Shown here piece after piece: positions 1 through 63,053 of a stretch of DNA of 63,053 nt. Numbering within the stretch: position 1 is the first letter of the stretch; each line of letters starts with the position of its first letter. The notes beneath the pieces were generated by a model, which was given only the letters and a program-made list of their open reading frames with translations, ran no database searches and had not been told where the DNA came from. The translations under genes were made by a program, and so were the position numbers. The stretch spans positions 1 to 63,053 of the forward strand of contig JAZLLM010000031.1 in NCBI GenBank assembly GCA_045598145.1. Reading direction: 5' to 3'. Source of the stretch: Bacilli bacterium (GTDB lineage: Bacteria > Bacillota_I > Bacilli_A > ML615J-28 > CAG-698).

Positions 1-266
1 TCTGATTGTTTGAGCGATATGTCTATAGCCATATGTTGTATGATGGCTATGGACTTTTTTAATTTCTATAGCTAACGATTCTCTATTCTTTTTCCAGTTA
101 GGTTCAACCCCTTTACGAGAAAGCCATTTATAATATCCACTTCTAGATACATTCATCACCTCACACAAGCTTCGTATATTGTAGTCCCGAGAAAGAATTT
201 CAACTATTTCGTATTCCGTATGGATGATTTCGCGATAATTGCATCCTCCTCGGTATATCCTTTTTT
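1..266 (-). CDS. IS3-family transposase OrfB, N-terminal part (expressed by -1 frameshift; runs off window)
   Basis: The -1 frame after the A7G tract (260-267) is open to base 1 and reads ...IRSLCEVMNVSRSGYYKWLSRK...HTTYGYRHIAQTIR, with the canonical 'SRSGYY.W' and 'YGYR' OrfB motifs. Confidence 0.85.
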
Positions 267-560
267 TAATCGTTCATTCTCGATTCTTAGTAACATATTT
301 TCATACTCTAATTGTTCAATTTCAGTTAGAGTTTTTCTTTTTGAATACTTTGCTAATGGATTGCCTGGTTTACGTTTGTTTTGTAATCCATCAATTCCTT
401 GTTCTTTATACCTATTTAGCCATACATGTAATTGATAAGGGTTTATGGCATAATTGGAACATGTATCGTTTCTTGAATGCCCTTCTAAAAAATAATTGAT
501 TACTTCTAGTTTTTGCTCTTTAGACCACTCTCTATTTTTACCACCTTTTGGTCTTCCCAT
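204..560 (-). CDS. IS3-family transposase OrfA (HTH protein)
   Basis: WSKEQKLEVI...LHVWLNRYKEQGIDGL HTH pattern and C-terminal LEYENMLLRIENERLKK coiled segment typical of OrfA. Confidence 0.88.
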   Translation of the reverse strand: MGRPKGGKNREWSKEQKLEVINYFLEGHSRNDTCSNYAINPYQLHVWLNRYKEQGIDGLQNKRKPGNPLAKYSKRKTLTEIEQLEYENMLLRIENERLKKGYTEEDAIIAKSSIRNTK

Positions 561-734
561 TATTTTCTCCTTCCCGAACCCCTAGGGGTTCTACCACTCT
601 AATAGCATAACATAATAAAAAACTATTAATAAACACTAATGTTATTTTAGTGTCTACTAATAGTTTATCATGTCACTTATAAGGCTTGCTTTGTTTATAA
701 AAAACACGGAAAAATGAGCTAAGAAAAGCACTAC

Positions 735-763
735 TTGAAAAGTGACTCAATTTTTGGTATAAT
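735..763 (+). promoter_or_regulatory. sigma-A promoter of prfB
   Basis: TTGAAA-17 nt-TATAAT with extended TG. Confidence 0.65.
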
Positions 764-789
764 TATTAAGTAGAAAAAGGTATAAATAT

Positions 790-1893
790 ATGTTAGAAAA
801 TTATGAAATTTCCAAAGCAATTGAAGAATATAATATAAGAATAGAAGAATTAAAAAAAGCTATTAATGTTACTAAAATAACAAATGATTTAAAAGAAAAG
901 GAAGCATTAATGGATGATCCCAACTTTTGGAATAATAAAGATAAATCAGCAAGTATTTTAAAAGAGATTAAGGTATCTAAAGATAAATTAGATACATTAA
1001 AATCATTAGAAACAAAGTGCGAAGATTTAGACTTCTATTTTAGTATGAAAAAGAATAACGAAGTAGTTGATGATGAAATAGAAGAATTAATTACTGATAT
1101 AAATAAAGAATTAAGTGAATTCGAAATTCAAATGCTTTTAAGTAAAGAATATGATGATTGTGATGCAATTATTGATATGCATCCTGGTGCTGGAGGAACA
1201 GAAAGCCAAGACTGGTGTAGTATGTTATATAGAATGTATATAAGATACGCTGAAAGACATGGATATAATATTGAAGTTTTAGATTACCAAGATGGTGAAG
1301 AAGCAGGCATTAAAAGTGTGAGCTTACTTATTAAAGGTGAAAAAGCATATGGATATTTAAAGAGTGAACAAGGAGTTCACCGTTTAGTTAGAATATCACC
1401 TTTTGATAGTAACGCAAGAAGACACACATCTTTTTGTGCAGTTAGTGTGACACCTAATGTTGAGAAAGATATTGATATTGAAATTAGACCAGAAGATATT
1501 AGAGTTGATACTTATAGATCAAGTGGTGCTGGTGGACAATATATTAATAAGACAGAATCAGCTATTAGAATTACACACCTAAAAACTGGTATCGTAGTAT
1601 CTTGTCAAACTCAAAGAAGTCAACCTCAAAATAGAGAAGTATGTATGAGAGTATTAAAGAGTAAACTTTACCAATTAGAATTAGAAGCTCAAAATAAGAA
1701 AATAAAAGATATAAGTGGCGAAGTAAGTGAAAATGGATTTGGTAGTCAAATCAGAAGTTATGTATTTCATCCTTATTCTATGGTTAAAGATCATAGAACT
1801 AATTTTGAAAACTTTAATACTAATGCGGTAATGGATGGAGATATTGATGATTTTATCAACGCCTTTTTAAAGAGCGAATACAATAATAAGTAG
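790..1893 (+). CDS. prfB: peptide chain release factor 2
   Basis: SPF tripeptide (RISPFDS), GGQ motif, GAGGTESQDW. Confidence 0.97.
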   Translation: MLENYEISKAIEEYNIRIEELKKAINVTKITNDLKEKEALMDDPNFWNNKDKSASILKEIKVSKDKLDTLKSLETKCEDLDFYFSMKKNNEVVDDEIEELITDINKELSEFEIQMLLSKEYDDCDAIIDMHPGAGGTESQDWCSMLYRMYIRYAERHGYNIEVLDYQDGEEAGIKSVSLLIKGEKAYGYLKSEQGVHRLVRISPFDSNARRHTSFCAVSVTPNVEKDIDIEIRPEDIRVDTYRSSGAGGQYINKTESAIRITHLKTGIVVSCQTQRSQPQNREVCMRVLKSKLYQLELEAQNKKIKDISGEVSENGFGSQIRSYVFHPYSMVKDHRTNFENFNTNAVMDGDIDDFINAFLKSEYNNK

Positions 1894-1900
1894 GTATGTT

Positions 1901-2812
1901 ATGAAGAAAATTAAGCTTAAAAAATATTTATTCGAATATGTTAATATGACTTTAGGTATAGCCTTAGTTGGTTTAACTTTTAGCTTTTTCTTAAATCCTT
2001 ATAATTTAGTTATTGGAGGAGTTGGAGGAGTTGCTATCATCTTAAAGGAATATATGGATACAGCTTTAATTGTATTAATTATTGATGTTATATTGTTATT
2101 ATTAGGTTTGATATTTATGGGTAAAGAATATTTTATTAAAAATGTTTATGGCTCATTAATGCTACCTTTATTCATTTATATATTTGAGTTAGTATATAAA
2201 TGGTTGCAAAACTTAAATGATGGTAATTTACTTATAAGTGAAGATAACATGTTATTAATAACTGTTTTTGGTGCTTTGCTTACTGGTGTTGGAATTGGTT
2301 ATGCAATCAAATTTGGTGGATCAACTGGTGGTACAGAAATATTACAAAATATCGTTTATAAATATTTCCATATACCATTCTCAGCTTCTTTATACTTTTT
2401 AGATGGTACTGTTGTTTTGCTAGGTTTCTTATTTATAAGAGATGCAAACGGGATGCTGAAATATGATTTTCTATTGTATGCAATAATCTTTATTTATCTT
2501 AGTGGTATAGTAATGGATCAAATAATATTTAGAGGATTTAAGAAAAGAGCAGTATATATCATTAGTGAAAAGAGCGATGAAATTAAGGAAAAGATTCTTA
2601 ATGAGTTAGAACGTGGAGTAACTGAGATGAGCGTAATTGGTGGATATACTGGAGAAGAAAGAAAGACATTATTATGTGTTCTATCATCTAGTCAATTCTA
2701 TCATTTAAAATCATTAATAAATAGCATAGATCCAAAAGCATTCTATTACGTAGTAAGAGCTAATGAAGTTGGTGGTGAAGGATTTACATATGATGAATAC
2801 AATCGTTATTAA
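1901..2812 (+). CDS. YitT-family membrane protein
   Basis: GGVGGVAI and GGSTGGTEI motifs, multiple TM segments, C-terminal 'RGVT...GGYTGEERKTLLCV...IDPKAF' domain. Confidence 0.85.
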   Translation: MKKIKLKKYLFEYVNMTLGIALVGLTFSFFLNPYNLVIGGVGGVAIILKEYMDTALIVLIIDVILLLLGLIFMGKEYFIKNVYGSLMLPLFIYIFELVYKWLQNLNDGNLLISEDNMLLITVFGALLTGVGIGYAIKFGGSTGGTEILQNIVYKYFHIPFSASLYFLDGTVVLLGFLFIRDANGMLKYDFLLYAIIFIYLSGIVMDQIIFRGFKKRAVYIISEKSDEIKEKILNELERGVTEMSVIGGYTGEERKTLLCVLSSSQFYHLKSLINSIDPKAFYYVVRANEVGGEGFTYDEYNRY

Positions 2813-3614
2813 AAATCTTAGTGCCAGTAAAAAAAGAAATAAAATAATATATACTATTACTACTAACGAAGAAGAAGATAATGAATACATCATCGATGAA
2901 GACACTATTGTAAAATATGAGATAATTGAAGGTAGAGAGTTTGATTCCAAAATATTTAAGAAAATAATTAAAGAAGTTGAATTATCAAAGCTAACTAATA
3001 AATGCTTTAATTATTTAAATTATGGGATGAAGACTAAACACCAAATTTACGAATATCTAAATAAGCAAAATGATAAACAAGATAGTGATAACAAATATAG
3101 TAAAAGTGATTATCATTATGTAATTGAAAGATTAGAGTCTTTAGGATATATCGATGATTTAGCTTTTTCTAAGAATTATATTAATGAACACAAACAATAT
3201 AAAGGAAGAAAATATATTGAAAGAGAGCTAAATAATAAGGGAGTAGATTCAATAATTATTATAGAAGCACTAAACTCTTTAGATGAAGAAGAAGAATATG
3301 AGGCGGCACTAAAAATAGCAAATAAGTTAAGTGCTATAAATAGGAAATATCCGCTTAAAAAACAAGAAATGCTTTTATCTTCTAAATTAGCAAGAGATGG
3401 CTTTTCTAGTGAAATAATTAGAAAAATCATTACGAGCATTGAATTAGTTGATGATTCTTCATTTATGTTAGAGAAAGATTTAAATAAGCTAATAAAAAAA
3501 TATGATGGCAAAGATATTAGCGTTTATGAAAAAAGGCAAAAAATACTTGCTTCATTACTAAATAAAGGATACTCCTTTAGACAATTAGAAGATTCAATTA
3601 AAGAAATAAAATAA
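2790..3614 (+). CDS. recX: RecX regulatory protein
   Basis: LESLGYIDDLAFSKNY, KGRKYIERELNNKGV, KLARDGFS and LLNKGYS helical repeats. Start moved to ATG 2790, which follows GAAGGA. Confidence 0.85.
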   Translation: MMNTIVIKNLSASKKRNKIIYTITTNEEEDNEYIIDEDTIVKYEIIEGREFDSKIFKKIIKEVELSKLTNKCFNYLNYGMKTKHQIYEYLNKQNDKQDSDNKYSKSDYHYVIERLESLGYIDDLAFSKNYINEHKQYKGRKYIERELNNKGVDSIIIIEALNSLDEEEEYEAALKIANKLSAINRKYPLKKQEMLLSSKLARDGFSSEIIRKIITSIELVDDSSFMLEKDLNKLIKKYDGKDISVYEKRQKILASLLNKGYSFRQLEDSIKEIK

Positions 3615-3657
3615 ATTATCTGGATGATCAAAATATCATACTTGATAATTTTTTTAT
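3614..3657 (+). terminator. probable intrinsic terminator after recX
   Basis: AAATTATC...GATAATTT stem followed by a T run. Confidence 0.5.
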
Positions 3658-3714
3658 TTTATAATTTTAATTAAAGAAAAGTATGTTATAATAACAAAAA
3701 AGAGGTTTACATAT

Positions 3715-5772
3715 ATGAAAAAAATTAAAGCTATAATTTTTACATTATTAATTTTATTAATTGCTTTATGCACATTAATCAATGTTAATGCAGAAAGCGA
3801 TGAAGAAGCATTAATTAATGGTAAAGGGGGAACCGTTTATTATTATGGTACTACTGATCCAGTAATGATACCTAAATCATACAAAGAAAAGACAACTGAA
3901 TTTAGAGGTACATGGGTTTCATTCTATGCAGGTGATATTAATTCATATCAATCTAAAACACAAATGATGAACCAATTAAATGCTATTTTAGATACATTAG
4001 AAGAATATAATATGAATACTGTAGTATTTCATATTAGAACTCATAATAATGCATATTATGATTCAGAACTTGCACCTATTGCTCCAGATGTAAAAGCATG
4101 TAATTTTAAAGAATGGGATTACTTAGAATGGTTTATTAATGAATGCCATAAACGTGGTATTGAATTCCATGCTTGGTTAAATCCATATCGTATTTCTTCT
4201 GTTGCAATAAGTAATGAAGAAATCAAAACAAAATATGCTAATTTTCCTAATAACCCAGCACATAGTTTAAGCAATGTTTTAAATGGTGGTGACGAAGGCG
4301 CTATCTTAGACCCAGGTATTCCAGAGGTTAGAGAATATATTAATGATGTTGTAATGGAAATTGTAAATAAATACGATGTTGATGCTATTCATTTTGATGA
4401 TTATTTTTACATCTCAGGTATCGATGATTCAGCAACAAGAACAAAATACAATAAAGCTAAATTAAGTATTGGTGATTTTAGAAGAAGTGCAGTAGATTCT
4501 TTAATTGAAGATTTAAATCAATCTTTAAAGAAATATAATAGAGATAATAATAAGTCAGTTCAATTAGGTATTTCTCCAACTGGAGTATATCGTAATGGTT
4601 CTTTCGTAAAAGAAAGTAGCTTCCGTTATGATGCTAGTGGTACTTTAACTTACCCTCTATCTTCAGGTACTGCAGGATATGAACATTATGATAGCCCATT
4701 ATATTGTGACACAAAGAAATGGGTTGATAATTCTTGGATTGATTATGTAATTCCTCAATGTTATTCAGCTTTAGATATGACACAAAGTTCTCCAGCTGCA
4801 GAAACTTATTGGTGGAATGGTGTTGTTAAAAACAAGACATGTAAATTATATATTGGTATTGGTTTATACAAGATGGGAACAGCTAACCAAGATGGTTGGA
4901 CTACTAACCCTGATGAATTATTAAAACAATTAAGATATTATCAAAAATTAGAAAACGTTGATGGTGTTTGCGTTTATGAATATTCAAGCTTAGTAACTAA
5001 GAAAAATACAGATGCATTAAAAGCTTTAAGAGAAGAATATTGGACTACTAAAGCAATCAATCCTCAGGTTGATAATTTTATGAACTATGTGGATTCAAAT
5101 GTTAGTGTTGAGAATTTAAAGATTTATAAATCTAATGATAATACTTCTGTTTGTTTAGCTTTTGATAAATTAGAAAATGTATATCGTTATGCTATTTATA
5201 AATACCAAGATAAATTAGATATCACAGATAGAAAACAAATAGTTGGTATTTGTGGTGCAAATAAAAATTCTGATTACGTTTCATTTACTGATTATGAATA
5301 TACTGAGAATGCAAAATATGCTATTATTCCTATTACTCTAGCTAATACTTTAGCTAAAGAAAAAGAGATAAGTATAAGTGATGCTAAAGACTTTGATTTA
5401 AGTGTTGGTGAAATAAGTATTGAAGTTGGAGAACCAACAACTTATGGAGGAGTAATTAATGTTATCTTCTTGAACCCAACTATCTATGTAGGTACTAAAG
5501 GAACATTCTCAATATATGTATCATATGATGAAAACTTTAGTGAGTATGAAGTTTATAATGAAAATAGTGAATATAATTTAACTGGTTCAAATATTTTAAG
5601 AGTTCCATATAACGATAAAGGTATGAAACAATATATTAAAGTTGTTTGCACAAATGAATATGGAAGCTTTGAATCAGAAGTTCATGAAGCTTCATTAAGT
5701 TTTGATGCAATATCATTACTTGATTATATTCAAAATATGAATAATGAATTTTATAAGGGGTTGTTTAACTAG
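3715..5772 (+). CDS. secreted GHL10 (YddW/YngK-like) glycoside hydrolase
   Basis: Signal peptide; EFRGTWV, ECHKRGIEFHAWLNPYR, YDVDAIHFDDYFY and WIDYVIPQCY motifs of family-10-like glycosyl hydrolases. Confidence 0.85.
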   Translation: MKKIKAIIFTLLILLIALCTLINVNAESDEEALINGKGGTVYYYGTTDPVMIPKSYKEKTTEFRGTWVSFYAGDINSYQSKTQMMNQLNAILDTLEEYNMNTVVFHIRTHNNAYYDSELAPIAPDVKACNFKEWDYLEWFINECHKRGIEFHAWLNPYRISSVAISNEEIKTKYANFPNNPAHSLSNVLNGGDEGAILDPGIPEVREYINDVVMEIVNKYDVDAIHFDDYFYISGIDDSATRTKYNKAKLSIGDFRRSAVDSLIEDLNQSLKKYNRDNNKSVQLGISPTGVYRNGSFVKESSFRYDASGTLTYPLSSGTAGYEHYDSPLYCDTKKWVDNSWIDYVIPQCYSALDMTQSSPAAETYWWNGVVKNKTCKLYIGIGLYKMGTANQDGWTTNPDELLKQLRYYQKLENVDGVCVYEYSSLVTKKNTDALKALREEYWTTKAINPQVDNFMNYVDSNVSVENLKIYKSNDNTSVCLAFDKLENVYRYAIYKYQDKLDITDRKQIVGICGANKNSDYVSFTDYEYTENAKYAIIPITLANTLAKEKEISISDAKDFDLSVGEISIEVGEPTTYGGVINVIFLNPTIYVGTKGTFSIYVSYDENFSEYEVYNENSEYNLTGSNILRVPYNDKGMKQYIKVVCTNEYGSFESEVHEASLSFDAISLLDYIQNMNNEFYKGLFN

Positions 5773-5781
5773 GTAAATAAT

Positions 5782-6474
5782 ATGAAAAAGCTAGTAACAT
5801 TATGTTTAGCGATAATATTTACTACTTTATTATTAGCTTGTAATAGAGACTACAAAGTATCTTTCGTAATAAATGATGGTGATATCTTAGATCAATACAT
5901 CCCTAAAAATGGTACAATTAATAATTTTGTGCCAAATAGAGAAGGCTGTGAATTTGTATGTTGGTTATTAGATGATGAAGAATTTGATGCTAATACACCA
6001 ATTACTGATAATATAATCTTACACGCAAGTTTTAAATTAAATGATTTAAATGTAACTTACTATATTGGTGATGAAGTATATTTAAATGTTATAACTAATA
6101 TAGAAACATTATTAAAAGAACCTAAACAACCAGAAAAAGAAGATTATATATTTTTATCTTGGGAAACAGTAGATGGAAATGATTTTGAATTTGGTAAGGT
6201 AGTTACATCTGATTTAAAATTATATGCTAATATGGTTTTAGATTCAGAATATAAAATTAAGTTAAAAGTAAGTTTTAATTCAACTGGTGCTAAACAAGAT
6301 ATTGAAGACATTTATATTAATCGTTTAGATAAAATTAGTGATCTACCAGAGGTAAGTTTTGAAGGCCATGAATTTTTAGGTTGGTATATTAATGATGTAA
6401 AGATTGATGAAGATACAATCATTAAAGAAACCAAAGATTTTACATTGATTGCCAAATGGAAAGAAATAGAATAA
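5782..6474 (+). CDS. lipoprotein with three InlB-B/Flg_new-type repeats
   Basis: Lipobox LLAC; three 'P..EG.EF.GW...L.A.W'-type repeats. Confidence 0.75.
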   Translation: MKKLVTLCLAIIFTTLLLACNRDYKVSFVINDGDILDQYIPKNGTINNFVPNREGCEFVCWLLDDEEFDANTPITDNIILHASFKLNDLNVTYYIGDEVYLNVITNIETLLKEPKQPEKEDYIFLSWETVDGNDFEFGKVVTSDLKLYANMVLDSEYKIKLKVSFNSTGAKQDIEDIYINRLDKISDLPEVSFEGHEFLGWYINDVKIDEDTIIKETKDFTLIAKWKEIE

Positions 6475-6475
6475 A

Positions 6476-6515
6476 AAAAGAAGATTAATTAGTATTAGCT
6501 AATTAATCTTTTTTA
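6476..6515. terminator. bidirectional terminator between convergent genes
   Basis: AAGATTAATTAG-tattag-CTAATTAATCTT flanked by A and T runs. Confidence 0.75.
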
Positions 6516-7325
6516 AAACTCATAATTTTTGAAGAAATATGCTAAACCAGATTCTTTTACGGTTTTAGTAATATAGTTTGCATATTTAAGTAATTCGGGG
6601 TGACTATCACCCATAGCAACACCAATATATGAAAAGTCCAACATTTCAATATCGTTGTGCCCATCCCCGATTGCTATTGTTTTATCTTTAGGGATATTAT
6701 AATATTTTCTTATTCTTTCTAAAGCTAGAGCTTTAGATGTTATTGGGTTGTATAATTCAGATACTGCGGTTTCATTAGTGAACCAATATCTAATTCTTAC
6801 TTCCTTATAATAATCTCTTACATAATCTTCAAGTTCTTTTTCAGAACCCACCTTTGAGAATAGAATAGATCCATTAGGATTCTTATCTAATATTTTTTCA
6901 AAGCTACCTACATGTAAGTTTCCGCCATCTAAATGTAAATAAGGTTTAATATATTCAGTGTCATCAAGTAAATAAATATCGTCTTTGTTTTCAGAAAATG
7001 CGTTAATTAATATATCTTTCTTTGCATTTAGAAATTTAATTAGTGGTTCTTTATCAATTGTAATCATTGTTGTTTCAAAATTAGGATCATTAGGACTATG
7101 TACCCATGCACCATTATAATTTATAATTGGAGTGTTAAGTCCGATTATGTTATAAAAATACATACTACTTCTCCATGGTCTTCCTGTAGCTATTACAATA
7201 TAATTGTTTTTTGCTAATTCTTTTAAAACTTCGAAGCTTTCTTTATCGATATTATCAAAACCAGTTACGATTGTATTATCCAAATCTACGGCTATTAAAT
7301 ATCCCTTTAAATCTTTATAATTCAT
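6513..7325 (-). CDS. Cof-type HAD-IIB hydrolase
   Basis: AVDLDNT, IATGRP, IINYNGA and AIGDGHNDIEML motifs. Confidence 0.9.
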   Translation of the reverse strand: MNYKDLKGYLIAVDLDNTIVTGFDNIDKESFEVLKELAKNNYIVIATGRPWRSSMYFYNIIGLNTPIINYNGAWVHSPNDPNFETTMITIDKEPLIKFLNAKKDILINAFSENKDDIYLLDDTEYIKPYLHLDGGNLHVGSFEKILDKNPNGSILFSKVGSEKELEDYVRDYYKEVRIRYWFTNETAVSELYNPITSKALALERIRKYYNIPKDKTIAIGDGHNDIEMLDFSYIGVAMGDSHPELLKYANYITKTVKESGLAYFFKNYEF

Positions 7326-7484
7326 ATTATCACGCTCAAAAATATTTTATGAAAATATTATACCATAAATCTTAAATTTACGCAAAACATAGTTAAAATA
7401 TTTAAAGTAAGTTTAAATTGAAAAAAAAGACTAATTGATGTATAATATTGATATAAGTGGAAATATGCGCATATTTTAAAAAGG

Positions 7485-8363
7485 ATGAAAAAAATGATTT
7501 TAAATTTCTGGGAAAGTATTAGAGAAGAGATAATAGAAATATTTACTAATATAAGTTTAGGTAGTTTAATTACTTTATTCTTTGGAATTGTAATTGGTAT
7601 ATTAATTGCCATTATTTGTTATGCCACTATGTTTACTAATAAACTTAAAAAGAAAGAGAAAGACAATAATTTTAAAAGCGCAAATTTAAAGAAAAAAGAT
7701 AAAAAGAACTTAAGCAAAGAAGAAAAAGAAGACTTAGAGAAATTAGAAACAGAACAAATTGAGCTAATTAAGAATTATATAGAATCTAGTAAGAAAGAAT
7801 ACCTTGATGAAGGTGCTGGTTTAGGTTTTGGGGAAAAGATTACAATAGCTAAGGATGTAGGCTATAATATGGCCTTATCAATAGCTAAGGTTTATTATCC
7901 AAAATCTAAACATCCTTTATTTGAATTATCTATTGAAGAATTAATTATGTTAGATAGATATATCGCAGATAGAATTGAGGGTGTATTTGATTCTAAGGTA
8001 TTAAGAGTATTTAAAAAAGTAAAGGTATCACAAATATTAACTATTTTAGATGCAAAGAAAAAAATTGACGATAGTAAAATAGTTAAAAGTGCAAAGAAAA
8101 TGCGTATTGGCGGTATCGGTAAAATTGTAATGAGTGCAGTTAACTTAATAAATCCAGGATATTGGATTAAGAAATCACTTATGAAAATTACTACTACAGT
8201 AGGAACAGATAAAGTGGTATGTATCATTCTTGGAATTATTGGTGAAGAAGTAGCTAAAATATATAGCAAGAATGTATTTATATCTTCAGAGGAACAAATC
8301 GCTTTAGAAGAAGAATTAAAAGAAATTGAAGAAGAAGAGCCTGAAGAAAGAAAGGAGAAATAA
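7485..8363 (+). CDS. hypothetical membrane-anchored protein
   Basis: 292-aa ORF with one N-terminal TM helix; its stop is 1 nt before the ftsK start. Confidence 0.7.
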   Translation: MKKMILNFWESIREEIIEIFTNISLGSLITLFFGIVIGILIAIICYATMFTNKLKKKEKDNNFKSANLKKKDKKNLSKEEKEDLEKLETEQIELIKNYIESSKKEYLDEGAGLGFGEKITIAKDVGYNMALSIAKVYYPKSKHPLFELSIEELIMLDRYIADRIEGVFDSKVLRVFKKVKVSQILTILDAKKKIDDSKIVKSAKKMRIGGIGKIVMSAVNLINPGYWIKKSLMKITTTVGTDKVVCIILGIIGEEVAKIYSKNVFISSEEQIALEEELKEIEEEEPEERKEK

Positions 8364-8364
8364 A

Positions 8365-10446
8365 ATGGTTGAAAAAAGAAATTTTTATATTCCTCAAATA
8401 GAAGAAGAGGAAAAAGAAAGTAAGGTTGTGGAAAATAAACCTAAAGAAAAAGATCGTTATATTCCTGATCAATTTGTTTCTCCTATCAGTGGAAGAAATG
8501 TAAAGGACGAAGTAAGTTATCCAAGCGTTTCATATAACAATGGTGGAAAGCAATATGATACTTTTAGAGACGAAGATAAGAAGCAAAGAAAGAATGATTA
8601 TTCTGACTATATTATCAAAACTGAAAGCTCATATTCTAATGCGGAAACTAGAAATGCATATGGAGGAAGTAACCCAATATATAAAGAGGAAGTTAAACCT
8701 ATACAAAATCCTTACCAAGAACATAATGAAGCTCCTTTTGTAAGCCCAAGAATTATTGATAATAATCCATATAAAGAGGAAGAAGAAATAAAATACCCTA
8801 CTTATGATACAAATGATACTTTAAATAATGAATCTGTTAGTCCATATGAAAACAATCAAGAAATTGTTAATGATGATATTGAAAGTATCTTTGAAGAAGT
8901 AAAAAGAGAAGAAGTAAAAGAAGAAGAAAAGAGCGAAATAACAAGACCAAGAAGAGTTAATTTAAATGAAACTCCAAGTGATAAGCAATATAAGCCTAAA
9001 CTTGAAATGAAGAAAAAATATTATTATCCACCTTTGTCTTTAGTTAGAAAGAAGCCTTCTGATCAAGCTACATTATATAGTGGTGTAGAAAAGCAAAGAG
9101 ATATTATTAATAGAACATTAGAGGAATTTGGTGTAGGTGGTAGAGTTGTAAACTTTACTAAAGGTCCTACTGTTACATTGTTTGAAATTCAATTAAATCC
9201 TGGTGTTAATTATAATAAAATCCCACCACTACAATATAACTTCCAAGGAAACTTAGAAGCTGTAAGTATTAGATTAGAATGTCCAATACCTGGTAAATCT
9301 ACAGTAGGTATTGAAGTACCTAATATTGACCGTGATATGGTATATTTTGGTGATTTAATTAGTGATGAGAAATTCTTACATGATGATAATCCTTTAAATG
9401 TATTATTAGGATTAGATATTTCAGGAAAACCAATTCATGTAGATATATCTAAGATGCCACATGGATTAATTGCTGGTTGTACTGGTTCTGGTAAGAGTGT
9501 ATGTATTAATTCTACTATTACTAACATTTTATTTAAGGCTCATCCAGATGATGTAAAGCTAATTTTAATTGACCCTAAGAAAGTAGAATTTAGTAAATTT
9601 AGAGGTATACCTCATTTAGCTACACCTATAATCACTGACCCTAAACTTGCAGTAGCTAGTTTGAAATGGGCTGTAGATGAAATGGAAAATCGTTATGAAT
9701 TGTTTGCATCAGTTGGTGCAAGTAAATATAAAGAATATTTAGAGATTACCGGTGGAACTAAAGAAGTTAAGCATTTACCATATATAGTAATAATAATCGA
9801 TGAATTCGCTGACTTAATTTTAAATTGTCCTGATGTAGAAGAAAGTGTTATGAAATTAACTCAAAAGGCAAGAGCAGCTGGAATTCATCTATTAGTAGCA
9901 ACTCAAAGACCTTCAGTAAATGTAATTAATGGCACTATTAAAACTAATATACCAAGTCGTATTGCATTTAAAGTTAATAAACCTTTAGACTCAAATATCA
10001 TCTTAGATAGACCAGGTGCTGAAAAGCTATTAGGTAATGGTGATATGCTATATATTGATGAATTAGGAGTATCAAGAAGAATTCAAGGTGCTTATATTTC
10101 TGATTCAGAAATTAGAGATGTTGTAAGTTATATTAACGATAATTATGATGGTGAGTTCTTAATTGCCACAGATGTTTTAGAAAAGAAATCAAGCCCTGGC
10201 TTTGGTGAAGGTGGGGAAGATGCTATAAATGATGAATTGTTTGTAAAGATTGCAAGATATGTAGTTGATACACAAAATGCAAGTATAAACAAGATTCAAA
10301 AAACTTTTGGATGTGGATTTAATAGAGCATCAGCTATCATTGATAAATTAGAGGAGCTAAATATTGTATCTGAAAATTTAGGTAGTAGAGCTAGAACTGT
10401 ACTAGTTGAACCTGAAGATTTAGAAGATATTTTGAATAACTTATAA
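8365..10446 (+). CDS. ftsK: FtsK/SpoIIIE-family DNA translocase (no N-terminal TM, SftA-like)
   Basis: MPHGLIAGCTGSGKS, IIIDEFADL, ATQRPS and C-terminal gamma domain (GCGFNRASAIID). Start at ATG 8365 after AAGGAG. Confidence 0.93.
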   Translation: MVEKRNFYIPQIEEEEKESKVVENKPKEKDRYIPDQFVSPISGRNVKDEVSYPSVSYNNGGKQYDTFRDEDKKQRKNDYSDYIIKTESSYSNAETRNAYGGSNPIYKEEVKPIQNPYQEHNEAPFVSPRIIDNNPYKEEEEIKYPTYDTNDTLNNESVSPYENNQEIVNDDIESIFEEVKREEVKEEEKSEITRPRRVNLNETPSDKQYKPKLEMKKKYYYPPLSLVRKKPSDQATLYSGVEKQRDIINRTLEEFGVGGRVVNFTKGPTVTLFEIQLNPGVNYNKIPPLQYNFQGNLEAVSIRLECPIPGKSTVGIEVPNIDRDMVYFGDLISDEKFLHDDNPLNVLLGLDISGKPIHVDISKMPHGLIAGCTGSGKSVCINSTITNILFKAHPDDVKLILIDPKKVEFSKFRGIPHLATPIITDPKLAVASLKWAVDEMENRYELFASVGASKYKEYLEITGGTKEVKHLPYIVIIIDEFADLILNCPDVEESVMKLTQKARAAGIHLLVATQRPSVNVINGTIKTNIPSRIAFKVNKPLDSNIILDRPGAEKLLGNGDMLYIDELGVSRRIQGAYISDSEIRDVVSYINDNYDGEFLIATDVLEKKSSPGFGEGGEDAINDELFVKIARYVVDTQNASINKIQKTFGCGFNRASAIIDKLEELNIVSENLGSRARTVLVEPEDLEDILNNL

Positions 10447-11495
10447 TGGATGAAAATGAATTATTAAATAATGATTCATCAAATGAAGAAATAATAAATT
10501 TAGAAGTAAATGAAGAAGTAGATGTTAGTAAATATAAAAAAATGTTATTTACTAAGATTTTAGTAAAAGCATTAATTACTTTTGGATCTATTTTATTTAT
10601 TTGCTTGTTCTTAATATTTGATGATGTAAATTCAAGTGTAACAGGCCCAATTGAATCTTTAATATATTATTTCAAAACAGGCTTTTATCTTGAACTTACG
10701 GGAGCTTTAGGAATTTATGAATATTTAATCATAATAACACTTGCAATTGTTATATGGGTAATATTTGTAATATTGTTATATAAAAATACTATAAGTCCAA
10801 AAGATATTGTATTTTTAGCTGTTGGAGATACTAAAAAAAGAACTGAATATGTTTCAATGTATGGTGAAGAAAAGAAACATATATATGAAAAGAAAACTAA
10901 GAAAGTTGTTTTAACTTATTCTATTATTGATTATTACATGATAATTATAATAGCTGTGTTAACTGTTCTTTTCATGTTTACTTTTATTATGTTTCCAGCT
11001 GTGGTAAGTCAATCATCAATGGAAGATACTTTATATGAAGGTAATAGAGTATTAGTCTTTAATACTAATAAACTTGAAAAAGGTGACATAATTGTATTTA
11101 GTTATGATTACGATTATCAACAAAAATATGGTTGTGATGAAAATGAATTATTGATAAAGAGAGTTATTGCTACTAGTGGTGATGAATTCTCTTGTATTAA
11201 TGGTGTAATCTATATTAATGGTTTAGCTATGAATGAAGATTATGTTTCTTCATCAAACAAAGAATCAGACACATATACTTTAAATGATGTAATTAAACAT
11301 AATTCTAATGCATCTACAATTAAAGCTTTAATGGATGGTGAAAATAAGATACCTGAAGGCTACATTTTAGTTTTAGGTGATAATAGAAGAGTTAGTAATG
11401 ATAGCGAAGAATTTGGTTTAGTATGTGTTAAGCAAGTTGTTGGTAAAGTTAAATATTATAAGAGTAGTGATGGTTGGAAGAATATAGAAAAATAA
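10446..11495 (+). CDS. lepB: signal peptidase I
   Basis: SSMEDTL (catalytic Ser), IKRVIA (Lys), LGDNRRVSNDS; extended N-terminus with several TM helices. Confidence 0.9.
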   Translation: MDENELLNNDSSNEEIINLEVNEEVDVSKYKKMLFTKILVKALITFGSILFICLFLIFDDVNSSVTGPIESLIYYFKTGFYLELTGALGIYEYLIIITLAIVIWVIFVILLYKNTISPKDIVFLAVGDTKKRTEYVSMYGEEKKHIYEKKTKKVVLTYSIIDYYMIIIIAVLTVLFMFTFIMFPAVVSQSSMEDTLYEGNRVLVFNTNKLEKGDIIVFSYDYDYQQKYGCDENELLIKRVIATSGDEFSCINGVIYINGLAMNEDYVSSSNKESDTYTLNDVIKHNSNASTIKALMDGENKIPEGYILVLGDNRRVSNDSEEFGLVCVKQVVGKVKYYKSSDGWKNIEK

Positions 11496-11506
11496 TTGGT
11501 GGTTAT

Positions 11507-12352
11507 ATGAATAATATACAATGGTTTCCTGGCCATATGGCTAAGGCAAACAGAGAAATAGAAGAAAAATTAAAATTAGTTGATATTGTGCTTGAACTAA
11601 TTGATGCAAGAATTCCTAAATCTAGTTTAAATCCTATGTTTGAGCAACTACTTCAAAATAAAAAGAAAGTAGTTGTTATGACTAAAATTAAAATGGCTGA
11701 TACACAATATAATAATATGTGGAAAGAACATTACGAGAAAAATAATGTTAATGTAGTATTAGTAGATAGTATTAGTGGTTTTAATGTAAATAAAATTACA
11801 AATATTTGTAAAGAAGTTTTAAAAGAAAAAATCCAAAAAGATTTAGACAGAGGAATGAAAGCAAGACCAATAAGGGTTATGGTTATAGGCATACCTAATG
11901 TGGGAAAGAGCACATTAATCAATAAGCTAGTAGGTAAAAATATTACAGTTACCGCAAATAAGCCTGGTGTTACTAAGTCCCAACAATGGATACGTATCAA
12001 TAAAGATTTAGACTTGCTTGATACTCCTGGGGTTTTATGGCCAAAGTTTGATGATATAGTAACAGGATATAATTTAGCTTTAACTGGCGCTATTAAAGAT
12101 GATATTATTCATAATGACGATATGGTATTATATTTCTTAGATTATTTGAAAAAGAATTATCCTAATTCTTTGGAAAAATATTCATGCGATGTATCATTAT
12201 CAAATCTAGAGATTTTAGATAAAATAGCATCTATCAATCATTTCTATAAACAAAATAAAGATATTGATTATGATAGAGTATATAATTTAATTATTAATGA
12301 CTTTAGAAGTTTAAAACTAGGATTAATTACATTAGAGGCACCAAATGAGTAA
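11507..12352 (+). CDS. rbgA: ribosome biogenesis GTPase RbgA/YlqF
   Basis: IQWFPGHMAKA, GIPNVGKST, LLDTPGVLWPKF. Confidence 0.96.
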   Translation: MNNIQWFPGHMAKANREIEEKLKLVDIVLELIDARIPKSSLNPMFEQLLQNKKKVVVMTKIKMADTQYNNMWKEHYEKNNVNVVLVDSISGFNVNKITNICKEVLKEKIQKDLDRGMKARPIRVMVIGIPNVGKSTLINKLVGKNITVTANKPGVTKSQQWIRINKDLDLLDTPGVLWPKFDDIVTGYNLALTGAIKDDIIHNDDMVLYFLDYLKKNYPNSLEKYSCDVSLSNLEILDKIASINHFYKQNKDIDYDRVYNLIINDFRSLKLGLITLEAPNE

Positions 12353-12977
12353 GTTTGTATTACCTGAAGTGATTGATAAATATTATTACGAAAATGAGTT
12401 AGCAAAATTAGGATACAAATATATAGCAGGTTGTGATGAAGTTGGTAGAGGCCCAATGGCTGGACCACTAGTTACTGCTAGTGTTATCTTACCTAGTGAT
12501 TTTCGTATTGAAGGCTTAGATGATTCTAAAAAATTAAGTCCTAAAAAAAGAGAAGAATTATCTAAAATTATTAAAGAAAAAGCTATTGATTATTCTATTA
12601 CTTATATTAGTGTTAGTGACGTTGATAAACTGAATGTGTATGAAGCAAGTAAACAAGGAATGATAGAATGTGTAAGAAAATTAAAAAAATGTGATTATGT
12701 GTTAACTGACGCTATGCCAATAGATTTTGAAATTCCAGTTAAAAGCTTAATCAAAGGGGACATTTTATCTGCATCAATTGCAGCTGCATCAATTATCGCT
12801 AAAGTAGAAAGAGATAATTATATGGCTCAAATGGCTAAAGTATATCCTAATTATGGTTTTGAAAAACATAAAGGATATGTCACTAAAGCTCATTTAGAAG
12901 CAATAAAAAAATATGGTGTATCAGAGATTCATAGAAGGAGCTTTGCACCAGTTATTGAAGTATTAAATAGAAAATAG
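12345..12977 (+). CDS. rnhB: ribonuclease HII
   Basis: GCDEVGRGPMAGP, DDSKKL, SIAAASIIAKVERD. Confidence 0.96.
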   Translation: MSKFVLPEVIDKYYYENELAKLGYKYIAGCDEVGRGPMAGPLVTASVILPSDFRIEGLDDSKKLSPKKREELSKIIKEKAIDYSITYISVSDVDKLNVYEASKQGMIECVRKLKKCDYVLTDAMPIDFEIPVKSLIKGDILSASIAAASIIAKVERDNYMAQMAKVYPNYGFEKHKGYVTKAHLEAIKKYGVSEIHRRSFAPVIEVLNRK

Positions 12978-13004
12978 ATTCCTAATATTTGGGAATCTTT
13001 TTTT
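12976..13004 (+). terminator. terminator after rnhB
   Basis: AGATTCCTAA-tat-TTGGGAATCT followed by a T run. Confidence 0.7.
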
Positions 13005-13056
13005 ATGAAAACACACTTAAGAAAAAATGTTTTCATAAAAATAAAAATTATTTAAG

Positions 13057-13086
13057 TTGACAAAACTCAAGTTGTAATTATATAAT
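13057..13086 (+). promoter_or_regulatory. sigma-A promoter of topA
   Basis: TTGACA-18 nt-TATAAT. Confidence 0.7.
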
Positions 13087-13129
13087 ACTATTACACTCGA
13101 GATGAGTTTTTTAAAAATGGAGTAAGAAA

Positions 13130-15118
13130 ATGAGTAAATGCTTAGTAATAGTGGAATCACCTGCTAAATCTAAAACAATTGAAAAATACTTAGGAGAAGA
13201 TTATATCGTAACTTCTAGTAAAGGCCATATTAGAGATCTTACTACAAGGGGATATGGAGGCTTTGGAGTTGATATAGATAATGGTTTCCAACCAATGTAT
13301 AAGATAATGAAAGATAAGCATGAAACTGTAAAGGATTTAAAAGCTTTAGTTAAAAAAGTTGATAAAGTTTATCTTGCAACCGACCCAGATAGAGAAGGAG
13401 AAGCTATCAGTTGGCATTTATATGAAACACTAAATTTAGCTAAAAAGGATTATGAAAGAATAGTGTTCCATGAAGTTACTAAAGATGCTGTTTTAAAAGC
13501 AATTGAAAATGGACGTGAAATTGATATGGATTTAGTTCATTCTCAAGAATCTAGAAGAATAGTAGATAGAATTATTGGTTTTAGTTTATCTAAGTTACTT
13601 CAAAAGAAGATTGGTTCTAAATCTGCAGGACGTGTACAATCTGTAGCCTTAAAATTAATTGTAGATAGAGAGAAAGAAATAGAAAAATTTAAGCCAGAAG
13701 AGTATTGGGATATATCTTTAGAATTTACTAAAAAATTAAAAAAGGTTAAAGCTTTACTTACTAAATATAATGGTAAAAACATTAAAGTAACTAGTAAAGA
13801 AGAAAATGATCATATTTTAAGTGAACTTAGTGATGACTTTAAAATTAAGTATATTGAATATAAGAAAAAAGAAAAAGGACCAAAACCTCCTTTCACTACA
13901 TCTACTCTTCAGCAAGATGCATCTAGCAAGCTTAATTTCCAAGCTAAGAAAACAATGCAAATAGCTCAAGTATTATATGAAGGTGTAGATATTGAAAAAG
14001 AACGTGTAGGTTTAATTACTTATATGCGTACTGACTCAATAAGACTAAGCGATGAATTTATTAATGAAGCTAAAAAACATATTATCAAAAATTATGGTGA
14101 AGAATATTATCACGGATATAAGAAGTTTGAAGTAAAAACTAAAAACATTCAAGATGCTCATGAAGCTATTAGACCTTCTAACTTAAAATATACACCTGAT
14201 AAAGTGAAAGCATTCTTAAGTGCTGATGAATTAAAATTATATACAATGATTTATGATAGAGCAGTTTCGTCATTAATGACTAACGCTGTTGTGGAAGAAG
14301 AAAAAGTATCTATTGAAAACAATGCATATCAATTTGAAACATCTGGTGAAAGAGTAATATTTGAAGGATATATGAAAGTGTTTTCTAAATATGAAGATGA
14401 TGATGCAAAGAGGCTTCCCGATTTAGAGTGTGGTGAAATCATTAAAAATCCTAAAGTAGAAGGAATCCAAAAATTTACTAATCCTCCACTAAGATATAAT
14501 GAAGCAAGATTAATTAAGAAGATGGAAGAATTAGGTATTGGTAGACCATCTACTTATGCAGTTACAATAGAAACACTTAAAATTAGAGGATATGCAAAAT
14601 TAGACCGTAAGAATTTTGTGCCAACTAAGCAAGGTATTCTTACTATGGAAAAATTAGAAGAATATTTTAATAGAGTAATTAATATTGAATACACTGCAGA
14701 GATGGAAAAAGGCTTAGATGATATTAGTGAAGGTAAAGTTGAATGGAATAAGGAAGTAAGTGACTTCTATGCAATTTATAAACCTATATTTGATGAAGCT
14801 GAAGCTAATATGGAAAGAATGTATCCAATTGAAACCGATGAATTATGCCCAGAATGTGGAAGTAAGCTTTTAATCAGAAATGGTAGATTTGGTGAATTTA
14901 TAGCATGCTCTAATTTTCCTAAATGCCATTATACAAAAAAACAAGAGGAAACAATTGTACCTGTATCAACTGGTATTAAGTGTCCTAATTGTGAACATGG
15001 TATGATCGTTGAAAGAATAAGTGGAAGAGGTAGAAGTAAGGGGCAAAAGTTCTATGCATGTGACCAATATCCAAAATGCAAGACTACATATACATCATTA
15101 GATGAAGTTAAAAAATAA
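13130..15118 (+). CDS. topA: DNA topoisomerase I
   Basis: IVESPAK, ATDPDREGEAI, SAGRVQS, LITYMRTDS, two C-terminal zinc ribbons. Confidence 0.97.
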   Translation: MSKCLVIVESPAKSKTIEKYLGEDYIVTSSKGHIRDLTTRGYGGFGVDIDNGFQPMYKIMKDKHETVKDLKALVKKVDKVYLATDPDREGEAISWHLYETLNLAKKDYERIVFHEVTKDAVLKAIENGREIDMDLVHSQESRRIVDRIIGFSLSKLLQKKIGSKSAGRVQSVALKLIVDREKEIEKFKPEEYWDISLEFTKKLKKVKALLTKYNGKNIKVTSKEENDHILSELSDDFKIKYIEYKKKEKGPKPPFTTSTLQQDASSKLNFQAKKTMQIAQVLYEGVDIEKERVGLITYMRTDSIRLSDEFINEAKKHIIKNYGEEYYHGYKKFEVKTKNIQDAHEAIRPSNLKYTPDKVKAFLSADELKLYTMIYDRAVSSLMTNAVVEEEKVSIENNAYQFETSGERVIFEGYMKVFSKYEDDDAKRLPDLECGEIIKNPKVEGIQKFTNPPLRYNEARLIKKMEELGIGRPSTYAVTIETLKIRGYAKLDRKNFVPTKQGILTMEKLEEYFNRVINIEYTAEMEKGLDDISEGKVEWNKEVSDFYAIYKPIFDEAEANMERMYPIETDELCPECGSKLLIRNGRFGEFIACSNFPKCHYTKKQEETIVPVSTGIKCPNCEHGMIVERISGRGRSKGQKFYACDQYPKCKTTYTSLDEVKK

Positions 15119-15125
15119 TAAATAT

Positions 15126-15161
15126 GTGTAATATGATGGAAACATTATATTGCACTTTTTT
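15126..15161 (+). terminator. terminator after topA
   Basis: GTGTAATATGATG-gaaa-CATTATATTGCAC followed by a T run. Confidence 0.7.
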
Positions 15162-15275
15162 GTTTAATATATGTCGATTTTAGAGTGAAAAAATGCGAGT
15201 CAGCTTTATAAAACTTGACTAAATACATATATGTGTGTTATTATATTAGAGTTGTTTTAGTGAGGAATTTTAAAA

Positions 15276-16532
15276 ATGGCTAGAATACAAAAAAGATTTG
15301 ATATTAAAAAAGAGAATAAAAAACCTAGAAAAATATTGATGCCTATAGAATGGTTTGGAAGTATCCCTGTTGTTATACTTGCAAGACTAAAATTAAGAAA
15401 GCATAATATGAAAGGTGTTAAAGGACCTTATTTAGTTTTATCTAATCATGCATCAATGGTAGATTTTCAAACTGTAATTACTGCATGCTTCCCACACAGA
15501 TTACATTGGGTAGTTTCAATTGAAGAATTTGTAGGTAGAGAATGGTTAATGAGAGGTATTGGTGGTATACCAAAAAGAAAGTTTACTACAGGTACTACTT
15601 TGATTAGACAAATGGTTACTGCTTTACAAAAAAATAAGAAGTCAGTTGTTGTTTATCCTGAAGCAAGATTTAGTTTAGCTGGTATTACTGAAGATATCGG
15701 AAAAGCGTTAGGCAAATTTGTAAAGCTTGCAAAGGTACCAGTGCTTGTATTAAACCAAAAAGGTAACTTTATTAGAAGCCCACAATGGTGTAAACATCCT
15801 ATTAGACATATACCATTAAGAGCTGATTTAACATGTGTTGCTAATAAAGAAGAAGTATTGACATTATCAGCTGATGAAATTCAAGAAAGAATAGAAAAGG
15901 CATTTGTTTATGATGATTATCAATATCAATATGATAACAAGATAAAAATCAAGACAAAGAAGAGAGCTCAAAATATTCACAAAATTTTATATAAGTGCCC
16001 TATCTGTGGTGAAGAGCATTATATGAGATCTGAAAACACAATGCTATGGTGTGATAATTGTGGTGCTAAGTGGGAAATGGACGTATATGGAAGACTTCAT
16101 TCATTAACAGGTGAAGATAAATTTAATCATGTTCCTGATTGGTATAGATGGGAAAGAGATTGTGTTAATAAAGAAGTTGAAGATGGTACATATTATTTTG
16201 AAGATAAAGTTAGAATAGAAGAATTATATTCCGCAAAGATTGGCTTTGTAAATTTAGGTGAAGTAACTATGAAGCAAGACTTAAGTGGTATATACCTAAA
16301 TGGTAAGCTAGATAATGGTACTGAATTTAACTTATTTAAACCAGCTGAATCTACAGCTTCTCTTCATATTGAATACAATTTCAAAAAACGTGGTGATGCA
16401 ATGGATATTAATACTTTAGATAGCACATGGTTTGTATATCCTTTGAATTATGATAACATAATTACTAAGATGCACTTCGCTACAGAAGCTATATATCACA
16501 AAGCTTTAAGAGACAAAAATATTGATAAGTAA
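15276..16532 (+). CDS. PlsC-like lysophospholipid acyltransferase with C-terminal Zn-ribbon extension
   Basis: NHASMVD (HX4D) and YPEAR motifs; CPIC...CDNC. Confidence 0.8.
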   Translation: MARIQKRFDIKKENKKPRKILMPIEWFGSIPVVILARLKLRKHNMKGVKGPYLVLSNHASMVDFQTVITACFPHRLHWVVSIEEFVGREWLMRGIGGIPKRKFTTGTTLIRQMVTALQKNKKSVVVYPEARFSLAGITEDIGKALGKFVKLAKVPVLVLNQKGNFIRSPQWCKHPIRHIPLRADLTCVANKEEVLTLSADEIQERIEKAFVYDDYQYQYDNKIKIKTKKRAQNIHKILYKCPICGEEHYMRSENTMLWCDNCGAKWEMDVYGRLHSLTGEDKFNHVPDWYRWERDCVNKEVEDGTYYFEDKVRIEELYSAKIGFVNLGEVTMKQDLSGIYLNGKLDNGTEFNLFKPAESTASLHIEYNFKKRGDAMDINTLDSTWFVYPLNYDNIITKMHFATEAIYHKALRDKNIDK

Positions 16533-16564
16533 GGCGTTAAATCATTGATTTAGCGTCTTTTTTT
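16531..16564 (+). terminator. terminator after acyltransferase gene
   Basis: AAGGCGTTAAATC-att-GATTTAGCGTCTT followed by a T run. Confidence 0.75.
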
Positions 16565-16682
16565 GCTTTCCTAAATTATTTATAAAAAATAAGTGCTAGT
16601 TATTAAAAATAAAAGCCTTTTTCTCTTTTAAATATTGGAAAAATATGATATAATAATATATATGATGGAGGCGTGTGGCCTA

Positions 16683-17663
16683 ATGGGATTATTTAGTTTT
16701 TTAAAGAAAAATAAAGAGAAAAAAGAACAATTAAGAAAGTATGAAGTAGGTATGGAGAAAACTAGAAAATCTAGTTTTTCTAGACTTAGTGCTTTATTTA
16801 ATAAATCAAGTCAGATTAATGATGATTTGTTTGACGAATTAGAAGAAATCTTTGTAATGGCTGATATTGGTGTTGATACAGTTGTGGAATTCGTTGACGA
16901 ATTAAGAGAAGACGTTAGAGTTAAAGGCATTACTAATGCTACTGATTTACAGCCTATAGTAGTAGATAAAATGTTTGACATTTATCTAAAAGGGGAGGTA
17001 GTAAATTCTAACTTGCGTTTTAATAAGGATGGATTAAGTGTATTCTTGTTCGTTGGTGTAAATGGTGTTGGTAAGACTACTACTATTGCTAAGATTGCAA
17101 ATAAACTTAAGAACGAAGGTCATAAAGTATTAATTGCTGCTGGTGATACATTTAGAGCTGGAGCTACTGAACAATTAGAAGTTTGGGGTGAAAGAGTAGG
17201 ATGTAAAGTAGTTAGCGGTAAAGAAGGTGCCGACCCATCTAGTGTTATCTATGAAGGCATTAAAAAAGCTAAAGAAGAAGGCTATGATGTATTACTTTGT
17301 GATACAGCTGGTAGGCTTCAAACAAAAGTTAATTTAATGAAGGAATTAGAAAAGATGAAGAAAGTAATATCAAGAGAGGTTGAAGGTGCTCCTCAAGATA
17401 CTTTACTTGTAATTGATGCAACTACAGGACAAAATGGTTTGAGTCAAGCTAAGGCTTTTATAGAAGCTACTGATGTTAGTGGGGTTGTGCTTACTAAATT
17501 AGATGGTACAGCTAAAGGTGGCATTGTACTTGCCATAAGAGATAAATACAATATCCCAATTAAGTTTGTATGCTTAGGTGAAAAAGTTAATGATATTGAA
17601 TATTTTGATATTGAAAGTTATGTATATGGATTATTCAGTGACATTATAAAGGAAGAAGAATAA
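16683..17663 (+). CDS. ftsY: signal recognition particle receptor FtsY
   Basis: GVNGVGKTTT, DTFRAGA, DTAGRLQ, TKLDGTAKGG. Start at ATG 16683 after GGAGG. Confidence 0.96.
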   Translation: MGLFSFLKKNKEKKEQLRKYEVGMEKTRKSSFSRLSALFNKSSQINDDLFDELEEIFVMADIGVDTVVEFVDELREDVRVKGITNATDLQPIVVDKMFDIYLKGEVVNSNLRFNKDGLSVFLFVGVNGVGKTTTIAKIANKLKNEGHKVLIAAGDTFRAGATEQLEVWGERVGCKVVSGKEGADPSSVIYEGIKKAKEEGYDVLLCDTAGRLQTKVNLMKELEKMKKVISREVEGAPQDTLLVIDATTGQNGLSQAKAFIEATDVSGVVLTKLDGTAKGGIVLAIRDKYNIPIKFVCLGEKVNDIEYFDIESYVYGLFSDIIKEEE

Positions 17664-17998
17664 TGGAAAAAGATGAATTATATTCTAAGAAAGAACATAT
17701 GGCATCTTTGTATGATGTATATCAAAACTTATTAACTGAAAAGCAAAGAACATATTTTGAAAGCTATTACTTTGATGATTTATCATTAGGCGAAATAGCC
17801 TTAGAAAATGGCATAAGTAGAAATGCGGTATTTGTAAGCTTGAAAGCAATATGCACATCATTAGATACTTATGAAGAAAAGTTAGGAATTTTAAAAATTA
17901 AAAATAAAATAAATGATATTATTGTAAAGCATGAAAATGCAAAATCAGAAGAAGTAAAAGAAATAATAAAAGAATTAATAAATATAGAAATGGAGTAA
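17663..17998 (+). CDS. ylxM: YlxM-family SRP-associated HTH protein
   Basis: LLTEKQRTYFESYYFDDLSLGEIA; position between ftsY and ffh. Confidence 0.92.
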   Translation: MEKDELYSKKEHMASLYDVYQNLLTEKQRTYFESYYFDDLSLGEIALENGISRNAVFVSLKAICTSLDTYEEKLGILKIKNKINDIIVKHENAKSEEVKEIIKELINIEME

Positions 17999-18002
17999 AG
18001 CT

Positions 18003-19406
18003 ATGCCATTTGAAAGTTTATCTGAAAGATTACAAATGAGTATGCGTCGTATCACAGGACGTGGACGCTTAAATGAAAATGATATTGATGAAATGATGAA
18101 AGAAGTCCGTCTTTCATTATTAGAAGCCGATGTAAACTATAAGGTTGTAAAAAACTTTATCGCTGACGTTAAAGAAAAAGCTTTAGGCGAAAAGATCATG
18201 AAATCTTTAACTCCTGGAGATCAAGTAGTTAAAATTGTTCATGATGAATTAAAGAAATTAATGGGTGATGAAGCTAGCGAAATAGTATATAAAGAAAACG
18301 GTATGACTGTTGTTATGCTTGTGGGTTTACAAGGTGCTGGTAAAACTACTCATTGCGGTAAGCTTGCTCAATATTTAAGAAAGAAAGATAAAAAAAGACC
18401 ATTACTTATTGCAGGTGACATCTACCGTCCTGCTGCTATTGACCAATTAGTTACAGTAGGTAAGCAATTAGGTATTGAAACTTTCGAGATGGGTAATAAA
18501 GAAAAAGTTACCACAATCGTAAGTGAAGGCTTGAAATATGCGCGTAAAATGAATTATGATTTAGTAATCATAGACACAGCAGGTAGACTTCATATTGACG
18601 ATGAATTAATGAAGGAATTACAAGATGTATGCGCTGTAGCTAAACCTGATGAAGTTATCTTGACTATTGACTCTATGATGGGTCAAGATGCCATCAATGT
18701 TATTACAACTTTTAATGAAAAATTAAAACTTACAGGTTGTATCCTAACAAAATTAGATGGTGATACTAGAGGTGGTGCTGCTTTATCAATTAGATATTTA
18801 ACTAACGTGCCAATTAAGTATATAGGTTTAGGTGAAAAGCTAGACCAATTAGAATTATTCCATCCTGATAGAATGGCAGGAAGAATATTAGGTATGGGTG
18901 ACGTTGTAAGTTTTGTAGAAAAAGCAACAGAAAGTATTGATGAAGACGAAGCCTTAAAGCTAATGGAAAAAATTCAAAAAGGCGTATATAACTATAATGA
19001 CTTTTTAAAACAATTAAAGTGGATTAAAAGAATGGGTTCACTAAAAAGCTTATTAGGTATGATACCTGGTATTGGAAGTCAAATCAAAAATGTGGATATT
19101 GATGATAAGCAATTAGTATATATTGAAACTATAGTATCATCAATGACAGCTGAAGAGAGACGTAAACCAGAATTAGTATCAAAAAGTCCTAGTAGAAGAG
19201 AAAGAATCAGCAAAGGTTCTGGTAGAAGTTATCAAGAAGTTAATAACTTGGTTAAGCGCTTTGAAGATATGGCAACTCAACTTAAAAAAATGGCTGGCAT
19301 GAGCGAAAGTGATATGCAAAGAAGTATGAAGACAGGCCAAGGTATGCCTCAATCTAAACAAAAAAAGGGTAAAGGTAAAGGTAGAGGAAACTTTAGAATT
19401 GGCTAA
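18003..19406 (+). CDS. ffh: signal recognition particle protein Ffh
   Basis: GLQGAGKTT, DTAGRLH, FHPDRMAGRILGMGD, Met-rich M domain. Confidence 0.97.
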   Translation: MPFESLSERLQMSMRRITGRGRLNENDIDEMMKEVRLSLLEADVNYKVVKNFIADVKEKALGEKIMKSLTPGDQVVKIVHDELKKLMGDEASEIVYKENGMTVVMLVGLQGAGKTTHCGKLAQYLRKKDKKRPLLIAGDIYRPAAIDQLVTVGKQLGIETFEMGNKEKVTTIVSEGLKYARKMNYDLVIIDTAGRLHIDDELMKELQDVCAVAKPDEVILTIDSMMGQDAINVITTFNEKLKLTGCILTKLDGDTRGGAALSIRYLTNVPIKYIGLGEKLDQLELFHPDRMAGRILGMGDVVSFVEKATESIDEDEALKLMEKIQKGVYNYNDFLKQLKWIKRMGSLKSLLGMIPGIGSQIKNVDIDDKQLVYIETIVSSMTAEERRKPELVSKSPSRRERISKGSGRSYQEVNNLVKRFEDMATQLKKMAGMSESDMQRSMKTGQGMPQSKQKKGKGKGRGNFRIG

Positions 19407-19429
19407 ATAAAATAATAGGAGGTTACTTC

Positions 19430-21265
19430 ATGAGTAACGAATTAGAATTAGAAAAAATAATTAAAGATTATGCAGTTTCAAATACTAAAACAAGTTCTAA
19501 ACGTTTAGCGTTTTTTGACGAAGTTTTCTCAAAAGTAAGAAGAGGAAATAGAGAAGGAAATGATGCGATTAAAACTATTGAAAAAGCATATCAAGAAGAA
19601 CTAAAAATTGAAAGCGAAAAATTCAATGAATTAACATCTAATATAGGTGCAATTGAAGCTGAATTAAAGAGTGGACTTGATGCATATTATGAAAATTATA
19701 ACATTGAAAATGAAACAAAAAAATTAGAAGATGCTAAAGAAAAAGGTATGCAGCCTAAACAATTAATTTTTAGAAAAGAAACTCATGATGTAAATTTCAA
19801 ATTAGATCGTATTTTAAAAGAAGAGAAAGATATATTAAAAGCTAAGCAAGATGAATATGATGAATTAGAAAAAACATATCAAGCTAAGATTAATGAATTA
19901 GAAAAGAAATTAAAATATGAACTAAATAAAGAAAAACAAGCAACTATTAACACAAGTGATGAATCACAAAAACGCTTGCTTGAAACTAATGATCGTCGCG
20001 AAATCAAAAAGCTAAATAAAACTTTACAAGAAATTAGAAAAGAAAGTATTAAGAAGATTAGAAAAATAAGACTAGAATATCTAGACTTAATTAAAAACGA
20101 AAATATTGACTTCGCAAACAAGAAAAAAGATTATGATTTATCAATGGTTGATATTAACCAAGATTTTAAAATCAAAAAGCAAGAATTAGAAAGCGAAAGA
20201 AAAAGAGTTAATTTACGTTACCAAATTGAATTAGATAAATATGATTTTGGAAGTAAACGTGCAATCAATAATTTAAATAAAAAGATGATTGCGAAAAAGA
20301 ACAGTTTGATTTTATCATATTTAGAAAAAGAAAAAGATTTAGTAACAGCTTATAGAGAAGACGCTAAAGAGGATATAAAAAAGCGTATAATAATTAGTGA
20401 AGACGTTATGAAGGTAATGGACTCTAATTATAAAGCTGTCTATGAAACTTTAAAGCTTAGTGATTTAGTAATTGATAATAATTACATTGATGAACTTAAA
20501 AATATACGTTCATTATTTGGTGAATTTATCGAATTCACATTCATTAATATAAGTGCACTTCATCAAGAATATATCACTAAAGAAATTGAAAGTGAATATG
20601 ATGTAATCAAATTATTTATAAACGCAAAAGCAAACATTGATGTTTTATGCAAAAAAGACTATAAAGCTTATGCTTCTAGACTTGAGGATTTATACAATAA
20701 ATTCAAACAAGAGTCTGCGGAAAAAGCTCATGAATTTGAAAATAAATTAGATGAATTATATGATAAGGTTGTTGAATTTATTAATTCAATCTTTGCATCA
20801 TTAGAAGGTATTTGGAAAGATAGTGATATGAGATCTAAATACCATAAGGAATTAAGTGATTTATTTAGTGTTGGAGTAGATGAAAACATCAAGTATCAAA
20901 AGGATTATTACGAACATGAACTTAATACATTTGAATATGTAGATAATGTATTAAATAAATATAATGATGCTTTAAGTTCATCAAACAAAGAAAACGATGA
21001 TACTAGTAAGAATCATGAACAAGTCGATAAAGAGATTAGTGATAATCAAGTAGCATATAACAGCCAAAAAGAAAAAGAATTAGCAGATATTGATTCAGAA
21101 ATGCAAGCATTAATTAAAGAAATTAATGATGATGCATTAAAACAAAAAGAAGAAATCAATAACACACTAAATACTACAGTAACAAATATCAATACAAAAT
21201 TAGAAAACGACAAGAAAGAAATCGAAGACGATTATAATACAGAACTTAATTTACTTAAGAATTAA
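19430..21265 (+). CDS. hypothetical long coiled-coil protein
   Basis: 611 aa, rich in K/E/N heptads, almost no Pro, GGAGG RBS, no ATPase motifs. Confidence 0.75.
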   Translation: MSNELELEKIIKDYAVSNTKTSSKRLAFFDEVFSKVRRGNREGNDAIKTIEKAYQEELKIESEKFNELTSNIGAIEAELKSGLDAYYENYNIENETKKLEDAKEKGMQPKQLIFRKETHDVNFKLDRILKEEKDILKAKQDEYDELEKTYQAKINELEKKLKYELNKEKQATINTSDESQKRLLETNDRREIKKLNKTLQEIRKESIKKIRKIRLEYLDLIKNENIDFANKKKDYDLSMVDINQDFKIKKQELESERKRVNLRYQIELDKYDFGSKRAINNLNKKMIAKKNSLILSYLEKEKDLVTAYREDAKEDIKKRIIISEDVMKVMDSNYKAVYETLKLSDLVIDNNYIDELKNIRSLFGEFIEFTFINISALHQEYITKEIESEYDVIKLFINAKANIDVLCKKDYKAYASRLEDLYNKFKQESAEKAHEFENKLDELYDKVVEFINSIFASLEGIWKDSDMRSKYHKELSDLFSVGVDENIKYQKDYYEHELNTFEYVDNVLNKYNDALSSSNKENDDTSKNHEQVDKEISDNQVAYNSQKEKELADIDSEMQALIKEINDDALKQKEEINNTLNTTVTNINTKLENDKKEIEDDYNTELNLLKN

Positions 21266-21282
21266 GAGAAAGATGTGAGTCC

Positions 21283-21840
21283 ATGTTTGATTTTATAAAA
21301 GGTAAAGTAGCATATATAAGTGCTAAAAATATTGTGTTAGAAAATAATGATTTAGGTTACATTATTCATACTTCTAATCCATATTCTTATAAGGTAGGAG
21401 ACACTATTACAGTATTTACTTATGCATATATTAGGGAAGATACATTTGATTTATATGGCTTTATTACAAGAGAAGAAAGAGACCTATTTATAAAATTAAT
21501 CTCAGTGAAAGGAATCGGACCAAAAGGTGCTTTAGCTATACTTGCAAGTGGTGAAATAAATGAATTAGAAAATGCAATTATGCAAGGTGACGCTAAATAC
21601 TTACAAAAATTCCCTGGCATTGGCGTTAAAGCTAGTGGGCAAATCATTCTAGATTTGAAAGGTAAAATTATTAGTACAAATGAAGTTAGTGCTAACCCTA
21701 AACTTGAAAATGTAAAGGAAGCTTTAAGAAGTTTAGGATATTCAAATACTGAACTTAAAAAGCTTGATAAGTTTTTACTTGATAATGTTGAATTATCAAT
21801 TGAAGAATTAATCAAGATATCACTAAAAAAGATGTTATAG
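21283..21840 (+). CDS. ruvA: Holliday junction branch migration protein RuvA
   Basis: LYGF...LISVKGIGPKGAL and PGIGVKAS HhH motifs. Confidence 0.96.
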   Translation: MFDFIKGKVAYISAKNIVLENNDLGYIIHTSNPYSYKVGDTITVFTYAYIREDTFDLYGFITREERDLFIKLISVKGIGPKGALAILASGEINELENAIMQGDAKYLQKFPGIGVKASGQIILDLKGKIISTNEVSANPKLENVKEALRSLGYSNTELKKLDKFLLDNVELSIEELIKISLKKML

Positions 21841-21849
21841 GAGAGTATA

Positions 21850-22887
21850 ATGGCAAATATCAACTCAAGAGATATTCAAGAAGAAGATTTACTTTTTGAA
21901 GAAAGTGATAAAAGTTTAAGACCTTTGAAATTAAGTGAATACGTTGGCCAAGAAAACTTAAAAGAAATGCTGAATGTATTTATTAAAACTGCAATACAAA
22001 GAGAAGAAACTTTAGATCATGTTTTATTATATGGTCCTCCAGGATTAGGTAAAACAACACTTGCAAATATTATTGCTAATGAAATGGGAGCAAACTTCAA
22101 ACAAGTAACAGCACCATCTATTACTAGAACTGGTGATTTAGCTGCTATTTTGTCTTCATTAGAAGCTGGTGATGTATTATTTATTGATGAAATTCATAGA
22201 CTTCCAAAAATAGTTGAAGAGGTATTATATTCAGCTATGGAAGACTATTCAATTGATATTGTTGTGGGAAAAGATAGTTCAGCACAAACTATTAAGATAG
22301 AACTTCCACCATTTACTTTAATTGGTGCTACAACTAGATGTGGTGATATATCTAGTCCACTTAGAGATAGATTTGGTATTATCAATCAATTAAATTATTA
22401 TACAGTTGATGAATTAAAACAAATCGTTAATAGAACCGCAAAAGTGTTTAATAAGCAAATTGAAGAAAGTGCCGCATTAGAAATTGCAAGAAGAAGTAGA
22501 GGTACTCCAAGAGTAGCTAATAGATTATTTAGAAGAGTTAGAGACTTCTCACAATTTATAGGTGAAGAAGAAAAGATTGGTTTTGATATAACTAAAAAAT
22601 CTTTAACTAAATTAAATATTGATGACGATGGTTTAAATGAAACTGACCATAGATTCTTAAGAACTATTATTGAAAAATTCAAGGGCGGACCAGTTGGCTT
22701 GTCATCAGTAGCTGCATCTATTGGTGAAGAAATAAATACATTAGAGGATGTATATGAACCATATTTACTTCAAGAAGGTTTTATTGTAAGAACTCCAAGA
22801 GGTAGAATGGTAACAGAAAAAGCATATAAAAATTTAGGAATTAGTAAGAATGAAAAAAATAAGCAAATGAGCTTATGGGATGAATAG
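21850..22887 (+). CDS. ruvB: Holliday junction helicase RuvB
   Basis: [33 protein letters not shown]. Confidence 0.97.
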
Positions 22888-22889
22888 GA

Positions 22890-23912
22890 ATGGATGTTAA
22901 AGAATTTGATTATTTCTTGCCTAATGAATTAATAGCTCAAACACCACTAGATAAAAGAAGTGATTCTAGGTTATTAGTATTAGACAAAAAAACAGGAAAA
23001 TATGAAGATAAACATTTTTATGACATTATAGATTATTTAAACGAAAATGATGTATTAGTTTTAAATAATACAAAAGTAATGCCATCAAGAATATATGGAA
23101 GAAAAGTAGATACAGATGCTCATATTGAGTTTTTATTACTTAAAGAAACTTCAAAGGATGTATATGAATGCTTAGTAAAACCAGCTAGAAGAATTAGTGT
23201 TGGTACTAAAATTAATTTTGGTAATATCTTAGAAGGCGAAGTAATAGAAAAGGCGGATGAAGGCTTAGCTAAAATAAAATTTATCTATGAAGGTATCTTT
23301 ATTGAAAAGCTAGAAGCATTAGGTGAAATGCCACTTCCGCCATATATTCATGAAAAGCTAAAAGATCAATCTAGATATCAAACAGTATATGCAAGTGAAT
23401 TAGGTAGTGCTGCTGCACCAACTGCAGGACTTCATTTCACAAAAGAATTACTTAAGAAGATAGAAGAAAAAGGTGTTAAAATATTATATGTTACTTTACA
23501 TGTTGGACTAGGTACATTTAGACCAATGAGTACAGAAACGGTTGAAGAGCACCATATGCATAGTGAATGGTATCATATGGATAAAGAAGTAGCTGATTAT
23601 TTAAATCAAGCAAAAAAAGAAAAGAAAAGAATTATTGCGGTAGGTACTACAAGTACAAGAACTTTAGAATCAATAATGAGTAAGTATAATGAATTTAGGG
23701 AAGTAAGTGAGGATACTAATATCTTTATTTATCCTGGTTATGAATATAAAGCAATTGATGCTTTAATTACTAATTTCCACTTACCTAAGTCAACTTTAGT
23801 TATGCTTGTAAGTGCTTTAGCTGGAAAAGAAAATATTATGAATGCATATAGTCATGCAATAGAAGAAAAATATCGTTTCTTTTCATTTGGCGATGCAATG
23901 TTTATAAAATAA
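22890..23912 (+). CDS. queA: tRNA preQ1(34) SAM ribosyltransferase-isomerase
   Basis: [40 protein letters not shown]. Confidence 0.97.
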
Positions 23913-23919
23913 ATTATAG

Positions 23920-25059
<1,140 letters not shown>

Positions 25060-25060
25060 T

Positions 25061-25909
25061 ATGAAAAAGATAGTATTGTGCTTTTTATTTATCTTTTTAT
25101 TTTCCTTTGTGGCATGCGATTTAAATGATACTGTACCAAATGAAAATAAAATTAAATTAGATATAACTGAAAACTTTAAAGAATATATAAAGCTAGATGA
25201 AATTCCATCTTTTGTTTTTGAATTTGAAGGTAATTTAAATACAATTAAAAATGTAACTAAACCTTATTATACTGTATTTAGAGATAATGAAGATATTATC
25301 TTAAGTGATGCTATTGCAAAAATATTTGAAGAATATAAGGATTCAATATATTTTGAAGTTGTTAATGAAGATAAGGTAAGTAATAGAAAATTTACCACAA
25401 TTGAAAATGGTAAAGTTAAAAATATTAATATGCCATGCGATAATGAAACAGTATATGATGAAGTTGCATATATCCCACTTTCTAATGGTTTAAAACTCAC
25501 AATGGATTATTGTAGATTCGAAAGCGAAGGTAAAACATATTATACTTGGAGATATAGTAGATCAATTGCTTTCTATTTATATTACCCACTTATGAGGGTA
25601 GATAATAAAGGTAGTAATGAGCTTGTAATTCTTACTTTACCAAATAGAATTAATTTACATGTTGGTCCAGATTTAAGACTTTCTAATATTTTGACTAAAG
25701 ATGAATATTTAAGTGATACATATTACACATTTGATTACTTAGATGGTGATGATTTAGAAGTAAAGAAGAATTATGTTTTAGATTATTATAAAGACTATAA
25801 TTTAGTTAAAATAGATGATAATAATTACAGTTTTGAATATTTAAATAATAAATTTAAACTTACACTTACTGATGCTAACTTTAAAATTTATTTTCTAGAA
25901 AGACTATAA
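25061..25909 (+). CDS. hypothetical lipoprotein
   Basis: MKK, hydrophobic core and FVAC lipobox. Confidence 0.7.
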   Translation: MKKIVLCFLFIFLFSFVACDLNDTVPNENKIKLDITENFKEYIKLDEIPSFVFEFEGNLNTIKNVTKPYYTVFRDNEDIILSDAIAKIFEEYKDSIYFEVVNEDKVSNRKFTTIENGKVKNINMPCDNETVYDEVAYIPLSNGLKLTMDYCRFESEGKTYYTWRYSRSIAFYLYYPLMRVDNKGSNELVILTLPNRINLHVGPDLRLSNILTKDEYLSDTYYTFDYLDGDDLEVKKNYVLDYYKDYNLVKIDDNNYSFEYLNNKFKLTLTDANFKIYFLERL

Positions 25910-25911
25910 TT

Positions 25912-26598
25912 ATGAGTAAAATTATTGGTTTAGAAAAATTTTCCTTAGTAGATTATGAAGGAAAAATGGCTTGTACTATTTTCTTTAGTAAATGCAATTT
26001 TAGATGTCCTTTTTGTCACAACTCTCACTTAATTGATGAATGTGGTGATGAATACACCTTAGATGAAATTTATGATTTTTTAAATAGTAGAAAGAATAAA
26101 TTAGAAGCTGTAGTTATAAGTGGTGGTGAGCCAACATTATATGAAGGTTTAGAAGAATTTATTGATAATATTAAAAATATGGGTTATCTAATTAAATTAG
26201 ATACTAATGGTAGTAAACCAGATGCATTAAATACTATTATTAAAAAGATAGATTATATAGCTATGGATATAAAGAATGATGATGCTAATTATTTTAAAAC
26301 AATAGGAATTAGCAATGAAAAATATTTAGATAATGTTCATAAATCTATTGAATTAATAATGAATAGCGGAATAAAATATGAATTTAGGACTACCTTAGTT
26401 AATGAGTTCCATACAGAAGAATCAATTAAAAATTTAGGTGCAATGATTAAAGGTGCAGACAAATTATATTTACAAAAATTCTTTGATAGAGAGACTTGTA
26501 TTATGCGTGACTTGCATGAAGTAAGTAAAGAGGACGCTTTAAAATATAAAGATTTCTTAAAAGATTATGTAAAAAGTGTTGAACTAAGATCGTATTAA
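25912..26598 (+). CDS. nrdG: anaerobic ribonucleoside-triphosphate reductase activating protein (radical SAM)
   Basis: SLVDYEGK, CNFRCPFCHN, ISGGEPTL, KLDTNGS, YEFRTT. Confidence 0.82.
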   Translation: MSKIIGLEKFSLVDYEGKMACTIFFSKCNFRCPFCHNSHLIDECGDEYTLDEIYDFLNSRKNKLEAVVISGGEPTLYEGLEEFIDNIKNMGYLIKLDTNGSKPDALNTIIKKIDYIAMDIKNDDANYFKTIGISNEKYLDNVHKSIELIMNSGIKYEFRTTLVNEFHTEESIKNLGAMIKGADKLYLQKFFDRETCIMRDLHEVSKEDALKYKDFLKDYVKSVELRSY

Positions 26599-26658
26599 CA
26601 AAATTACTTTACTATTGTTAACTTTCATGCTATAATATAAATATAGAGAGAATATATT

Positions 26659-26916
26659 ATGGCTAAAGAAGTAAAAATAATTAGTGAAGAAGAAATCATT
26701 GAAAGACTTAAATGCTTAATGGATAATAAGCAAAAGATTCATATAACTATTGATACAGGTAGAAGAAGAATTGATAATGCAGAATGTGTGATTGTTGGTT
26801 TATATAATCATTTTTTAATTGTGGAAACAATGGTAAAACATTACAAGGAAACATTAACTTTTAAAATAGTTGATATAAAAATTGGATATGTAAAAATATT
26901 GGAATTAGGATTATAA
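26659..26916 (+). CDS. veg: Veg-family protein
   Basis: 85 aa; 'GRRR...IVGLYNHFLIVE...TF...DI' pattern; own extended -10 (TGcTATAAT) upstream. Confidence 0.65.
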   Translation: MAKEVKIISEEEIIERLKCLMDNKQKIHITIDTGRRRIDNAECVIVGLYNHFLIVETMVKHYKETLTFKIVDIKIGYVKILELGL

Positions 26917-26933
26917 TCTTAATTCCTTTTTTT
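26901..26933 (+). terminator. terminator after veg
   Basis: GGAATTAGGATT-at-AATCTTAATTCC followed by T7. Confidence 0.75.
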
Positions 26934-27043
26934 GCATAGGAAATATTCGCTTAATTATAAATAATATATTCGTATATGTAAAATATATTTTTGTTAGAAA
27001 TTATTTCTTTTTATCTTACAAGTTTCAAAAGTTTAAAATATCG

Positions 27044-27072
27044 TTGCTTTTTGTAAAATTTTCTTGTATAAT
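27044..27072 (+). promoter_or_regulatory. sigma-A promoter of the ABC/nuclease operon
   Basis: TTGCTT-17 nt-TATAAT. Confidence 0.6.
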
Positions 27073-27093
27073 ATATATGGTTAATAATACACT

Positions 27094-27111
27094 TATAACA
27101 ATATTGTTATA
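27094..27111. promoter_or_regulatory. 18-bp perfect palindrome, candidate operator
   Basis: TATAACAATATTGTTATA lies between the -10 box and the GGAGG RBS. Confidence 0.45.
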
Positions 27112-27128
27112 TTGCTATGGAGGTTTAT

Positions 27129-27548
27129 ATGAAAATTATTAATATGACAAAAAACATAACATCATTATTGGGATCATTATTAATTGTTTTAGCTGGTTTG
27201 GTGTTTGTTATTGTGACCGACCTTAAAATTAGAATTGGCTCTGGATGGTTGTTTTTTGCTATAATCTTCTCATTCGGAAGTGGTTTATTATTTTTATTAG
27301 CTGAAAGCTTTAAACATAAACCAACGGCTTTCTATTGTATGAAGTCAGGAGGGTTCTTGTTATCAGTTGGATATATTGTTTTTGGTTTTGTTTTTAAAAA
27401 TTCTGAATTCTGTAAGAATATAAAATTTGAATATGAATCTACTAGAGATTTTATCACAATCTTCACAATAATATTTGCTATTATATGTTGTGTTGTACAA
27501 TTAGCAAATTTAGTTATTAATATTATCTTTAAAGTTGAAGATATTTAG
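27129..27548 (+). CDS. hypothetical 4-TM membrane protein
   Basis: Four hydrophobic segments; GGAGG at 27119-27123 supports ATG 27129. Confidence 0.75.
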   Translation: MKIINMTKNITSLLGSLLIVLAGLVFVIVTDLKIRIGSGWLFFAIIFSFGSGLLFLLAESFKHKPTAFYCMKSGGFLLSVGYIVFGFVFKNSEFCKNIKFEYESTRDFITIFTIIFAIICCVVQLANLVINIIFKVEDI

Positions 27549-27558
27549 GTAGCGATTG

Positions 27559-28317
27559 ATGTTTGATATACAAAAGGCAAGTTTATGGAAGAGAATGTCA
27601 GCTTTCCTGTTTGATTTCATAGTGCTACTTATATTAGCGGTTGGTTCAGCGTTGTTGGTATCAGCAATTACAAAATATGATAAACACGTTGACGAACTTC
27701 AAGAGCGCTATGATTATTATTCATCAACATATGGAGTGTCATTCGATATTTCAAGCGAAGATATAGAAAAATTAGATGAAGAGGAAAAAGCTAAATATGA
27801 AGCAGCCTCAGAAGCTATAAACGAAGATAATGAATTTAAAAGAAATTATTCATTAGTGATAAATCTTACTATAGTTATAACTAGCATAGGATTACTAATG
27901 GGTACTTTGATTGTTGAATTCATTGTTCCCATTTTTTTGCATAATGGGCAAACAATTGGTAAAAAGTGCTTTGGACTAGGAGTTGTAAAACAAAACTGTG
28001 TTAAGATAAGCAATATCCAATTATTTGTAAGAACTATTTTAGGAAAATACACAATTGAAATTATGATTCCCGCAATCCTAATTTTGATGTTTATATTAGG
28101 TAAATTAAGTGGTTTTGGAGTTTTATTATTTATTGGTCTTTCAATATTCCAAATTATATTGATTTTCTTTACAAGATTTAAAACACCAATTCATGATATA
28201 TTTGCATTCACAGTAGTGGTTGATATGCCAAGTCAAATGATTTATGATAACGAAGAGGAATTGATTAAAGCAAAGAATAATGTTCATTCCAAATTGGTAT
28301 CAAAAGAAACTTACTAG
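27559..28317 (+). CDS. RDD-family membrane protein
   Basis: ASLWKRMSAFLFD, GQTIGKKCFGLGVV and IHDIFAFTVVV motifs. Confidence 0.88.
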   Translation: MFDIQKASLWKRMSAFLFDFIVLLILAVGSALLVSAITKYDKHVDELQERYDYYSSTYGVSFDISSEDIEKLDEEEKAKYEAASEAINEDNEFKRNYSLVINLTIVITSIGLLMGTLIVEFIVPIFLHNGQTIGKKCFGLGVVKQNCVKISNIQLFVRTILGKYTIEIMIPAILILMFILGKLSGFGVLLFIGLSIFQIILIFFTRFKTPIHDIFAFTVVVDMPSQMIYDNEEELIKAKNNVHSKLVSKETY

Positions 28318-28340
28318 ATAAAACGAAAGGATAAAAAAAT

Positions 28341-29459
28341 ATGAAAGTAGTTTTAGAAAACTTAACAAAAATCTTTCCAAGTAGAAATAAGGATGGTAAA
28401 GAAGTTCATGCTGTTAGTGATTTTACATTTGAAATTCCAGATGGAAAATTAATTGGTTTATTAGGACCTTCAGGATGTGGTAAGAGTACAACTCTATATA
28501 TGATTAGTGGTCTACAAAAACCAACATCAGGAAAAATTTATTTTGGTGATGATGATGTAACTGAGCTTACTCCAGAAAACAGAGGAGTTGGATTAGTGTT
28601 CCAAAATTATGCATTATATCCACATATGACAGTTAAACAAAATATCTTATTCCCACTTCAAAATTTAAAGGGTGAAGATAAATTACCAAAAGATATAATG
28701 ATTGAAAGAGCTTATGAAGCTGCAAGATTAGTGCAAATTGATGAATTGATGGATCGTAGACCTAGTGAGTTATCTGGTGGTCAACAACAACGTGTTGCTA
28801 TTGCGAGAGCTTTAGTAAAGATGCCTAGAGTATTATTACTTGACGAACCACTATCTAACCTAGATGCTAGATTAAGACTTCAAACAAGAGAAGAAATCAA
28901 AAGAATTCAAAGAGAGACTGGTATTACAACAATATTTGTAACACATGACCAAGAAGAAGCAATGAGTATCTCTGATATGATTGTAGTTATGAAATTAGGT
29001 GTTGTTCAACAAATTGGTAAACCTCAAGAAGTTTATGAAAGCCCAGTTAACTTGTTTGTAGCTAAGTTCTTAGGTACACCTCCAATCAACGTATTTGAAG
29101 GTAAAGTAGAAAACGGAATGATTTACATTGGTGAAGATGCAGTAATTCAAGCAAATGGTATTGCTGATCAACCAGTATATGTAGGAATTAGACCAGAAGG
29201 ATTTATCTTAAATCCAAATGGAAAATTAAATAATGAATTAAGCAACGTTGAAGTTATGGGTAGAGACGTATCAATTGTTAGTACTAACCCTGCATCATTA
29301 AATCCAATTATTAGATCAATAATTGATGCAGATCAAGGTAAGACACTTGATGTAACAAACAAGACTGTTAGATTTGATGTTAAACCAAATAAGATCTTTA
29401 TCTTCAATAAAGAAACTGAAGAAAGAATTTATTTTGGTAATCAAAAACCAGGAGAATAA
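28341..29459 (+). CDS. ABC transporter ATP-binding protein (MalK/UgpC type)
   Basis: GPSGCGKST, VFQNYALYPHM, LSGGQQQR, DEPLSNLDA, C-terminal TOBE-like region. Confidence 0.95.
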   Translation: MKVVLENLTKIFPSRNKDGKEVHAVSDFTFEIPDGKLIGLLGPSGCGKSTTLYMISGLQKPTSGKIYFGDDDVTELTPENRGVGLVFQNYALYPHMTVKQNILFPLQNLKGEDKLPKDIMIERAYEAARLVQIDELMDRRPSELSGGQQQRVAIARALVKMPRVLLLDEPLSNLDARLRLQTREEIKRIQRETGITTIFVTHDQEEAMSISDMIVVMKLGVVQQIGKPQEVYESPVNLFVAKFLGTPPINVFEGKVENGMIYIGEDAVIQANGIADQPVYVGIRPEGFILNPNGKLNNELSNVEVMGRDVSIVSTNPASLNPIIRSIIDADQGKTLDVTNKTVRFDVKPNKIFIFNKETEERIYFGNQKPGE

Positions 29460-29461
29460 AA

Positions 29462-30433
29462 ATGGTTGATAGTAAACAACAATGGAAGGCGTGGCTATAT
29501 TTAGCGCCTGCAATTGTACTATTATTAATGTTTACCGTATGGCCAATATTTAATACCATTAGAATGGCATTCTTAGAAGGCTTTAATTATGCGGCGTCAA
29601 ATGGTGGTGCAACTTTCTCATTTGGTTTAGCTAACTTTTTTGGTAAGTGGGATCCGGAAATTGAAGATTGGGCAATACAAGGTGTGTTTAATTATAGTAA
29701 ATTTGGTGATTGTATTAAAAACACTTGTTTATTAACAGTTATAACAGTTCCTGTTTCCACATTCTTAGCTTTAATTATAGCTGTATGTTTGAATTCAATT
29801 AAAAGATTTAGTAAAGCATTACAAACAATTTTCTTCTTACCATATGTAACAAATTCAATTGCTATTGGTATGGTATTTGCAGCTATGTTTAATATTATCG
29901 GTTTACAAAAATCTGGTTTATGTGATACAGCTGGTATAGTTAATAATGTAATAGAATTCTTTGGTGGAAAAAGAATTAATTGGATAAATTATGGTTCATC
30001 ATACTGGGCTAATATGACAGTAATGATTATTTACATTGTATGGAATGCATTACCATTCAAAATCTTAATTTTGCTTGGCGGTCTTCAAAGTGTAAATAAA
30101 CAATATTATGATGCCGCAAAGGTTGATGGAACTAGTAGAGTAAGAACTTTCTTTAGAATTACTTGTCCTTTACTTTCTCCTATGATTATTTATGTTGTTA
30201 TAACAGGTTTCATTGGTGGATTTAAAGAATATACAAGTATTGTAGGTATTTTTGGTGAAGGTTTAGGACCTGCTGATGAAGCAAATCGTTTAATAACAAT
30301 GGTAGGTTTCATTTACAGAGATATAGGAAATCATGAAGGAAGAGCAAGTGCAGCTGCATTAGTTTTATTCTTTATTATTTTAGCGGTAACACTTCTTAAC
30401 TTGTACGTAAGCAAGAAGAAAGTACAATATTAG
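29462..30433 (+). CDS. CUT1 ABC transporter permease (UgpA/MalF type)
   Basis: Multiple TM segments; EAA loop YYDAAKVDG. Confidence 0.92.
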   Translation: MVDSKQQWKAWLYLAPAIVLLLMFTVWPIFNTIRMAFLEGFNYAASNGGATFSFGLANFFGKWDPEIEDWAIQGVFNYSKFGDCIKNTCLLTVITVPVSTFLALIIAVCLNSIKRFSKALQTIFFLPYVTNSIAIGMVFAAMFNIIGLQKSGLCDTAGIVNNVIEFFGGKRINWINYGSSYWANMTVMIIYIVWNALPFKILILLGGLQSVNKQYYDAAKVDGTSRVRTFFRITCPLLSPMIIYVVITGFIGGFKEYTSIVGIFGEGLGPADEANRLITMVGFIYRDIGNHEGRASAAALVLFFIILAVTLLNLYVSKKKVQY

Positions 30434-30444
30434 GAGGTAAAATT

Positions 30445-31341
30445 ATGGCTAAAGAAATTAATGCAACTATGGTTGAAAAAGATATGCAAAAGGTAACTGC
30501 TAGACAAAGAGTAGTTAAAATTTGCATACAAGTATTGTTATATTTGTTCTTAGGAATAATGGCTGTAATTATTTTATTCCCATTCTATTGGATGATAATT
30601 TCATCATTAAAGACAGTGGATGAATACTTCTTAAATATTCCAACATTATGGCCTAAGGAAATAAAATTCATGAACTATGTAAATGCATTTAATACTGCTA
30701 ATTTAGGAACATTGTTTGTAAATACAATGTATGTAGGTATTGTATCCACAATCCTATCTTTAGTAATTACCGTATTATCTGCTTTCGCATTTGCAAGATT
30801 AGAATTCAAAGGTAAAAACATTATGTTTGCTGGTTTACTTGCAACTATGATGATTCCTGGTGAATTGTTTACAATTACAAATTATGTAACTGTTTCTAAA
30901 CTAGGATGGAATAATTCATTCTTTGTATTGATATTCCCATTCTTAGTTAGTGTATTTTACATTTATTTGCTTAGACAAAACTTTTTACAAATTCCAGATG
31001 AACTTTATTATGCAGCTAAAGTTGATGGAACTAGTGATATAAAATATTTATGGAAAGTAATGGTTCCTTTGTCACTACCAACCTTAATATCTATTACGAT
31101 ATTAAAGATGATGGGTGCTTGGAACTCATACATTTGGCCAAGATTGGTTGCTAATGATCAGGCGCATAGAATGATTACTAATGGTCTTAGAAATGCTTTT
31201 ACTGAAGTTTCAGGAAATCGTACAGATGTACCATTACAAATGGCAGCTATTGCTATAGTTTCATTTCCACTATTCTTAGTATATGTTTTCTTAAGAAAAT
31301 ATATTATGAAGGGTGTAAGTAGAAGCGGTATTAAAGGATAA
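30445..31341 (+). CDS. CUT1 ABC transporter permease (UgpE/MalG type)
   Basis: FPFYWMIISSLKT, IPDELYYAAKVDG, WNSYIWP. Confidence 0.92.
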   Translation: MAKEINATMVEKDMQKVTARQRVVKICIQVLLYLFLGIMAVIILFPFYWMIISSLKTVDEYFLNIPTLWPKEIKFMNYVNAFNTANLGTLFVNTMYVGIVSTILSLVITVLSAFAFARLEFKGKNIMFAGLLATMMIPGELFTITNYVTVSKLGWNNSFFVLIFPFLVSVFYIYLLRQNFLQIPDELYYAAKVDGTSDIKYLWKVMVPLSLPTLISITILKMMGAWNSYIWPRLVANDQAHRMITNGLRNAFTEVSGNRTDVPLQMAAIAIVSFPLFLVYVFLRKYIMKGVSRSGIKG

Positions 31342-31377
31342 AAATTAAAAATAAAAATAGATTAAATAGGAGGAAAG

Positions 31378-32898
31378 ATGAAAAAATTTAGTTTAAGTTT
31401 TATTTTAATCTTAGTTATGTTTGTAACTTTTGGTTTAACTGCATGTACAGGACCAAGCCAAGGTGATGGATCTTACATTACTGTTGAAGAAATGATTGAA
31501 AATGCTTCAAAATTAAGTTATCAATCTCAAAGCCAAGAACAAGTTGAAAAGGGAACTCCTAACTTCAATGTTCCTGATGGTGGATATGATGGAAGTAAAG
31601 TAACAATTAAGTTCTATCATACAATGGGCTCTAACTTAAGAGACGTTTTAACTGCTTATATTGCTGATTTCAATGAATTATATCCAAACATCGCAATCGA
31701 AGAAGAACAAGTTGGTTCTTATGATGATGTTAGAAATCAAGTAAGTACTGAAATTACTGTTGGTGGACAACCTAACATTGCATATTGTTATCCAGACCAT
31801 GTTGCATTATATAACTTAGCAGGTGCTGTTGCAACTTTAGATAGTTTAATTGATAGTACTGCTACTGTTACACGTGCTGATGGTTCAACTGAAGTTTTAG
31901 GTTTAACTGCTGATCAAAAAGCTGACTTCATTGAAGGTTATTATTCAGAAGGTCAACAATTTGGTGATGGCTTAATGTATACTATGCCATTCTCTAAATC
32001 AACTGAAGTTTTATATTACAATAAGACATTCTTTGATGCTAACAATATTCCAGTTCCAGATCATTGGTTTACTACTGATGAAAATGATAAGACTTCTATG
32101 GAAGCTGTATGTAAAGCTATTAAAGCTATTGATCCTACATGTATTCCACTAGGATATGACTCAGAAGCTAACTGGTTCATCACAATGTGCGAACAATGTG
32201 GTTCTGCATATACAAGTGCTACTGGTAAACATTATTTATTCAATAATGCTACTAATAGAACATTCATTAAGATCTTTAGAGATTGGTTCCAACAAGACTT
32301 AATCACTACTCAAAAATTATATGGTGCTTATACATCTGGTTTATTTGTAGCTGAAACAGGAACTAAATCATATATGAGCATTGGTTCAAGTGCTGGTGCT
32401 ACACATCAAAGACCTTCTAAGGTTGATGGTGCTTATCCATTTGAAGTAGGAATTGCATCAATTCCTCAAATGAGCAAAACTTATAGTAGAGTTATTTCTC
32501 AAGGACCAAGTGTATGTATCTTTAAGAAAGACAACCCACAAGAAGTTATTGCTTCATGGTTATTCGTTAAATTCTTAACTACATCAGTAGAATTCCAAGC
32601 TGAATTCTCAATGGCTTCTGGATATGTTCCAGTATTAAAGAGTGTTGCAACTAATGAAATCTATGCTGACTTCATTAATAATGCTGATGGTTATGATTAT
32701 ATCGCTGCATTAAGTGCTAAAGTTTGCTTAGAACAAGAAAAAGCATACTACACTTCTCCAGCATTCAATGGTTCTTCAACTGCTCGTGATCAAGTAGGCT
32801 TATTATTATCAGCTGCTTTATCAAGAGAAGGCGATACAGATAAAGTTATTAAAGATGTATTCGCTGAAGCTTTAGAAGAATGTAATTTTGCAAATTAA
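31378..32898 (+). CDS. ABC transporter substrate-binding lipoprotein (UgpB-like)
   Basis: Lipobox LTAC; IKFYHTMG, MPFSKSTEVLYYNK, WLFVKFLT and SGYVPV motifs. Confidence 0.9.
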   Translation: MKKFSLSFILILVMFVTFGLTACTGPSQGDGSYITVEEMIENASKLSYQSQSQEQVEKGTPNFNVPDGGYDGSKVTIKFYHTMGSNLRDVLTAYIADFNELYPNIAIEEEQVGSYDDVRNQVSTEITVGGQPNIAYCYPDHVALYNLAGAVATLDSLIDSTATVTRADGSTEVLGLTADQKADFIEGYYSEGQQFGDGLMYTMPFSKSTEVLYYNKTFFDANNIPVPDHWFTTDENDKTSMEAVCKAIKAIDPTCIPLGYDSEANWFITMCEQCGSAYTSATGKHYLFNNATNRTFIKIFRDWFQQDLITTQKLYGAYTSGLFVAETGTKSYMSIGSSAGATHQRPSKVDGAYPFEVGIASIPQMSKTYSRVISQGPSVCIFKKDNPQEVIASWLFVKFLTTSVEFQAEFSMASGYVPVLKSVATNEIYADFINNADGYDYIAALSAKVCLEQEKAYYTSPAFNGSSTARDQVGLLLSAALSREGDTDKVIKDVFAEALEECNFAN

Positions 32899-32924
32899 TT
32901 TATAATTATAAAAGAGAATAAAAA

Positions 32925-34331
32925 ATGAAGAGATGTCTTAAAGCATTCTCAACAATTCTAGTTTTGGTTTTAATGCTATTTGTATTTGCATGTGATAAAC
33001 CAACTCCTACACCAGAACCTATTAAATCAAGTGGTGAACAAATTAATAGTGATGGAAATAAACCAGTTAAAAGTGAAGGTACTTTAACACCTGAACCAAT
33101 AACTGACCCAGTAGATTATGCTAGCGAAGTTAAATTTAGCGAAGCTAGTGGAACTAAATGGGCTAAGGTTACTGTTAAGACTTATGTAGATGGTGACACA
33201 ACTCACTTTTATATTGATGATCCTAATATGAATGGTGGAGTTATAAAAGCTAGATATTTAGGAATTAATACACCTGAATCTACAGGTAAAATTGAAGAAT
33301 ATGGAAAAGCTGCTTCCACATTTACTAAAACTAAATTAATGGAAGCAACTTCCATTATCGTCGAAAGTGACGATGGTATTTGGAATGCTGACTCAACAGG
33401 TGGAAGATACCTTGTATGGGTTTGGTATAGAACAAATGAAAGTGAAGAATATCGTAATTTAAATATTGAAATTTTACAAGAAGGTTTAGCTATTGCATCA
33501 AGTTCAGCAAATAATAGATATGGTGAAACTTGTGTAAAAGCTATTAACCAAGCGAAAGCTTTAAAGCTTAAAGTATATTCTGGAGAAAAAGATCCTGATT
33601 TCTATTATGGTGAAGCTCAAGAAATCACTTTAAATGAACTTAGAACAAATATCGAAGAATATGTTAATACTTATGTAGCTTTTGAAGCTGTAGTAGTAAG
33701 AGAAAATAGTGAAACTGTATACGTAGAAGAGTTCGATCCTGAAACAAATATGTATAACGGTATCGCTGTATATTATGGATTTAGTGCATCGGGTGATGTA
33801 TTAAAGATATTGGAAGTTGGAAACAGGGTTAGAATAGTTGGCTCAGTTCAATATTATGAAGCTGGCGGAACTTATCAAATCTCTGGTTTGAAGTATCGTG
33901 CAATGAAACCTAAGGACCCTAGCAATGTACAAAAGATTGGTGAAGGTTATAGTGCAAGCTATACTTTAACTGATGCTGATACATTTGTTAATGGTAAAGT
34001 AGAAGTGGAAACAGATGAAGAACTTAAAGAATTTAGCTATGCTAATCTTGCAATGAATTCAACTATTTCAATGGAAAACTTACAAGTTAAGAGTGTTTAT
34101 ACAACTAATAATGAAGATAGTTCTTCAAAAGGTGCTATGACATTAACTTGTGAAGTAGATGGCATTACAGTAAAAGTGAGAACTGTTGTTATGTATGATG
34201 ATAACAAACAACTTATTACTGAAGATGCATTTTTAAATAAGAACATTAATGTTAAGGGATTAGTAGATTATTTTAATGGTGAATACCAAATAAAAATATT
34301 TACTATGAACGATGTAACATTTAATGGATAG
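32925..34331 (+). CDS. thermonuclease (SNase) family lipoprotein with C-terminal OB-fold-like domains
   Basis: Lipobox VFAC; YVDGDT, ARYLGINTPES, GGRYLVWVW and NIEILQEGLA SNase motifs; C-terminal 'YVAFEAVV...VGNRVRIVGSVQYY' OB-like region. Confidence 0.88.
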   Translation: MKRCLKAFSTILVLVLMLFVFACDKPTPTPEPIKSSGEQINSDGNKPVKSEGTLTPEPITDPVDYASEVKFSEASGTKWAKVTVKTYVDGDTTHFYIDDPNMNGGVIKARYLGINTPESTGKIEEYGKAASTFTKTKLMEATSIIVESDDGIWNADSTGGRYLVWVWYRTNESEEYRNLNIEILQEGLAIASSSANNRYGETCVKAINQAKALKLKVYSGEKDPDFYYGEAQEITLNELRTNIEEYVNTYVAFEAVVVRENSETVYVEEFDPETNMYNGIAVYYGFSASGDVLKILEVGNRVRIVGSVQYYEAGGTYQISGLKYRAMKPKDPSNVQKIGEGYSASYTLTDADTFVNGKVEVETDEELKEFSYANLAMNSTISMENLQVKSVYTTNNEDSSSKGAMTLTCEVDGITVKVRTVVMYDDNKQLITEDAFLNKNINVKGLVDYFNGEYQIKIFTMNDVTFNG

Positions 34332-34363
34332 AAAAACTAAAAAATTTGCAAAGGAGAAATTAA

Positions 34364-37300
34364 ATGAAGAAAAAGATTTTTAGTTTATTACTTTTAGTGC
34401 TTTGCTTATTTGCAGTTGTTGCTTGTGGTGGTAAGGATCCTAAACCTGAACCAGAACCACCAGTAAAAAAGACTGCTTTAGAAAAAGCAAAAGACTATTT
34501 ATACGCAATGTATAAAGCAACTGATGGAGCTGCTACTCCATCTGATTACCAATTAACTGCTGTACTTAAAGTTGGTGACGATGAGTATACAGTTGAATGG
34601 AAAGTTAACGTAACAACTGGTGATGCTTCACAAGTACAAGTTACATTAAGTGAAGATGGTAAGACAGTTACTGTTGACGTTGACGAACAAACTGCTATAG
34701 ATTTAGCATATGAATTAACTGCTGTTATTAAAGATAAAGAAGGCAAGACAATTGAACAAAAGTTAACTCATACAGTTCCAAAGTTTAAGGAATTAACTTG
34801 GGCTGAATATGTTGGCAAAGCTGCTGGCGAAAGCTTAGTAGTTAAAGGTATTGTTACTGCTTTAATTAATGATAACTGCTTATATATGCAAGATGCTGAT
34901 GGTGGATATTATCTATATAATATGAAATCATCTATCGCTGAATCAGGCGTTAAAGTTGGTAATACAATCAGAGCTACTGGTTCTAAAGATATTTATAGTG
35001 GAACTCATGAAGTAAAAGATGCTGTTATTGAAATTTTAGATACAACTACATCTGTTCCTGCAGCTGTAGATTACACTGAAATTTACAAGAACGCTACATC
35101 ATTAAAAGATGCTGCATTAGCTGAAAAACAAGCTTTATTAGTTACTATTAAAGGCGTTGAAATCACTGGCGAAGATGCTGGTAGCGGATACTACAAATTC
35201 AAATTAGGTAATTTAGAATCTTATATCAGAATTTCTAGTTCAGTATGTCCATTATCTAAAGCTGACCAAGACACTTTCAAAGCTGCTCATGCTAGTCACT
35301 TTGGTTGGACAGGAAATGCAACAGGTGTTATCTGTGTATATGATGGTGCTTTCTATCTAACTCCTGTTACTGTTGATGCATTTGAATATGTTTCATTACC
35401 AGATTTAGATGATGCTGGTATGGTTGCATTTGAAAAGAACGCTTTAACATTCGCTGAAGAAATCGATGCTGCTGGCGAAATCGCATTAGCTGCTAAAGGT
35501 TCTGCTTATGAAGCTGTTGCTATTACATGGGCTTCTAACAGTGAATTAGCTGTTGTTTCTGAAGGCAAATTAGTTGTTGCTAGCTTACCAGATGATGAAA
35601 CTGAAATTAAGATTACTGCTACTTTAACAAGTGGTGATGCTACTGATACTAAAGAATTCACAGTTAAATTAGTTCCTTCAAGAGCTGTTATGACTGTTGC
35701 TGAAGTATTAGATGAAATGGCTAACTATGAAGCTTCTCAAATTTCTACTACTAAATATTCAGTTGGTGGAGTTGTTACTTCTTCAAGTTACAATGATAGC
35801 TATAAATCATACACTATTTGGCTAAAAGATGGCGATACTGAAAAAGCATTCGAATTATATTCTGCTGTTATGGCTGAAGATAAAGATGAATATCATGCAG
35901 AAAATGCTTTAGTTGGTATGTATGTTGAATGTACTGGTTACTTACAATTATACGTAGCATCAAGTGGAGCTAAGACATTTGAAATGCCTTACTTAGCTGC
36001 TAACAAGAGCCCTAATGGACAAGCTACAAGCCCTACTATTACTGTAGTTGCTAAATCATATGATGTAGCTGGCGTTATCGCTTCTATGGCTGGATTCGCT
36101 GAAGCTGGTGAAATTGGTACTGAATTCGTATTAGTTACAGGTGTTGTTTCATCTTCATCTTATAACTCTAAATATGGATCATACACAATTTGGCTAACTG
36201 ATGGCACAAATGAAAAAGCATTCGAATTATATTCTGTTGCTTTTGCTAAAGGATTTGATGATTCAGCATTCCAAGCTGATGATGCATTAAAAGGATATAC
36301 AGTAACTTGTCAAGGTTACTTACAATTATATGTAAGTTCAAGCGGTGCTAAGACATATGAAATGCCTTATTTAGCTGCTGCTAAGAGCCCTACTAAAGCT
36401 GACTTTACACCATCTATTACTGCTGCTTTCAAAGAAGAACAACAAGGTGGAGAAGAAGGTTTTTACATTGCAAATGATGAAGATGCTGCAAATATCGAAG
36501 CTTTAGGTGCTGATTATATCGTTGACGTACAAATCGTTGGTGAAGGCTTCTACTATGTTGGCGAAACTGAATTATATATCAATGATACAGTATTTGCTAC
36601 AATAGAAGATGCATTAGCATTTGCTCAACCTGGACAAATCATTTATGTTTGTGCTGGTTTATATGCAGGCGATATTACAATTGAAGGTAATGGCATTACA
36701 ATTGTTGGTGCTAACTTCAATACTGTTTTAGATAAAGATTCTGAATTCACAGCTGGTGATGATACAGTTAATACTATTATTAATGGTGCTATCACAATTG
36801 CTGAAGGTTCTAAGAATATTACTCTTAAAGGTTTAGTATTAGAAGGTCAAGTTACTTTAGCTGGTGTTGCTGGATTTAACGCTTCTAATATCGTATTTAG
36901 TGATATTAAGTTTGAAGAAACATTTGACGGATGCTTAAGAGTTTCTGGTGCTTCAAGTGATATCGTTATTAAGAACATGTACTTAGATGGAAATTGTTCT
37001 CCACGTGGTATCCATATCAATGCTACAGTTACTAACTTTGCATTATATGAATCAGGAACATTATCTACTAATACTGGATTATATGACTTCTTTAGATTTG
37101 GTCAAGGCAATATTGCTACTGCTGCTGGCACTGTAATTATGAAAGATTGCTTCGTATTAAATACATTAGAATCTGGTTTAATGGATAGAGTTCCTGCTGC
37201 TGATAAGTACATTGTTGAAAACAACTACTTCGAAAAAGTTCCTGCTGCTATTTATTGGAGAACAGGAATTGCTGATGGAGCTGCTATTGAATATGATGTA

Positions 37301-39823
37301 ATCGGTAATACATTTGTTGATTGCGGTACTTTAGCTGGTGACTGGGATGTTATAGTTATGACTACTGGTGCTAATACAAAGACTGAAGTTCATTACAATA
37401 TCTTCAAAGATAACTTTAAATCTAACCCAGGTACTAACACTGACTATGTAATTAAAGTAAGAACTGATGCTGGAGTTATCAACTGTGCTGATAACTTCAT
37501 TAGTGAAGATACTAAAGATAAGAACTTAAATGCTAAAGAATTAACATTACTTGAATCTGAAGAAAAAGCTAGAGAATTATATGAAAAATATGTTAACGAT
37601 TCAGTAAGTGCTGAAGTAATCAAAGCTTCTAATGCTAAGGTTATCGTTACTGCTGATGTAGCTGAATTAGCTGCTGATGCTGAATATGAATTCGCTGGTG
37701 TTAAATATGTTGTAGGTAAGACTGCATTCGCTACAATCGATGCTGCTTTAGCTGCTGCAACTGATGATGCTGTAATTTACTTATTCCCTGGAACTTATCT
37801 ATTAACTGCTACTGGAACTGCAAAAGTTACATTAGTTGGTTCAAATTATAATGTAGATGGTTATGCTGAAAGAGTTACACCTTCTATCATTACATTAGGC
37901 GGAAATGTTGCAATTGCTAACCCTAAATTTATCGCTAATGGTATTGACTTTGTAGCTGTTGAAACTGCAAATATTAACTTCTTATTCCCAGCTACTGGTT
38001 GTGAAGAATTCGAAGTTTCTTATTGCTCAATTTATTCAACAAACCCTACTACAAGTTATCAAATTAATACATTCTACAGAGATAGTAACGATACTACTCC
38101 TCATACAGTAAAATTCACACACAATAACTTTACACAAGTTGACCAATTTGTTGCTTGGGTTGCTACTGCTACTGAATTTGTATTTGAAAGCAATCATGTA
38201 GAATTAGAAGGATTTGGAAGAATCGGTTCTATTGCTTATAACACTGCTTTATTTAGAATAAGACAATTAGATGCTACTTATGTAATTAATGTATCTATTA
38301 GAAATAACTATTTCCATGGTGCTTTAATTGGATGTCCATACTTATTTGAATTCTCTACTGGAGAAGGATCAAAAGCTGTTGTAAGTTACAACGTATTTGA
38401 TGGTGTTGGACCTACATTCATTTTCAATAATTCTACTTATGTTCAAGCTGAAATCACTGCTGAATATAACTTATTCAAAGATTGTGAAGCTGAATCATTT
38501 GGTGAAGAAGCTGAAAACGAAAAAGAAAGAGCTGCTGCTTGGAAAATTGAAGACTTATATGCTAAGTTAGACATCATCTGCCAATTATGGTGTGCAGACT
38601 TCTCTAAATGGGCTGTAAATGAAATTTCATCAATCGAAAAAGTTGACACTGCATCTATTAACTCAAGCGATATGGTTGATATGTTAAAGGATGAAGCTTT
38701 AACTGCTAAATGGTTATGGTTATATACTGGTTTATATGAAATCGCTGATGAAGATAAATTATATGACCCAGAAGATTCAGAAGCTTATGAATCTGCTAAA
38801 GGTTTCTATTTAGCTAACATTAATGGTTTCTTTAGTCAAACAGAACATACTGATACAAATTTAGGTACAGTAAGTTTCGATTTCTCTGATCCTGCAAATG
38901 TAAAAGCTGTTTTAGCTTACTTTGATGGTTCAATCGAACTAGTATTACCTGTAGCTGAAGAAGAAGAAAAAGAAGAAGTTGAAATCACTGATGGTGAACA
39001 AACTTTAACTATTAATTGTTTCGGATTTGGTTCAGATGATACTGATCCTGTTACTAACTATTTTAAAGCTTCTGCTCAAAAGACTATTTTATATTTAGCT
39101 AGTAAAGATTTATGTCAATTAGCTACAAGCACATATTCATATGCTTATAGATTAGGTATCAATCTTGAAGATGGTAAATATGTAGTAAAAGAAATCATTC
39201 CTGCTACTGGTACAGTTGATGTTCAAAATTTAAATTATGATTATATTTTATTCATCAATGGTAACTATGAAAAGAAAGCTATCTTTGATTTAATCGCTGT
39301 TGGAACTGAATTAACATTCGGTGCTGATCTTACTACTTTAGAAGAAGGCGTTGTTGAAGTAACTGTTAAGTTCAACTATGTTGCACCTGAAGAAGGCGCA
39401 GGTCAAGAAGGCGCAGGTCAAGAAGGCGGACAAGAAGATACAAGAACTGATTGGGAAAAATTAGTTGATGAATTCGTTGCTGATTATGCAAAGATGCCTG
39501 GTGGATCTAATGCTAGTGCTGCTGATAAGATCGACACTGCTTCTATCGATTCTGGTTCTATGTTAGCATTCTTAAATGATGCTGCTATGAGAGCTAAATG
39601 GGCTTGGTTAATTGAAGGTGTTTATGAAGCTGCTGGCAAACCTGAAGATGCAGAAGATCCAGCTACAACTGAAACTTTCGAAACTTCTAAAGGTTTCTAT
39701 TTAGCTAACATTTGCGGTTTCTTAACTAAGACTCAACATACAGATACTCATTTAAAAAATGTAAGTGTTGATTATTCAGACGCTACTGTATGGGCTGTTG
39801 TATGGGCTAAGAAAGCTAACTAA
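34364..39823 (+). CDS. giant (1819 aa) multidomain surface lipoprotein: OB-fold-like, Ig-like, beta-helix-like and repeated C-terminal domains
   Basis: Lipobox VVAC and AAGGAG RBS; 'VKGIVTA...LYMQDADGGYYLY...VKVGNTIRATG' OB-like domain; two 'FATI..AL......IY...G.Y' beta-helix starts; internal duplications. Confidence 0.85.
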   Translation: MKKKIFSLLLLVLCLFAVVACGGKDPKPEPEPPVKKTALEKAKDYLYAMYKATDGAATPSDYQLTAVLKVGDDEYTVEWKVNVTTGDASQVQVTLSEDGKTVTVDVDEQTAIDLAYELTAVIKDKEGKTIEQKLTHTVPKFKELTWAEYVGKAAGESLVVKGIVTALINDNCLYMQDADGGYYLYNMKSSIAESGVKVGNTIRATGSKDIYSGTHEVKDAVIEILDTTTSVPAAVDYTEIYKNATSLKDAALAEKQALLVTIKGVEITGEDAGSGYYKFKLGNLESYIRISSSVCPLSKADQDTFKAAHASHFGWTGNATGVICVYDGAFYLTPVTVDAFEYVSLPDLDDAGMVAFEKNALTFAEEIDAAGEIALAAKGSAYEAVAITWASNSELAVVSEGKLVVASLPDDETEIKITATLTSGDATDTKEFTVKLVPSRAVMTVAEVLDEMANYEASQISTTKYSVGGVVTSSSYNDSYKSYTIWLKDGDTEKAFELYSAVMAEDKDEYHAENALVGMYVECTGYLQLYVASSGAKTFEMPYLAANKSPNGQATSPTITVVAKSYDVAGVIASMAGFAEAGEIGTEFVLVTGVVSSSSYNSKYGSYTIWLTDGTNEKAFELYSVAFAKGFDDSAFQADDALKGYTVTCQGYLQLYVSSSGAKTYEMPYLAAAKSPTKADFTPSITAAFKEEQQGGEEGFYIANDEDAANIEALGADYIVDVQIVGEGFYYVGETELYINDTVFATIEDALAFAQPGQIIYVCAGLYAGDITIEGNGITIVGANFNTVLDKDSEFTAGDDTVNTIINGAITIAEGSKNITLKGLVLEGQVTLAGVAGFNASNIVFSDIKFEETFDGCLRVSGASSDIVIKNMYLDGNCSPRGIHINATVTNFALYESGTLSTNTGLYDFFRFGQGNIATAAGTVIMKDCFVLNTLESGLMDRVPAADKYIVENNYFEKVPAAIYWRTGIADGAAIEYDVIGNTFVDCGTLAGDWDVIVMTTGANTKTEVHYNIFKDNFKSNPGTNTDYVIKVRTDAGVINCADNFISEDTKDKNLNAKELTLLESEEKARELYEKYVNDSVSAEVIKASNAKVIVTADVAELAADAEYEFAGVKYVVGKTAFATIDAALAAATDDAVIYLFPGTYLLTATGTAKVTLVGSNYNVDGYAERVTPSIITLGGNVAIANPKFIANGIDFVAVETANINFLFPATGCEEFEVSYCSIYSTNPTTSYQINTFYRDSNDTTPHTVKFTHNNFTQVDQFVAWVATATEFVFESNHVELEGFGRIGSIAYNTALFRIRQLDATYVINVSIRNNYFHGALIGCPYLFEFSTGEGSKAVVSYNVFDGVGPTFIFNNSTYVQAEITAEYNLFKDCEAESFGEEAENEKERAAAWKIEDLYAKLDIICQLWCADFSKWAVNEISSIEKVDTASINSSDMVDMLKDEALTAKWLWLYTGLYEIADEDKLYDPEDSEAYESAKGFYLANINGFFSQTEHTDTNLGTVSFDFSDPANVKAVLAYFDGSIELVLPVAEEEEKEEVEITDGEQTLTINCFGFGSDDTDPVTNYFKASAQKTILYLASKDLCQLATSTYSYAYRLGINLEDGKYVVKEIIPATGTVDVQNLNYDYILFINGNYEKKAIFDLIAVGTELTFGADLTTLEEGVVEVTVKFNYVAPEEGAGQEGAGQEGGQEDTRTDWEKLVDEFVADYAKMPGGSNASAADKIDTASIDSGSMLAFLNDAAMRAKWAWLIEGVYEAAGKPEDAEDPATTETFETSKGFYLANICGFLTKTQHTDTHLKNVSVDYSDATVWAVVWAKKAN
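35690..36425 (+). repeat. tandem ~120-aa duplicated domain within the giant lipoprotein
   Basis: SSSYN..Y.SYTIWL.DG..EKAFELYS and GYLQLYV.SSGAKT.EMPYLAA.KSP each occur twice; DNA GAAAAAGCATTCGAATTATATTCTG is identical at 35840 and 36212. Confidence 0.9.
39390..39428 (+). repeat. 15-bp tandem repeat encoding an EGAGQ linker
   Basis: AAGAAGGCGCAGGTC twice plus a partial third copy. Confidence 0.8.
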
Positions 39824-39843
39824 TTTGTTAGTATAGACTATTT

Positions 39844-39878
39844 AAAAGGGTCTCACTTTAAAAGTGAGGCCTTTTCTT
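39844..39878 (+). terminator. terminator ending the ABC/nuclease operon
   Basis: AAAAGGGTCTCACTT-taa-AAGTGAGGCCTTTT. Confidence 0.8.
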
Positions 39879-39944
39879 AATGCCTATAACTTATGCTTTA
39901 TATTTAAGGCATTTTATGGTATAATTATTACAGGTAAAAAAATT

Positions 39945-41609
39945 ATGAGTAAAATAAAATTCTTTGGTCTAGGTGGACTAGGCGAAAATGGTAAAAATTT
40001 ATATGTATGTGAAGTTGATGAGAGCATCTTTATATTAGATGCTGGACTTAAATATCCAAGTGTGGACTTATTAGGTATTGATTCAATTTACCCATCATTA
40101 GAATATTTAGAAGAAAACAGTGAAAGAATAAAAGGTATTTTCTTAAGTCATGGCCATGAAGAAAATATTGGAGCTGTAGTTGAAGTAATTAAGAGATTTA
40201 ATATTAGTGTATTTGGCACTCATTTTACTATTTCATTAGTTGAAAAGACAATTGAAGAACAAGGGCTAGTGAAAGAACATTATAGGTTATATCGTATAAA
40301 TGAAGATAAAAAACTAAAATTTGGTAAAGTTAGTGTTGAATTTTATAATGTAAGCCATAGTATACCAGAAGCTATAAATATAGCTATAATAACTCCTGAT
40401 GGAGCTATTGTATATGCACCAGATTTTTCTTTTGATGTAAATAGTGATAAAAAATATCATATTTCTTTTGGTAGGATTAATGATATAGCTAAATATGGGG
40501 TATTAGCTTTAGCTAGTGAGAGTTTAGGCACAAGTAATCTAAATAGAACTAACAATAATTATGAATTGGATTATTACGTTACAAATACATTAAAGAAAAA
40601 AGGAAGATGCTTTTTCACAATTTATTCTTATGATTTAGAAAAGATTCAAAGAGTTATTAATCTTGCTTTAAACATGGGAAGAAGAATTGCTTTAATAGGC
40701 ATTAAGACGCAAAGAATAGTAAATATAGCAACTCAAACAGGATACTTAAAAGTACATGAAGATAAATTAGTTACTTTGAAATTTAGAAATGAAAAAATAA
40801 CAAATGAAGATGATGATTTAGCTATTATTGTAACAGGGGCAAGACATGAACCATTCTTTATGATGCAAAGAATGTGTAATGGTCAAGATAGATTATTACA
40901 AGTTAAAAAAGGTGATAATCTATTAATGCTAACTCCACCAATAACAGGTTGTGAAAGAATTCAATCAAGAATGCTTGCTAATGTATTAGAATCTGGGGTA
41001 ATAGTTACTGATGTAAATAAAGATGCAATAAGAAGCACTCACGCTAGTCCTGAAAATTTAAAGATGCTATATGGAATGCTAAACCCTAAATATATAATTC
41101 CTATTATTGGTGAATATAGACACCAATATATGCAAAAAAATATAGCAATAGAAGTTGGTTATAAAAATGAAGATATAATATTGTTAGATAATGGACAAGT
41201 TGCTTATTTTGAAAATGGTGTATTAAAAGATACTAAAGAAAAAGTTAAATGTGGTGATGTATTAGTTGATGGAAGTATTATAGGAGACATTAACGAAGTA
41301 GTATTAAAAGATAGAGAGTTAATGAGCGAAGAAGGCATTATCTTTGTAACTACAGTAATTGATACTAAGCATAGAAGTTTATTAGGTGGGCCTGAAATTG
41401 TAAGTAAAGGCTTTAGTATATCAGATGAAAATAAATTATTTTCTGAATTAAAAGAATTAGTTACAAATGAAATGTATTTATATTTAAATAAACGAAATTT
41501 AGATTTAAGTAAAGCAAATGAATATTTAAGAAAAAAACTTAATGATTATCTAACTAATAATTATAGTAAACATCCAATTATTATTCCTTCTTTTATTGAT
41601 ATTAAATAA
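39945..41609 (+). CDS. rnjB: ribonuclease J, J2-type (degenerate metal-binding motif)
   Basis: GLGGLGENGKN; HGHEENIG in place of HxHxDH (as in B. subtilis J2); VLVDG...VLKDRELMSEEG. Start at ATG 39945. Confidence 0.85.
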   Translation: MSKIKFFGLGGLGENGKNLYVCEVDESIFILDAGLKYPSVDLLGIDSIYPSLEYLEENSERIKGIFLSHGHEENIGAVVEVIKRFNISVFGTHFTISLVEKTIEEQGLVKEHYRLYRINEDKKLKFGKVSVEFYNVSHSIPEAINIAIITPDGAIVYAPDFSFDVNSDKKYHISFGRINDIAKYGVLALASESLGTSNLNRTNNNYELDYYVTNTLKKKGRCFFTIYSYDLEKIQRVINLALNMGRRIALIGIKTQRIVNIATQTGYLKVHEDKLVTLKFRNEKITNEDDDLAIIVTGARHEPFFMMQRMCNGQDRLLQVKKGDNLLMLTPPITGCERIQSRMLANVLESGVIVTDVNKDAIRSTHASPENLKMLYGMLNPKYIIPIIGEYRHQYMQKNIAIEVGYKNEDIILLDNGQVAYFENGVLKDTKEKVKCGDVLVDGSIIGDINEVVLKDRELMSEEGIIFVTTVIDTKHRSLLGGPEIVSKGFSISDENKLFSELKELVTNEMYLYLNKRNLDLSKANEYLRKKLNDYLTNNYSKHPIIIPSFIDIK

Positions 41610-41639
41610 AAAAAGTAGTATAATAATTAAGAATAAAAA

Positions 41640-41886
41640 AGCAATGATAAAAGAATTCTATTATTTATTCTTATTTAGAGAAAAGTGGGTTGGTGAAACA
41701 CTTTAAGATGATAATAGATGCTACTTTTTAGCTAAAGATGAAAGTCTTCGTTTCTTGGCGTTAACAAGATAATTAAGAGTAAAAACATATTGCATAAATA
41801 TCTGTTTTTAAAATAGGATGGTACCGCGATAAAAAAATTGATTCGTTCCTATATAAAAATTATTATATTTTTATATAGGATTTTTT
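41640..41886 (+). promoter_or_regulatory. T-box riboswitch (Ala) upstream of alaS
   Basis: AGAGA and GGTGAAA stem-I elements, GCT (Ala) specifier at 41720-41722, T-box AATAGGATGGTACCGCG at ~41812-41828, terminator TCCTATATAAAAAT...ATTTTTATATAGGA followed by a T run. Confidence 0.9.
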
Positions 41887-41917
41887 ATTTCCTATATAAA
41901 TAAAACTGGAGGAGAAT

Positions 41918-44599
41918 ATGAAAAATTTAAAAGGCTATGAAATTAGACAAATGTGGTTAGACTTTTGGAAAAGCAAAGGTCATGATATTATTCCAAGTGC
42001 ATCATTAGTACCACATAATGACCCAACATTACTTTGGATTAATGCTGGTGTTGCACCACTAAAGAAATATTTTGATGGTAGAGAAATTCCTCAAAATAGA
42101 AGAATGACAAATGCACAAAAATCAATTAGAACTAACGATATTGATAATGTAGGTAAGACCGCAAGACATCATACATTCTTTGAAATGTTAGGTAACTTTT
42201 CAGTGGGTGATTATTTTAGAGATGAAGCTATTGAATGGGCAGTTGAATTATTAACAGATACAAAATGGTTTGCTTTCGATAAAGATAAATTATATATGAC
42301 TTATTATCCAGACGATAAAGACACTTTTAATAGATGGGTAAGTTGCGGAATTGATCCAAGTCATTTAGTACCAGTAACAGGAAACTTCTGGGAAATTGGT
42401 GAAGGACCATGTGGACCTGATACAGAAATCTTTTTTGATAGAGGTATTAAATACGATCCTGAAAACATTGGACCTAGAATGATTAAAGACGATATTGAAA
42501 ATGATCGTTACATCGAAATTTGGAATATTGTATTAAGTCAATTTAATTCTAAGGTTGGTGTACCAAGATCAGAATATAAAGAATTACCTAGTAAAAATAT
42601 AGATACAGGTAGTGGATTAGAAAGATTAGCATGTGTAATGCAAGAAGTAGAAACTAATTATGATACTGACTTATTCATGCCAATTATTAATGAAACTGAA
42701 AAATTAACAGGAAAAGAATATCATGGTGAAATGGCATTTAAAGTTATTGCTGACCATGTACGTAGTACTGTATTTGCATTAAGTGATGGTGCAAGCTTCT
42801 CCAATGAAGGTAGAGGCTATGTATTAAGACGTATCTTACGTAGAGCTGTAAGATATGGTAAACAACTTGGAATGAAAGAAGCTTTCTTATATAAGTTAGT
42901 TACACCATGTGTAGATTTAATGAAAGTGTTCTATCCTTATTTATTAGAAAAGAAAGAACAAGTAGTAAGTCAAATTAAGAATGAAGAAGAGAAATTCTTA
43001 AGCACACTAGAAAATGGCGAAAAGAAATTAAGAGATTATGTAAATAATAATAAAGGGGAAAAAGTTATACCTGGTAATTTTGCTTTCTTATTATATGATA
43101 CATTTGGATTCCCACTTGAACTTACTATTGAAGCATGTGAAGAATATAATTATACAGTTGACGAAGAAGGATTCAAAGAATGCTTAAAGGCTCAAAAAGA
43201 AAGAGCAAGAAAAGCAAGAGGAAACCGTCAATCAATGAATGTGCAAAATGAAGATATGATGAAGTTTACTAGTGCTTCAGAATTCATTGGTTATGAATCT
43301 TTAGAAGATACATTAGAAGTTATTGCTTTATTTAGCGAAGGAAAGCAAGTAGATAGTGCTAGTGGCAAAGTACTTGCAGTTTTCAATAAGAGCCCATTCT
43401 ACGCTGAAATGGGTGGTGAAATTGGAGATAAAGGTATTATATCATTAGATGGTGAAGAATTTGATGTTATAGATACTATCAAAATGCCTAATGGACAAGG
43501 TGCAAGCATAATTGAAATAGATGAAACTGTTATACATGTTAGAGATGTAGTGAAAGGTGTTGTTGATAAAGTAAAAAGAAATAATATTCAAAACAACCAC
43601 TCTGCAACTCACTTAATGAATGAAGCTTTACGTGATGTAGTTGGTAAGCATATTTATCAACAAGGTTCTAATGTAAGTGATGAATCATTACGTTTTGACT
43701 TTAATAACCCAAGTCCATTAACTAATGATGAAATATTAGCTATTGAAGAAAAAGTAAACGAACAAATTAAATTAGCTCATCCAATAATTACTAAAGTATT
43801 ACCAATAGAAGAAGCTAAAAAAATTGGAGCTCAAGCTGTATTTGGTGAAAAATATGGTAAGATGGTAAGAGTAGTTGATATGGATTATTCTAAAGAATTC
43901 TGTGGTGGATGCCATGCTAAAAATACTAAGGACTTAGAAAAGTTCGCTGTACTAGGTGTTGAAAGCAAAGGCTCTGGAATTTTCAGAATTGAAGGTGCAA
44001 CTTCAAATAATATCAAAGTTCAATTAGAAAGAGTATTAGAAAACAACATAAAAGAAATCAATGCTTTAGAAGAAAGAATTAATAATTACGCTAAAACTTT
44101 AAATGAAACAGTAAATCTAAATAAACCAGAATATGTTGACTCATATAAGTATGTAATTAACACAAAAAAATACAACGAAGAATTAAAAGAATTAGCTAAA
44201 GATTTAGAAAAGAAAGTCAATAATTTAGAAAGACAAAAGAATGCTTTAGACATTAATTCATTTAACAATTCTTTTGAAACAATCAATAATAAACAAGTTT
44301 TAATAAAAGAAATTAAAGATGCAGATGTAAATAGCTTGAAAGATTTAGTTGATGCATTAAGTGAACAAATTAAAGAAGAATGCTTGATATTATTTGCAAA
44401 TGTCACTGGTGAAAAGATTGTCTTTGTATGCAAAAACAAAGTTAATGGTTTAAGTGCAGGAAAGTTAGTTAAATTAGCTGCCACAACATGTGGAGGTAAT
44501 GGTGGAGGTCGTGATGACTTTGCATCTGCTGGTGGTAGAGATATAACTAAGATTTCTTTAGCTTTTGATTTAGTTAAGAAAGAAATTGAAAATCTTTAA
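41918..44599 (+). CDS. alaS: alanine--tRNA ligase
   Basis: HHTFFEMLGNFS, IDTGSGLER, NHSATHL, CGGCH, C-terminal GGNGGGR. Confidence 0.98.
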   Translation: MKNLKGYEIRQMWLDFWKSKGHDIIPSASLVPHNDPTLLWINAGVAPLKKYFDGREIPQNRRMTNAQKSIRTNDIDNVGKTARHHTFFEMLGNFSVGDYFRDEAIEWAVELLTDTKWFAFDKDKLYMTYYPDDKDTFNRWVSCGIDPSHLVPVTGNFWEIGEGPCGPDTEIFFDRGIKYDPENIGPRMIKDDIENDRYIEIWNIVLSQFNSKVGVPRSEYKELPSKNIDTGSGLERLACVMQEVETNYDTDLFMPIINETEKLTGKEYHGEMAFKVIADHVRSTVFALSDGASFSNEGRGYVLRRILRRAVRYGKQLGMKEAFLYKLVTPCVDLMKVFYPYLLEKKEQVVSQIKNEEEKFLSTLENGEKKLRDYVNNNKGEKVIPGNFAFLLYDTFGFPLELTIEACEEYNYTVDEEGFKECLKAQKERARKARGNRQSMNVQNEDMMKFTSASEFIGYESLEDTLEVIALFSEGKQVDSASGKVLAVFNKSPFYAEMGGEIGDKGIISLDGEEFDVIDTIKMPNGQGASIIEIDETVIHVRDVVKGVVDKVKRNNIQNNHSATHLMNEALRDVVGKHIYQQGSNVSDESLRFDFNNPSPLTNDEILAIEEKVNEQIKLAHPIITKVLPIEEAKKIGAQAVFGEKYGKMVRVVDMDYSKEFCGGCHAKNTKDLEKFAVLGVESKGSGIFRIEGATSNNIKVQLERVLENNIKEINALEERINNYAKTLNETVNLNKPEYVDSYKYVINTKKYNEELKELAKDLEKKVNNLERQKNALDINSFNNSFETINNKQVLIKEIKDADVNSLKDLVDALSEQIKEECLILFANVTGEKIVFVCKNKVNGLSAGKLVKLAATTCGGNGGGRDDFASAGGRDITKISLAFDLVKKEIENL

Positions 44600-44661
44600 A
44601 ATTCTTTTGTAAAACAAAAAGATTTATGGTAAAATATAATAGTAAATAAGGAGAATTAATT

Positions 44662-44991
44662 ATGGATGAAAACAAATTAACTTATATTGATGAAAATGGT
44701 AATGAAGTATTATGCGAAATATTATTCACATTCCATTCAGATGAATTTGAAAAAGATTATGTATTATTCTATCCTGAAGGCGATGAAGACGAAGATGGTA
44801 AAATTAACGTAATGGCAGCATCATATATTGAAAAAGAAGATGGCCAAGGCGAATTATTAGAAGTTACTACTGATGCTGAATGGGATCTAATTGAAGAAAT
44901 GTTACAAGCATTTGAAAATGATGAATGCGAATGCGATTGCGATGAATGCGAACATCATTGTGAAGATTGCGATTGTGATGAATGTAAATAA
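44662..44991 (+). CDS. DUF1292 (YrzB-like) acidic protein with Cys-rich tail
   Basis: IDENGNEVLCEILFTF...EFEKDYVLFYP...EWDLIEEML; conserved position downstream of alaS. Confidence 0.85.
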   Translation: MDENKLTYIDENGNEVLCEILFTFHSDEFEKDYVLFYPEGDEDEDGKINVMAASYIEKEDGQGELLEVTTDAEWDLIEEMLQAFENDECECDCDECEHHCEDCDCDECK

Positions 44992-45028
44992 AAATATGTC
45001 TATTGGGATAACCAATAGACATATTTTT
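44990..45028. terminator. bidirectional terminator
   Basis: AAAAATATGTCTATTGG-gataa-CCAATAGACATATTTTT perfect stem between convergent genes. Confidence 0.85.
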
Positions 45029-45986
45029 ATTCTTCTATTATAAGTAAGGCAGCTAAATCATCTAAAGCTTTAGCGTTCTTACTATCTTCTTTAAAGATGT
45101 ATGTATTGTCTTCTTTATTATAATCAAGTTTTGCTAATTCGTCATATTCTGTTTTGTTTTTAAGAAACATACTAGCATATTCATTTCCAGTATATTTATT
45201 AATGATATAACCTAATACTTTTTGCTTTTGTTCTTCGTGGGCTTTAATAGTTTTTAAAGCATTTACTGATGAAATCATATCTTCTTCACTTACCACAATT
45301 GCTTTAGCGTCTGGTAAAAGTGTGGCTATATCCATAGTTACATCACCAGTTCCTGATGGCATATCAATAATTAAATAATCTAAATCTTTTCTCCAAGAAA
45401 CTTGGAATAAGAAATTATTAATCATTGATGTTAGCATATTACCCTTCCAAAGCATTGGTGATTCTTTTTGACTAAAGAAATAAGTACTAATAATTTGGAT
45501 ACCATCTTTATTAAAAGGAATGATTTTGTTTATAGTATCAACGCTTGGACTTGCATCATCCATAAATAACATTTCAGGTATTGTAGCTCCATAAATATCA
45601 GCATCCATGATACCTACATGTTTACCTAATCTATTTAAAGCATAAGCTAAATTAATGGCAACTGTTGATTTACCAACTCCACCTTTAAGACCTGATATTA
45701 AAATAAATTTAGTGTTTTTGCCTGCTATTAAAGATGCTTCTTTGCATTCTTCAATATCAAATTTAACACCAGAAAAACCAAGATCAAGTTTGATAACTTT
45801 AGCTAATTCTCTTTTTAAAATACTTTCAGCTTCAGTTCCTTTTCTTCCTACTTCAATTAAAAGAATAACTAAATCTTTTTCTTCGTTTATTCCGATATGC
45901 TTAATTGCTTTTAATTCTTTTAATGTTTTGCCACGACTTAAATCAGTTATATTTTCAATGGCTTCTCTTATTTCTTTAATTGTCAT
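45027..45986 (-). CDS. Mrp/NBP35 (SalA-like) P-loop ATPase
   Basis: KGGVGKSTVAINLA, DADIYG, LDYLIIDMPSGTGD. Confidence 0.85.
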   Translation of the reverse strand: MTIKEIREAIENITDLSRGKTLKELKAIKHIGINEEKDLVILLIEVGRKGTEAESILKRELAKVIKLDLGFSGVKFDIEECKEASLIAGKNTKFILISGLKGGVGKSTVAINLAYALNRLGKHVGIMDADIYGATIPEMLFMDDASPSVDTINKIIPFNKDGIQIISTYFFSQKESPMLWKGNMLTSMINNFLFQVSWRKDLDYLIIDMPSGTGDVTMDIATLLPDAKAIVVSEEDMISSVNALKTIKAHEEQKQKVLGYIINKYTGNEYASMFLKNKTEYDELAKLDYNKEDNTYIFKEDSKNAKALDDLAALLIIEE

Positions 45987-47145
45987 CTTTTTTCACCTGT
46001 AAGATAAATTCATTTTTATATGTATTTAAACCAGTAATTAGGTCATAAATCTTAGATACATATAATTCTTTCTTTAATATTTGAATAATGTCTGAATTAA
46101 TATTTTCGCTTTTTAGTGTTTTGTTAGTATTTAAAATCACTTCTGAATCCTTCATTTTTTTGATTAGAAACATGCCTTTTTCGTTTATACCTAAAACTCT
46201 TTTATAGTTAGATTGATATTCAATCTTATTATCAAAAAGAATATTAAGAATGATTCTTTGAATTCTATTTAGAGTATATCTTTTTGTGCAAACATTTTTT
46301 GTGTATTCAAAATAATTTTTAGATTCTAAAAAACTTAATAGTCTGTTTTCAATACCTTCACTAATTCCTATATAATCATAATCGTTAATAGTATGCATTT
46401 TGTATGAATATAACATATAAAGTTTATCATAAGCTACGCTTTCTTTAATGAATTCATATTTGTAATTTGGTATATATTCAGATATATCATTTCCCTTATC
46501 AATTGCAAATCTAAGTGATGTAGCTGAAGGAAGTTTTCCTTTAATAATTTCACTATCAAAATAATTATTATCAAATCTTTTTATAGTATATGGGATAATG
46601 TCTTTGTTTATTTTATCTATTGCTTTTAAATATGATAAAGCAAGTGTATTGTTAGGTAATGAATATGCATCAACTAATTCTTTACTTATAATATCATCTT
46701 TACTTAAATCGTATAAAGCTTTTAGTGCACTTGTTTGGTATGAATTACCTTTATCTAGATATTCTTTAATTAATTCGTTAAATGAATCACTATCAGTGAC
46801 TTCCTTTAACCTATTTAAATCTGGAATACAGCCTAGCTCTGAACCAAAAGCTAAATGAGTGATATTAAAAGCATTTAAAATTTTTATTGAGTTGTATGCA
46901 TAATAGTCACTGCTATTATTAGTATAAACAAAAGGATTTTCTAAAACAATATCAATACCATTTTCTAAACATAATTTAGTTTTAGTGTGTTTATCAAGTA
47001 CTGATATATCTCCTCTCATAGTAAAAGATGTAGATATTATTGCAATTACAATATCTGGTTTAATATCTTCCTTTACTTTATCTATAAAATATTTATGTCC
47101 ATTATGAAATGGATTTAGTTCTAATATAAGTCCTAATATTTTCAT
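45976..47145 (-). CDS. tmcAL: tRNA(Met) cytidine acetate ligase (YlbM/TmcAL family)
   Basis: ELNPFHNGH HIGH-like motif, FTMRGD, PNNTLALSY, SATSLR, EGIENR. Confidence 0.85.
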   Translation of the reverse strand: MKILGLILELNPFHNGHKYFIDKVKEDIKPDIVIAIISTSFTMRGDISVLDKHTKTKLCLENGIDIVLENPFVYTNNSSDYYAYNSIKILNAFNITHLAFGSELGCIPDLNRLKEVTDSDSFNELIKEYLDKGNSYQTSALKALYDLSKDDIISKELVDAYSLPNNTLALSYLKAIDKINKDIIPYTIKRFDNNYFDSEIIKGKLPSATSLRFAIDKGNDISEYIPNYKYEFIKESVAYDKLYMLYSYKMHTINDYDYIGISEGIENRLLSFLESKNYFEYTKNVCTKRYTLNRIQRIILNILFDNKIEYQSNYKRVLGINEKGMFLIKKMKDSEVILNTNKTLKSENINSDIIQILKKELYVSKIYDLITGLNTYKNEFILQVKKDDN

Positions 47146-47151
47146 ATTTAC

Positions 47152-48075
47152 CTATTTATATAATGTTTGAGCGATTTTTGATGCAAGAATACAATTATTA
47201 ATAACTAAATGAATATTAGCATCTAAGCTATCTCCACCAGTTATTTCGCATATTTTAGCTAGAAGATATGGTGTTGATTCTTTGCCAATGATACCTAATT
47301 TATCCATTTCAATTAATGCTTGATTAATAGCATCATTCATAACTTTTTCATCAAGTTCAAATTCTTTAGGTACTGGGTTAGTGATTAATACACCACCATT
47401 AATACCAATTTCCCATTTAGTTTTTAGAATGTTTGCTATTTCATCTGGGTCATCAGATCTTAAGTCTACTTTATATGGAGAAGTTGAATAATAAAAGGCT
47501 GGTAGGTTATTTGTTTTATAACCAATTACTAAAACACCTTTTGTTTCTAGAAATTCTAAAGTTTTTGGTAGGTCTAGAATAGCTTTTGCACCTGCACAAA
47601 CTACTGCTACATTAGTTTTGCCTAGTTCATCTAGGTCATTTGAAATATCAAAAGTAGTTTCAGCTTTACGGTGTACTCCGCCAATTCCTCCAGTTGCAAA
47701 GATCTTAATGCCTGCTAATGATGCAATATACATTGTGGCAGCTACAGTAGTAGCACCATCTTTTTTAAGGCTAACTACATATGGAATATCTCTCTTTGAA
47801 ACCTTAATAACTTCACGACCTTTTTTGCCTAAATAATCAATTTCTTCGTTAGTTAGGCCTACTTTTAATTTACCATTGATTATTGCAATAGTAGCAGGAA
47901 CGCAACCATTTTCTCTAATTGTGTTTTCGCATCTTCTAGCAACATTAGCATTTTGTGGGTAAGGCATTCCATGAGAGATGATTGTTGATTCTAGGGCAAC
48001 GATAGGCTTACCTTCTTTTATAGCATTACTAACTTCTTCACTAATACTTAAATATTTACTAATTGTATCTAACAT
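47152..48075 (-). CDS. psuG: pseudouridine-5'-phosphate glycosidase
   Basis: VALESTIISHGMPYPQN, GATTVAATM, FATGGIGGVHR, FDISNDL. Confidence 0.95.
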   Translation of the reverse strand: MLDTISKYLSISEEVSNAIKEGKPIVALESTIISHGMPYPQNANVARRCENTIRENGCVPATIAIINGKLKVGLTNEEIDYLGKKGREVIKVSKRDIPYVVSLKKDGATTVAATMYIASLAGIKIFATGGIGGVHRKAETTFDISNDLDELGKTNVAVVCAGAKAILDLPKTLEFLETKGVLVIGYKTNNLPAFYYSTSPYKVDLRSDDPDEIANILKTKWEIGINGGVLITNPVPKEFELDEKVMNDAINQALIEMDKLGIIGKESTPYLLAKICEITGGDSLDANIHLVINNCILASKIAQTLYK

Positions 48076-48259
48076 ATTGAAATCTCCTAAACATATTATA
48101 TTTTAGCACGTTTTATAATTCTTAGCAACTAATGTAATAATTAAAAATATTTATACTTTATCAATGTTTATATTTTTATAAATCTATGATATAATAAAAG
48201 TATATTATGGAGGAAAATGCGTTTGTATTTTTTTATAGATTAATGCATAACAAACTACT

Positions 48260-49042
48260 ATGAAAATTAATAATAATTATATTGGTGTATTTGATTCAGG
48301 TATTGGAGGGCTAACAGTACTTACAGATTTAAAAAATAAGTTTCCAAATGAAAAATTTTTATATTTTGGTGACACTGCAAGATGCCCATATGGAATAAAA
48401 ACTAGAAATGAACTTATGGCTATAGTTGAAAGTGATGTGGATTATTTTATCAAAAATAAAGCCAAAATGATTGTAATTGCTTGTAATACAGCTACAGCTA
48501 ATTCATATCATATTGAAAGTGAAACACCAATTATTAGAATAATTGAACCTACCGCAAAAAAAGCACTAAAAGTAAGAGAAGAAATCAAATCAAGTAAACC
48601 AATAGGTGTTTTTGCAACTAATTACACAATTAATTCAAAGGCATATAATAAATTCTTAGGTGATGAAAATACAATTGGTGTATGTTGTTCACCTTGGGTT
48701 GATATTATAGAAAAAGGTTTAACTGATACTTTAATAAGTAGAAAAGCAGTTAGTGATGCCTTATGTGATATAAAAGGTAAAGTAGATGTAATCATCTTAG
48801 GATGCACACATTTTGGATTAATTGAAAAAGAAATTAAAGAATATTTAGGTAATGTTACAATAATTAATAGTTCTCTTTCATTAGAAGATATCGTCAAAGA
48901 TACTTTAGATGAAGTGGGATATTGTAATGAAGGTCAAGATACAATAATAAATATTAGTGGTAATGTAGAAGATATAAATATTAAACCATTTGAAGATACT
49001 TTAAAATTAAAGAAAGAAATGATTAATCATATAGATTTATAG
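48260..49042 (+). CDS. murI: glutamate racemase
   Basis: IGVFDSGIGGLTV, DTARCPYG, and both catalytic Cys motifs (IACNTA, LGCTHF). Confidence 0.92.
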   Translation: MKINNNYIGVFDSGIGGLTVLTDLKNKFPNEKFLYFGDTARCPYGIKTRNELMAIVESDVDYFIKNKAKMIVIACNTATANSYHIESETPIIRIIEPTAKKALKVREEIKSSKPIGVFATNYTINSKAYNKFLGDENTIGVCCSPWVDIIEKGLTDTLISRKAVSDALCDIKGKVDVIILGCTHFGLIEKEIKEYLGNVTIINSSLSLEDIVKDTLDEVGYCNEGQDTIINISGNVEDINIKPFEDTLKLKKEMINHIDL

Positions 49043-49052
49043 AGAGAAAATT

Positions 49053-49871
49053 ATGAAATTTATTACAAACAAAATAAAAGTAAATAATCCTGTAGTTTTA
49101 ATAGATATGGGTATTAATGGTCTTAATGCACTTAATAGTATTAAGAATGCATTGCCTAAAGAAGATATAATATATATTAATGATTATGAAGTGCCTTTTT
49201 ATGAGGGCTTAGATCATAATGAAATAGAAAAGCGAATAACAAATTTAGTTAGGAGAGCTTTAGCTTATAAACCTAAATTAGTAGTAATAGTTAATGATAC
49301 ATTAATTGAATATGGAAAAGAAATAATTCAAAAAGAATTAAATAATATCCCATGGGTTAATATAGTAGATGAAGTTATAAGTGAAGTTCAAACTAAATAT
49401 GAAGCTAAAAATATGGCATTCTTTGCGCCATTTGGAATTATTGAAGCTAATTTGTATCAAAAGAATTTTACATATGCAAGACTATATAATCTTAATGCTG
49501 ATAATATTTTAAATATTATGAATGAAGCTAAGATTAAAACTAATGAATCTTTTTCTGATATGCGTAATGCGATGTCTCCTTTATATAAAAAGGATGTTGA
49601 TGTAATTATTCCCACATTACCTAATATATTATTGTTTTATACAGAAATATATGAATATGCACCTAGTGGCGTAGAAATTATTAAGGTTAGTGATTTACTT
49701 GCATCTAAAGCAAAAAAGCTTATTAAAGAAGAAAATGGAAAGAATAAAAAGTATACATATGTAGTTGTTAAGGATGGCACAAAAGAAAAAGATAAGTGCA
49801 TAAATATATATAATAAAATTTTATCTTGTCCTTTCAAATGCTACCTTGAAAAAATTGATTCTAATAAATAA
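49053..49871 (+). CDS. degenerate glutamate-racemase-like protein (no catalytic Cys)
   Basis: Aligns by eye to MurI: IDMGINGLNAL...LPKEDIIYIND...PFYEG; VIVNDT replaces IACNT and IIPTLPN replaces ILGCTH. Confidence 0.65.
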   Translation: MKFITNKIKVNNPVVLIDMGINGLNALNSIKNALPKEDIIYINDYEVPFYEGLDHNEIEKRITNLVRRALAYKPKLVVIVNDTLIEYGKEIIQKELNNIPWVNIVDEVISEVQTKYEAKNMAFFAPFGIIEANLYQKNFTYARLYNLNADNILNIMNEAKIKTNESFSDMRNAMSPLYKKDVDVIIPTLPNILLFYTEIYEYAPSGVEIIKVSDLLASKAKKLIKEENGKNKKYTYVVVKDGTKEKDKCINIYNKILSCPFKCYLEKIDSNK

Positions 49872-49973
49872 ATTACTAAATGATTAATTATATAAATAAT
49901 ATTTAGGAAGTGATTAGGGCTTAAATATTAGGCCTAATTTATTAAAAAAACGCGTAACTTAAGGAGAAAAAAT

Positions 49974-51461
49974 ATGAAATACATTATGTCTTTAGACCAA
50001 GGTACAACAAGCTCAAGAGCTATTATATTTGACCATAATGCTAATATAATTTCTGTCGCCCAACAAGAATTTGCGCAAATTTATCCAAAACCAGGTTGGG
50101 TTGAGCATGATCCTAACGAAATATTAGCTAGTCAAATTAGTGTATGTACAGAAGCTTTAATAAAAGCGGGTTTAAGTATTAGTGATATATTAAGTATTGG
50201 TATTACTAATCAACGTGAAACAACTATTGTATGGAATAAAAATACTGGTAAACCAATTTATAATGCTATTGTTTGGCAATGCAGAAGAACTAATGATTAT
50301 TGCAAAACTTTAAAAGAAGATGGCTTTGATAAAATGATTTACGAAAGAACTGGATTAGTAATTGACGCATATTTCTCCGCTACTAAAATTAAATGGATTT
50401 TAGATAATGTAAGTGGTGCTAGAGAATTAGCTATGAAGGGTGAATTATTATTTGGTACTATTGACACATATTTAATGTGGAACTTATCAAGTAAAGAAAA
50501 TAGAATTCATGCTACAGATTATACTAATGCTAGTAGAACTATGTTATTTAATATTCATACTTTAGATTGGGATGATGATTTATTATCATTATTTGATATT
50601 CCTAAATCAATGCTACCAGAAGTTCATCCTTCTAGTTATTTATTTGGTTATACTAGTGAGAAAATATTAGGTGATAGGATTCCTATTGCAGGTGTTGCTG
50701 GGGATCAACAATCAGCTTTATTTGGTCATTTGTGCACAAACAAAGGTGATGTTAAAAACACATATGGTACAGGCTGTTTTTTACTTATGAATACTGGTGA
50801 TGAACTTGTTAATTCAAAGCATGGCTTAATTACTACACTTGCTGCATCATTAAGCGATAAACCTAATTATGTATTAGAAGGTAGTGTATTTGTGGGTGGT
50901 GCGATTGTTCAATGGTTGAGAGATGAACTTAGAATGATTAAGAAAGCTTGTGAGACTGAGAAGTATGCATTAAGCGTTGAAGATACTAATGGTGTATATA
51001 TTATACCCGCATTTGTTGGATTAGGAGCTCCATATTGGAATGGTAATGTAAGAGGTATAGTAACTGGATTAACTAGAGGTGCTAAAAAAGAACACTTTAT
51101 TAGAGCTGCTTTAGAATCAATTGCTTACCAAGTACATGATTTAATTAGATCAATGGAAAAAGACCTAGGAGAAAAAGTTAATAATTTGGCTGTTGATGGT
51201 GGAGCTTGCGCTAATAATTTTTTAATGCAATTTCAAGCAGATATAGTTAAAACAAATGTTATTAGACCTTCACTAATTGAAGTTACCGCACTAGGTGTTT
51301 GCTATCTATCTGGTTTAAAAATGGGATATTGGGAATCAATTGAGGAATTAAAAGCAATAAGAAGTATTGATAAAGTATTCAGTCCAAAAATGGATGAAAT
51401 TAAAAGGATTAAAATATTAAATGGTTGGGAAGATAGCATGGAAATGCTACTTAAAAAATAA
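49974..51461 (+). CDS. glpK: glycerol kinase
   Basis: [35 protein letters not shown]. Confidence 0.97.
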
Positions 51462-51467
51462 ATATTA

Positions 51468-52202
51468 ATGATTAAAAATAAATGTTCATTAGAAGAAGCA
51501 AAGAATAAATATTTTAGTAATTTAAAAAAAGATTCTATAGGGGTTTATCAAGAAAAAGCAATACATGGCATTTTAAAAAATTATTTTGAAACTGACGATA
51601 CAAAAAAAGAAGTTAAAGTATCAGGATCAATTGCAGACATTAAAAATGAATATGGAATCATCGAAATACAAACTAGAAGCTTTGATAAATTAAGACCAAA
51701 ATTAGATAAATATTTAATTGATAATGAAGTAACTATTGTATATCCTTTATTTCAAAATAAAACTATCATTTGGTTAAATAGTGATAATGAGAAAGACTAC
51801 AATAGAAAAAGTTCTAGGCACCAAAATATTTATAATAGTTTTAAAGAATTATATAAACTTAAAACATATCTTACTAACCCTCATCTTCATTTACACTTTG
51901 TGTATCTAGAAGCAATTGAATTTAAAAATTTAGATGGGTTTGGAAAAGATAATAAAAAACATGCAAGTACTTTTAATAAACTACCTATTAATATAATAAG
52001 TGAAGAAGATATTGAAAGCTATAATGATTTTAAATATTTATTAAATGATGTTAATGGTGAATTTACAGTAAATTCATTAGCTAAATTAAAACATATAAAT
52101 AAAAACAATATAGCAGTTATGATTACAATATTTTCATATCTTGGTTTAATTAAGAAAGTGGGCACATTAAAAAGAGCATATGTATATACTAAAAACTTTT
52201 AG
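51468..52202 (+). CDS. hypothetical protein, possible PD-(D/E)xK-fold nuclease with C-terminal winged helix
   Basis: EK.IH..LK.YF and IADI...IIEIQT motifs; C-terminal FTVNSLAK...LGLIKKVG. Confidence 0.55.
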   Translation: MIKNKCSLEEAKNKYFSNLKKDSIGVYQEKAIHGILKNYFETDDTKKEVKVSGSIADIKNEYGIIEIQTRSFDKLRPKLDKYLIDNEVTIVYPLFQNKTIIWLNSDNEKDYNRKSSRHQNIYNSFKELYKLKTYLTNPHLHLHFVYLEAIEFKNLDGFGKDNKKHASTFNKLPINIISEEDIESYNDFKYLLNDVNGEFTVNSLAKLKHINKNNIAVMITIFSYLGLIKKVGTLKRAYVYTKNF

Positions 52203-52213
52203 GAGATAAGATA

Positions 52214-52978
52214 ATGAAATTTGTATCATGGAATGTTAATGGATTACGTGCAGTAATCAAAAAAGATTTTTTTAATATATTTGAAAACTTTAATGCTGAT
52301 TTCTTTTGCCTTCAAGAAACTAAGATGCAACGCGAAGATGTCACATTTTTAAGTGAAGATTTTAAATATAATGATTATTATGTATATATGAATAGTGCAA
52401 TTAAAAAAGGTTATTCAGGTACAATGATATTTACTAAGCATGCACCTATTAATGTTATTTATGGTATAGATGGTAAACATAATGATGAAGGTAGAGCAAT
52501 AACTTTAGAATATGAAAACTTTTATTTGGTTGATTTGTATTCACCTAATTCACAAGATGAACTAAAAAGAATTGATTATAGAATGGAATATGAAGACGAT
52601 TTAAGAATATACTTAAATGAATTAAAAAGCAAAAAAAATGTAATTATGTGCGGTGACTTGAATGTAGCTCATAATGAAATTGATTTAAAAAATCCAAGTA
52701 TCAATCACTTTAATCCAGGATTTAGTGATCAAGAGAGAGGAAAATTCAGTGAATTATTAGAAAGTGGATTTATTGATTCATTCAGATATTTATATCCTAA
52801 TACTATAAAATATTCATGGTGGAGTTATCGTGCTTTTGCAAGAGAAAAGAATGTAGGATGGAGAATTGACTACTTTATTTTATCACCATCATTAAAGGAT
52901 AAAATAATTAGTGCAACTATTGAAAATGATATATATGGAAGTGATCACTGTCCAGTTACAGTAAGTTTGGATTTATAA
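52214..52978 (+). CDS. xth: exodeoxyribonuclease III / AP endonuclease
   Basis: SWNVNGLRA, LQETK, CGDLNVAH, GWRIDYF, GSDHCPV. Confidence 0.96.
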   Translation: MKFVSWNVNGLRAVIKKDFFNIFENFNADFFCLQETKMQREDVTFLSEDFKYNDYYVYMNSAIKKGYSGTMIFTKHAPINVIYGIDGKHNDEGRAITLEYENFYLVDLYSPNSQDELKRIDYRMEYEDDLRIYLNELKSKKNVIMCGDLNVAHNEIDLKNPSINHFNPGFSDQERGKFSELLESGFIDSFRYLYPNTIKYSWWSYRAFAREKNVGWRIDYFILSPSLKDKIISATIENDIYGSDHCPVTVSLDL

Positions 52979-52979
52979 T

Positions 52980-53723
52980 ATGGTAGATAACAAAAAATTA
53001 GTTGAACTAATGGATATTATTAATTCATCAAATAATATTGTATTTTTTGGTGGAGCTGGTGTATCAACATCATCTAACATTCCAGATTTTAGAGGCTCAA
53101 ATGGGTTATATAAATATACTCCTGAAGAGATAATTAGTCATTCATTTTTTGTAAGTCATACAAAAGAATTTTATGAATTCTATTTTTCTAAAATGGTATA
53201 TCTAAATGCTCTTCCAAATGAATGTCATAAGTTTTTAGCGTCATTAGAAGAAAAAGGAAAATTGAAAGCAGTAGTTACACAAAATATTGACGACTTACAC
53301 CAAAAAGCAGGAAGTAAAAAGGTGTATGAACTTCATGGGTCTGTAGTTAGAAATTATTGCATGAAGTGTCATAAATATCATGATATTAATAGTGATGCAT
53401 TTAAAAAGATTAATTATAAAGGTATACCTATTTGTGAATGCGGCGGAATAATTAAACCTGATGTTGTTTTATACGAAGAGCCACTAAATGAAGATATTAT
53501 ATATGGTGCAATTAATGCAATAAGTAAGTGCGATACATTAATAGTAGCTGGTACTAGCTTAGTAGTATATCCAGCAGCTTCATTTATAAGATATTTTAAT
53601 GGTAAGCATTTGATAGTATTAAATTTAGGAATCCCTGAAAATATTACTTATGCTGATTTAATTATTGATGGTAAATGTGAAGAATACTTAAATATGGATA
53701 ATTTTAATAAATATATAAAATAA
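52980..53723 (+). CDS. cobB: NAD-dependent protein deacylase (Sir2 family)
   Basis: GAGVSTSSNIPDFR, TQNIDDLH, ELHGS, Zn-binding Cys pairs, GTSLVVYPAA. Confidence 0.93.
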   Translation: MVDNKKLVELMDIINSSNNIVFFGGAGVSTSSNIPDFRGSNGLYKYTPEEIISHSFFVSHTKEFYEFYFSKMVYLNALPNECHKFLASLEEKGKLKAVVTQNIDDLHQKAGSKKVYELHGSVVRNYCMKCHKYHDINSDAFKKINYKGIPICECGGIIKPDVVLYEEPLNEDIIYGAINAISKCDTLIVAGTSLVVYPAASFIRYFNGKHLIVLNLGIPENITYADLIIDGKCEEYLNMDNFNKYIK

Positions 53724-53736
53724 AGAGAATAAACAA

Positions 53737-54906
53737 ATGAAATATAATTTTGACCAAGAAACTAACAGATATAATACAAGCTCATATAAATATGATTCTA
53801 TAATTGATAAAGATATCCTACCAATGTGGATAGCTGATATGGATGTTGTAGGATTAAAAGAAATAAAAGATGCTATTCTTAAAGCAAGTGAGAATAGTAT
53901 ATTAGGCTATACTTATCCTAGTGATGAATATTATAATTATTTAATTTCTTGGTATAAGAATCATTTTGATTTTTCTTTTAGTAAAGATGATGTTGTGATG
54001 AGTCCAGGAATAGTATATGGTTTAGGTGTTGCAATCCAAGCTTTAACTAATAAGAATGATTATATAATGATTAATGAACCAGTATACCATCCATTCAAAG
54101 AAATGATTGAAGTAAATGAAAGAATTAAAATTAGTTCAGATTTAGTATTAAAAGATGAAAGATATGAACTTGATTTTAATGATATTGAAAAAAAGATTAA
54201 AGAATATAATGTAAAGATGTATGTGTTGTGTTCGCCTCATAATCCTGTAGGTAGAGTTTGGACAAAAGAAGAATTATTAAAAATCGGAGAGATATGTGAA
54301 AGAAATAATGTATATGTATTCGCTGATGAGATTCATTCTGATTTTGTATATAGCACATATAAACATTATACTTTTACAAATATAAAGGATACTTTTAAGA
54401 ATTTTACTATTACTGCACTTGCGCCATCTAAAACATTTAATATAGCTGGTTTACAACTTAGTAATATAATTATATTTAATAAAGAAATTAAAGAAAAATA
54501 TAAACATATATTTGATTGTGTTGCTTATCATGAATGTAATTCTTTATCTATTTTCTCAACAATTGCTTGCTATAAATATGGCGAAGAATGGTTAAATGAA
54601 TTTAGATTGTATTTAGAAAATAACCTAAATTATTTAATAAAAGAACTTAATGGTATAAAGGGTGTAAAAGTGATTAAACCTGAAGGCACATATTTAGTTT
54701 GGTTAGATTTTAGAGAATTAGGATTAAAAGATAAATTAAATGACTTTGTTTTAAATGAATGCAAATTATATTTAAATGATGGAAATATGTTTGGTGAAAG
54801 TGGTAGTGGATTTATGCGAATGAATATTGCTTGCCAGAAAAATAAGATAATAGATGCGGTAGATAGAATTAAAAAAGCATTGTGTAAATATTATGGAAAA
54901 AGATGA
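53737..54906 (+). CDS. patB: MalY/PatB-family PLP-dependent C-S lyase
   Basis: PMWIADMD, LCSPHNPVGRVW, DEIHSD, APSKTFNIAGL. Confidence 0.9.
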   Translation: MKYNFDQETNRYNTSSYKYDSIIDKDILPMWIADMDVVGLKEIKDAILKASENSILGYTYPSDEYYNYLISWYKNHFDFSFSKDDVVMSPGIVYGLGVAIQALTNKNDYIMINEPVYHPFKEMIEVNERIKISSDLVLKDERYELDFNDIEKKIKEYNVKMYVLCSPHNPVGRVWTKEELLKIGEICERNNVYVFADEIHSDFVYSTYKHYTFTNIKDTFKNFTITALAPSKTFNIAGLQLSNIIIFNKEIKEKYKHIFDCVAYHECNSLSIFSTIACYKYGEEWLNEFRLYLENNLNYLIKELNGIKGVKVIKPEGTYLVWLDFRELGLKDKLNDFVLNECKLYLNDGNMFGESGSGFMRMNIACQKNKIIDAVDRIKKALCKYYGKR

Positions 54907-55750
54907 AAGATTAAAACAAATAGAAAGAAGTATTATAAAAAAATTCAGGTCAAATATTTGGGCAAGATTTGTGCAAGCAGTAGATGACTATAAACTAATT
55001 AGTGAAGGTGATAAAATAGCTTGCTGCATTAGTGGTGGTAAAGATTCTATGCTGTTAGCTAAATTAATGCAAGAATTACAAAAGCATTGGCTAGTAAAAT
55101 TTGAATGCATTTTTTTAGTAATGGATCCTGGATATACCGAAGAGAATCATAACAAGATTCAAGCAAATGCAGATTTATTAGGTATTCCAATTGAATTCTT
55201 TAGTACTAATATTTTTAATGTGGTATATAAAGAGGATGACTCTCCTTGCTATTTATGTGCAAGAATGAGAAGAGGCTATTTATATAGAGAAGCCAAAAAA
55301 AGAGGCTGCAATAAGATTGCTTTAGGGCATCACTTTGATGATGTGATTGAAACTACTTTACTTGGCCTATTATATGGAAGTCAAATTCAAACCATGGTTC
55401 CTAAGATTAAAAGCACAAATGTATGTGGTATGGAATTAATAAGACCAATGTATAAAATCAAGGAAGCTGACATTATATCTTGGGCAAATTACAATGATTT
55501 ACACTTTCTAAGATGTGCTTGCAAGTTTACAGAAAAAGAAAGTTGTGATAGTGATTCTAAGAGGCTCGAAGTAAAGGAACTTATTAAAGATTTAAAAAAG
55601 AAGTACCCAATCGTTGATATGAATATCTTTAAAGCTATGGAAAATGTAAATTTAAACATGGTGTTAGGATATAAAAAGAATGATGTTAAACATACATTCT
55701 TAGATGAATACGATACATTTAATTATTGTACGGGTGAAGATAATGAATGA
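54893..55750 (+). CDS. ttcA: TtcA-family tRNA 2-thiolation protein
   Basis: PP-loop ISGGKDS, PCYLCARMRRG, IALGHHFDD, LIRPM. Confidence 0.85.
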   Translation: MEKDERLKQIERSIIKKFRSNIWARFVQAVDDYKLISEGDKIACCISGGKDSMLLAKLMQELQKHWLVKFECIFLVMDPGYTEENHNKIQANADLLGIPIEFFSTNIFNVVYKEDDSPCYLCARMRRGYLYREAKKRGCNKIALGHHFDDVIETTLLGLLYGSQIQTMVPKIKSTNVCGMELIRPMYKIKEADIISWANYNDLHFLRCACKFTEKESCDSDSKRLEVKELIKDLKKKYPIVDMNIFKAMENVNLNMVLGYKKNDVKHTFLDEYDTFNYCTGEDNE

Positions 55751-56423
55751 AGGATTTAATAGAACAATCAATCTAATAGGTATAAATAATTTTAATAAAT
55801 TGCAAAACTCAAAAGTTATAATTTTTGGTTTGGGCGGTGTTGGAGGATATGTAGTAGAAGCTCTAGCTAGAAGTGGAGTAGGAAATATTGATTTAGTAGA
55901 TAATGACAAAATAGATATTACAAACATCAATAGACAGCTAATTGCTACTAATAAAACTGTTGGTAGATTAAAAACAGATTGCTTTTTAGAAAGAATAAAA
56001 GATATCAATCCTAATTGTAATGTAATTAAATATGATATGTTCTTTTTACCTGAAAATTCATATCTGATTGATTTTAGTAAATATGATTATGTAATTGATT
56101 GTGTTGATACAGTAAGTGCAAAATTAGAAATCATCTCTAAAGCTAAAGAAGTAAATACAAGAATAATTTCATCTATGGGTACCGCAAATAAAATAGATCC
56201 AACAAAATTTGAGATAAAAGATATTAACCAAACCTCAATTTGTCCTCTAGCAAGAGTTATGCGCTACGAACTAAAAAAACGAAGCATAAGTGATGTTAAG
56301 GTTTTATATTCAAAAGAAGAGACAGTTAAAAAAGAAGAAGGTGTAAAAGCATCAATTGCTTTTGTGCCATCAGTTGCTGGATTGTTAATTGCATCATATG
56401 TAATAAAAGATTTGATAAAATAA
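55743..56423 (+). CDS. tcdA: tRNA threonylcarbamoyladenosine dehydratase (ThiF family)
   Basis: GLGGVGGY, TNINRQ, ISSMGTANKIDP, CPLARVMR, SIAFVPSVAG. Start at ATG 55743. Confidence 0.9.
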   Translation: MNEGFNRTINLIGINNFNKLQNSKVIIFGLGGVGGYVVEALARSGVGNIDLVDNDKIDITNINRQLIATNKTVGRLKTDCFLERIKDINPNCNVIKYDMFFLPENSYLIDFSKYDYVIDCVDTVSAKLEIISKAKEVNTRIISSMGTANKIDPTKFEIKDINQTSICPLARVMRYELKKRSISDVKVLYSKEETVKKEEGVKASIAFVPSVAGLLIASYVIKDLIK

Positions 56424-56436
56424 AAAACATTTTTAT

Positions 56437-56480
56437 AAAAAAGGCTAATTTTTCTAGTGTGAGAAGTTGGCCTTTTTATT
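56437..56480 (+). terminator. terminator after tcdA
   Basis: AAAAAGGCTAATTTTTC...GAGAAGTTGGCCTTTTT. Confidence 0.7.
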
Positions 56481-56486
56481 ATTTGT

Positions 56487-56515
56487 TTGAAAAAGATTGA
56501 TAAAATAACTATACT
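56487..56515 (+). promoter_or_regulatory. sigma-A promoter of the small collagen lipoprotein gene
   Basis: TTGAAA-17 nt-TATACT. Confidence 0.55.
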
Positions 56516-56581
56516 AAAATTAATAGATAGGTTGTCTTGAAATTTTCTATTAGGGAACAATTTTTAATAAAGGAGGAATGA

Positions 56582-56896
56582 ATGAAAAAAATAATAATAA
56601 TTCCTTTATTACTTATTTTCTTTTTATCATCATGTGCTGGGGCGCAAGGCATAAAAGGAGAAACTGGTGATAAAGGTGAAAAGGGTGATACTGGCCCTAA
56701 AGGAGACATTGGTAAAGCTGGCATTGATGGTGAAAAAGGTGCTGATGGTGAAAATGGACTTTCAGGCAAAGAAATAGTGTTTATTTTTAGTAGTAAAGGC
56801 ATTGAATATTCTTATGAAAATAGTGATGAATTTACGCTGCTATTAAGTTATGAGGAAATATTTACTGAAATGGATAAAAAAAATAAATTACAATAG
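56582..56896 (+). CDS. small collagen-repeat lipoprotein (15 Gly-X-Y)
   Basis: AAGGAGG RBS, lipobox LSSC, GAQ GIK GET...GKE. Confidence 0.85.
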   Translation: MKKIIIIPLLLIFFLSSCAGAQGIKGETGDKGEKGDTGPKGDIGKAGIDGEKGADGENGLSGKEIVFIFSSKGIEYSYENSDEFTLLLSYEEIFTEMDKKNKLQ

Positions 56897-56902
56897 TTTA
56901 TA

Positions 56903-56937
56903 TACGAATTATTTTGTATGAAATAATTCGTTTTTTT
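56903..56937 (+). terminator. terminator after small collagen lipoprotein gene
   Basis: ACGAATTATTTT-gtat-GAAATAATTCGT followed by a T run. Confidence 0.7.
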
Positions 56938-56960
56938 GTGTTTTTTTTGAATGGAAAGCG

Positions 56961-56989
56961 TTGACATATAACAGTCAGTTTGGTATACT
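56961..56989 (+). promoter_or_regulatory. strong sigma-A promoter of the two large collagen lipoprotein genes
   Basis: TTGACA-17 nt-TATACT with extended TG. Confidence 0.75.
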
Positions 56990-57071
56990 ATATCTAGATA
57001 GAAATTCAAGACACTATCGAAAATAATTAAATAAAGATACTATTAGAAAAAAACGAGGAGGTTTTTACTTA

Positions 57072-59264
57072 ATGAAAAAGAGAAGTTTTATCTTGGTAGT
57101 ACTTTTAGCTTTAGTATGTGTTTGCTTTTTAGCTGCATGTGCTGGAGAACAAGGTATTCAAGGAGATAAAGGTCCTGTTGGTGAAACTGGTGATCAAGGT
57201 CCTAAAGGTGAAACTGGTGCTGCTGGTAAAAAAGGTGAAACTGGTGAAACTGGTGCTGCTGGACAAGATGCTAAGGAAATCGAAATGGGCACTATTGGTA
57301 GTGGTATCGTTTACAGATATGTTGGAGAAGATGATGAAAGTTGGAAGCCTGTAATTGATTTTGATGATCTTTTCGCTTATCGTGAAACTTATACTATTAC
57401 ATTAGATGCTGCTGGTGGAACACTAACAGATGGCTCTGTTTATAGTGATTTAATTTATAAAGAAGATAAAGATATTGAAACACCTGTATATGGTGAATAT
57501 ATTTTCGCTGGTTGGTATTATGAAGATGGTTCATTAGTTACTGATAACTTCATTGAAGGAATCGTAAGAAACTACGAATTAACTGCTAAATGGTTATCTA
57601 ACGTTGTTTTAGAAGGAACTGATGGAGCTGAAGGTCAACCAAGAGTTGAAATCTATGACGAAACTGGTGCTGAATTACCATACGCTGATGTTGTTGCTAA
57701 TGTAAAGAAGGCATTCTTTGCTGATTATGCAAAAGCTGCTGGATATGATTCAATCAAAGTTGCTGCTGATCCTATCGCTTTAACTGTTAATTGTTATGGT
57801 GTTGGTTCATCTGAAACTACTCCTAATACAAGCTATTGGAATGCTGAAGCTGAAGCTGCTACTTTATACTTATGTGATAAAGCTACTATGGATGCTGGAG
57901 ATTCTTCATACGCTTATGCTTATAGATTAGGTTTAGATGTTGAAGATGGCGCTTTAGTTGTTAAACATATTTATACTATTAATGGTACTGAAGATGCTAG
58001 AAATCAAGAATATGCTTACACATTATTCTGCCATGAGTCTTATGCAAATATTGATGCATTCAAAAAGTTAAAAGAAGGCGATAAGCTTACTTATACTGCT
58101 GATTTAGCTGCATTAGAAGCTGGTGTTGTTGAAGTTGCATTATCATGCGCTCAAACTAGTGAAGTTAAGTTAGTTGATTTAACTGGCGATGCATTATACA
58201 AAGAATTATTAAAAGGTATTGGTGAACCTAAATATAATAATAAAGCTGATTATCCATGCTTAGGTTTATTCTATGATATCGATTCTAACTTCCATATCAC
58301 AACTACTAAGTTTGCTGATGAATGGGTATGGTTCATTAATTGGTTATGTAATAGATCTGCATCTGTTTACTATTCAGGTGGAGAAGAAGTTTATGTAGCT
58401 GGTAAGACTACTGACAGAAGCGTTATGATCGCTCAAGTAATTAGTGAACATGAAACTACAAGTTCTTACTTATCAGAATTAGATGATTCATCTAACTATC
58501 CTGGTAGAATCTTAGCTCAAAACTTCACTAACTTCTTTGATATGGGTTGTGAATGCTACTTCGGTGGATCAATTGATAAAGTTATTTCATTCGATGTAAC
58601 TAAAGATAAGATTTATGATAGTTCATTAGCTGAAACTGGTGAAGAATATGATTGCTTCGGCGCTTGGGGAGAATTACCAAGTATTCATGATTTAATGAAG
58701 ACTGAAATTCTTGAATTAGTTGAATTAGAAGCTGGTCAAGAATATAAATTAGTTCCATTAAAGAAAGATGGCGCTGAATTCTTAGGTTGGTTTGCTCCAT
58801 TATCTGATGAAGAAAAAGCTGCTAATGTTAAAGCTGAATTAGCTACATTAGGTGCTGATTTCATCGCTGATTTCAATAAAGCAAATGGTACATCATTAAC
58901 TATTGATTTATTAGATACAGCTAATATGGATTCTAGTCAAATCGTAACTATGTTTGCTGGTGAAGGCATTCAAGCTAAATGGCAATGGTTATTAGATGGT
59001 ATCGTTGCTGCTTCTGGAGAAGCTGCTGATGCTGTAGATCCTGATGAAGGCGTTAATGAAGCTAACAAATCATTCTGGATTCCTGCATTCAATGGATTCT
59101 TTACTCAAACTCAACATGAAGATGCTAACTTCAAGACTGTAAGTGCTGATTTTGCTGATGCTGCTGTATTTGCAAAAGCTTGCTCTGCTGCTGCAGGTGA
59201 AGTAGAAGTTGAAATCGTTAAATTTGAAGATAACGGTAAGACTATCGTAGCTAAATGGAAATAA
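57072..59264 (+). CDS. collagen-repeat (14 Gly-X-Y) surface lipoprotein with InlB-B/Flg_new-type repeats
   Basis: GAGGAGG RBS, lipobox LAAC, collagen stretch at 57144-57269, YIFAGWY...LTAKW repeat. Confidence 0.88.
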   Translation: MKKRSFILVVLLALVCVCFLAACAGEQGIQGDKGPVGETGDQGPKGETGAAGKKGETGETGAAGQDAKEIEMGTIGSGIVYRYVGEDDESWKPVIDFDDLFAYRETYTITLDAAGGTLTDGSVYSDLIYKEDKDIETPVYGEYIFAGWYYEDGSLVTDNFIEGIVRNYELTAKWLSNVVLEGTDGAEGQPRVEIYDETGAELPYADVVANVKKAFFADYAKAAGYDSIKVAADPIALTVNCYGVGSSETTPNTSYWNAEAEAATLYLCDKATMDAGDSSYAYAYRLGLDVEDGALVVKHIYTINGTEDARNQEYAYTLFCHESYANIDAFKKLKEGDKLTYTADLAALEAGVVEVALSCAQTSEVKLVDLTGDALYKELLKGIGEPKYNNKADYPCLGLFYDIDSNFHITTTKFADEWVWFINWLCNRSASVYYSGGEEVYVAGKTTDRSVMIAQVISEHETTSSYLSELDDSSNYPGRILAQNFTNFFDMGCECYFGGSIDKVISFDVTKDKIYDSSLAETGEEYDCFGAWGELPSIHDLMKTEILELVELEAGQEYKLVPLKKDGAEFLGWFAPLSDEEKAANVKAELATLGADFIADFNKANGTSLTIDLLDTANMDSSQIVTMFAGEGIQAKWQWLLDGIVAASGEAADAVDPDEGVNEANKSFWIPAFNGFFTQTQHEDANFKTVSADFADAAVFAKACSAAAGEVEVEIVKFEDNGKTIVAKWK

Positions 59265-59280
59265 GAAAGGAGATACAACA

Positions 59281-61746
59281 ATGAAAAAGAAAAGTTTATT
59301 AGTTATTTTATTATTATTAGTTTGTACTTTCTTATTGGCTGCTTGTGGTGAACAAGGAATCCAAGGTATTAAAGGTGAACAAGGAGATAAAGGTGCTACT
59401 GGTGAACAAGGACCTAAAGGTGACCAAGGTGAAGATGGACCTAAAGGTGACGCAGGTGCTAAAGGTGAAGACGGTAAAGATGCAACTGCTCCTGAAATGA
59501 TCGTTGATGCTGAAGGTATTAAATGGAGAAGAACTGGTGATACAGAATGGCAAATTCTTATCACTATGGAAGATTTATTAGGAAAATCTGAAAAATATAC
59601 AATCTCTTTCGAAGTTGGCGAAGGAAATGCTGTTGAATCATTAACTGAACAATTATGGAAAGATGAAATCGAATTACCTACAACTAAGAGAAAGAATTAT
59701 ACATTCATTGGTTGGGCTGATGCTGCTGGAAATATGATTGAAGGCAATTATGTAGTTAAGAGCAATGCTAAATTAACTGCTGTTTGGGGTTCAACTGTAT
59801 CTCTAAGAGGTGCTGATGTTATTGATTTAACTGCATTAACTGCTGGTGAAGAATTTGCATTAGAAAAATACAATGCTGGTAATGATGGAGCTACTGCTAA
59901 CATCGCTACTAAAGCTTCTGAAAGTTCTGCATGTGGTAAATATTGGTTCAGAACTTATATTAAAGCTATTACTGGTATGGAAGGATTATATAAAGTAGTT
60001 GCTGTTAGAACTAATGGCGTTAATACTTCTGATGTTCCTGTAGATGAAGATTTTGATTATGTAGTTGCTAGTTGGGGCGATTATACAGGTGCTGGAAAAG
60101 CTGCTATTGAAGCTTTATGTGATGAAGCTAATATTGGCCAAATCGTAAAGATTACTGGTTTTGATCCTACTGCTGAAGCTGGAGCACTTACTGATGTTAA
60201 GGCTCAATTATTCACTGGATTTGAAAGTAAAGCTCAAATCGTTAAAGAAGGCGAAAGCATTACATTACCTACTATGCCTGCTGATGAAGATGGAAATGTA
60301 TTCATGGGCTGGTCTGATGGCGAAAACAAATTCAACGGTGAATATACACCTACTGGAAATGTTGAATTATCACCTGTTTATGCTGGTGTTGTTGCATTAA
60401 CTGCTGATGCTATCATTAATGAATTCTTAAAAGATTTCAATGATGCTGCTGTTAAAGCTGGTGTTGTAGCTGCTCCTGTTGCTGCTGCTTCATTCTATGA
60501 CACATACAAAGAAAAATTCATGGTAATTGGTGATGATGGTAACGCTACTACTGATAGTATGGCTGCTAAATCTCCTGAATTCGTAGCTAAATATTCTTGG
60601 TTCTTTGCTTGGATCGGTGAACAATTAGCTAAAGAAGGTGAAACAAGTGGATCATCTCATAAATATGAATTCAAAGCTTTAAGTGCTTATGGAATTACTG
60701 TTCCAGATGGCGTTTCTACTCCAACTGGATCATATAAATATTGCGATAGATATCTAATTGAAACATTAGGTAACTTTGTAAGTAAAGGTAATAGTAAATT
60801 ATCTGATTCTTACCCAGCAATCGATTTCTCTGATAGTTCAAATTACAATGGTTTAGTAGATGCTGCTAATGCTGCTGGATTTGCTATCGTTGAAGAAAAA
60901 GTAACTTTAAATAAGACTGACATCATGAATGAATTCTTAAAAGATATTAATGCTGCTGCTATTAAAGCTGGTATCATTACTGAAGCTATTGAAGCTGCTG
61001 ATTTCTATGCAACATTCAGTGGAAAATTATTCAATGTAACTGCTGTTGATGATGGTGCTTATACTATTGAAGGTTTATTTGTAACTGATGCTAAATTAAA
61101 AGCTAGATATGCTTGGTTCTTAGAATGGATCGGCGCTAAGATGGGCGATAAGAAGTATGGAAATACTGCTTTAGTTGCTTTAGGTCTAAAGAGTGCTAAT
61201 GATGCTAACGTTGTAACAGCTTCATTAGATTATGCTGATAAGACTTTAACTAATAGTATTCATAACTTCTTAAATGGTGCATCTGATGTATTACATGGTG
61301 GTTCTTCAAGTGGTGCTGTTCCTGCTGATTTCTCATCTTCTACAGCTTACTCTGATTTAGCTGATGCTGCTATAGCTGCTAACTTTGCTTTAGATGATGG
61401 ATCTATTAAGATTGATATCACTTATTATGGAACTTCAGTATGGGCTGCAGATGCTGCTTTAGGTTACTCTTTATTAAAGGGTAAACAAAGAGGAGCTTAT
61501 TGGTATTCAATTTTCATTTCAAAAGATGAAACTGATGGCAAATATTATGTAGTTGAAACAGCTGTTTCTGGAGCTACTGCAGAAACTGCTGCTTGTGATT
61601 ATACAATTACTGTATATCCAGAAGATTTACAAGCTGAAGCTAGTGCTTTAGGCATTGAAAAAGATATGCAAGTTATCTTCTCAGTTGACCCTGCATCATT
61701 CCCTGCAGAAGCTGGTGCATTTAGCGTAACTGTTTCTTTCAAATAA
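59281..61746 (+). CDS. collagen-repeat (15 Gly-X-Y) surface lipoprotein with InlB-B/Flg_new-type repeats
   Basis: AAGGAG RBS, lipobox LAAC, collagen stretch at 59347-59481, YTFIGW...LTAVW and VFMGWSDG repeats. Confidence 0.88.
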   Translation: MKKKSLLVILLLLVCTFLLAACGEQGIQGIKGEQGDKGATGEQGPKGDQGEDGPKGDAGAKGEDGKDATAPEMIVDAEGIKWRRTGDTEWQILITMEDLLGKSEKYTISFEVGEGNAVESLTEQLWKDEIELPTTKRKNYTFIGWADAAGNMIEGNYVVKSNAKLTAVWGSTVSLRGADVIDLTALTAGEEFALEKYNAGNDGATANIATKASESSACGKYWFRTYIKAITGMEGLYKVVAVRTNGVNTSDVPVDEDFDYVVASWGDYTGAGKAAIEALCDEANIGQIVKITGFDPTAEAGALTDVKAQLFTGFESKAQIVKEGESITLPTMPADEDGNVFMGWSDGENKFNGEYTPTGNVELSPVYAGVVALTADAIINEFLKDFNDAAVKAGVVAAPVAAASFYDTYKEKFMVIGDDGNATTDSMAAKSPEFVAKYSWFFAWIGEQLAKEGETSGSSHKYEFKALSAYGITVPDGVSTPTGSYKYCDRYLIETLGNFVSKGNSKLSDSYPAIDFSDSSNYNGLVDAANAAGFAIVEEKVTLNKTDIMNEFLKDINAAAIKAGIITEAIEAADFYATFSGKLFNVTAVDDGAYTIEGLFVTDAKLKARYAWFLEWIGAKMGDKKYGNTALVALGLKSANDANVVTASLDYADKTLTNSIHNFLNGASDVLHGGSSSGAVPADFSSSTAYSDLADAAIAANFALDDGSIKIDITYYGTSVWAADAALGYSLLKGKQRGAYWYSIFISKDETDGKYYVVETAVSGATAETAACDYTITVYPEDLQAEASALGIEKDMQVIFSVDPASFPAEAGAFSVTVSFK

Positions 61747-61782
61747 TAATTTGAATTGAAGGGTTAAATTAAAGCCCTAGAT

Positions 61783-61832
61783 AAGCGTAATTACGAAATA
61801 GATTAATTCTATTAGTAGTTACGCTTTTTATT
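61783..61832 (+). terminator. terminator ending the collagen lipoprotein operon
   Basis: AAGCGTAATTAC...AATAGA-ttaat-TCTATT...GTAGTTACGCTT followed by a T run. Confidence 0.7.
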
Positions 61833-61954
61833 ATTGCTGAATGTATCTATAATTATGTATAATAGTGATTTTGTAATTTATATCATCTTATTTTTCTTAC
61901 TTGAATAATATAAGAAAAAAGAGTATAATTACTATATATAAATGGGGTGAATAT

Positions 61955-62503
61955 ATGGGAACTATTAATATGGTTTTATTTGAACCTGAAATTCCACAAA
62001 ATACAGGTAATATAATGAGGACATGTGTTGCAAGTAACACAATTCTTCACTTAATTAGACCTTTAGGATTTCAATTAGATGATTATCATATGAAAAGAAG
62101 TGGTGTTAATTATTTACCATTTTTGAAGATGAATGTATATGATGACTGGAATGATTTTTTAAATAAACAAATTAATAATAATCCAAATGCAGAAATGTAT
62201 TTTTTAACAAGATATGGTGAACACCATATTTATGAGGTTGATACAAAAGACACAAACAAAGATTATTATTTAGTACTTGGTAAAGAATCAACAGGTATCC
62301 CTAAAGAATTATTACAAGAACATTTAGACAGATGTATTAGACTTCCTATGACTGATAAAGTAAGAGCCCTAAATGTTAGTAATGTTGCTGCGATAATGAT
62401 TTATGAGGTTGCTCGTCAACAAGGATTTCCAGGAATGTTTGAATATGAGCCTGATCAAGATGATAATGGTCATAAAGGAAGAGATTTTTTAACAAGAAAA
62501 TAA
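61955..62503 (+). CDS. trmL: tRNA (cytidine/uridine-34 2'-O)-methyltransferase (SPOUT)
   Basis: VLFEPEIPQNTGNIMRTC, GKESTGIP, RALNVSNVAA. Start at ATG 61955 after GGGGTG. Confidence 0.93.
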   Translation: MGTINMVLFEPEIPQNTGNIMRTCVASNTILHLIRPLGFQLDDYHMKRSGVNYLPFLKMNVYDDWNDFLNKQINNNPNAEMYFLTRYGEHHIYEVDTKDTNKDYYLVLGKESTGIPKELLQEHLDRCIRLPMTDKVRALNVSNVAAIMIYEVARQQGFPGMFEYEPDQDDNGHKGRDFLTRK

Positions 62504-62510
62504 AATAGGT

Positions 62511-62587
62511 GTCCTAGTAGCTCAGCTGGATAGAGCGATTGCCTCCTAAGCAATAGGTCGTAGGTTCAATTCCTATCTAGGACGCCA
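62511..62587 (+). tRNA. tRNA-Arg (anticodon CCT)
   Basis: GTCCTAG acceptor stem pairing CTAGGAC, D-arm AGCTCAGCTGGATAGAGC, anticodon stem ATTGC/GCAAT with loop CTCCTAA, TTCAAT T-loop, encoded CCA. Confidence 0.96.
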
Positions 62588-62640
62588 TATGATTATGTCT
62601 ATTCACCTTTTGATTAAATAGGGTAAATAGTAGAAAATAT

Positions 62641-62680
62641 ACCATTTTTAGTAGATTTATGCTAAAAGTGGTCTTTTTTT
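62641..62680 (+). terminator. terminator after tRNA-Arg
   Basis: ACCATTTTTAG...CTAAAAGTGGT followed by a T run. Confidence 0.65.
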
Positions 62681-62700
62681 ATTGCCCTAAAAAGGGGACC

Positions 62701-63053
62701 TATGAAGTAATACTAGGAACAGTTTTAAGTGATACTTGGCATTTGTTTACATTTAATTTTAATAATACAAACATTAAAATAAGCATAGATGAACAAGTTT
62801 ATAATGAGAATTTGATTAATTCTCTAGATTTAAGTAATAAAATCACTTATATTGGATGTAATTATGGTTTTAGTGCTCCAGGTGGAGAACTTAATGGAAG
62901 TATTGAAATGTTAACATATGATAATCATTATAGAGAAAATATTCATAATACAATATTAAGTGCTGGATCTATTACGCACATAACTTATTATGATGAATTA
63001 AATAGAATTAATAAAAAAGAAATAATAACTAGAAGTAATAGATTAACACATAA
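62701..63053 (+). pseudogene. apparently headless fragment of a LamG-like/YD-repeat (Rhs-type) protein, running off the window
   Basis: Open frame reads YEVILGTVLSDTWHLFTFNF...TYIGCNY...ELNGSIEML...TYYDELNRINKK. The only upstream ATG (62659) lies inside the terminator and has no RBS. Confidence 0.45.

Follow-up and report, generated by a model that had tools for sequence, protein, structure and literature searches.

What do the eight genes at 27117-39823 do, given that they join an ABC importer of the 'sugar' type to a surface nuclease and a giant lipoprotein? A first-pass annotation of the window (the whole stretch of DNA analysed, 63,053 nt) had read them as a system for harvesting extracellular nucleic acid. 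Every in-silico check that it proposed came out in favour, and the cluster, carried by a gut bacterium, is probably a surface system that feeds on extracellular DNA or RNA by binding it, cutting it and importing the fragments as building blocks. The idea of pairing an SNase with an ABC transporter is already in print for mycoplasmas, where it is unproven. The cluster and its flanks comprise the following features.

26901-26926, upstream terminator closing the preceding gene (consensus terminator scan)
27044-27072, plus strand, promoter-like site TTGCTT-17-TATAAT (9/12 match)
27117-27548, plus strand, 143-aa protein with four hydrophobic segments, apparently a lineage-restricted accessory gene (by-eye reading)
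27556-28317, plus strand, RDD-family membrane protein, 253 aa, TTG start (PF06271, E 2.8e-11)
28341-29459, plus strand, ABC ATPase of UgpC/MalK type, 372 aa (PF00005, ABC_tran, E 1.4e-36)
29462-30433, plus strand, ABC permease 1, UgpA/MalF-like, 323 aa (BPD_transp_1, E 1.1e-19)
30445-31341, plus strand, ABC permease 2, UgpE/MalG-like, 298 aa (BPD_transp_1, E 5.4e-17)
31378-32898, plus strand, substrate-binding lipoprotein, 506 aa (SBP_bac_8, E 1.5e-26, and SBP_bac_1; lipobox ending at C23)
32925-34331, plus strand, SNase lipoprotein, 468 aa (PF00565, E 5.1e-11; lipobox ending at C23)
34364-39823, plus strand, giant lipoprotein, 1819 aa (lipobox ending at C21; Pfam names only aBig_2)
39845-39878, plus strand, intrinsic-terminator-like hairpin and T-run (14-bp stem, then TTTTCTT)

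In the ORF listing, these eight co-oriented plus-strand ORFs form one candidate operon, flanked on both sides by terminator hairpins. The gaps between them, which had been put at under 40 nt, are 2-36 nt (7, 23, 2, 11, 36, 26 and 32 nt from 5' to 3'). Pfam matches bore out the RDD, ABC ATPase, permease (two), solute-binding and SNase domains that had been named, and the terminator was confirmed as well: the hairpin at 39845-39878 folds at -20.7 kcal/mol (z -2.9), and 0 of 200 shuffles fold as stably. A consensus scan, which also missed this hairpin, found no plus-strand terminator inside the cluster. The claim of a single promoter at 27044-27072 stood in part. The sequence reads as described, but in a scan of the window such 9/12-type matches are no commoner than in shuffles (72 found, 88.3 expected); a promoter at this site is plausible from its motif, without statistical support.

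The gene neighbourhood was surveyed in an order sample of 41 genomes (this one and 40 relatives), together with 80 close loci and a wider class sample. Homologues of the SNase and of the binding protein were each found in 41/41 genomes of the order sample. The order ATPase, permease, permease, binding lipoprotein, SNase lipoprotein is kept in 37 of the 40 relatives, the other three loci being broken by contig ends, and by hand count the class sample adds 38 genomes, from eight families, in which the binding-protein gene is directly upstream of the nuclease gene. The nuclease-transporter linkage extends over 27 genera and beyond, a spread not expected of chance neighbours. Of the 38 loci that extend past the nuclease gene, 36 have a gene for a lipoprotein of ~430-1500 aa after it, and HMMs derived from the giant match the downstream ORFs at 32/38 loci (OB pair) and 35/38 loci (aBig), 7 of these 38 loci having supplied rows to the HMMs. 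The large OB lipoprotein differs widely between species in its length and modules. Throughout the order it is a conserved component of the system, not a single-genome oddity. The three lipoproteins and the ABC importer are inherited together across the order and beyond.

The two genes at the 5' end behave differently from this core. Both had been counted as components of the system, and both are present here, but the RDD protein appears to be an accessory membrane subunit specific to one subclade, and the four-segment protein appears to be nearly genus-specific. The RDD protein scores 44.3 bits in Pfam (gathering cut-off 24.1), and 5/40 relatives have its gene upstream of the ATPase gene. It is present in 60 of the 80 close loci, the remaining 20 of which begin inside the cluster, and thus in 60/60 close loci that extend upstream of the ATPase gene. 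The 143-aa protein had no match in a Pfam search; tblastn found homologues in 3/40 relatives and 1/80 close loci, and of the 56 close loci that extend far enough upstream, one has a small ORF with at least three TM segments ahead of the RDD gene. We propose that it is a recent addition to the cluster.

The nuclease has two parts.

33174-33587, plus strand, SNase domain (residues 84-221), within the SNase lipoprotein
33618-34328, plus strand, nuclease OB pair (residues 232-468), the C-terminal half of the SNase lipoprotein

The family profile of the SNase domain matches staphylococcal nuclease at E 3e-22. D89, D91, R110, T116, E118 and R161 are invariant in 39 family sequences, and the last five align to the catalytic and metal residues of staphylococcal nuclease, which we take to be D21, R35, D40, T41, E43 and R87 (the numbering agrees with the chain index). 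D40 corresponds to N115 here, so that one metal ligand is changed; most family members have asparagine at this position. Judged from this alignment, the nuclease keeps the staphylococcal-nuclease catalytic residues except for this replacement. Its C-terminal half is homologous to the OB pair of the giant lipoprotein (hhalign probability 98.7%, E 4.3e-16), so that the nuclease and the lipoprotein that follows it have a tandem OB-fold module in common.

The giant lipoprotein divides as follows.

34364-36433, plus strand, system-specific N-terminal part (fold model and HMMs in relatives)
34469-34783, plus strand, N-domain, in the N-terminal part
34784-35398, plus strand, OB pair (fold model, structure search)
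35399-35683, plus strand, aBig_2/Ig-like domain (Pfam aBig_2, structure search)
35684-36433, plus strand, two OB-like repeats (fold model, structure search)
36461-39823, plus strand, C-terminal ~1100 residues (modules also in other surface proteins)
36461-38548, plus strand, two probable right-handed beta-helix regions (weak profile matches)
38549-39820, plus strand, repeated C-terminal domains

The fold model covered the N-terminal ~700 residues. In this model, 10-residue blocks average pLDDT 88-98 over residues 41-440 and are lower over residues 441-650. Residues 142-235 matched the OB folds of AspRS/AsnRS, HIN, YgiW, RPA and CST (Z 10.6-11.7, rmsd ~2.1, 83-90 residues aligned), and residues 440-562 matched those of LysRS and Teb1 (Z 9-10.5, LysRS reaching 10.5). 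Pfam tRNA_anti-codon gave a sub-threshold match (E 0.0015). We know of no nucleic-acid role for YgiW, and OB folds can bind oligosaccharides too. The results point to OB folds of the nucleic-acid-binding type, with nucleic-acid binding predicted, in giant residues ~142-690 and in the C-terminal half of the nuclease. The OB-like domains of the first-pass annotation were thus upheld in these two regions, by fold modelling and structure search in the giant and by profile alignment in the nuclease, but the giant has no OB folds in residues 700-1819.

Between the OB modules, residues 347-439 resemble a domain of the GH43 arabinanase AbnA (Z 12.1). Residues 700-1395 gave beta-helix leads, namely weak matches to NosD (E 0.0024) and Pect-lyase_RHGA_epim (E 0.024), and Atlas feature neighbours of the C-terminal part bear Beta_helix/NosD. 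The C-terminal modules match unrelated large ORFs in three relatives (G014, G004 and G001) and paralogues in the same genome, including 57753-58142 and 58830-59180 of the window. The giant therefore cannot be taken whole as the novel part that had been claimed: its first ~700 residues recur beside the nuclease in relatives, but the rest is common to unrelated proteins. It is a mosaic in which the system includes only these N-terminal ~700 residues, the OB/Ig modules. To this conserved OB lipoprotein the beta-helix half has probably been added as a lineage-specific module for adhesion or glycan contact. A second locus in this genome encodes a sister binding protein and a 254-aa lipoprotein that consists of one OB pair (E 1.1e-23); the locus has no nuclease.

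What the transporter carries depends on the binding lipoprotein, for which the fold model has pLDDT 92.9. Its nearest solved relative is the dinucleotide (U3G)-binding protein of a Thermus thermophilus ABC transporter, U3GBP (PDB 7C0F series), to our knowledge the one solute-binding protein whose solved structure contains a bound dinucleotide. In structure search, entry 7c0l ('dinucleotide-binding protein ... bound to uridylyl-3'-5'-phospho-guanosine') aligned over 380 residues (Z 36.1, rmsd 3.0). By single-sequence phmmer, 7c0v was found at E 9.1e-16 (60.8 bits), the next family at 1.1e-5, and UgpB proteins scored 22-25 bits. The residues mutated in U3GBP, presumably ligand contacts to judge from the 7C0F-series entry titles, are Y56/F79/N81/S127/Y224/T240/Y246/Q274; they align to Y115/Y138/D140/S208/Y318/S337/H343/Q375, tallied as five identical and three conservative replacements. 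Seven of the eight pocket positions are invariant in 33/33 orthologues, and the remaining one is tyrosine in 23 of them and histidine in 10. The U3G ligand reportedly came bound from the expression host, and the Thermus protein, said to have been studied by Chandravanshi, Samanta and Kanaujia (FEBS J 2021), is also said to bind glycerophosphocholine. The suspicion that this is not a plain sugar binder is therefore supported, since the closest protein by both sequence and fold is a dinucleotide-binding one.

By profile and fold, UgpB comes almost as near to the binding-protein family as U3GBP does, which counts against the nucleic-acid reading. With the family profile, 7c0f leads E. coli UgpB by a small margin (E 1.2e-44, 156 bits, and 1.3e-38, 136 bits), and the fold comparison with M. 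tuberculosis UgpB (Z 35.4) is a near tie. The cluster could accordingly be a Ugp-type importer of glycerol-3-phosphate or glycerophosphodiesters, or serve phosphate scavenging, the nuclease and OB proteins only freeing organic phosphate outside and the imported solute not being a nucleotide. Among the NCBIfam names for the four parts of the transporter, UgpC, UgpA, UgpE and UgpB rank first or close to first, and the UgpB model (NF008211) matches 33/33 binding-protein orthologues (best E 4e-23). An M. pneumoniae study reportedly linked the MPN133 lipoprotein to glycerol uptake. However, all Ugp scores are far under the curated cut-offs: the binding lipoprotein reaches 35.8 bits, below the 411 bits of the UgpB equivalog model, and the ATPase reaches 345 bits with UgpC, its best match (cut-off 432), with partial OB_MalK and CysA_C matches (MalK/CysA-type pieces) at its C-terminus. 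Moreover, the cluster is without a glycerophosphodiesterase gene, the genes conserved alongside the transporter encode a nuclease and OB-fold proteins, and the single-sequence search favours the dinucleotide binder. On balance we regard a Ugp-type role as unlikely. The NCBIfam P68 lipoprotein family matches 28/33 orthologues weakly (best E 5.5e-18); in one genome (G078) the P68 gene does not adjoin the SNase gene, and this context did not confirm a link.

SBP_bac_1, SBP_bac_8 and the permease family are sugar-importer families, and many sugar-binding proteins match the binding-lipoprotein model at Z 30-33. Together with the beta-helix leads and the arabinanase-like aBig_2 domain, which would suit a carbohydrate-active protein in the case of the beta-helix half, these matches are what an ordinary CUT1 oligosaccharide importer would give, the beta-helix acting on or binding a glycan and the nuclease being a neighbour with a separate role. 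Such an importer leaves the nuclease linkage across genera unaccounted for, the cluster holds no glycoside hydrolase or sugar kinase gene, and beside the nuclease in relatives only the OB and aBig parts recur, whereas the beta-helix part is not conserved. We consider it very improbable.

In the nucleic-acid reading, the OB modules would hold DNA or RNA at the membrane, where the SNase domain would cleave it to mononucleotides, dinucleotides and short oligonucleotides. Dinucleotides or similar short phosphodiesters would be captured by the binding lipoprotein and imported by the UgpC/A/E-like transporter. A point against this scheme is that staphylococcal-type nucleases yield 3'-phosphate ends, whereas U3G has none. 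In the cytoplasm, NrnA-type nanoRNases may finish the breakdown to nucleotides or nucleosides for salvage. At 10 of 16 sister-family loci, NrnA-like DHH/DHHA1 genes lie downstream of the large lipoprotein gene in the same orientation, and five of the six loci without them have a contig end within 3.6 kb. In this genome (G000), two DHH/DHHA1 genes adjoin the nucleotidase gene surE on contig C92, unlinked to the cluster. In favour of this reading, a cut-off-scored search of this genome, which is 93% complete, did not find purM or pyrB; purM is over the cut-off in 6/41 genomes and pyrB in 9/41. Against it, the cluster also occurs in these six to nine relatives.

These surface proteins might instead serve mainly for adhesion to, or remodelling of, extracellular-DNA matrices (biofilm, mucus or escape from host DNA traps), with import secondary or absent. 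Mycoplasma surface nucleases are described, in the part of the source consulted, as degrading neutrophil traps (PMC9740415), and the variable length and modules of the large lipoprotein are adhesin-like. We find this role very improbable, as it explains neither why a complete ABC importer and a dedicated binding protein are so strictly linked to them nor why nanoRNase genes come after the cluster in the sister family.

A broader reading of the nucleic-acid system is conceivable, though we advance it only tentatively. U3GBP-like binding lipoproteins and OB-pair lipoproteins may mark a route, so far unrecognised but widespread in gut Bacillota, by which dinucleotides and short oligonucleotides are imported through ABC transporters. 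The OB-pair family (thousands of 'hypothetical' lipoproteins) would act as surface receptors, keeping polynucleotide in place for the nuclease and handing fragments to the binding protein, with NrnA-type nanoRNases as the dedicated cytoplasmic end. If true, this would be a dedicated bacterial importer taking nucleic-acid fragments as food, and would explain the supply of phosphorylated precursors in mycoplasma-like, biosynthesis-poor bacteria.

The closest described systems are the SNase-P80-ABC operons of mycoplasmas. As the first-pass annotation had stated, import of nucleic-acid precursors by mycoplasma SNase-lipoprotein and ABC operons has been proposed in print; in the sections consulted, the genes are polycistronic and the solute-binding lipoprotein is modelled as a sugar binder (PMC3585158; PMC9740415). 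We compared these operons (M. agalactiae MAG_5030 P80/MAG_5040/MAG_5050-5070; mhp379, MPN133 and MG186 types) by their descriptions, leaving gene orthology aside. The consulted descriptions give a surface SNase lipoprotein, a solute-binding lipoprotein, an ATPase and two permeases, and here likewise an SNase surface lipoprotein adjoins a 'sugar'-type ABC importer with its solute-binding lipoprotein. Unlike the operons so described, which place the transporter genes after those for the binding protein and the nuclease, the cluster here has them before, and those descriptions include no multi-OB lipoprotein, RDD protein or nuclease-fused OB pair. At E 1e-25, the binding protein had no match in the small TGA-reading genomes (f21) that the class sample includes.

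In M. bovis, tandem DHH/DHHA1 products (Mbov_0327/0328) turn nanoRNA and cyclic dinucleotides into growth-required NMPs, according to the portion of the account consulted, in which 'ABC transporter' is absent (PMC7373297). In the sister family, comparable tandem pairs come after the cluster; the pair in this genome differs in being unlinked to it. The UgpBAEC importer shares the transporter architecture, its families are the nearest named ones for each of the four parts, and it carries a phosphodiester or phosphate-ester ligand, whereas here the scores fall far short of its cut-offs and the conserved neighbours are a nuclease and OB-fold proteins instead of a glycerophosphodiesterase. Thermus U3GBP is the solved protein that matches best in sequence and fold, with its eight mutated residues conserved or conservatively replaced here, but identity is only ~20% over the structural alignment, and against its 406 aa the protein here is a lipoprotein of 506 aa with a ~50-residue linker and extra loops. 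Finally, YhcR of B. subtilis is a large sortase-anchored nuclease with OB folds, an SNase domain and a 5'-nucleotidase, and is not known to have a linked ABC importer. It too joins OB-fold domains with a staphylococcal-nuclease domain at the cell surface, but does so in one protein, whereas here they lie in separate lipoproteins encoded beside an importer.

The first-pass annotation had described eight co-oriented genes with gaps under 40 nt, and this observation was confirmed overall: the cluster comprises eight ORFs on the + strand (27117-39823), separated by 7, 23, 2, 11, 36, 26 and 32 nt. The proposed single promoter and single terminator fared differently, as detailed below the list of features.

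26901-26926, terminator-like hairpin that closes the preceding small gene
27044-27072, promoter-like site TTGCTT-17-TATAAT
27117-27548 (+), 143-aa protein with four hydrophobic segments (4-TM)
27556-28317 (+), 253-aa RDD-family protein, followed on the same strand by an ABC ATPase and two permeases
31378-32898 (+), 506-aa binding lipoprotein
32925-34331 (+), 468-aa SNase lipoprotein
34364-39823 (+), 1819-aa giant lipoprotein
39845-39878, terminator-like 14-bp hairpin with a T-run after the last ORF (-20.7 kcal/mol, z -2.9)

The terminator hairpin was upheld. The promoter sequence is present, but as matches of this type are no commoner in the AT-rich window than in shuffled sequence (72 found versus 88.3 expected), it is plausible and statistically unsupported. 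Rfam at gathering thresholds gave zero matches in 26000-42000, so the cluster has no known riboswitch leader. Housekeeping genes flank it: tgt and a radical-SAM gene lie upstream, and downstream of it come the genes for RNase J and alanyl-tRNA synthetase. Some 7 kb past the cluster, an Indigoidine_A gene (pseudouridine-5'-phosphate glycosidase family, 47152-48075, -) sits beside a HIGH_NTase1 gene (45976-47145, -), and it may relate to RNA nucleoside salvage.

The domain set that had been read from the sequence (a 4-TM protein, an RDD protein, an ATPase, two permeases and binding, SNase and giant lipoproteins) agreed with the domain calls and the lipoprotein signals. In Pfam and NCBIfam, the 253-aa protein is an RDD protein, the ABC ATPase is nearest UgpC/MalK, the two BPD_transp_1 permeases are nearest UgpA/UgpE, the binding protein belongs to SBP_bac_8/SBP_bac_1 and the 468-aa protein is an SNase. 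The 143-aa membrane protein matched nothing in either database, and aBig_2 is the only domain they name in the giant. The N-terminal signals of the binding protein, nuclease and giant end at Cys23, Cys23 and Cys21, respectively. All Ugp matches fall far below the curated cut-offs (35.8 versus 411 bits for UgpB).

The nearest solved relative of the binding protein is a dinucleotide-binding protein. A single-sequence search of the PDB placed the 7C0F series of Thermus thermophilus entries first (E 9.1e-16, 60.8 bits), the next family following at 1.1e-5 and UgpB proteins near 1e-4. The titles of these entries read 'dinucleotide-binding protein of ABC transporter endogenously bound to uridylyl-3'-5'-phospho-guanosine'. 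An AlphaFold model built with 33 orthologues (pLDDT 92.9) likewise had a dinucleotide-binder entry, 7c0l, as its best structural match (Z 36.1, rmsd 3.0, 380 residues), by a small margin of fold over M. tuberculosis UgpB (Z 35.4) and sugar binders (about 32), and the family profile gave 1.2e-44 for 7c0f with E. coli UgpB close behind at 1.3e-38. The main rival explanation of the cluster, a Ugp-like system that takes up glycerol phosphates or glycerophosphodiesters, has to be weighed here. As the binding-protein family lies between UgpB and the dinucleotide binder by sequence, this rival holds out against the sequence evidence. The pocket bears on the nucleic-acid reading. Eight residues are altered in the mutant entries of the 7C0F series (Y56, F79, N81, S127, Y224, T240, Y246 and Q274), and judging from the entry titles these are probable ligand contacts. 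The family-profile alignment to 7c0f (chain index minus 2) maps them to Y115, Y138, D140, S208, Y318, S337, H343 and Q375, respectively, of the window's binding protein. Across the 33 orthologues, seven of the eight mapped positions never vary, and the eighth is occupied by Y in 23 and by H in 10. The seven are also preserved in three paralogous binding proteins, which have W at the eighth. A predicted complex of binding-protein residues 71-506 with residues 141-345 of the giant (score 0.02, mark 0.32) weighs neither way.

The nuclease retains the catalytic residues of its family. Its profile matched staphylococcal nuclease at E 3e-22, and the columns of D19, D21, R35, T41, E43 and R87 correspond to D89, D91, R110, T116, E118 and R161, all invariant in 39 sequences; staphylococcal D40 aligns with N115. 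The C-terminal half (residues 232-468) had been thought to hold extra OB-like domains. It gave sub-threshold Pfam OB matches only, and BLAST of the nuclease directly against the giant found no match, but a profile-profile comparison aligned it with giant residues 142-344 (probability 98.7%, E 4.3e-16, 196 columns), so that it is homologous to the OB pair of the giant and the claim stands. The window's genome also encodes a second, shorter SNase lipoprotein (303 aa; contig C7, L136:2779-3690), with no transporter detected beside it within the surrounding 9 kb.

For the giant itself, several OB-like domains had been claimed, and this holds for the N-terminal 700 residues or so; the C-terminal part has a predicted beta-helix and other modules instead. 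In a model of residues 1-700 (30 homologues), block-mean pLDDT was 88-98 at residues 41-440 and lower beyond. With 83-90 residues aligned at an rmsd of about 2.1, residues 142-235 matched the OB folds of Asp/Asn-tRNA synthetases, HIN domains, YgiW, RPA and CST (Z 10.6-11.7). Residues 347-439 matched a domain of the arabinanase AbnA (Z 12.1, 27% identity), and residues 440-562 resembled Teb1 and the OB fold of Lys-tRNA synthetase (Z 9.4-10.5). A second barrel probably lies at about 255-345, judging from secondary structure and the pair alignment, with no structural match of its own. For residues 700-1395, the sequence hints weakly at a right-handed beta-helix.

Only the N-terminal part of the giant recurs downstream of the nuclease in relatives. 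Among 38 relatives' loci with downstream sequence, HMMs derived from the giant (7 of these loci had supplied rows to them) detected the OB pair in 32, aBig in 35, OB repeats in 18 and the N-terminal domain in 11, and as many as eight OB units are present in some of the downstream proteins. Sequences similar to the beta-helix and C-terminal parts occur in large, unrelated ORFs of other genomes and in paralogues in the window's genome, including two ORFs of this window. The giant is thus a conserved multi-OB lipoprotein carrying grafted extra surface modules. As the predicted beta-helix, the only carbohydrate-like part, is not conserved with the system, the alternative that the transporter is a plain sugar importer is unlikely. 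Two further window ORFs (57072-59264 and 59281-61746) are large and lipoprotein-like and contain collagen-type repeats as well as Listeria-Bacteroides repeat domains; modules from the C-terminal part of the giant recur in the first (57753-58142 resembles residues 1539-1668, and 58830-59180 residues 1694-1813).

The OB pair also occurs on its own. A second locus in the window's genome (contig C14, L133:548-4705, -) encodes two permeases, a 507-aa sister binding lipoprotein that keeps the shared pocket residues and a 254-aa lipoprotein consisting of a single OB pair (E 1.1e-23); neither an ATPase nor a nuclease was found at this locus. The same arrangement is present in two relatives (G007, L134; G022, L135). 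Predicted stand-alone OB-pair lipoproteins (about 245 aa; query family L133:548-1312) are very common, with 7,363 clusters at E <=1e-5 among 7,925 candidates from public genomes and metagenomes. Among the 120 clusters listed, any name shown was 'hypothetical protein', and a precomputed PF01336 assignment was present on 13.

Next, we surveyed the gene neighbourhood in relatives, on which the claimed linkage of nuclease and ABC transporter depends. The order sample consisted of the window's genome and 40 relatives from two families and 27 genera, and homologues of the nuclease and of the binding protein were each found in 41/41 genomes. In about 20 kb around the nuclease gene of all 40 relatives, searched by tblastn with the window's proteins, 37 loci had the block ATPase-permease-permease-binding protein-nuclease in the same order and on a single strand, and contig ends cut the remaining 3. 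Of the 38 loci with sequence beyond the nuclease, 36 encode a lipoprotein of about 430-1500 aa in the next ORF. In a class sample of 150 scored genomes, which included genomes of 0.5-0.9 Mb and one TGA-reading family, a hand count gave 38 further genomes, spread over eight families, in which the gene immediately upstream of the nuclease encodes the binding protein; in one more family the two genes lie 4.5-8.7 kb apart on one strand in 11/11 genomes. The linkage is thus borne out well beyond the window. Several other families of the class sample have two SNase-domain ORFs on the same strand, some 4-5 kb apart (e.g., G141:C1:881783-887444, G107:C1:431189-437154 and G123:C1:569651-576104, given as genome, contig and positions), and in those families an additional nuclease may be encoded downstream of the cluster.

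In most relatives (loci L018-L048) dnaX-ybaB-recR and a small gene for a 2-TM protein (about 80 aa) precede the block. This common position points to vertical descent from the ancestor of the order. The window's copy lies behind tgt and the radical-SAM gene instead, which indicates that it has moved. When GTDB species genomes were scanned with the nuclease as query, relatives of it were encoded at 133 or more loci. The best 80 of the 133 are 48-62% identical to it, whereas identity reaches only 26-40% in most genomes of the window's own order. These 80 close loci have a GC content of 0.30-0.61 (median 0.50) and varied submitter labels, mostly Clostridia, so this version of the module also occurs in other gut lineages of higher GC content. 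Total GC is 0.324 in the operon versus 0.285 elsewhere, and third-position GC is 0.145-0.23 in the operon genes versus 0.12-0.16 in neighbouring genes. Recent horizontal transfer of the cluster is unsupported, since third-position GC matches that of the neighbouring genes; an older exchange between lineages is likely from these sequence comparisons.

The two membrane proteins at the start of the cluster differ in their conservation. RDD is present in 5/40 relatives, those whose nuclease is 40-62% identical to the window's. Among the 80 close loci, it lies directly upstream of the ATPase gene in 60 and the remaining 20 begin inside the cluster, which argues that RDD is a fixed member of the predicted operon in one subclade. 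The 143-aa protein has a homologue in only 3/40 relatives and 1/80 close loci, and a small multi-TM ORF precedes RDD in only 1 of the 56 close loci with sufficient upstream sequence.

Candidate genes for the degradation of short RNA are found near the block in the second (sister) family of the order, where 10/16 loci have NrnA-like DHH/DHHA1 genes after the large lipoprotein and on its strand, eight of them with a tandem pair; 5 of the other 6 loci run into a contig end within 3.6 kb. Among the 80 close loci, 15 have a DHH gene a few kb further downstream, in 14 of them on the opposite strand. No such genes were found in the window. In the window's genome, two NrnA-like DHH/DHHA1 genes followed by surE (5'/3'-nucleotidase family) are located on contig C92 (L137:5731-8361, -), and their products could act as the last, cytoplasmic stage in the processing of 3'-phosphorylated fragments after import. 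In the order sample, purM scored above its cut-off in 6/41 genomes and pyrB in 9/41 (below it in 35/41 and 32/41, respectively), and neither was detected in the window's genome, which is 93% complete. Both models score in 14/14 control genomes.

The simplest account of the cluster would be that extracellular nucleic acid is captured and digested at the cell surface, that the ABC transporter imports the short phosphodiester products and that the imported fragments are trimmed in the cytoplasm for salvage. The gene linkage, the folds, the catalytic residues and the conservation of the pocket are established by the analysis; from these we infer which ligand is bound, how the proteins pass it on and what NrnA and SurE contribute, and we hold nucleic-acid import to be the moderately probable mechanism. 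All available computational tests favoured the harvesting function that the first-pass annotation had proposed; the membership of its parts is corrected, as only the N-terminal 700 residues or so of the giant belong to the system, RDD is limited to one subclade and the 143-aa gene is close to genus-specific.

Bacterial uptake of phosphorylated nucleic-acid fragments is poorly understood. The module is present in 41/41 sampled genomes of a small-genome gut order, with close versions in at least 133 species-level genomes of other gut lineages. If this account is correct, extracellular DNA and RNA would be a significant nutrient for many uncultured gut bacteria, and an automatic pipeline would wrongly name the importer a transporter of sugars or glycerol phosphate.

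Related proposals exist for mycoplasmas. One study reports that the M. agalactiae SNase MAG_5040, the binding lipoprotein P80 and three ABC genes are co-transcribed, proposes import of nucleotide precursors and models the binding protein as a sugar binder (PMC3585158). A 2022 review applies the SNase-plus-ABC idea to several mycoplasmas, where it continues to be treated as a hypothesis (PMC9740415). M. bovis requires a tandem DHH/DHHA1 pair that converts nanoRNA to NMPs (PMC7373297). The mycoplasma nucleoside binder P48 is the binding component of a different ABC transporter locus, and P80 serves only as a loading control in the available text of that paper (PMC12892991). P68 was considered as a bridge to the mycoplasma operons. 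True members of NCBIfam lipo_P68 were detected only in one family with TGA-reading genomes of 0.7-0.8 Mb (5/150), and in one genome, G078, the P68 genes lie about 10 kb or more from the SNase match, so this bridge was not established. Literature searches of main texts, on RDD with ABC transporters and on OB-fold lipoproteins with thermonuclease and ABC transporter, returned no description of this architecture, nor of an OB-pair lipoprotein partner, an RDD member or a dinucleotide-binder link.

The cluster is therefore a new variant of the known, unproven SNase-plus-ABC idea. It provides three handles on that idea: a binding protein that retains the pocket residues of a solved dinucleotide-binding protein, a conserved OB-pair lipoprotein partner that recurs even at a nuclease-free paralogous locus, and nanoRNase genes directly after the cluster in the sister family.
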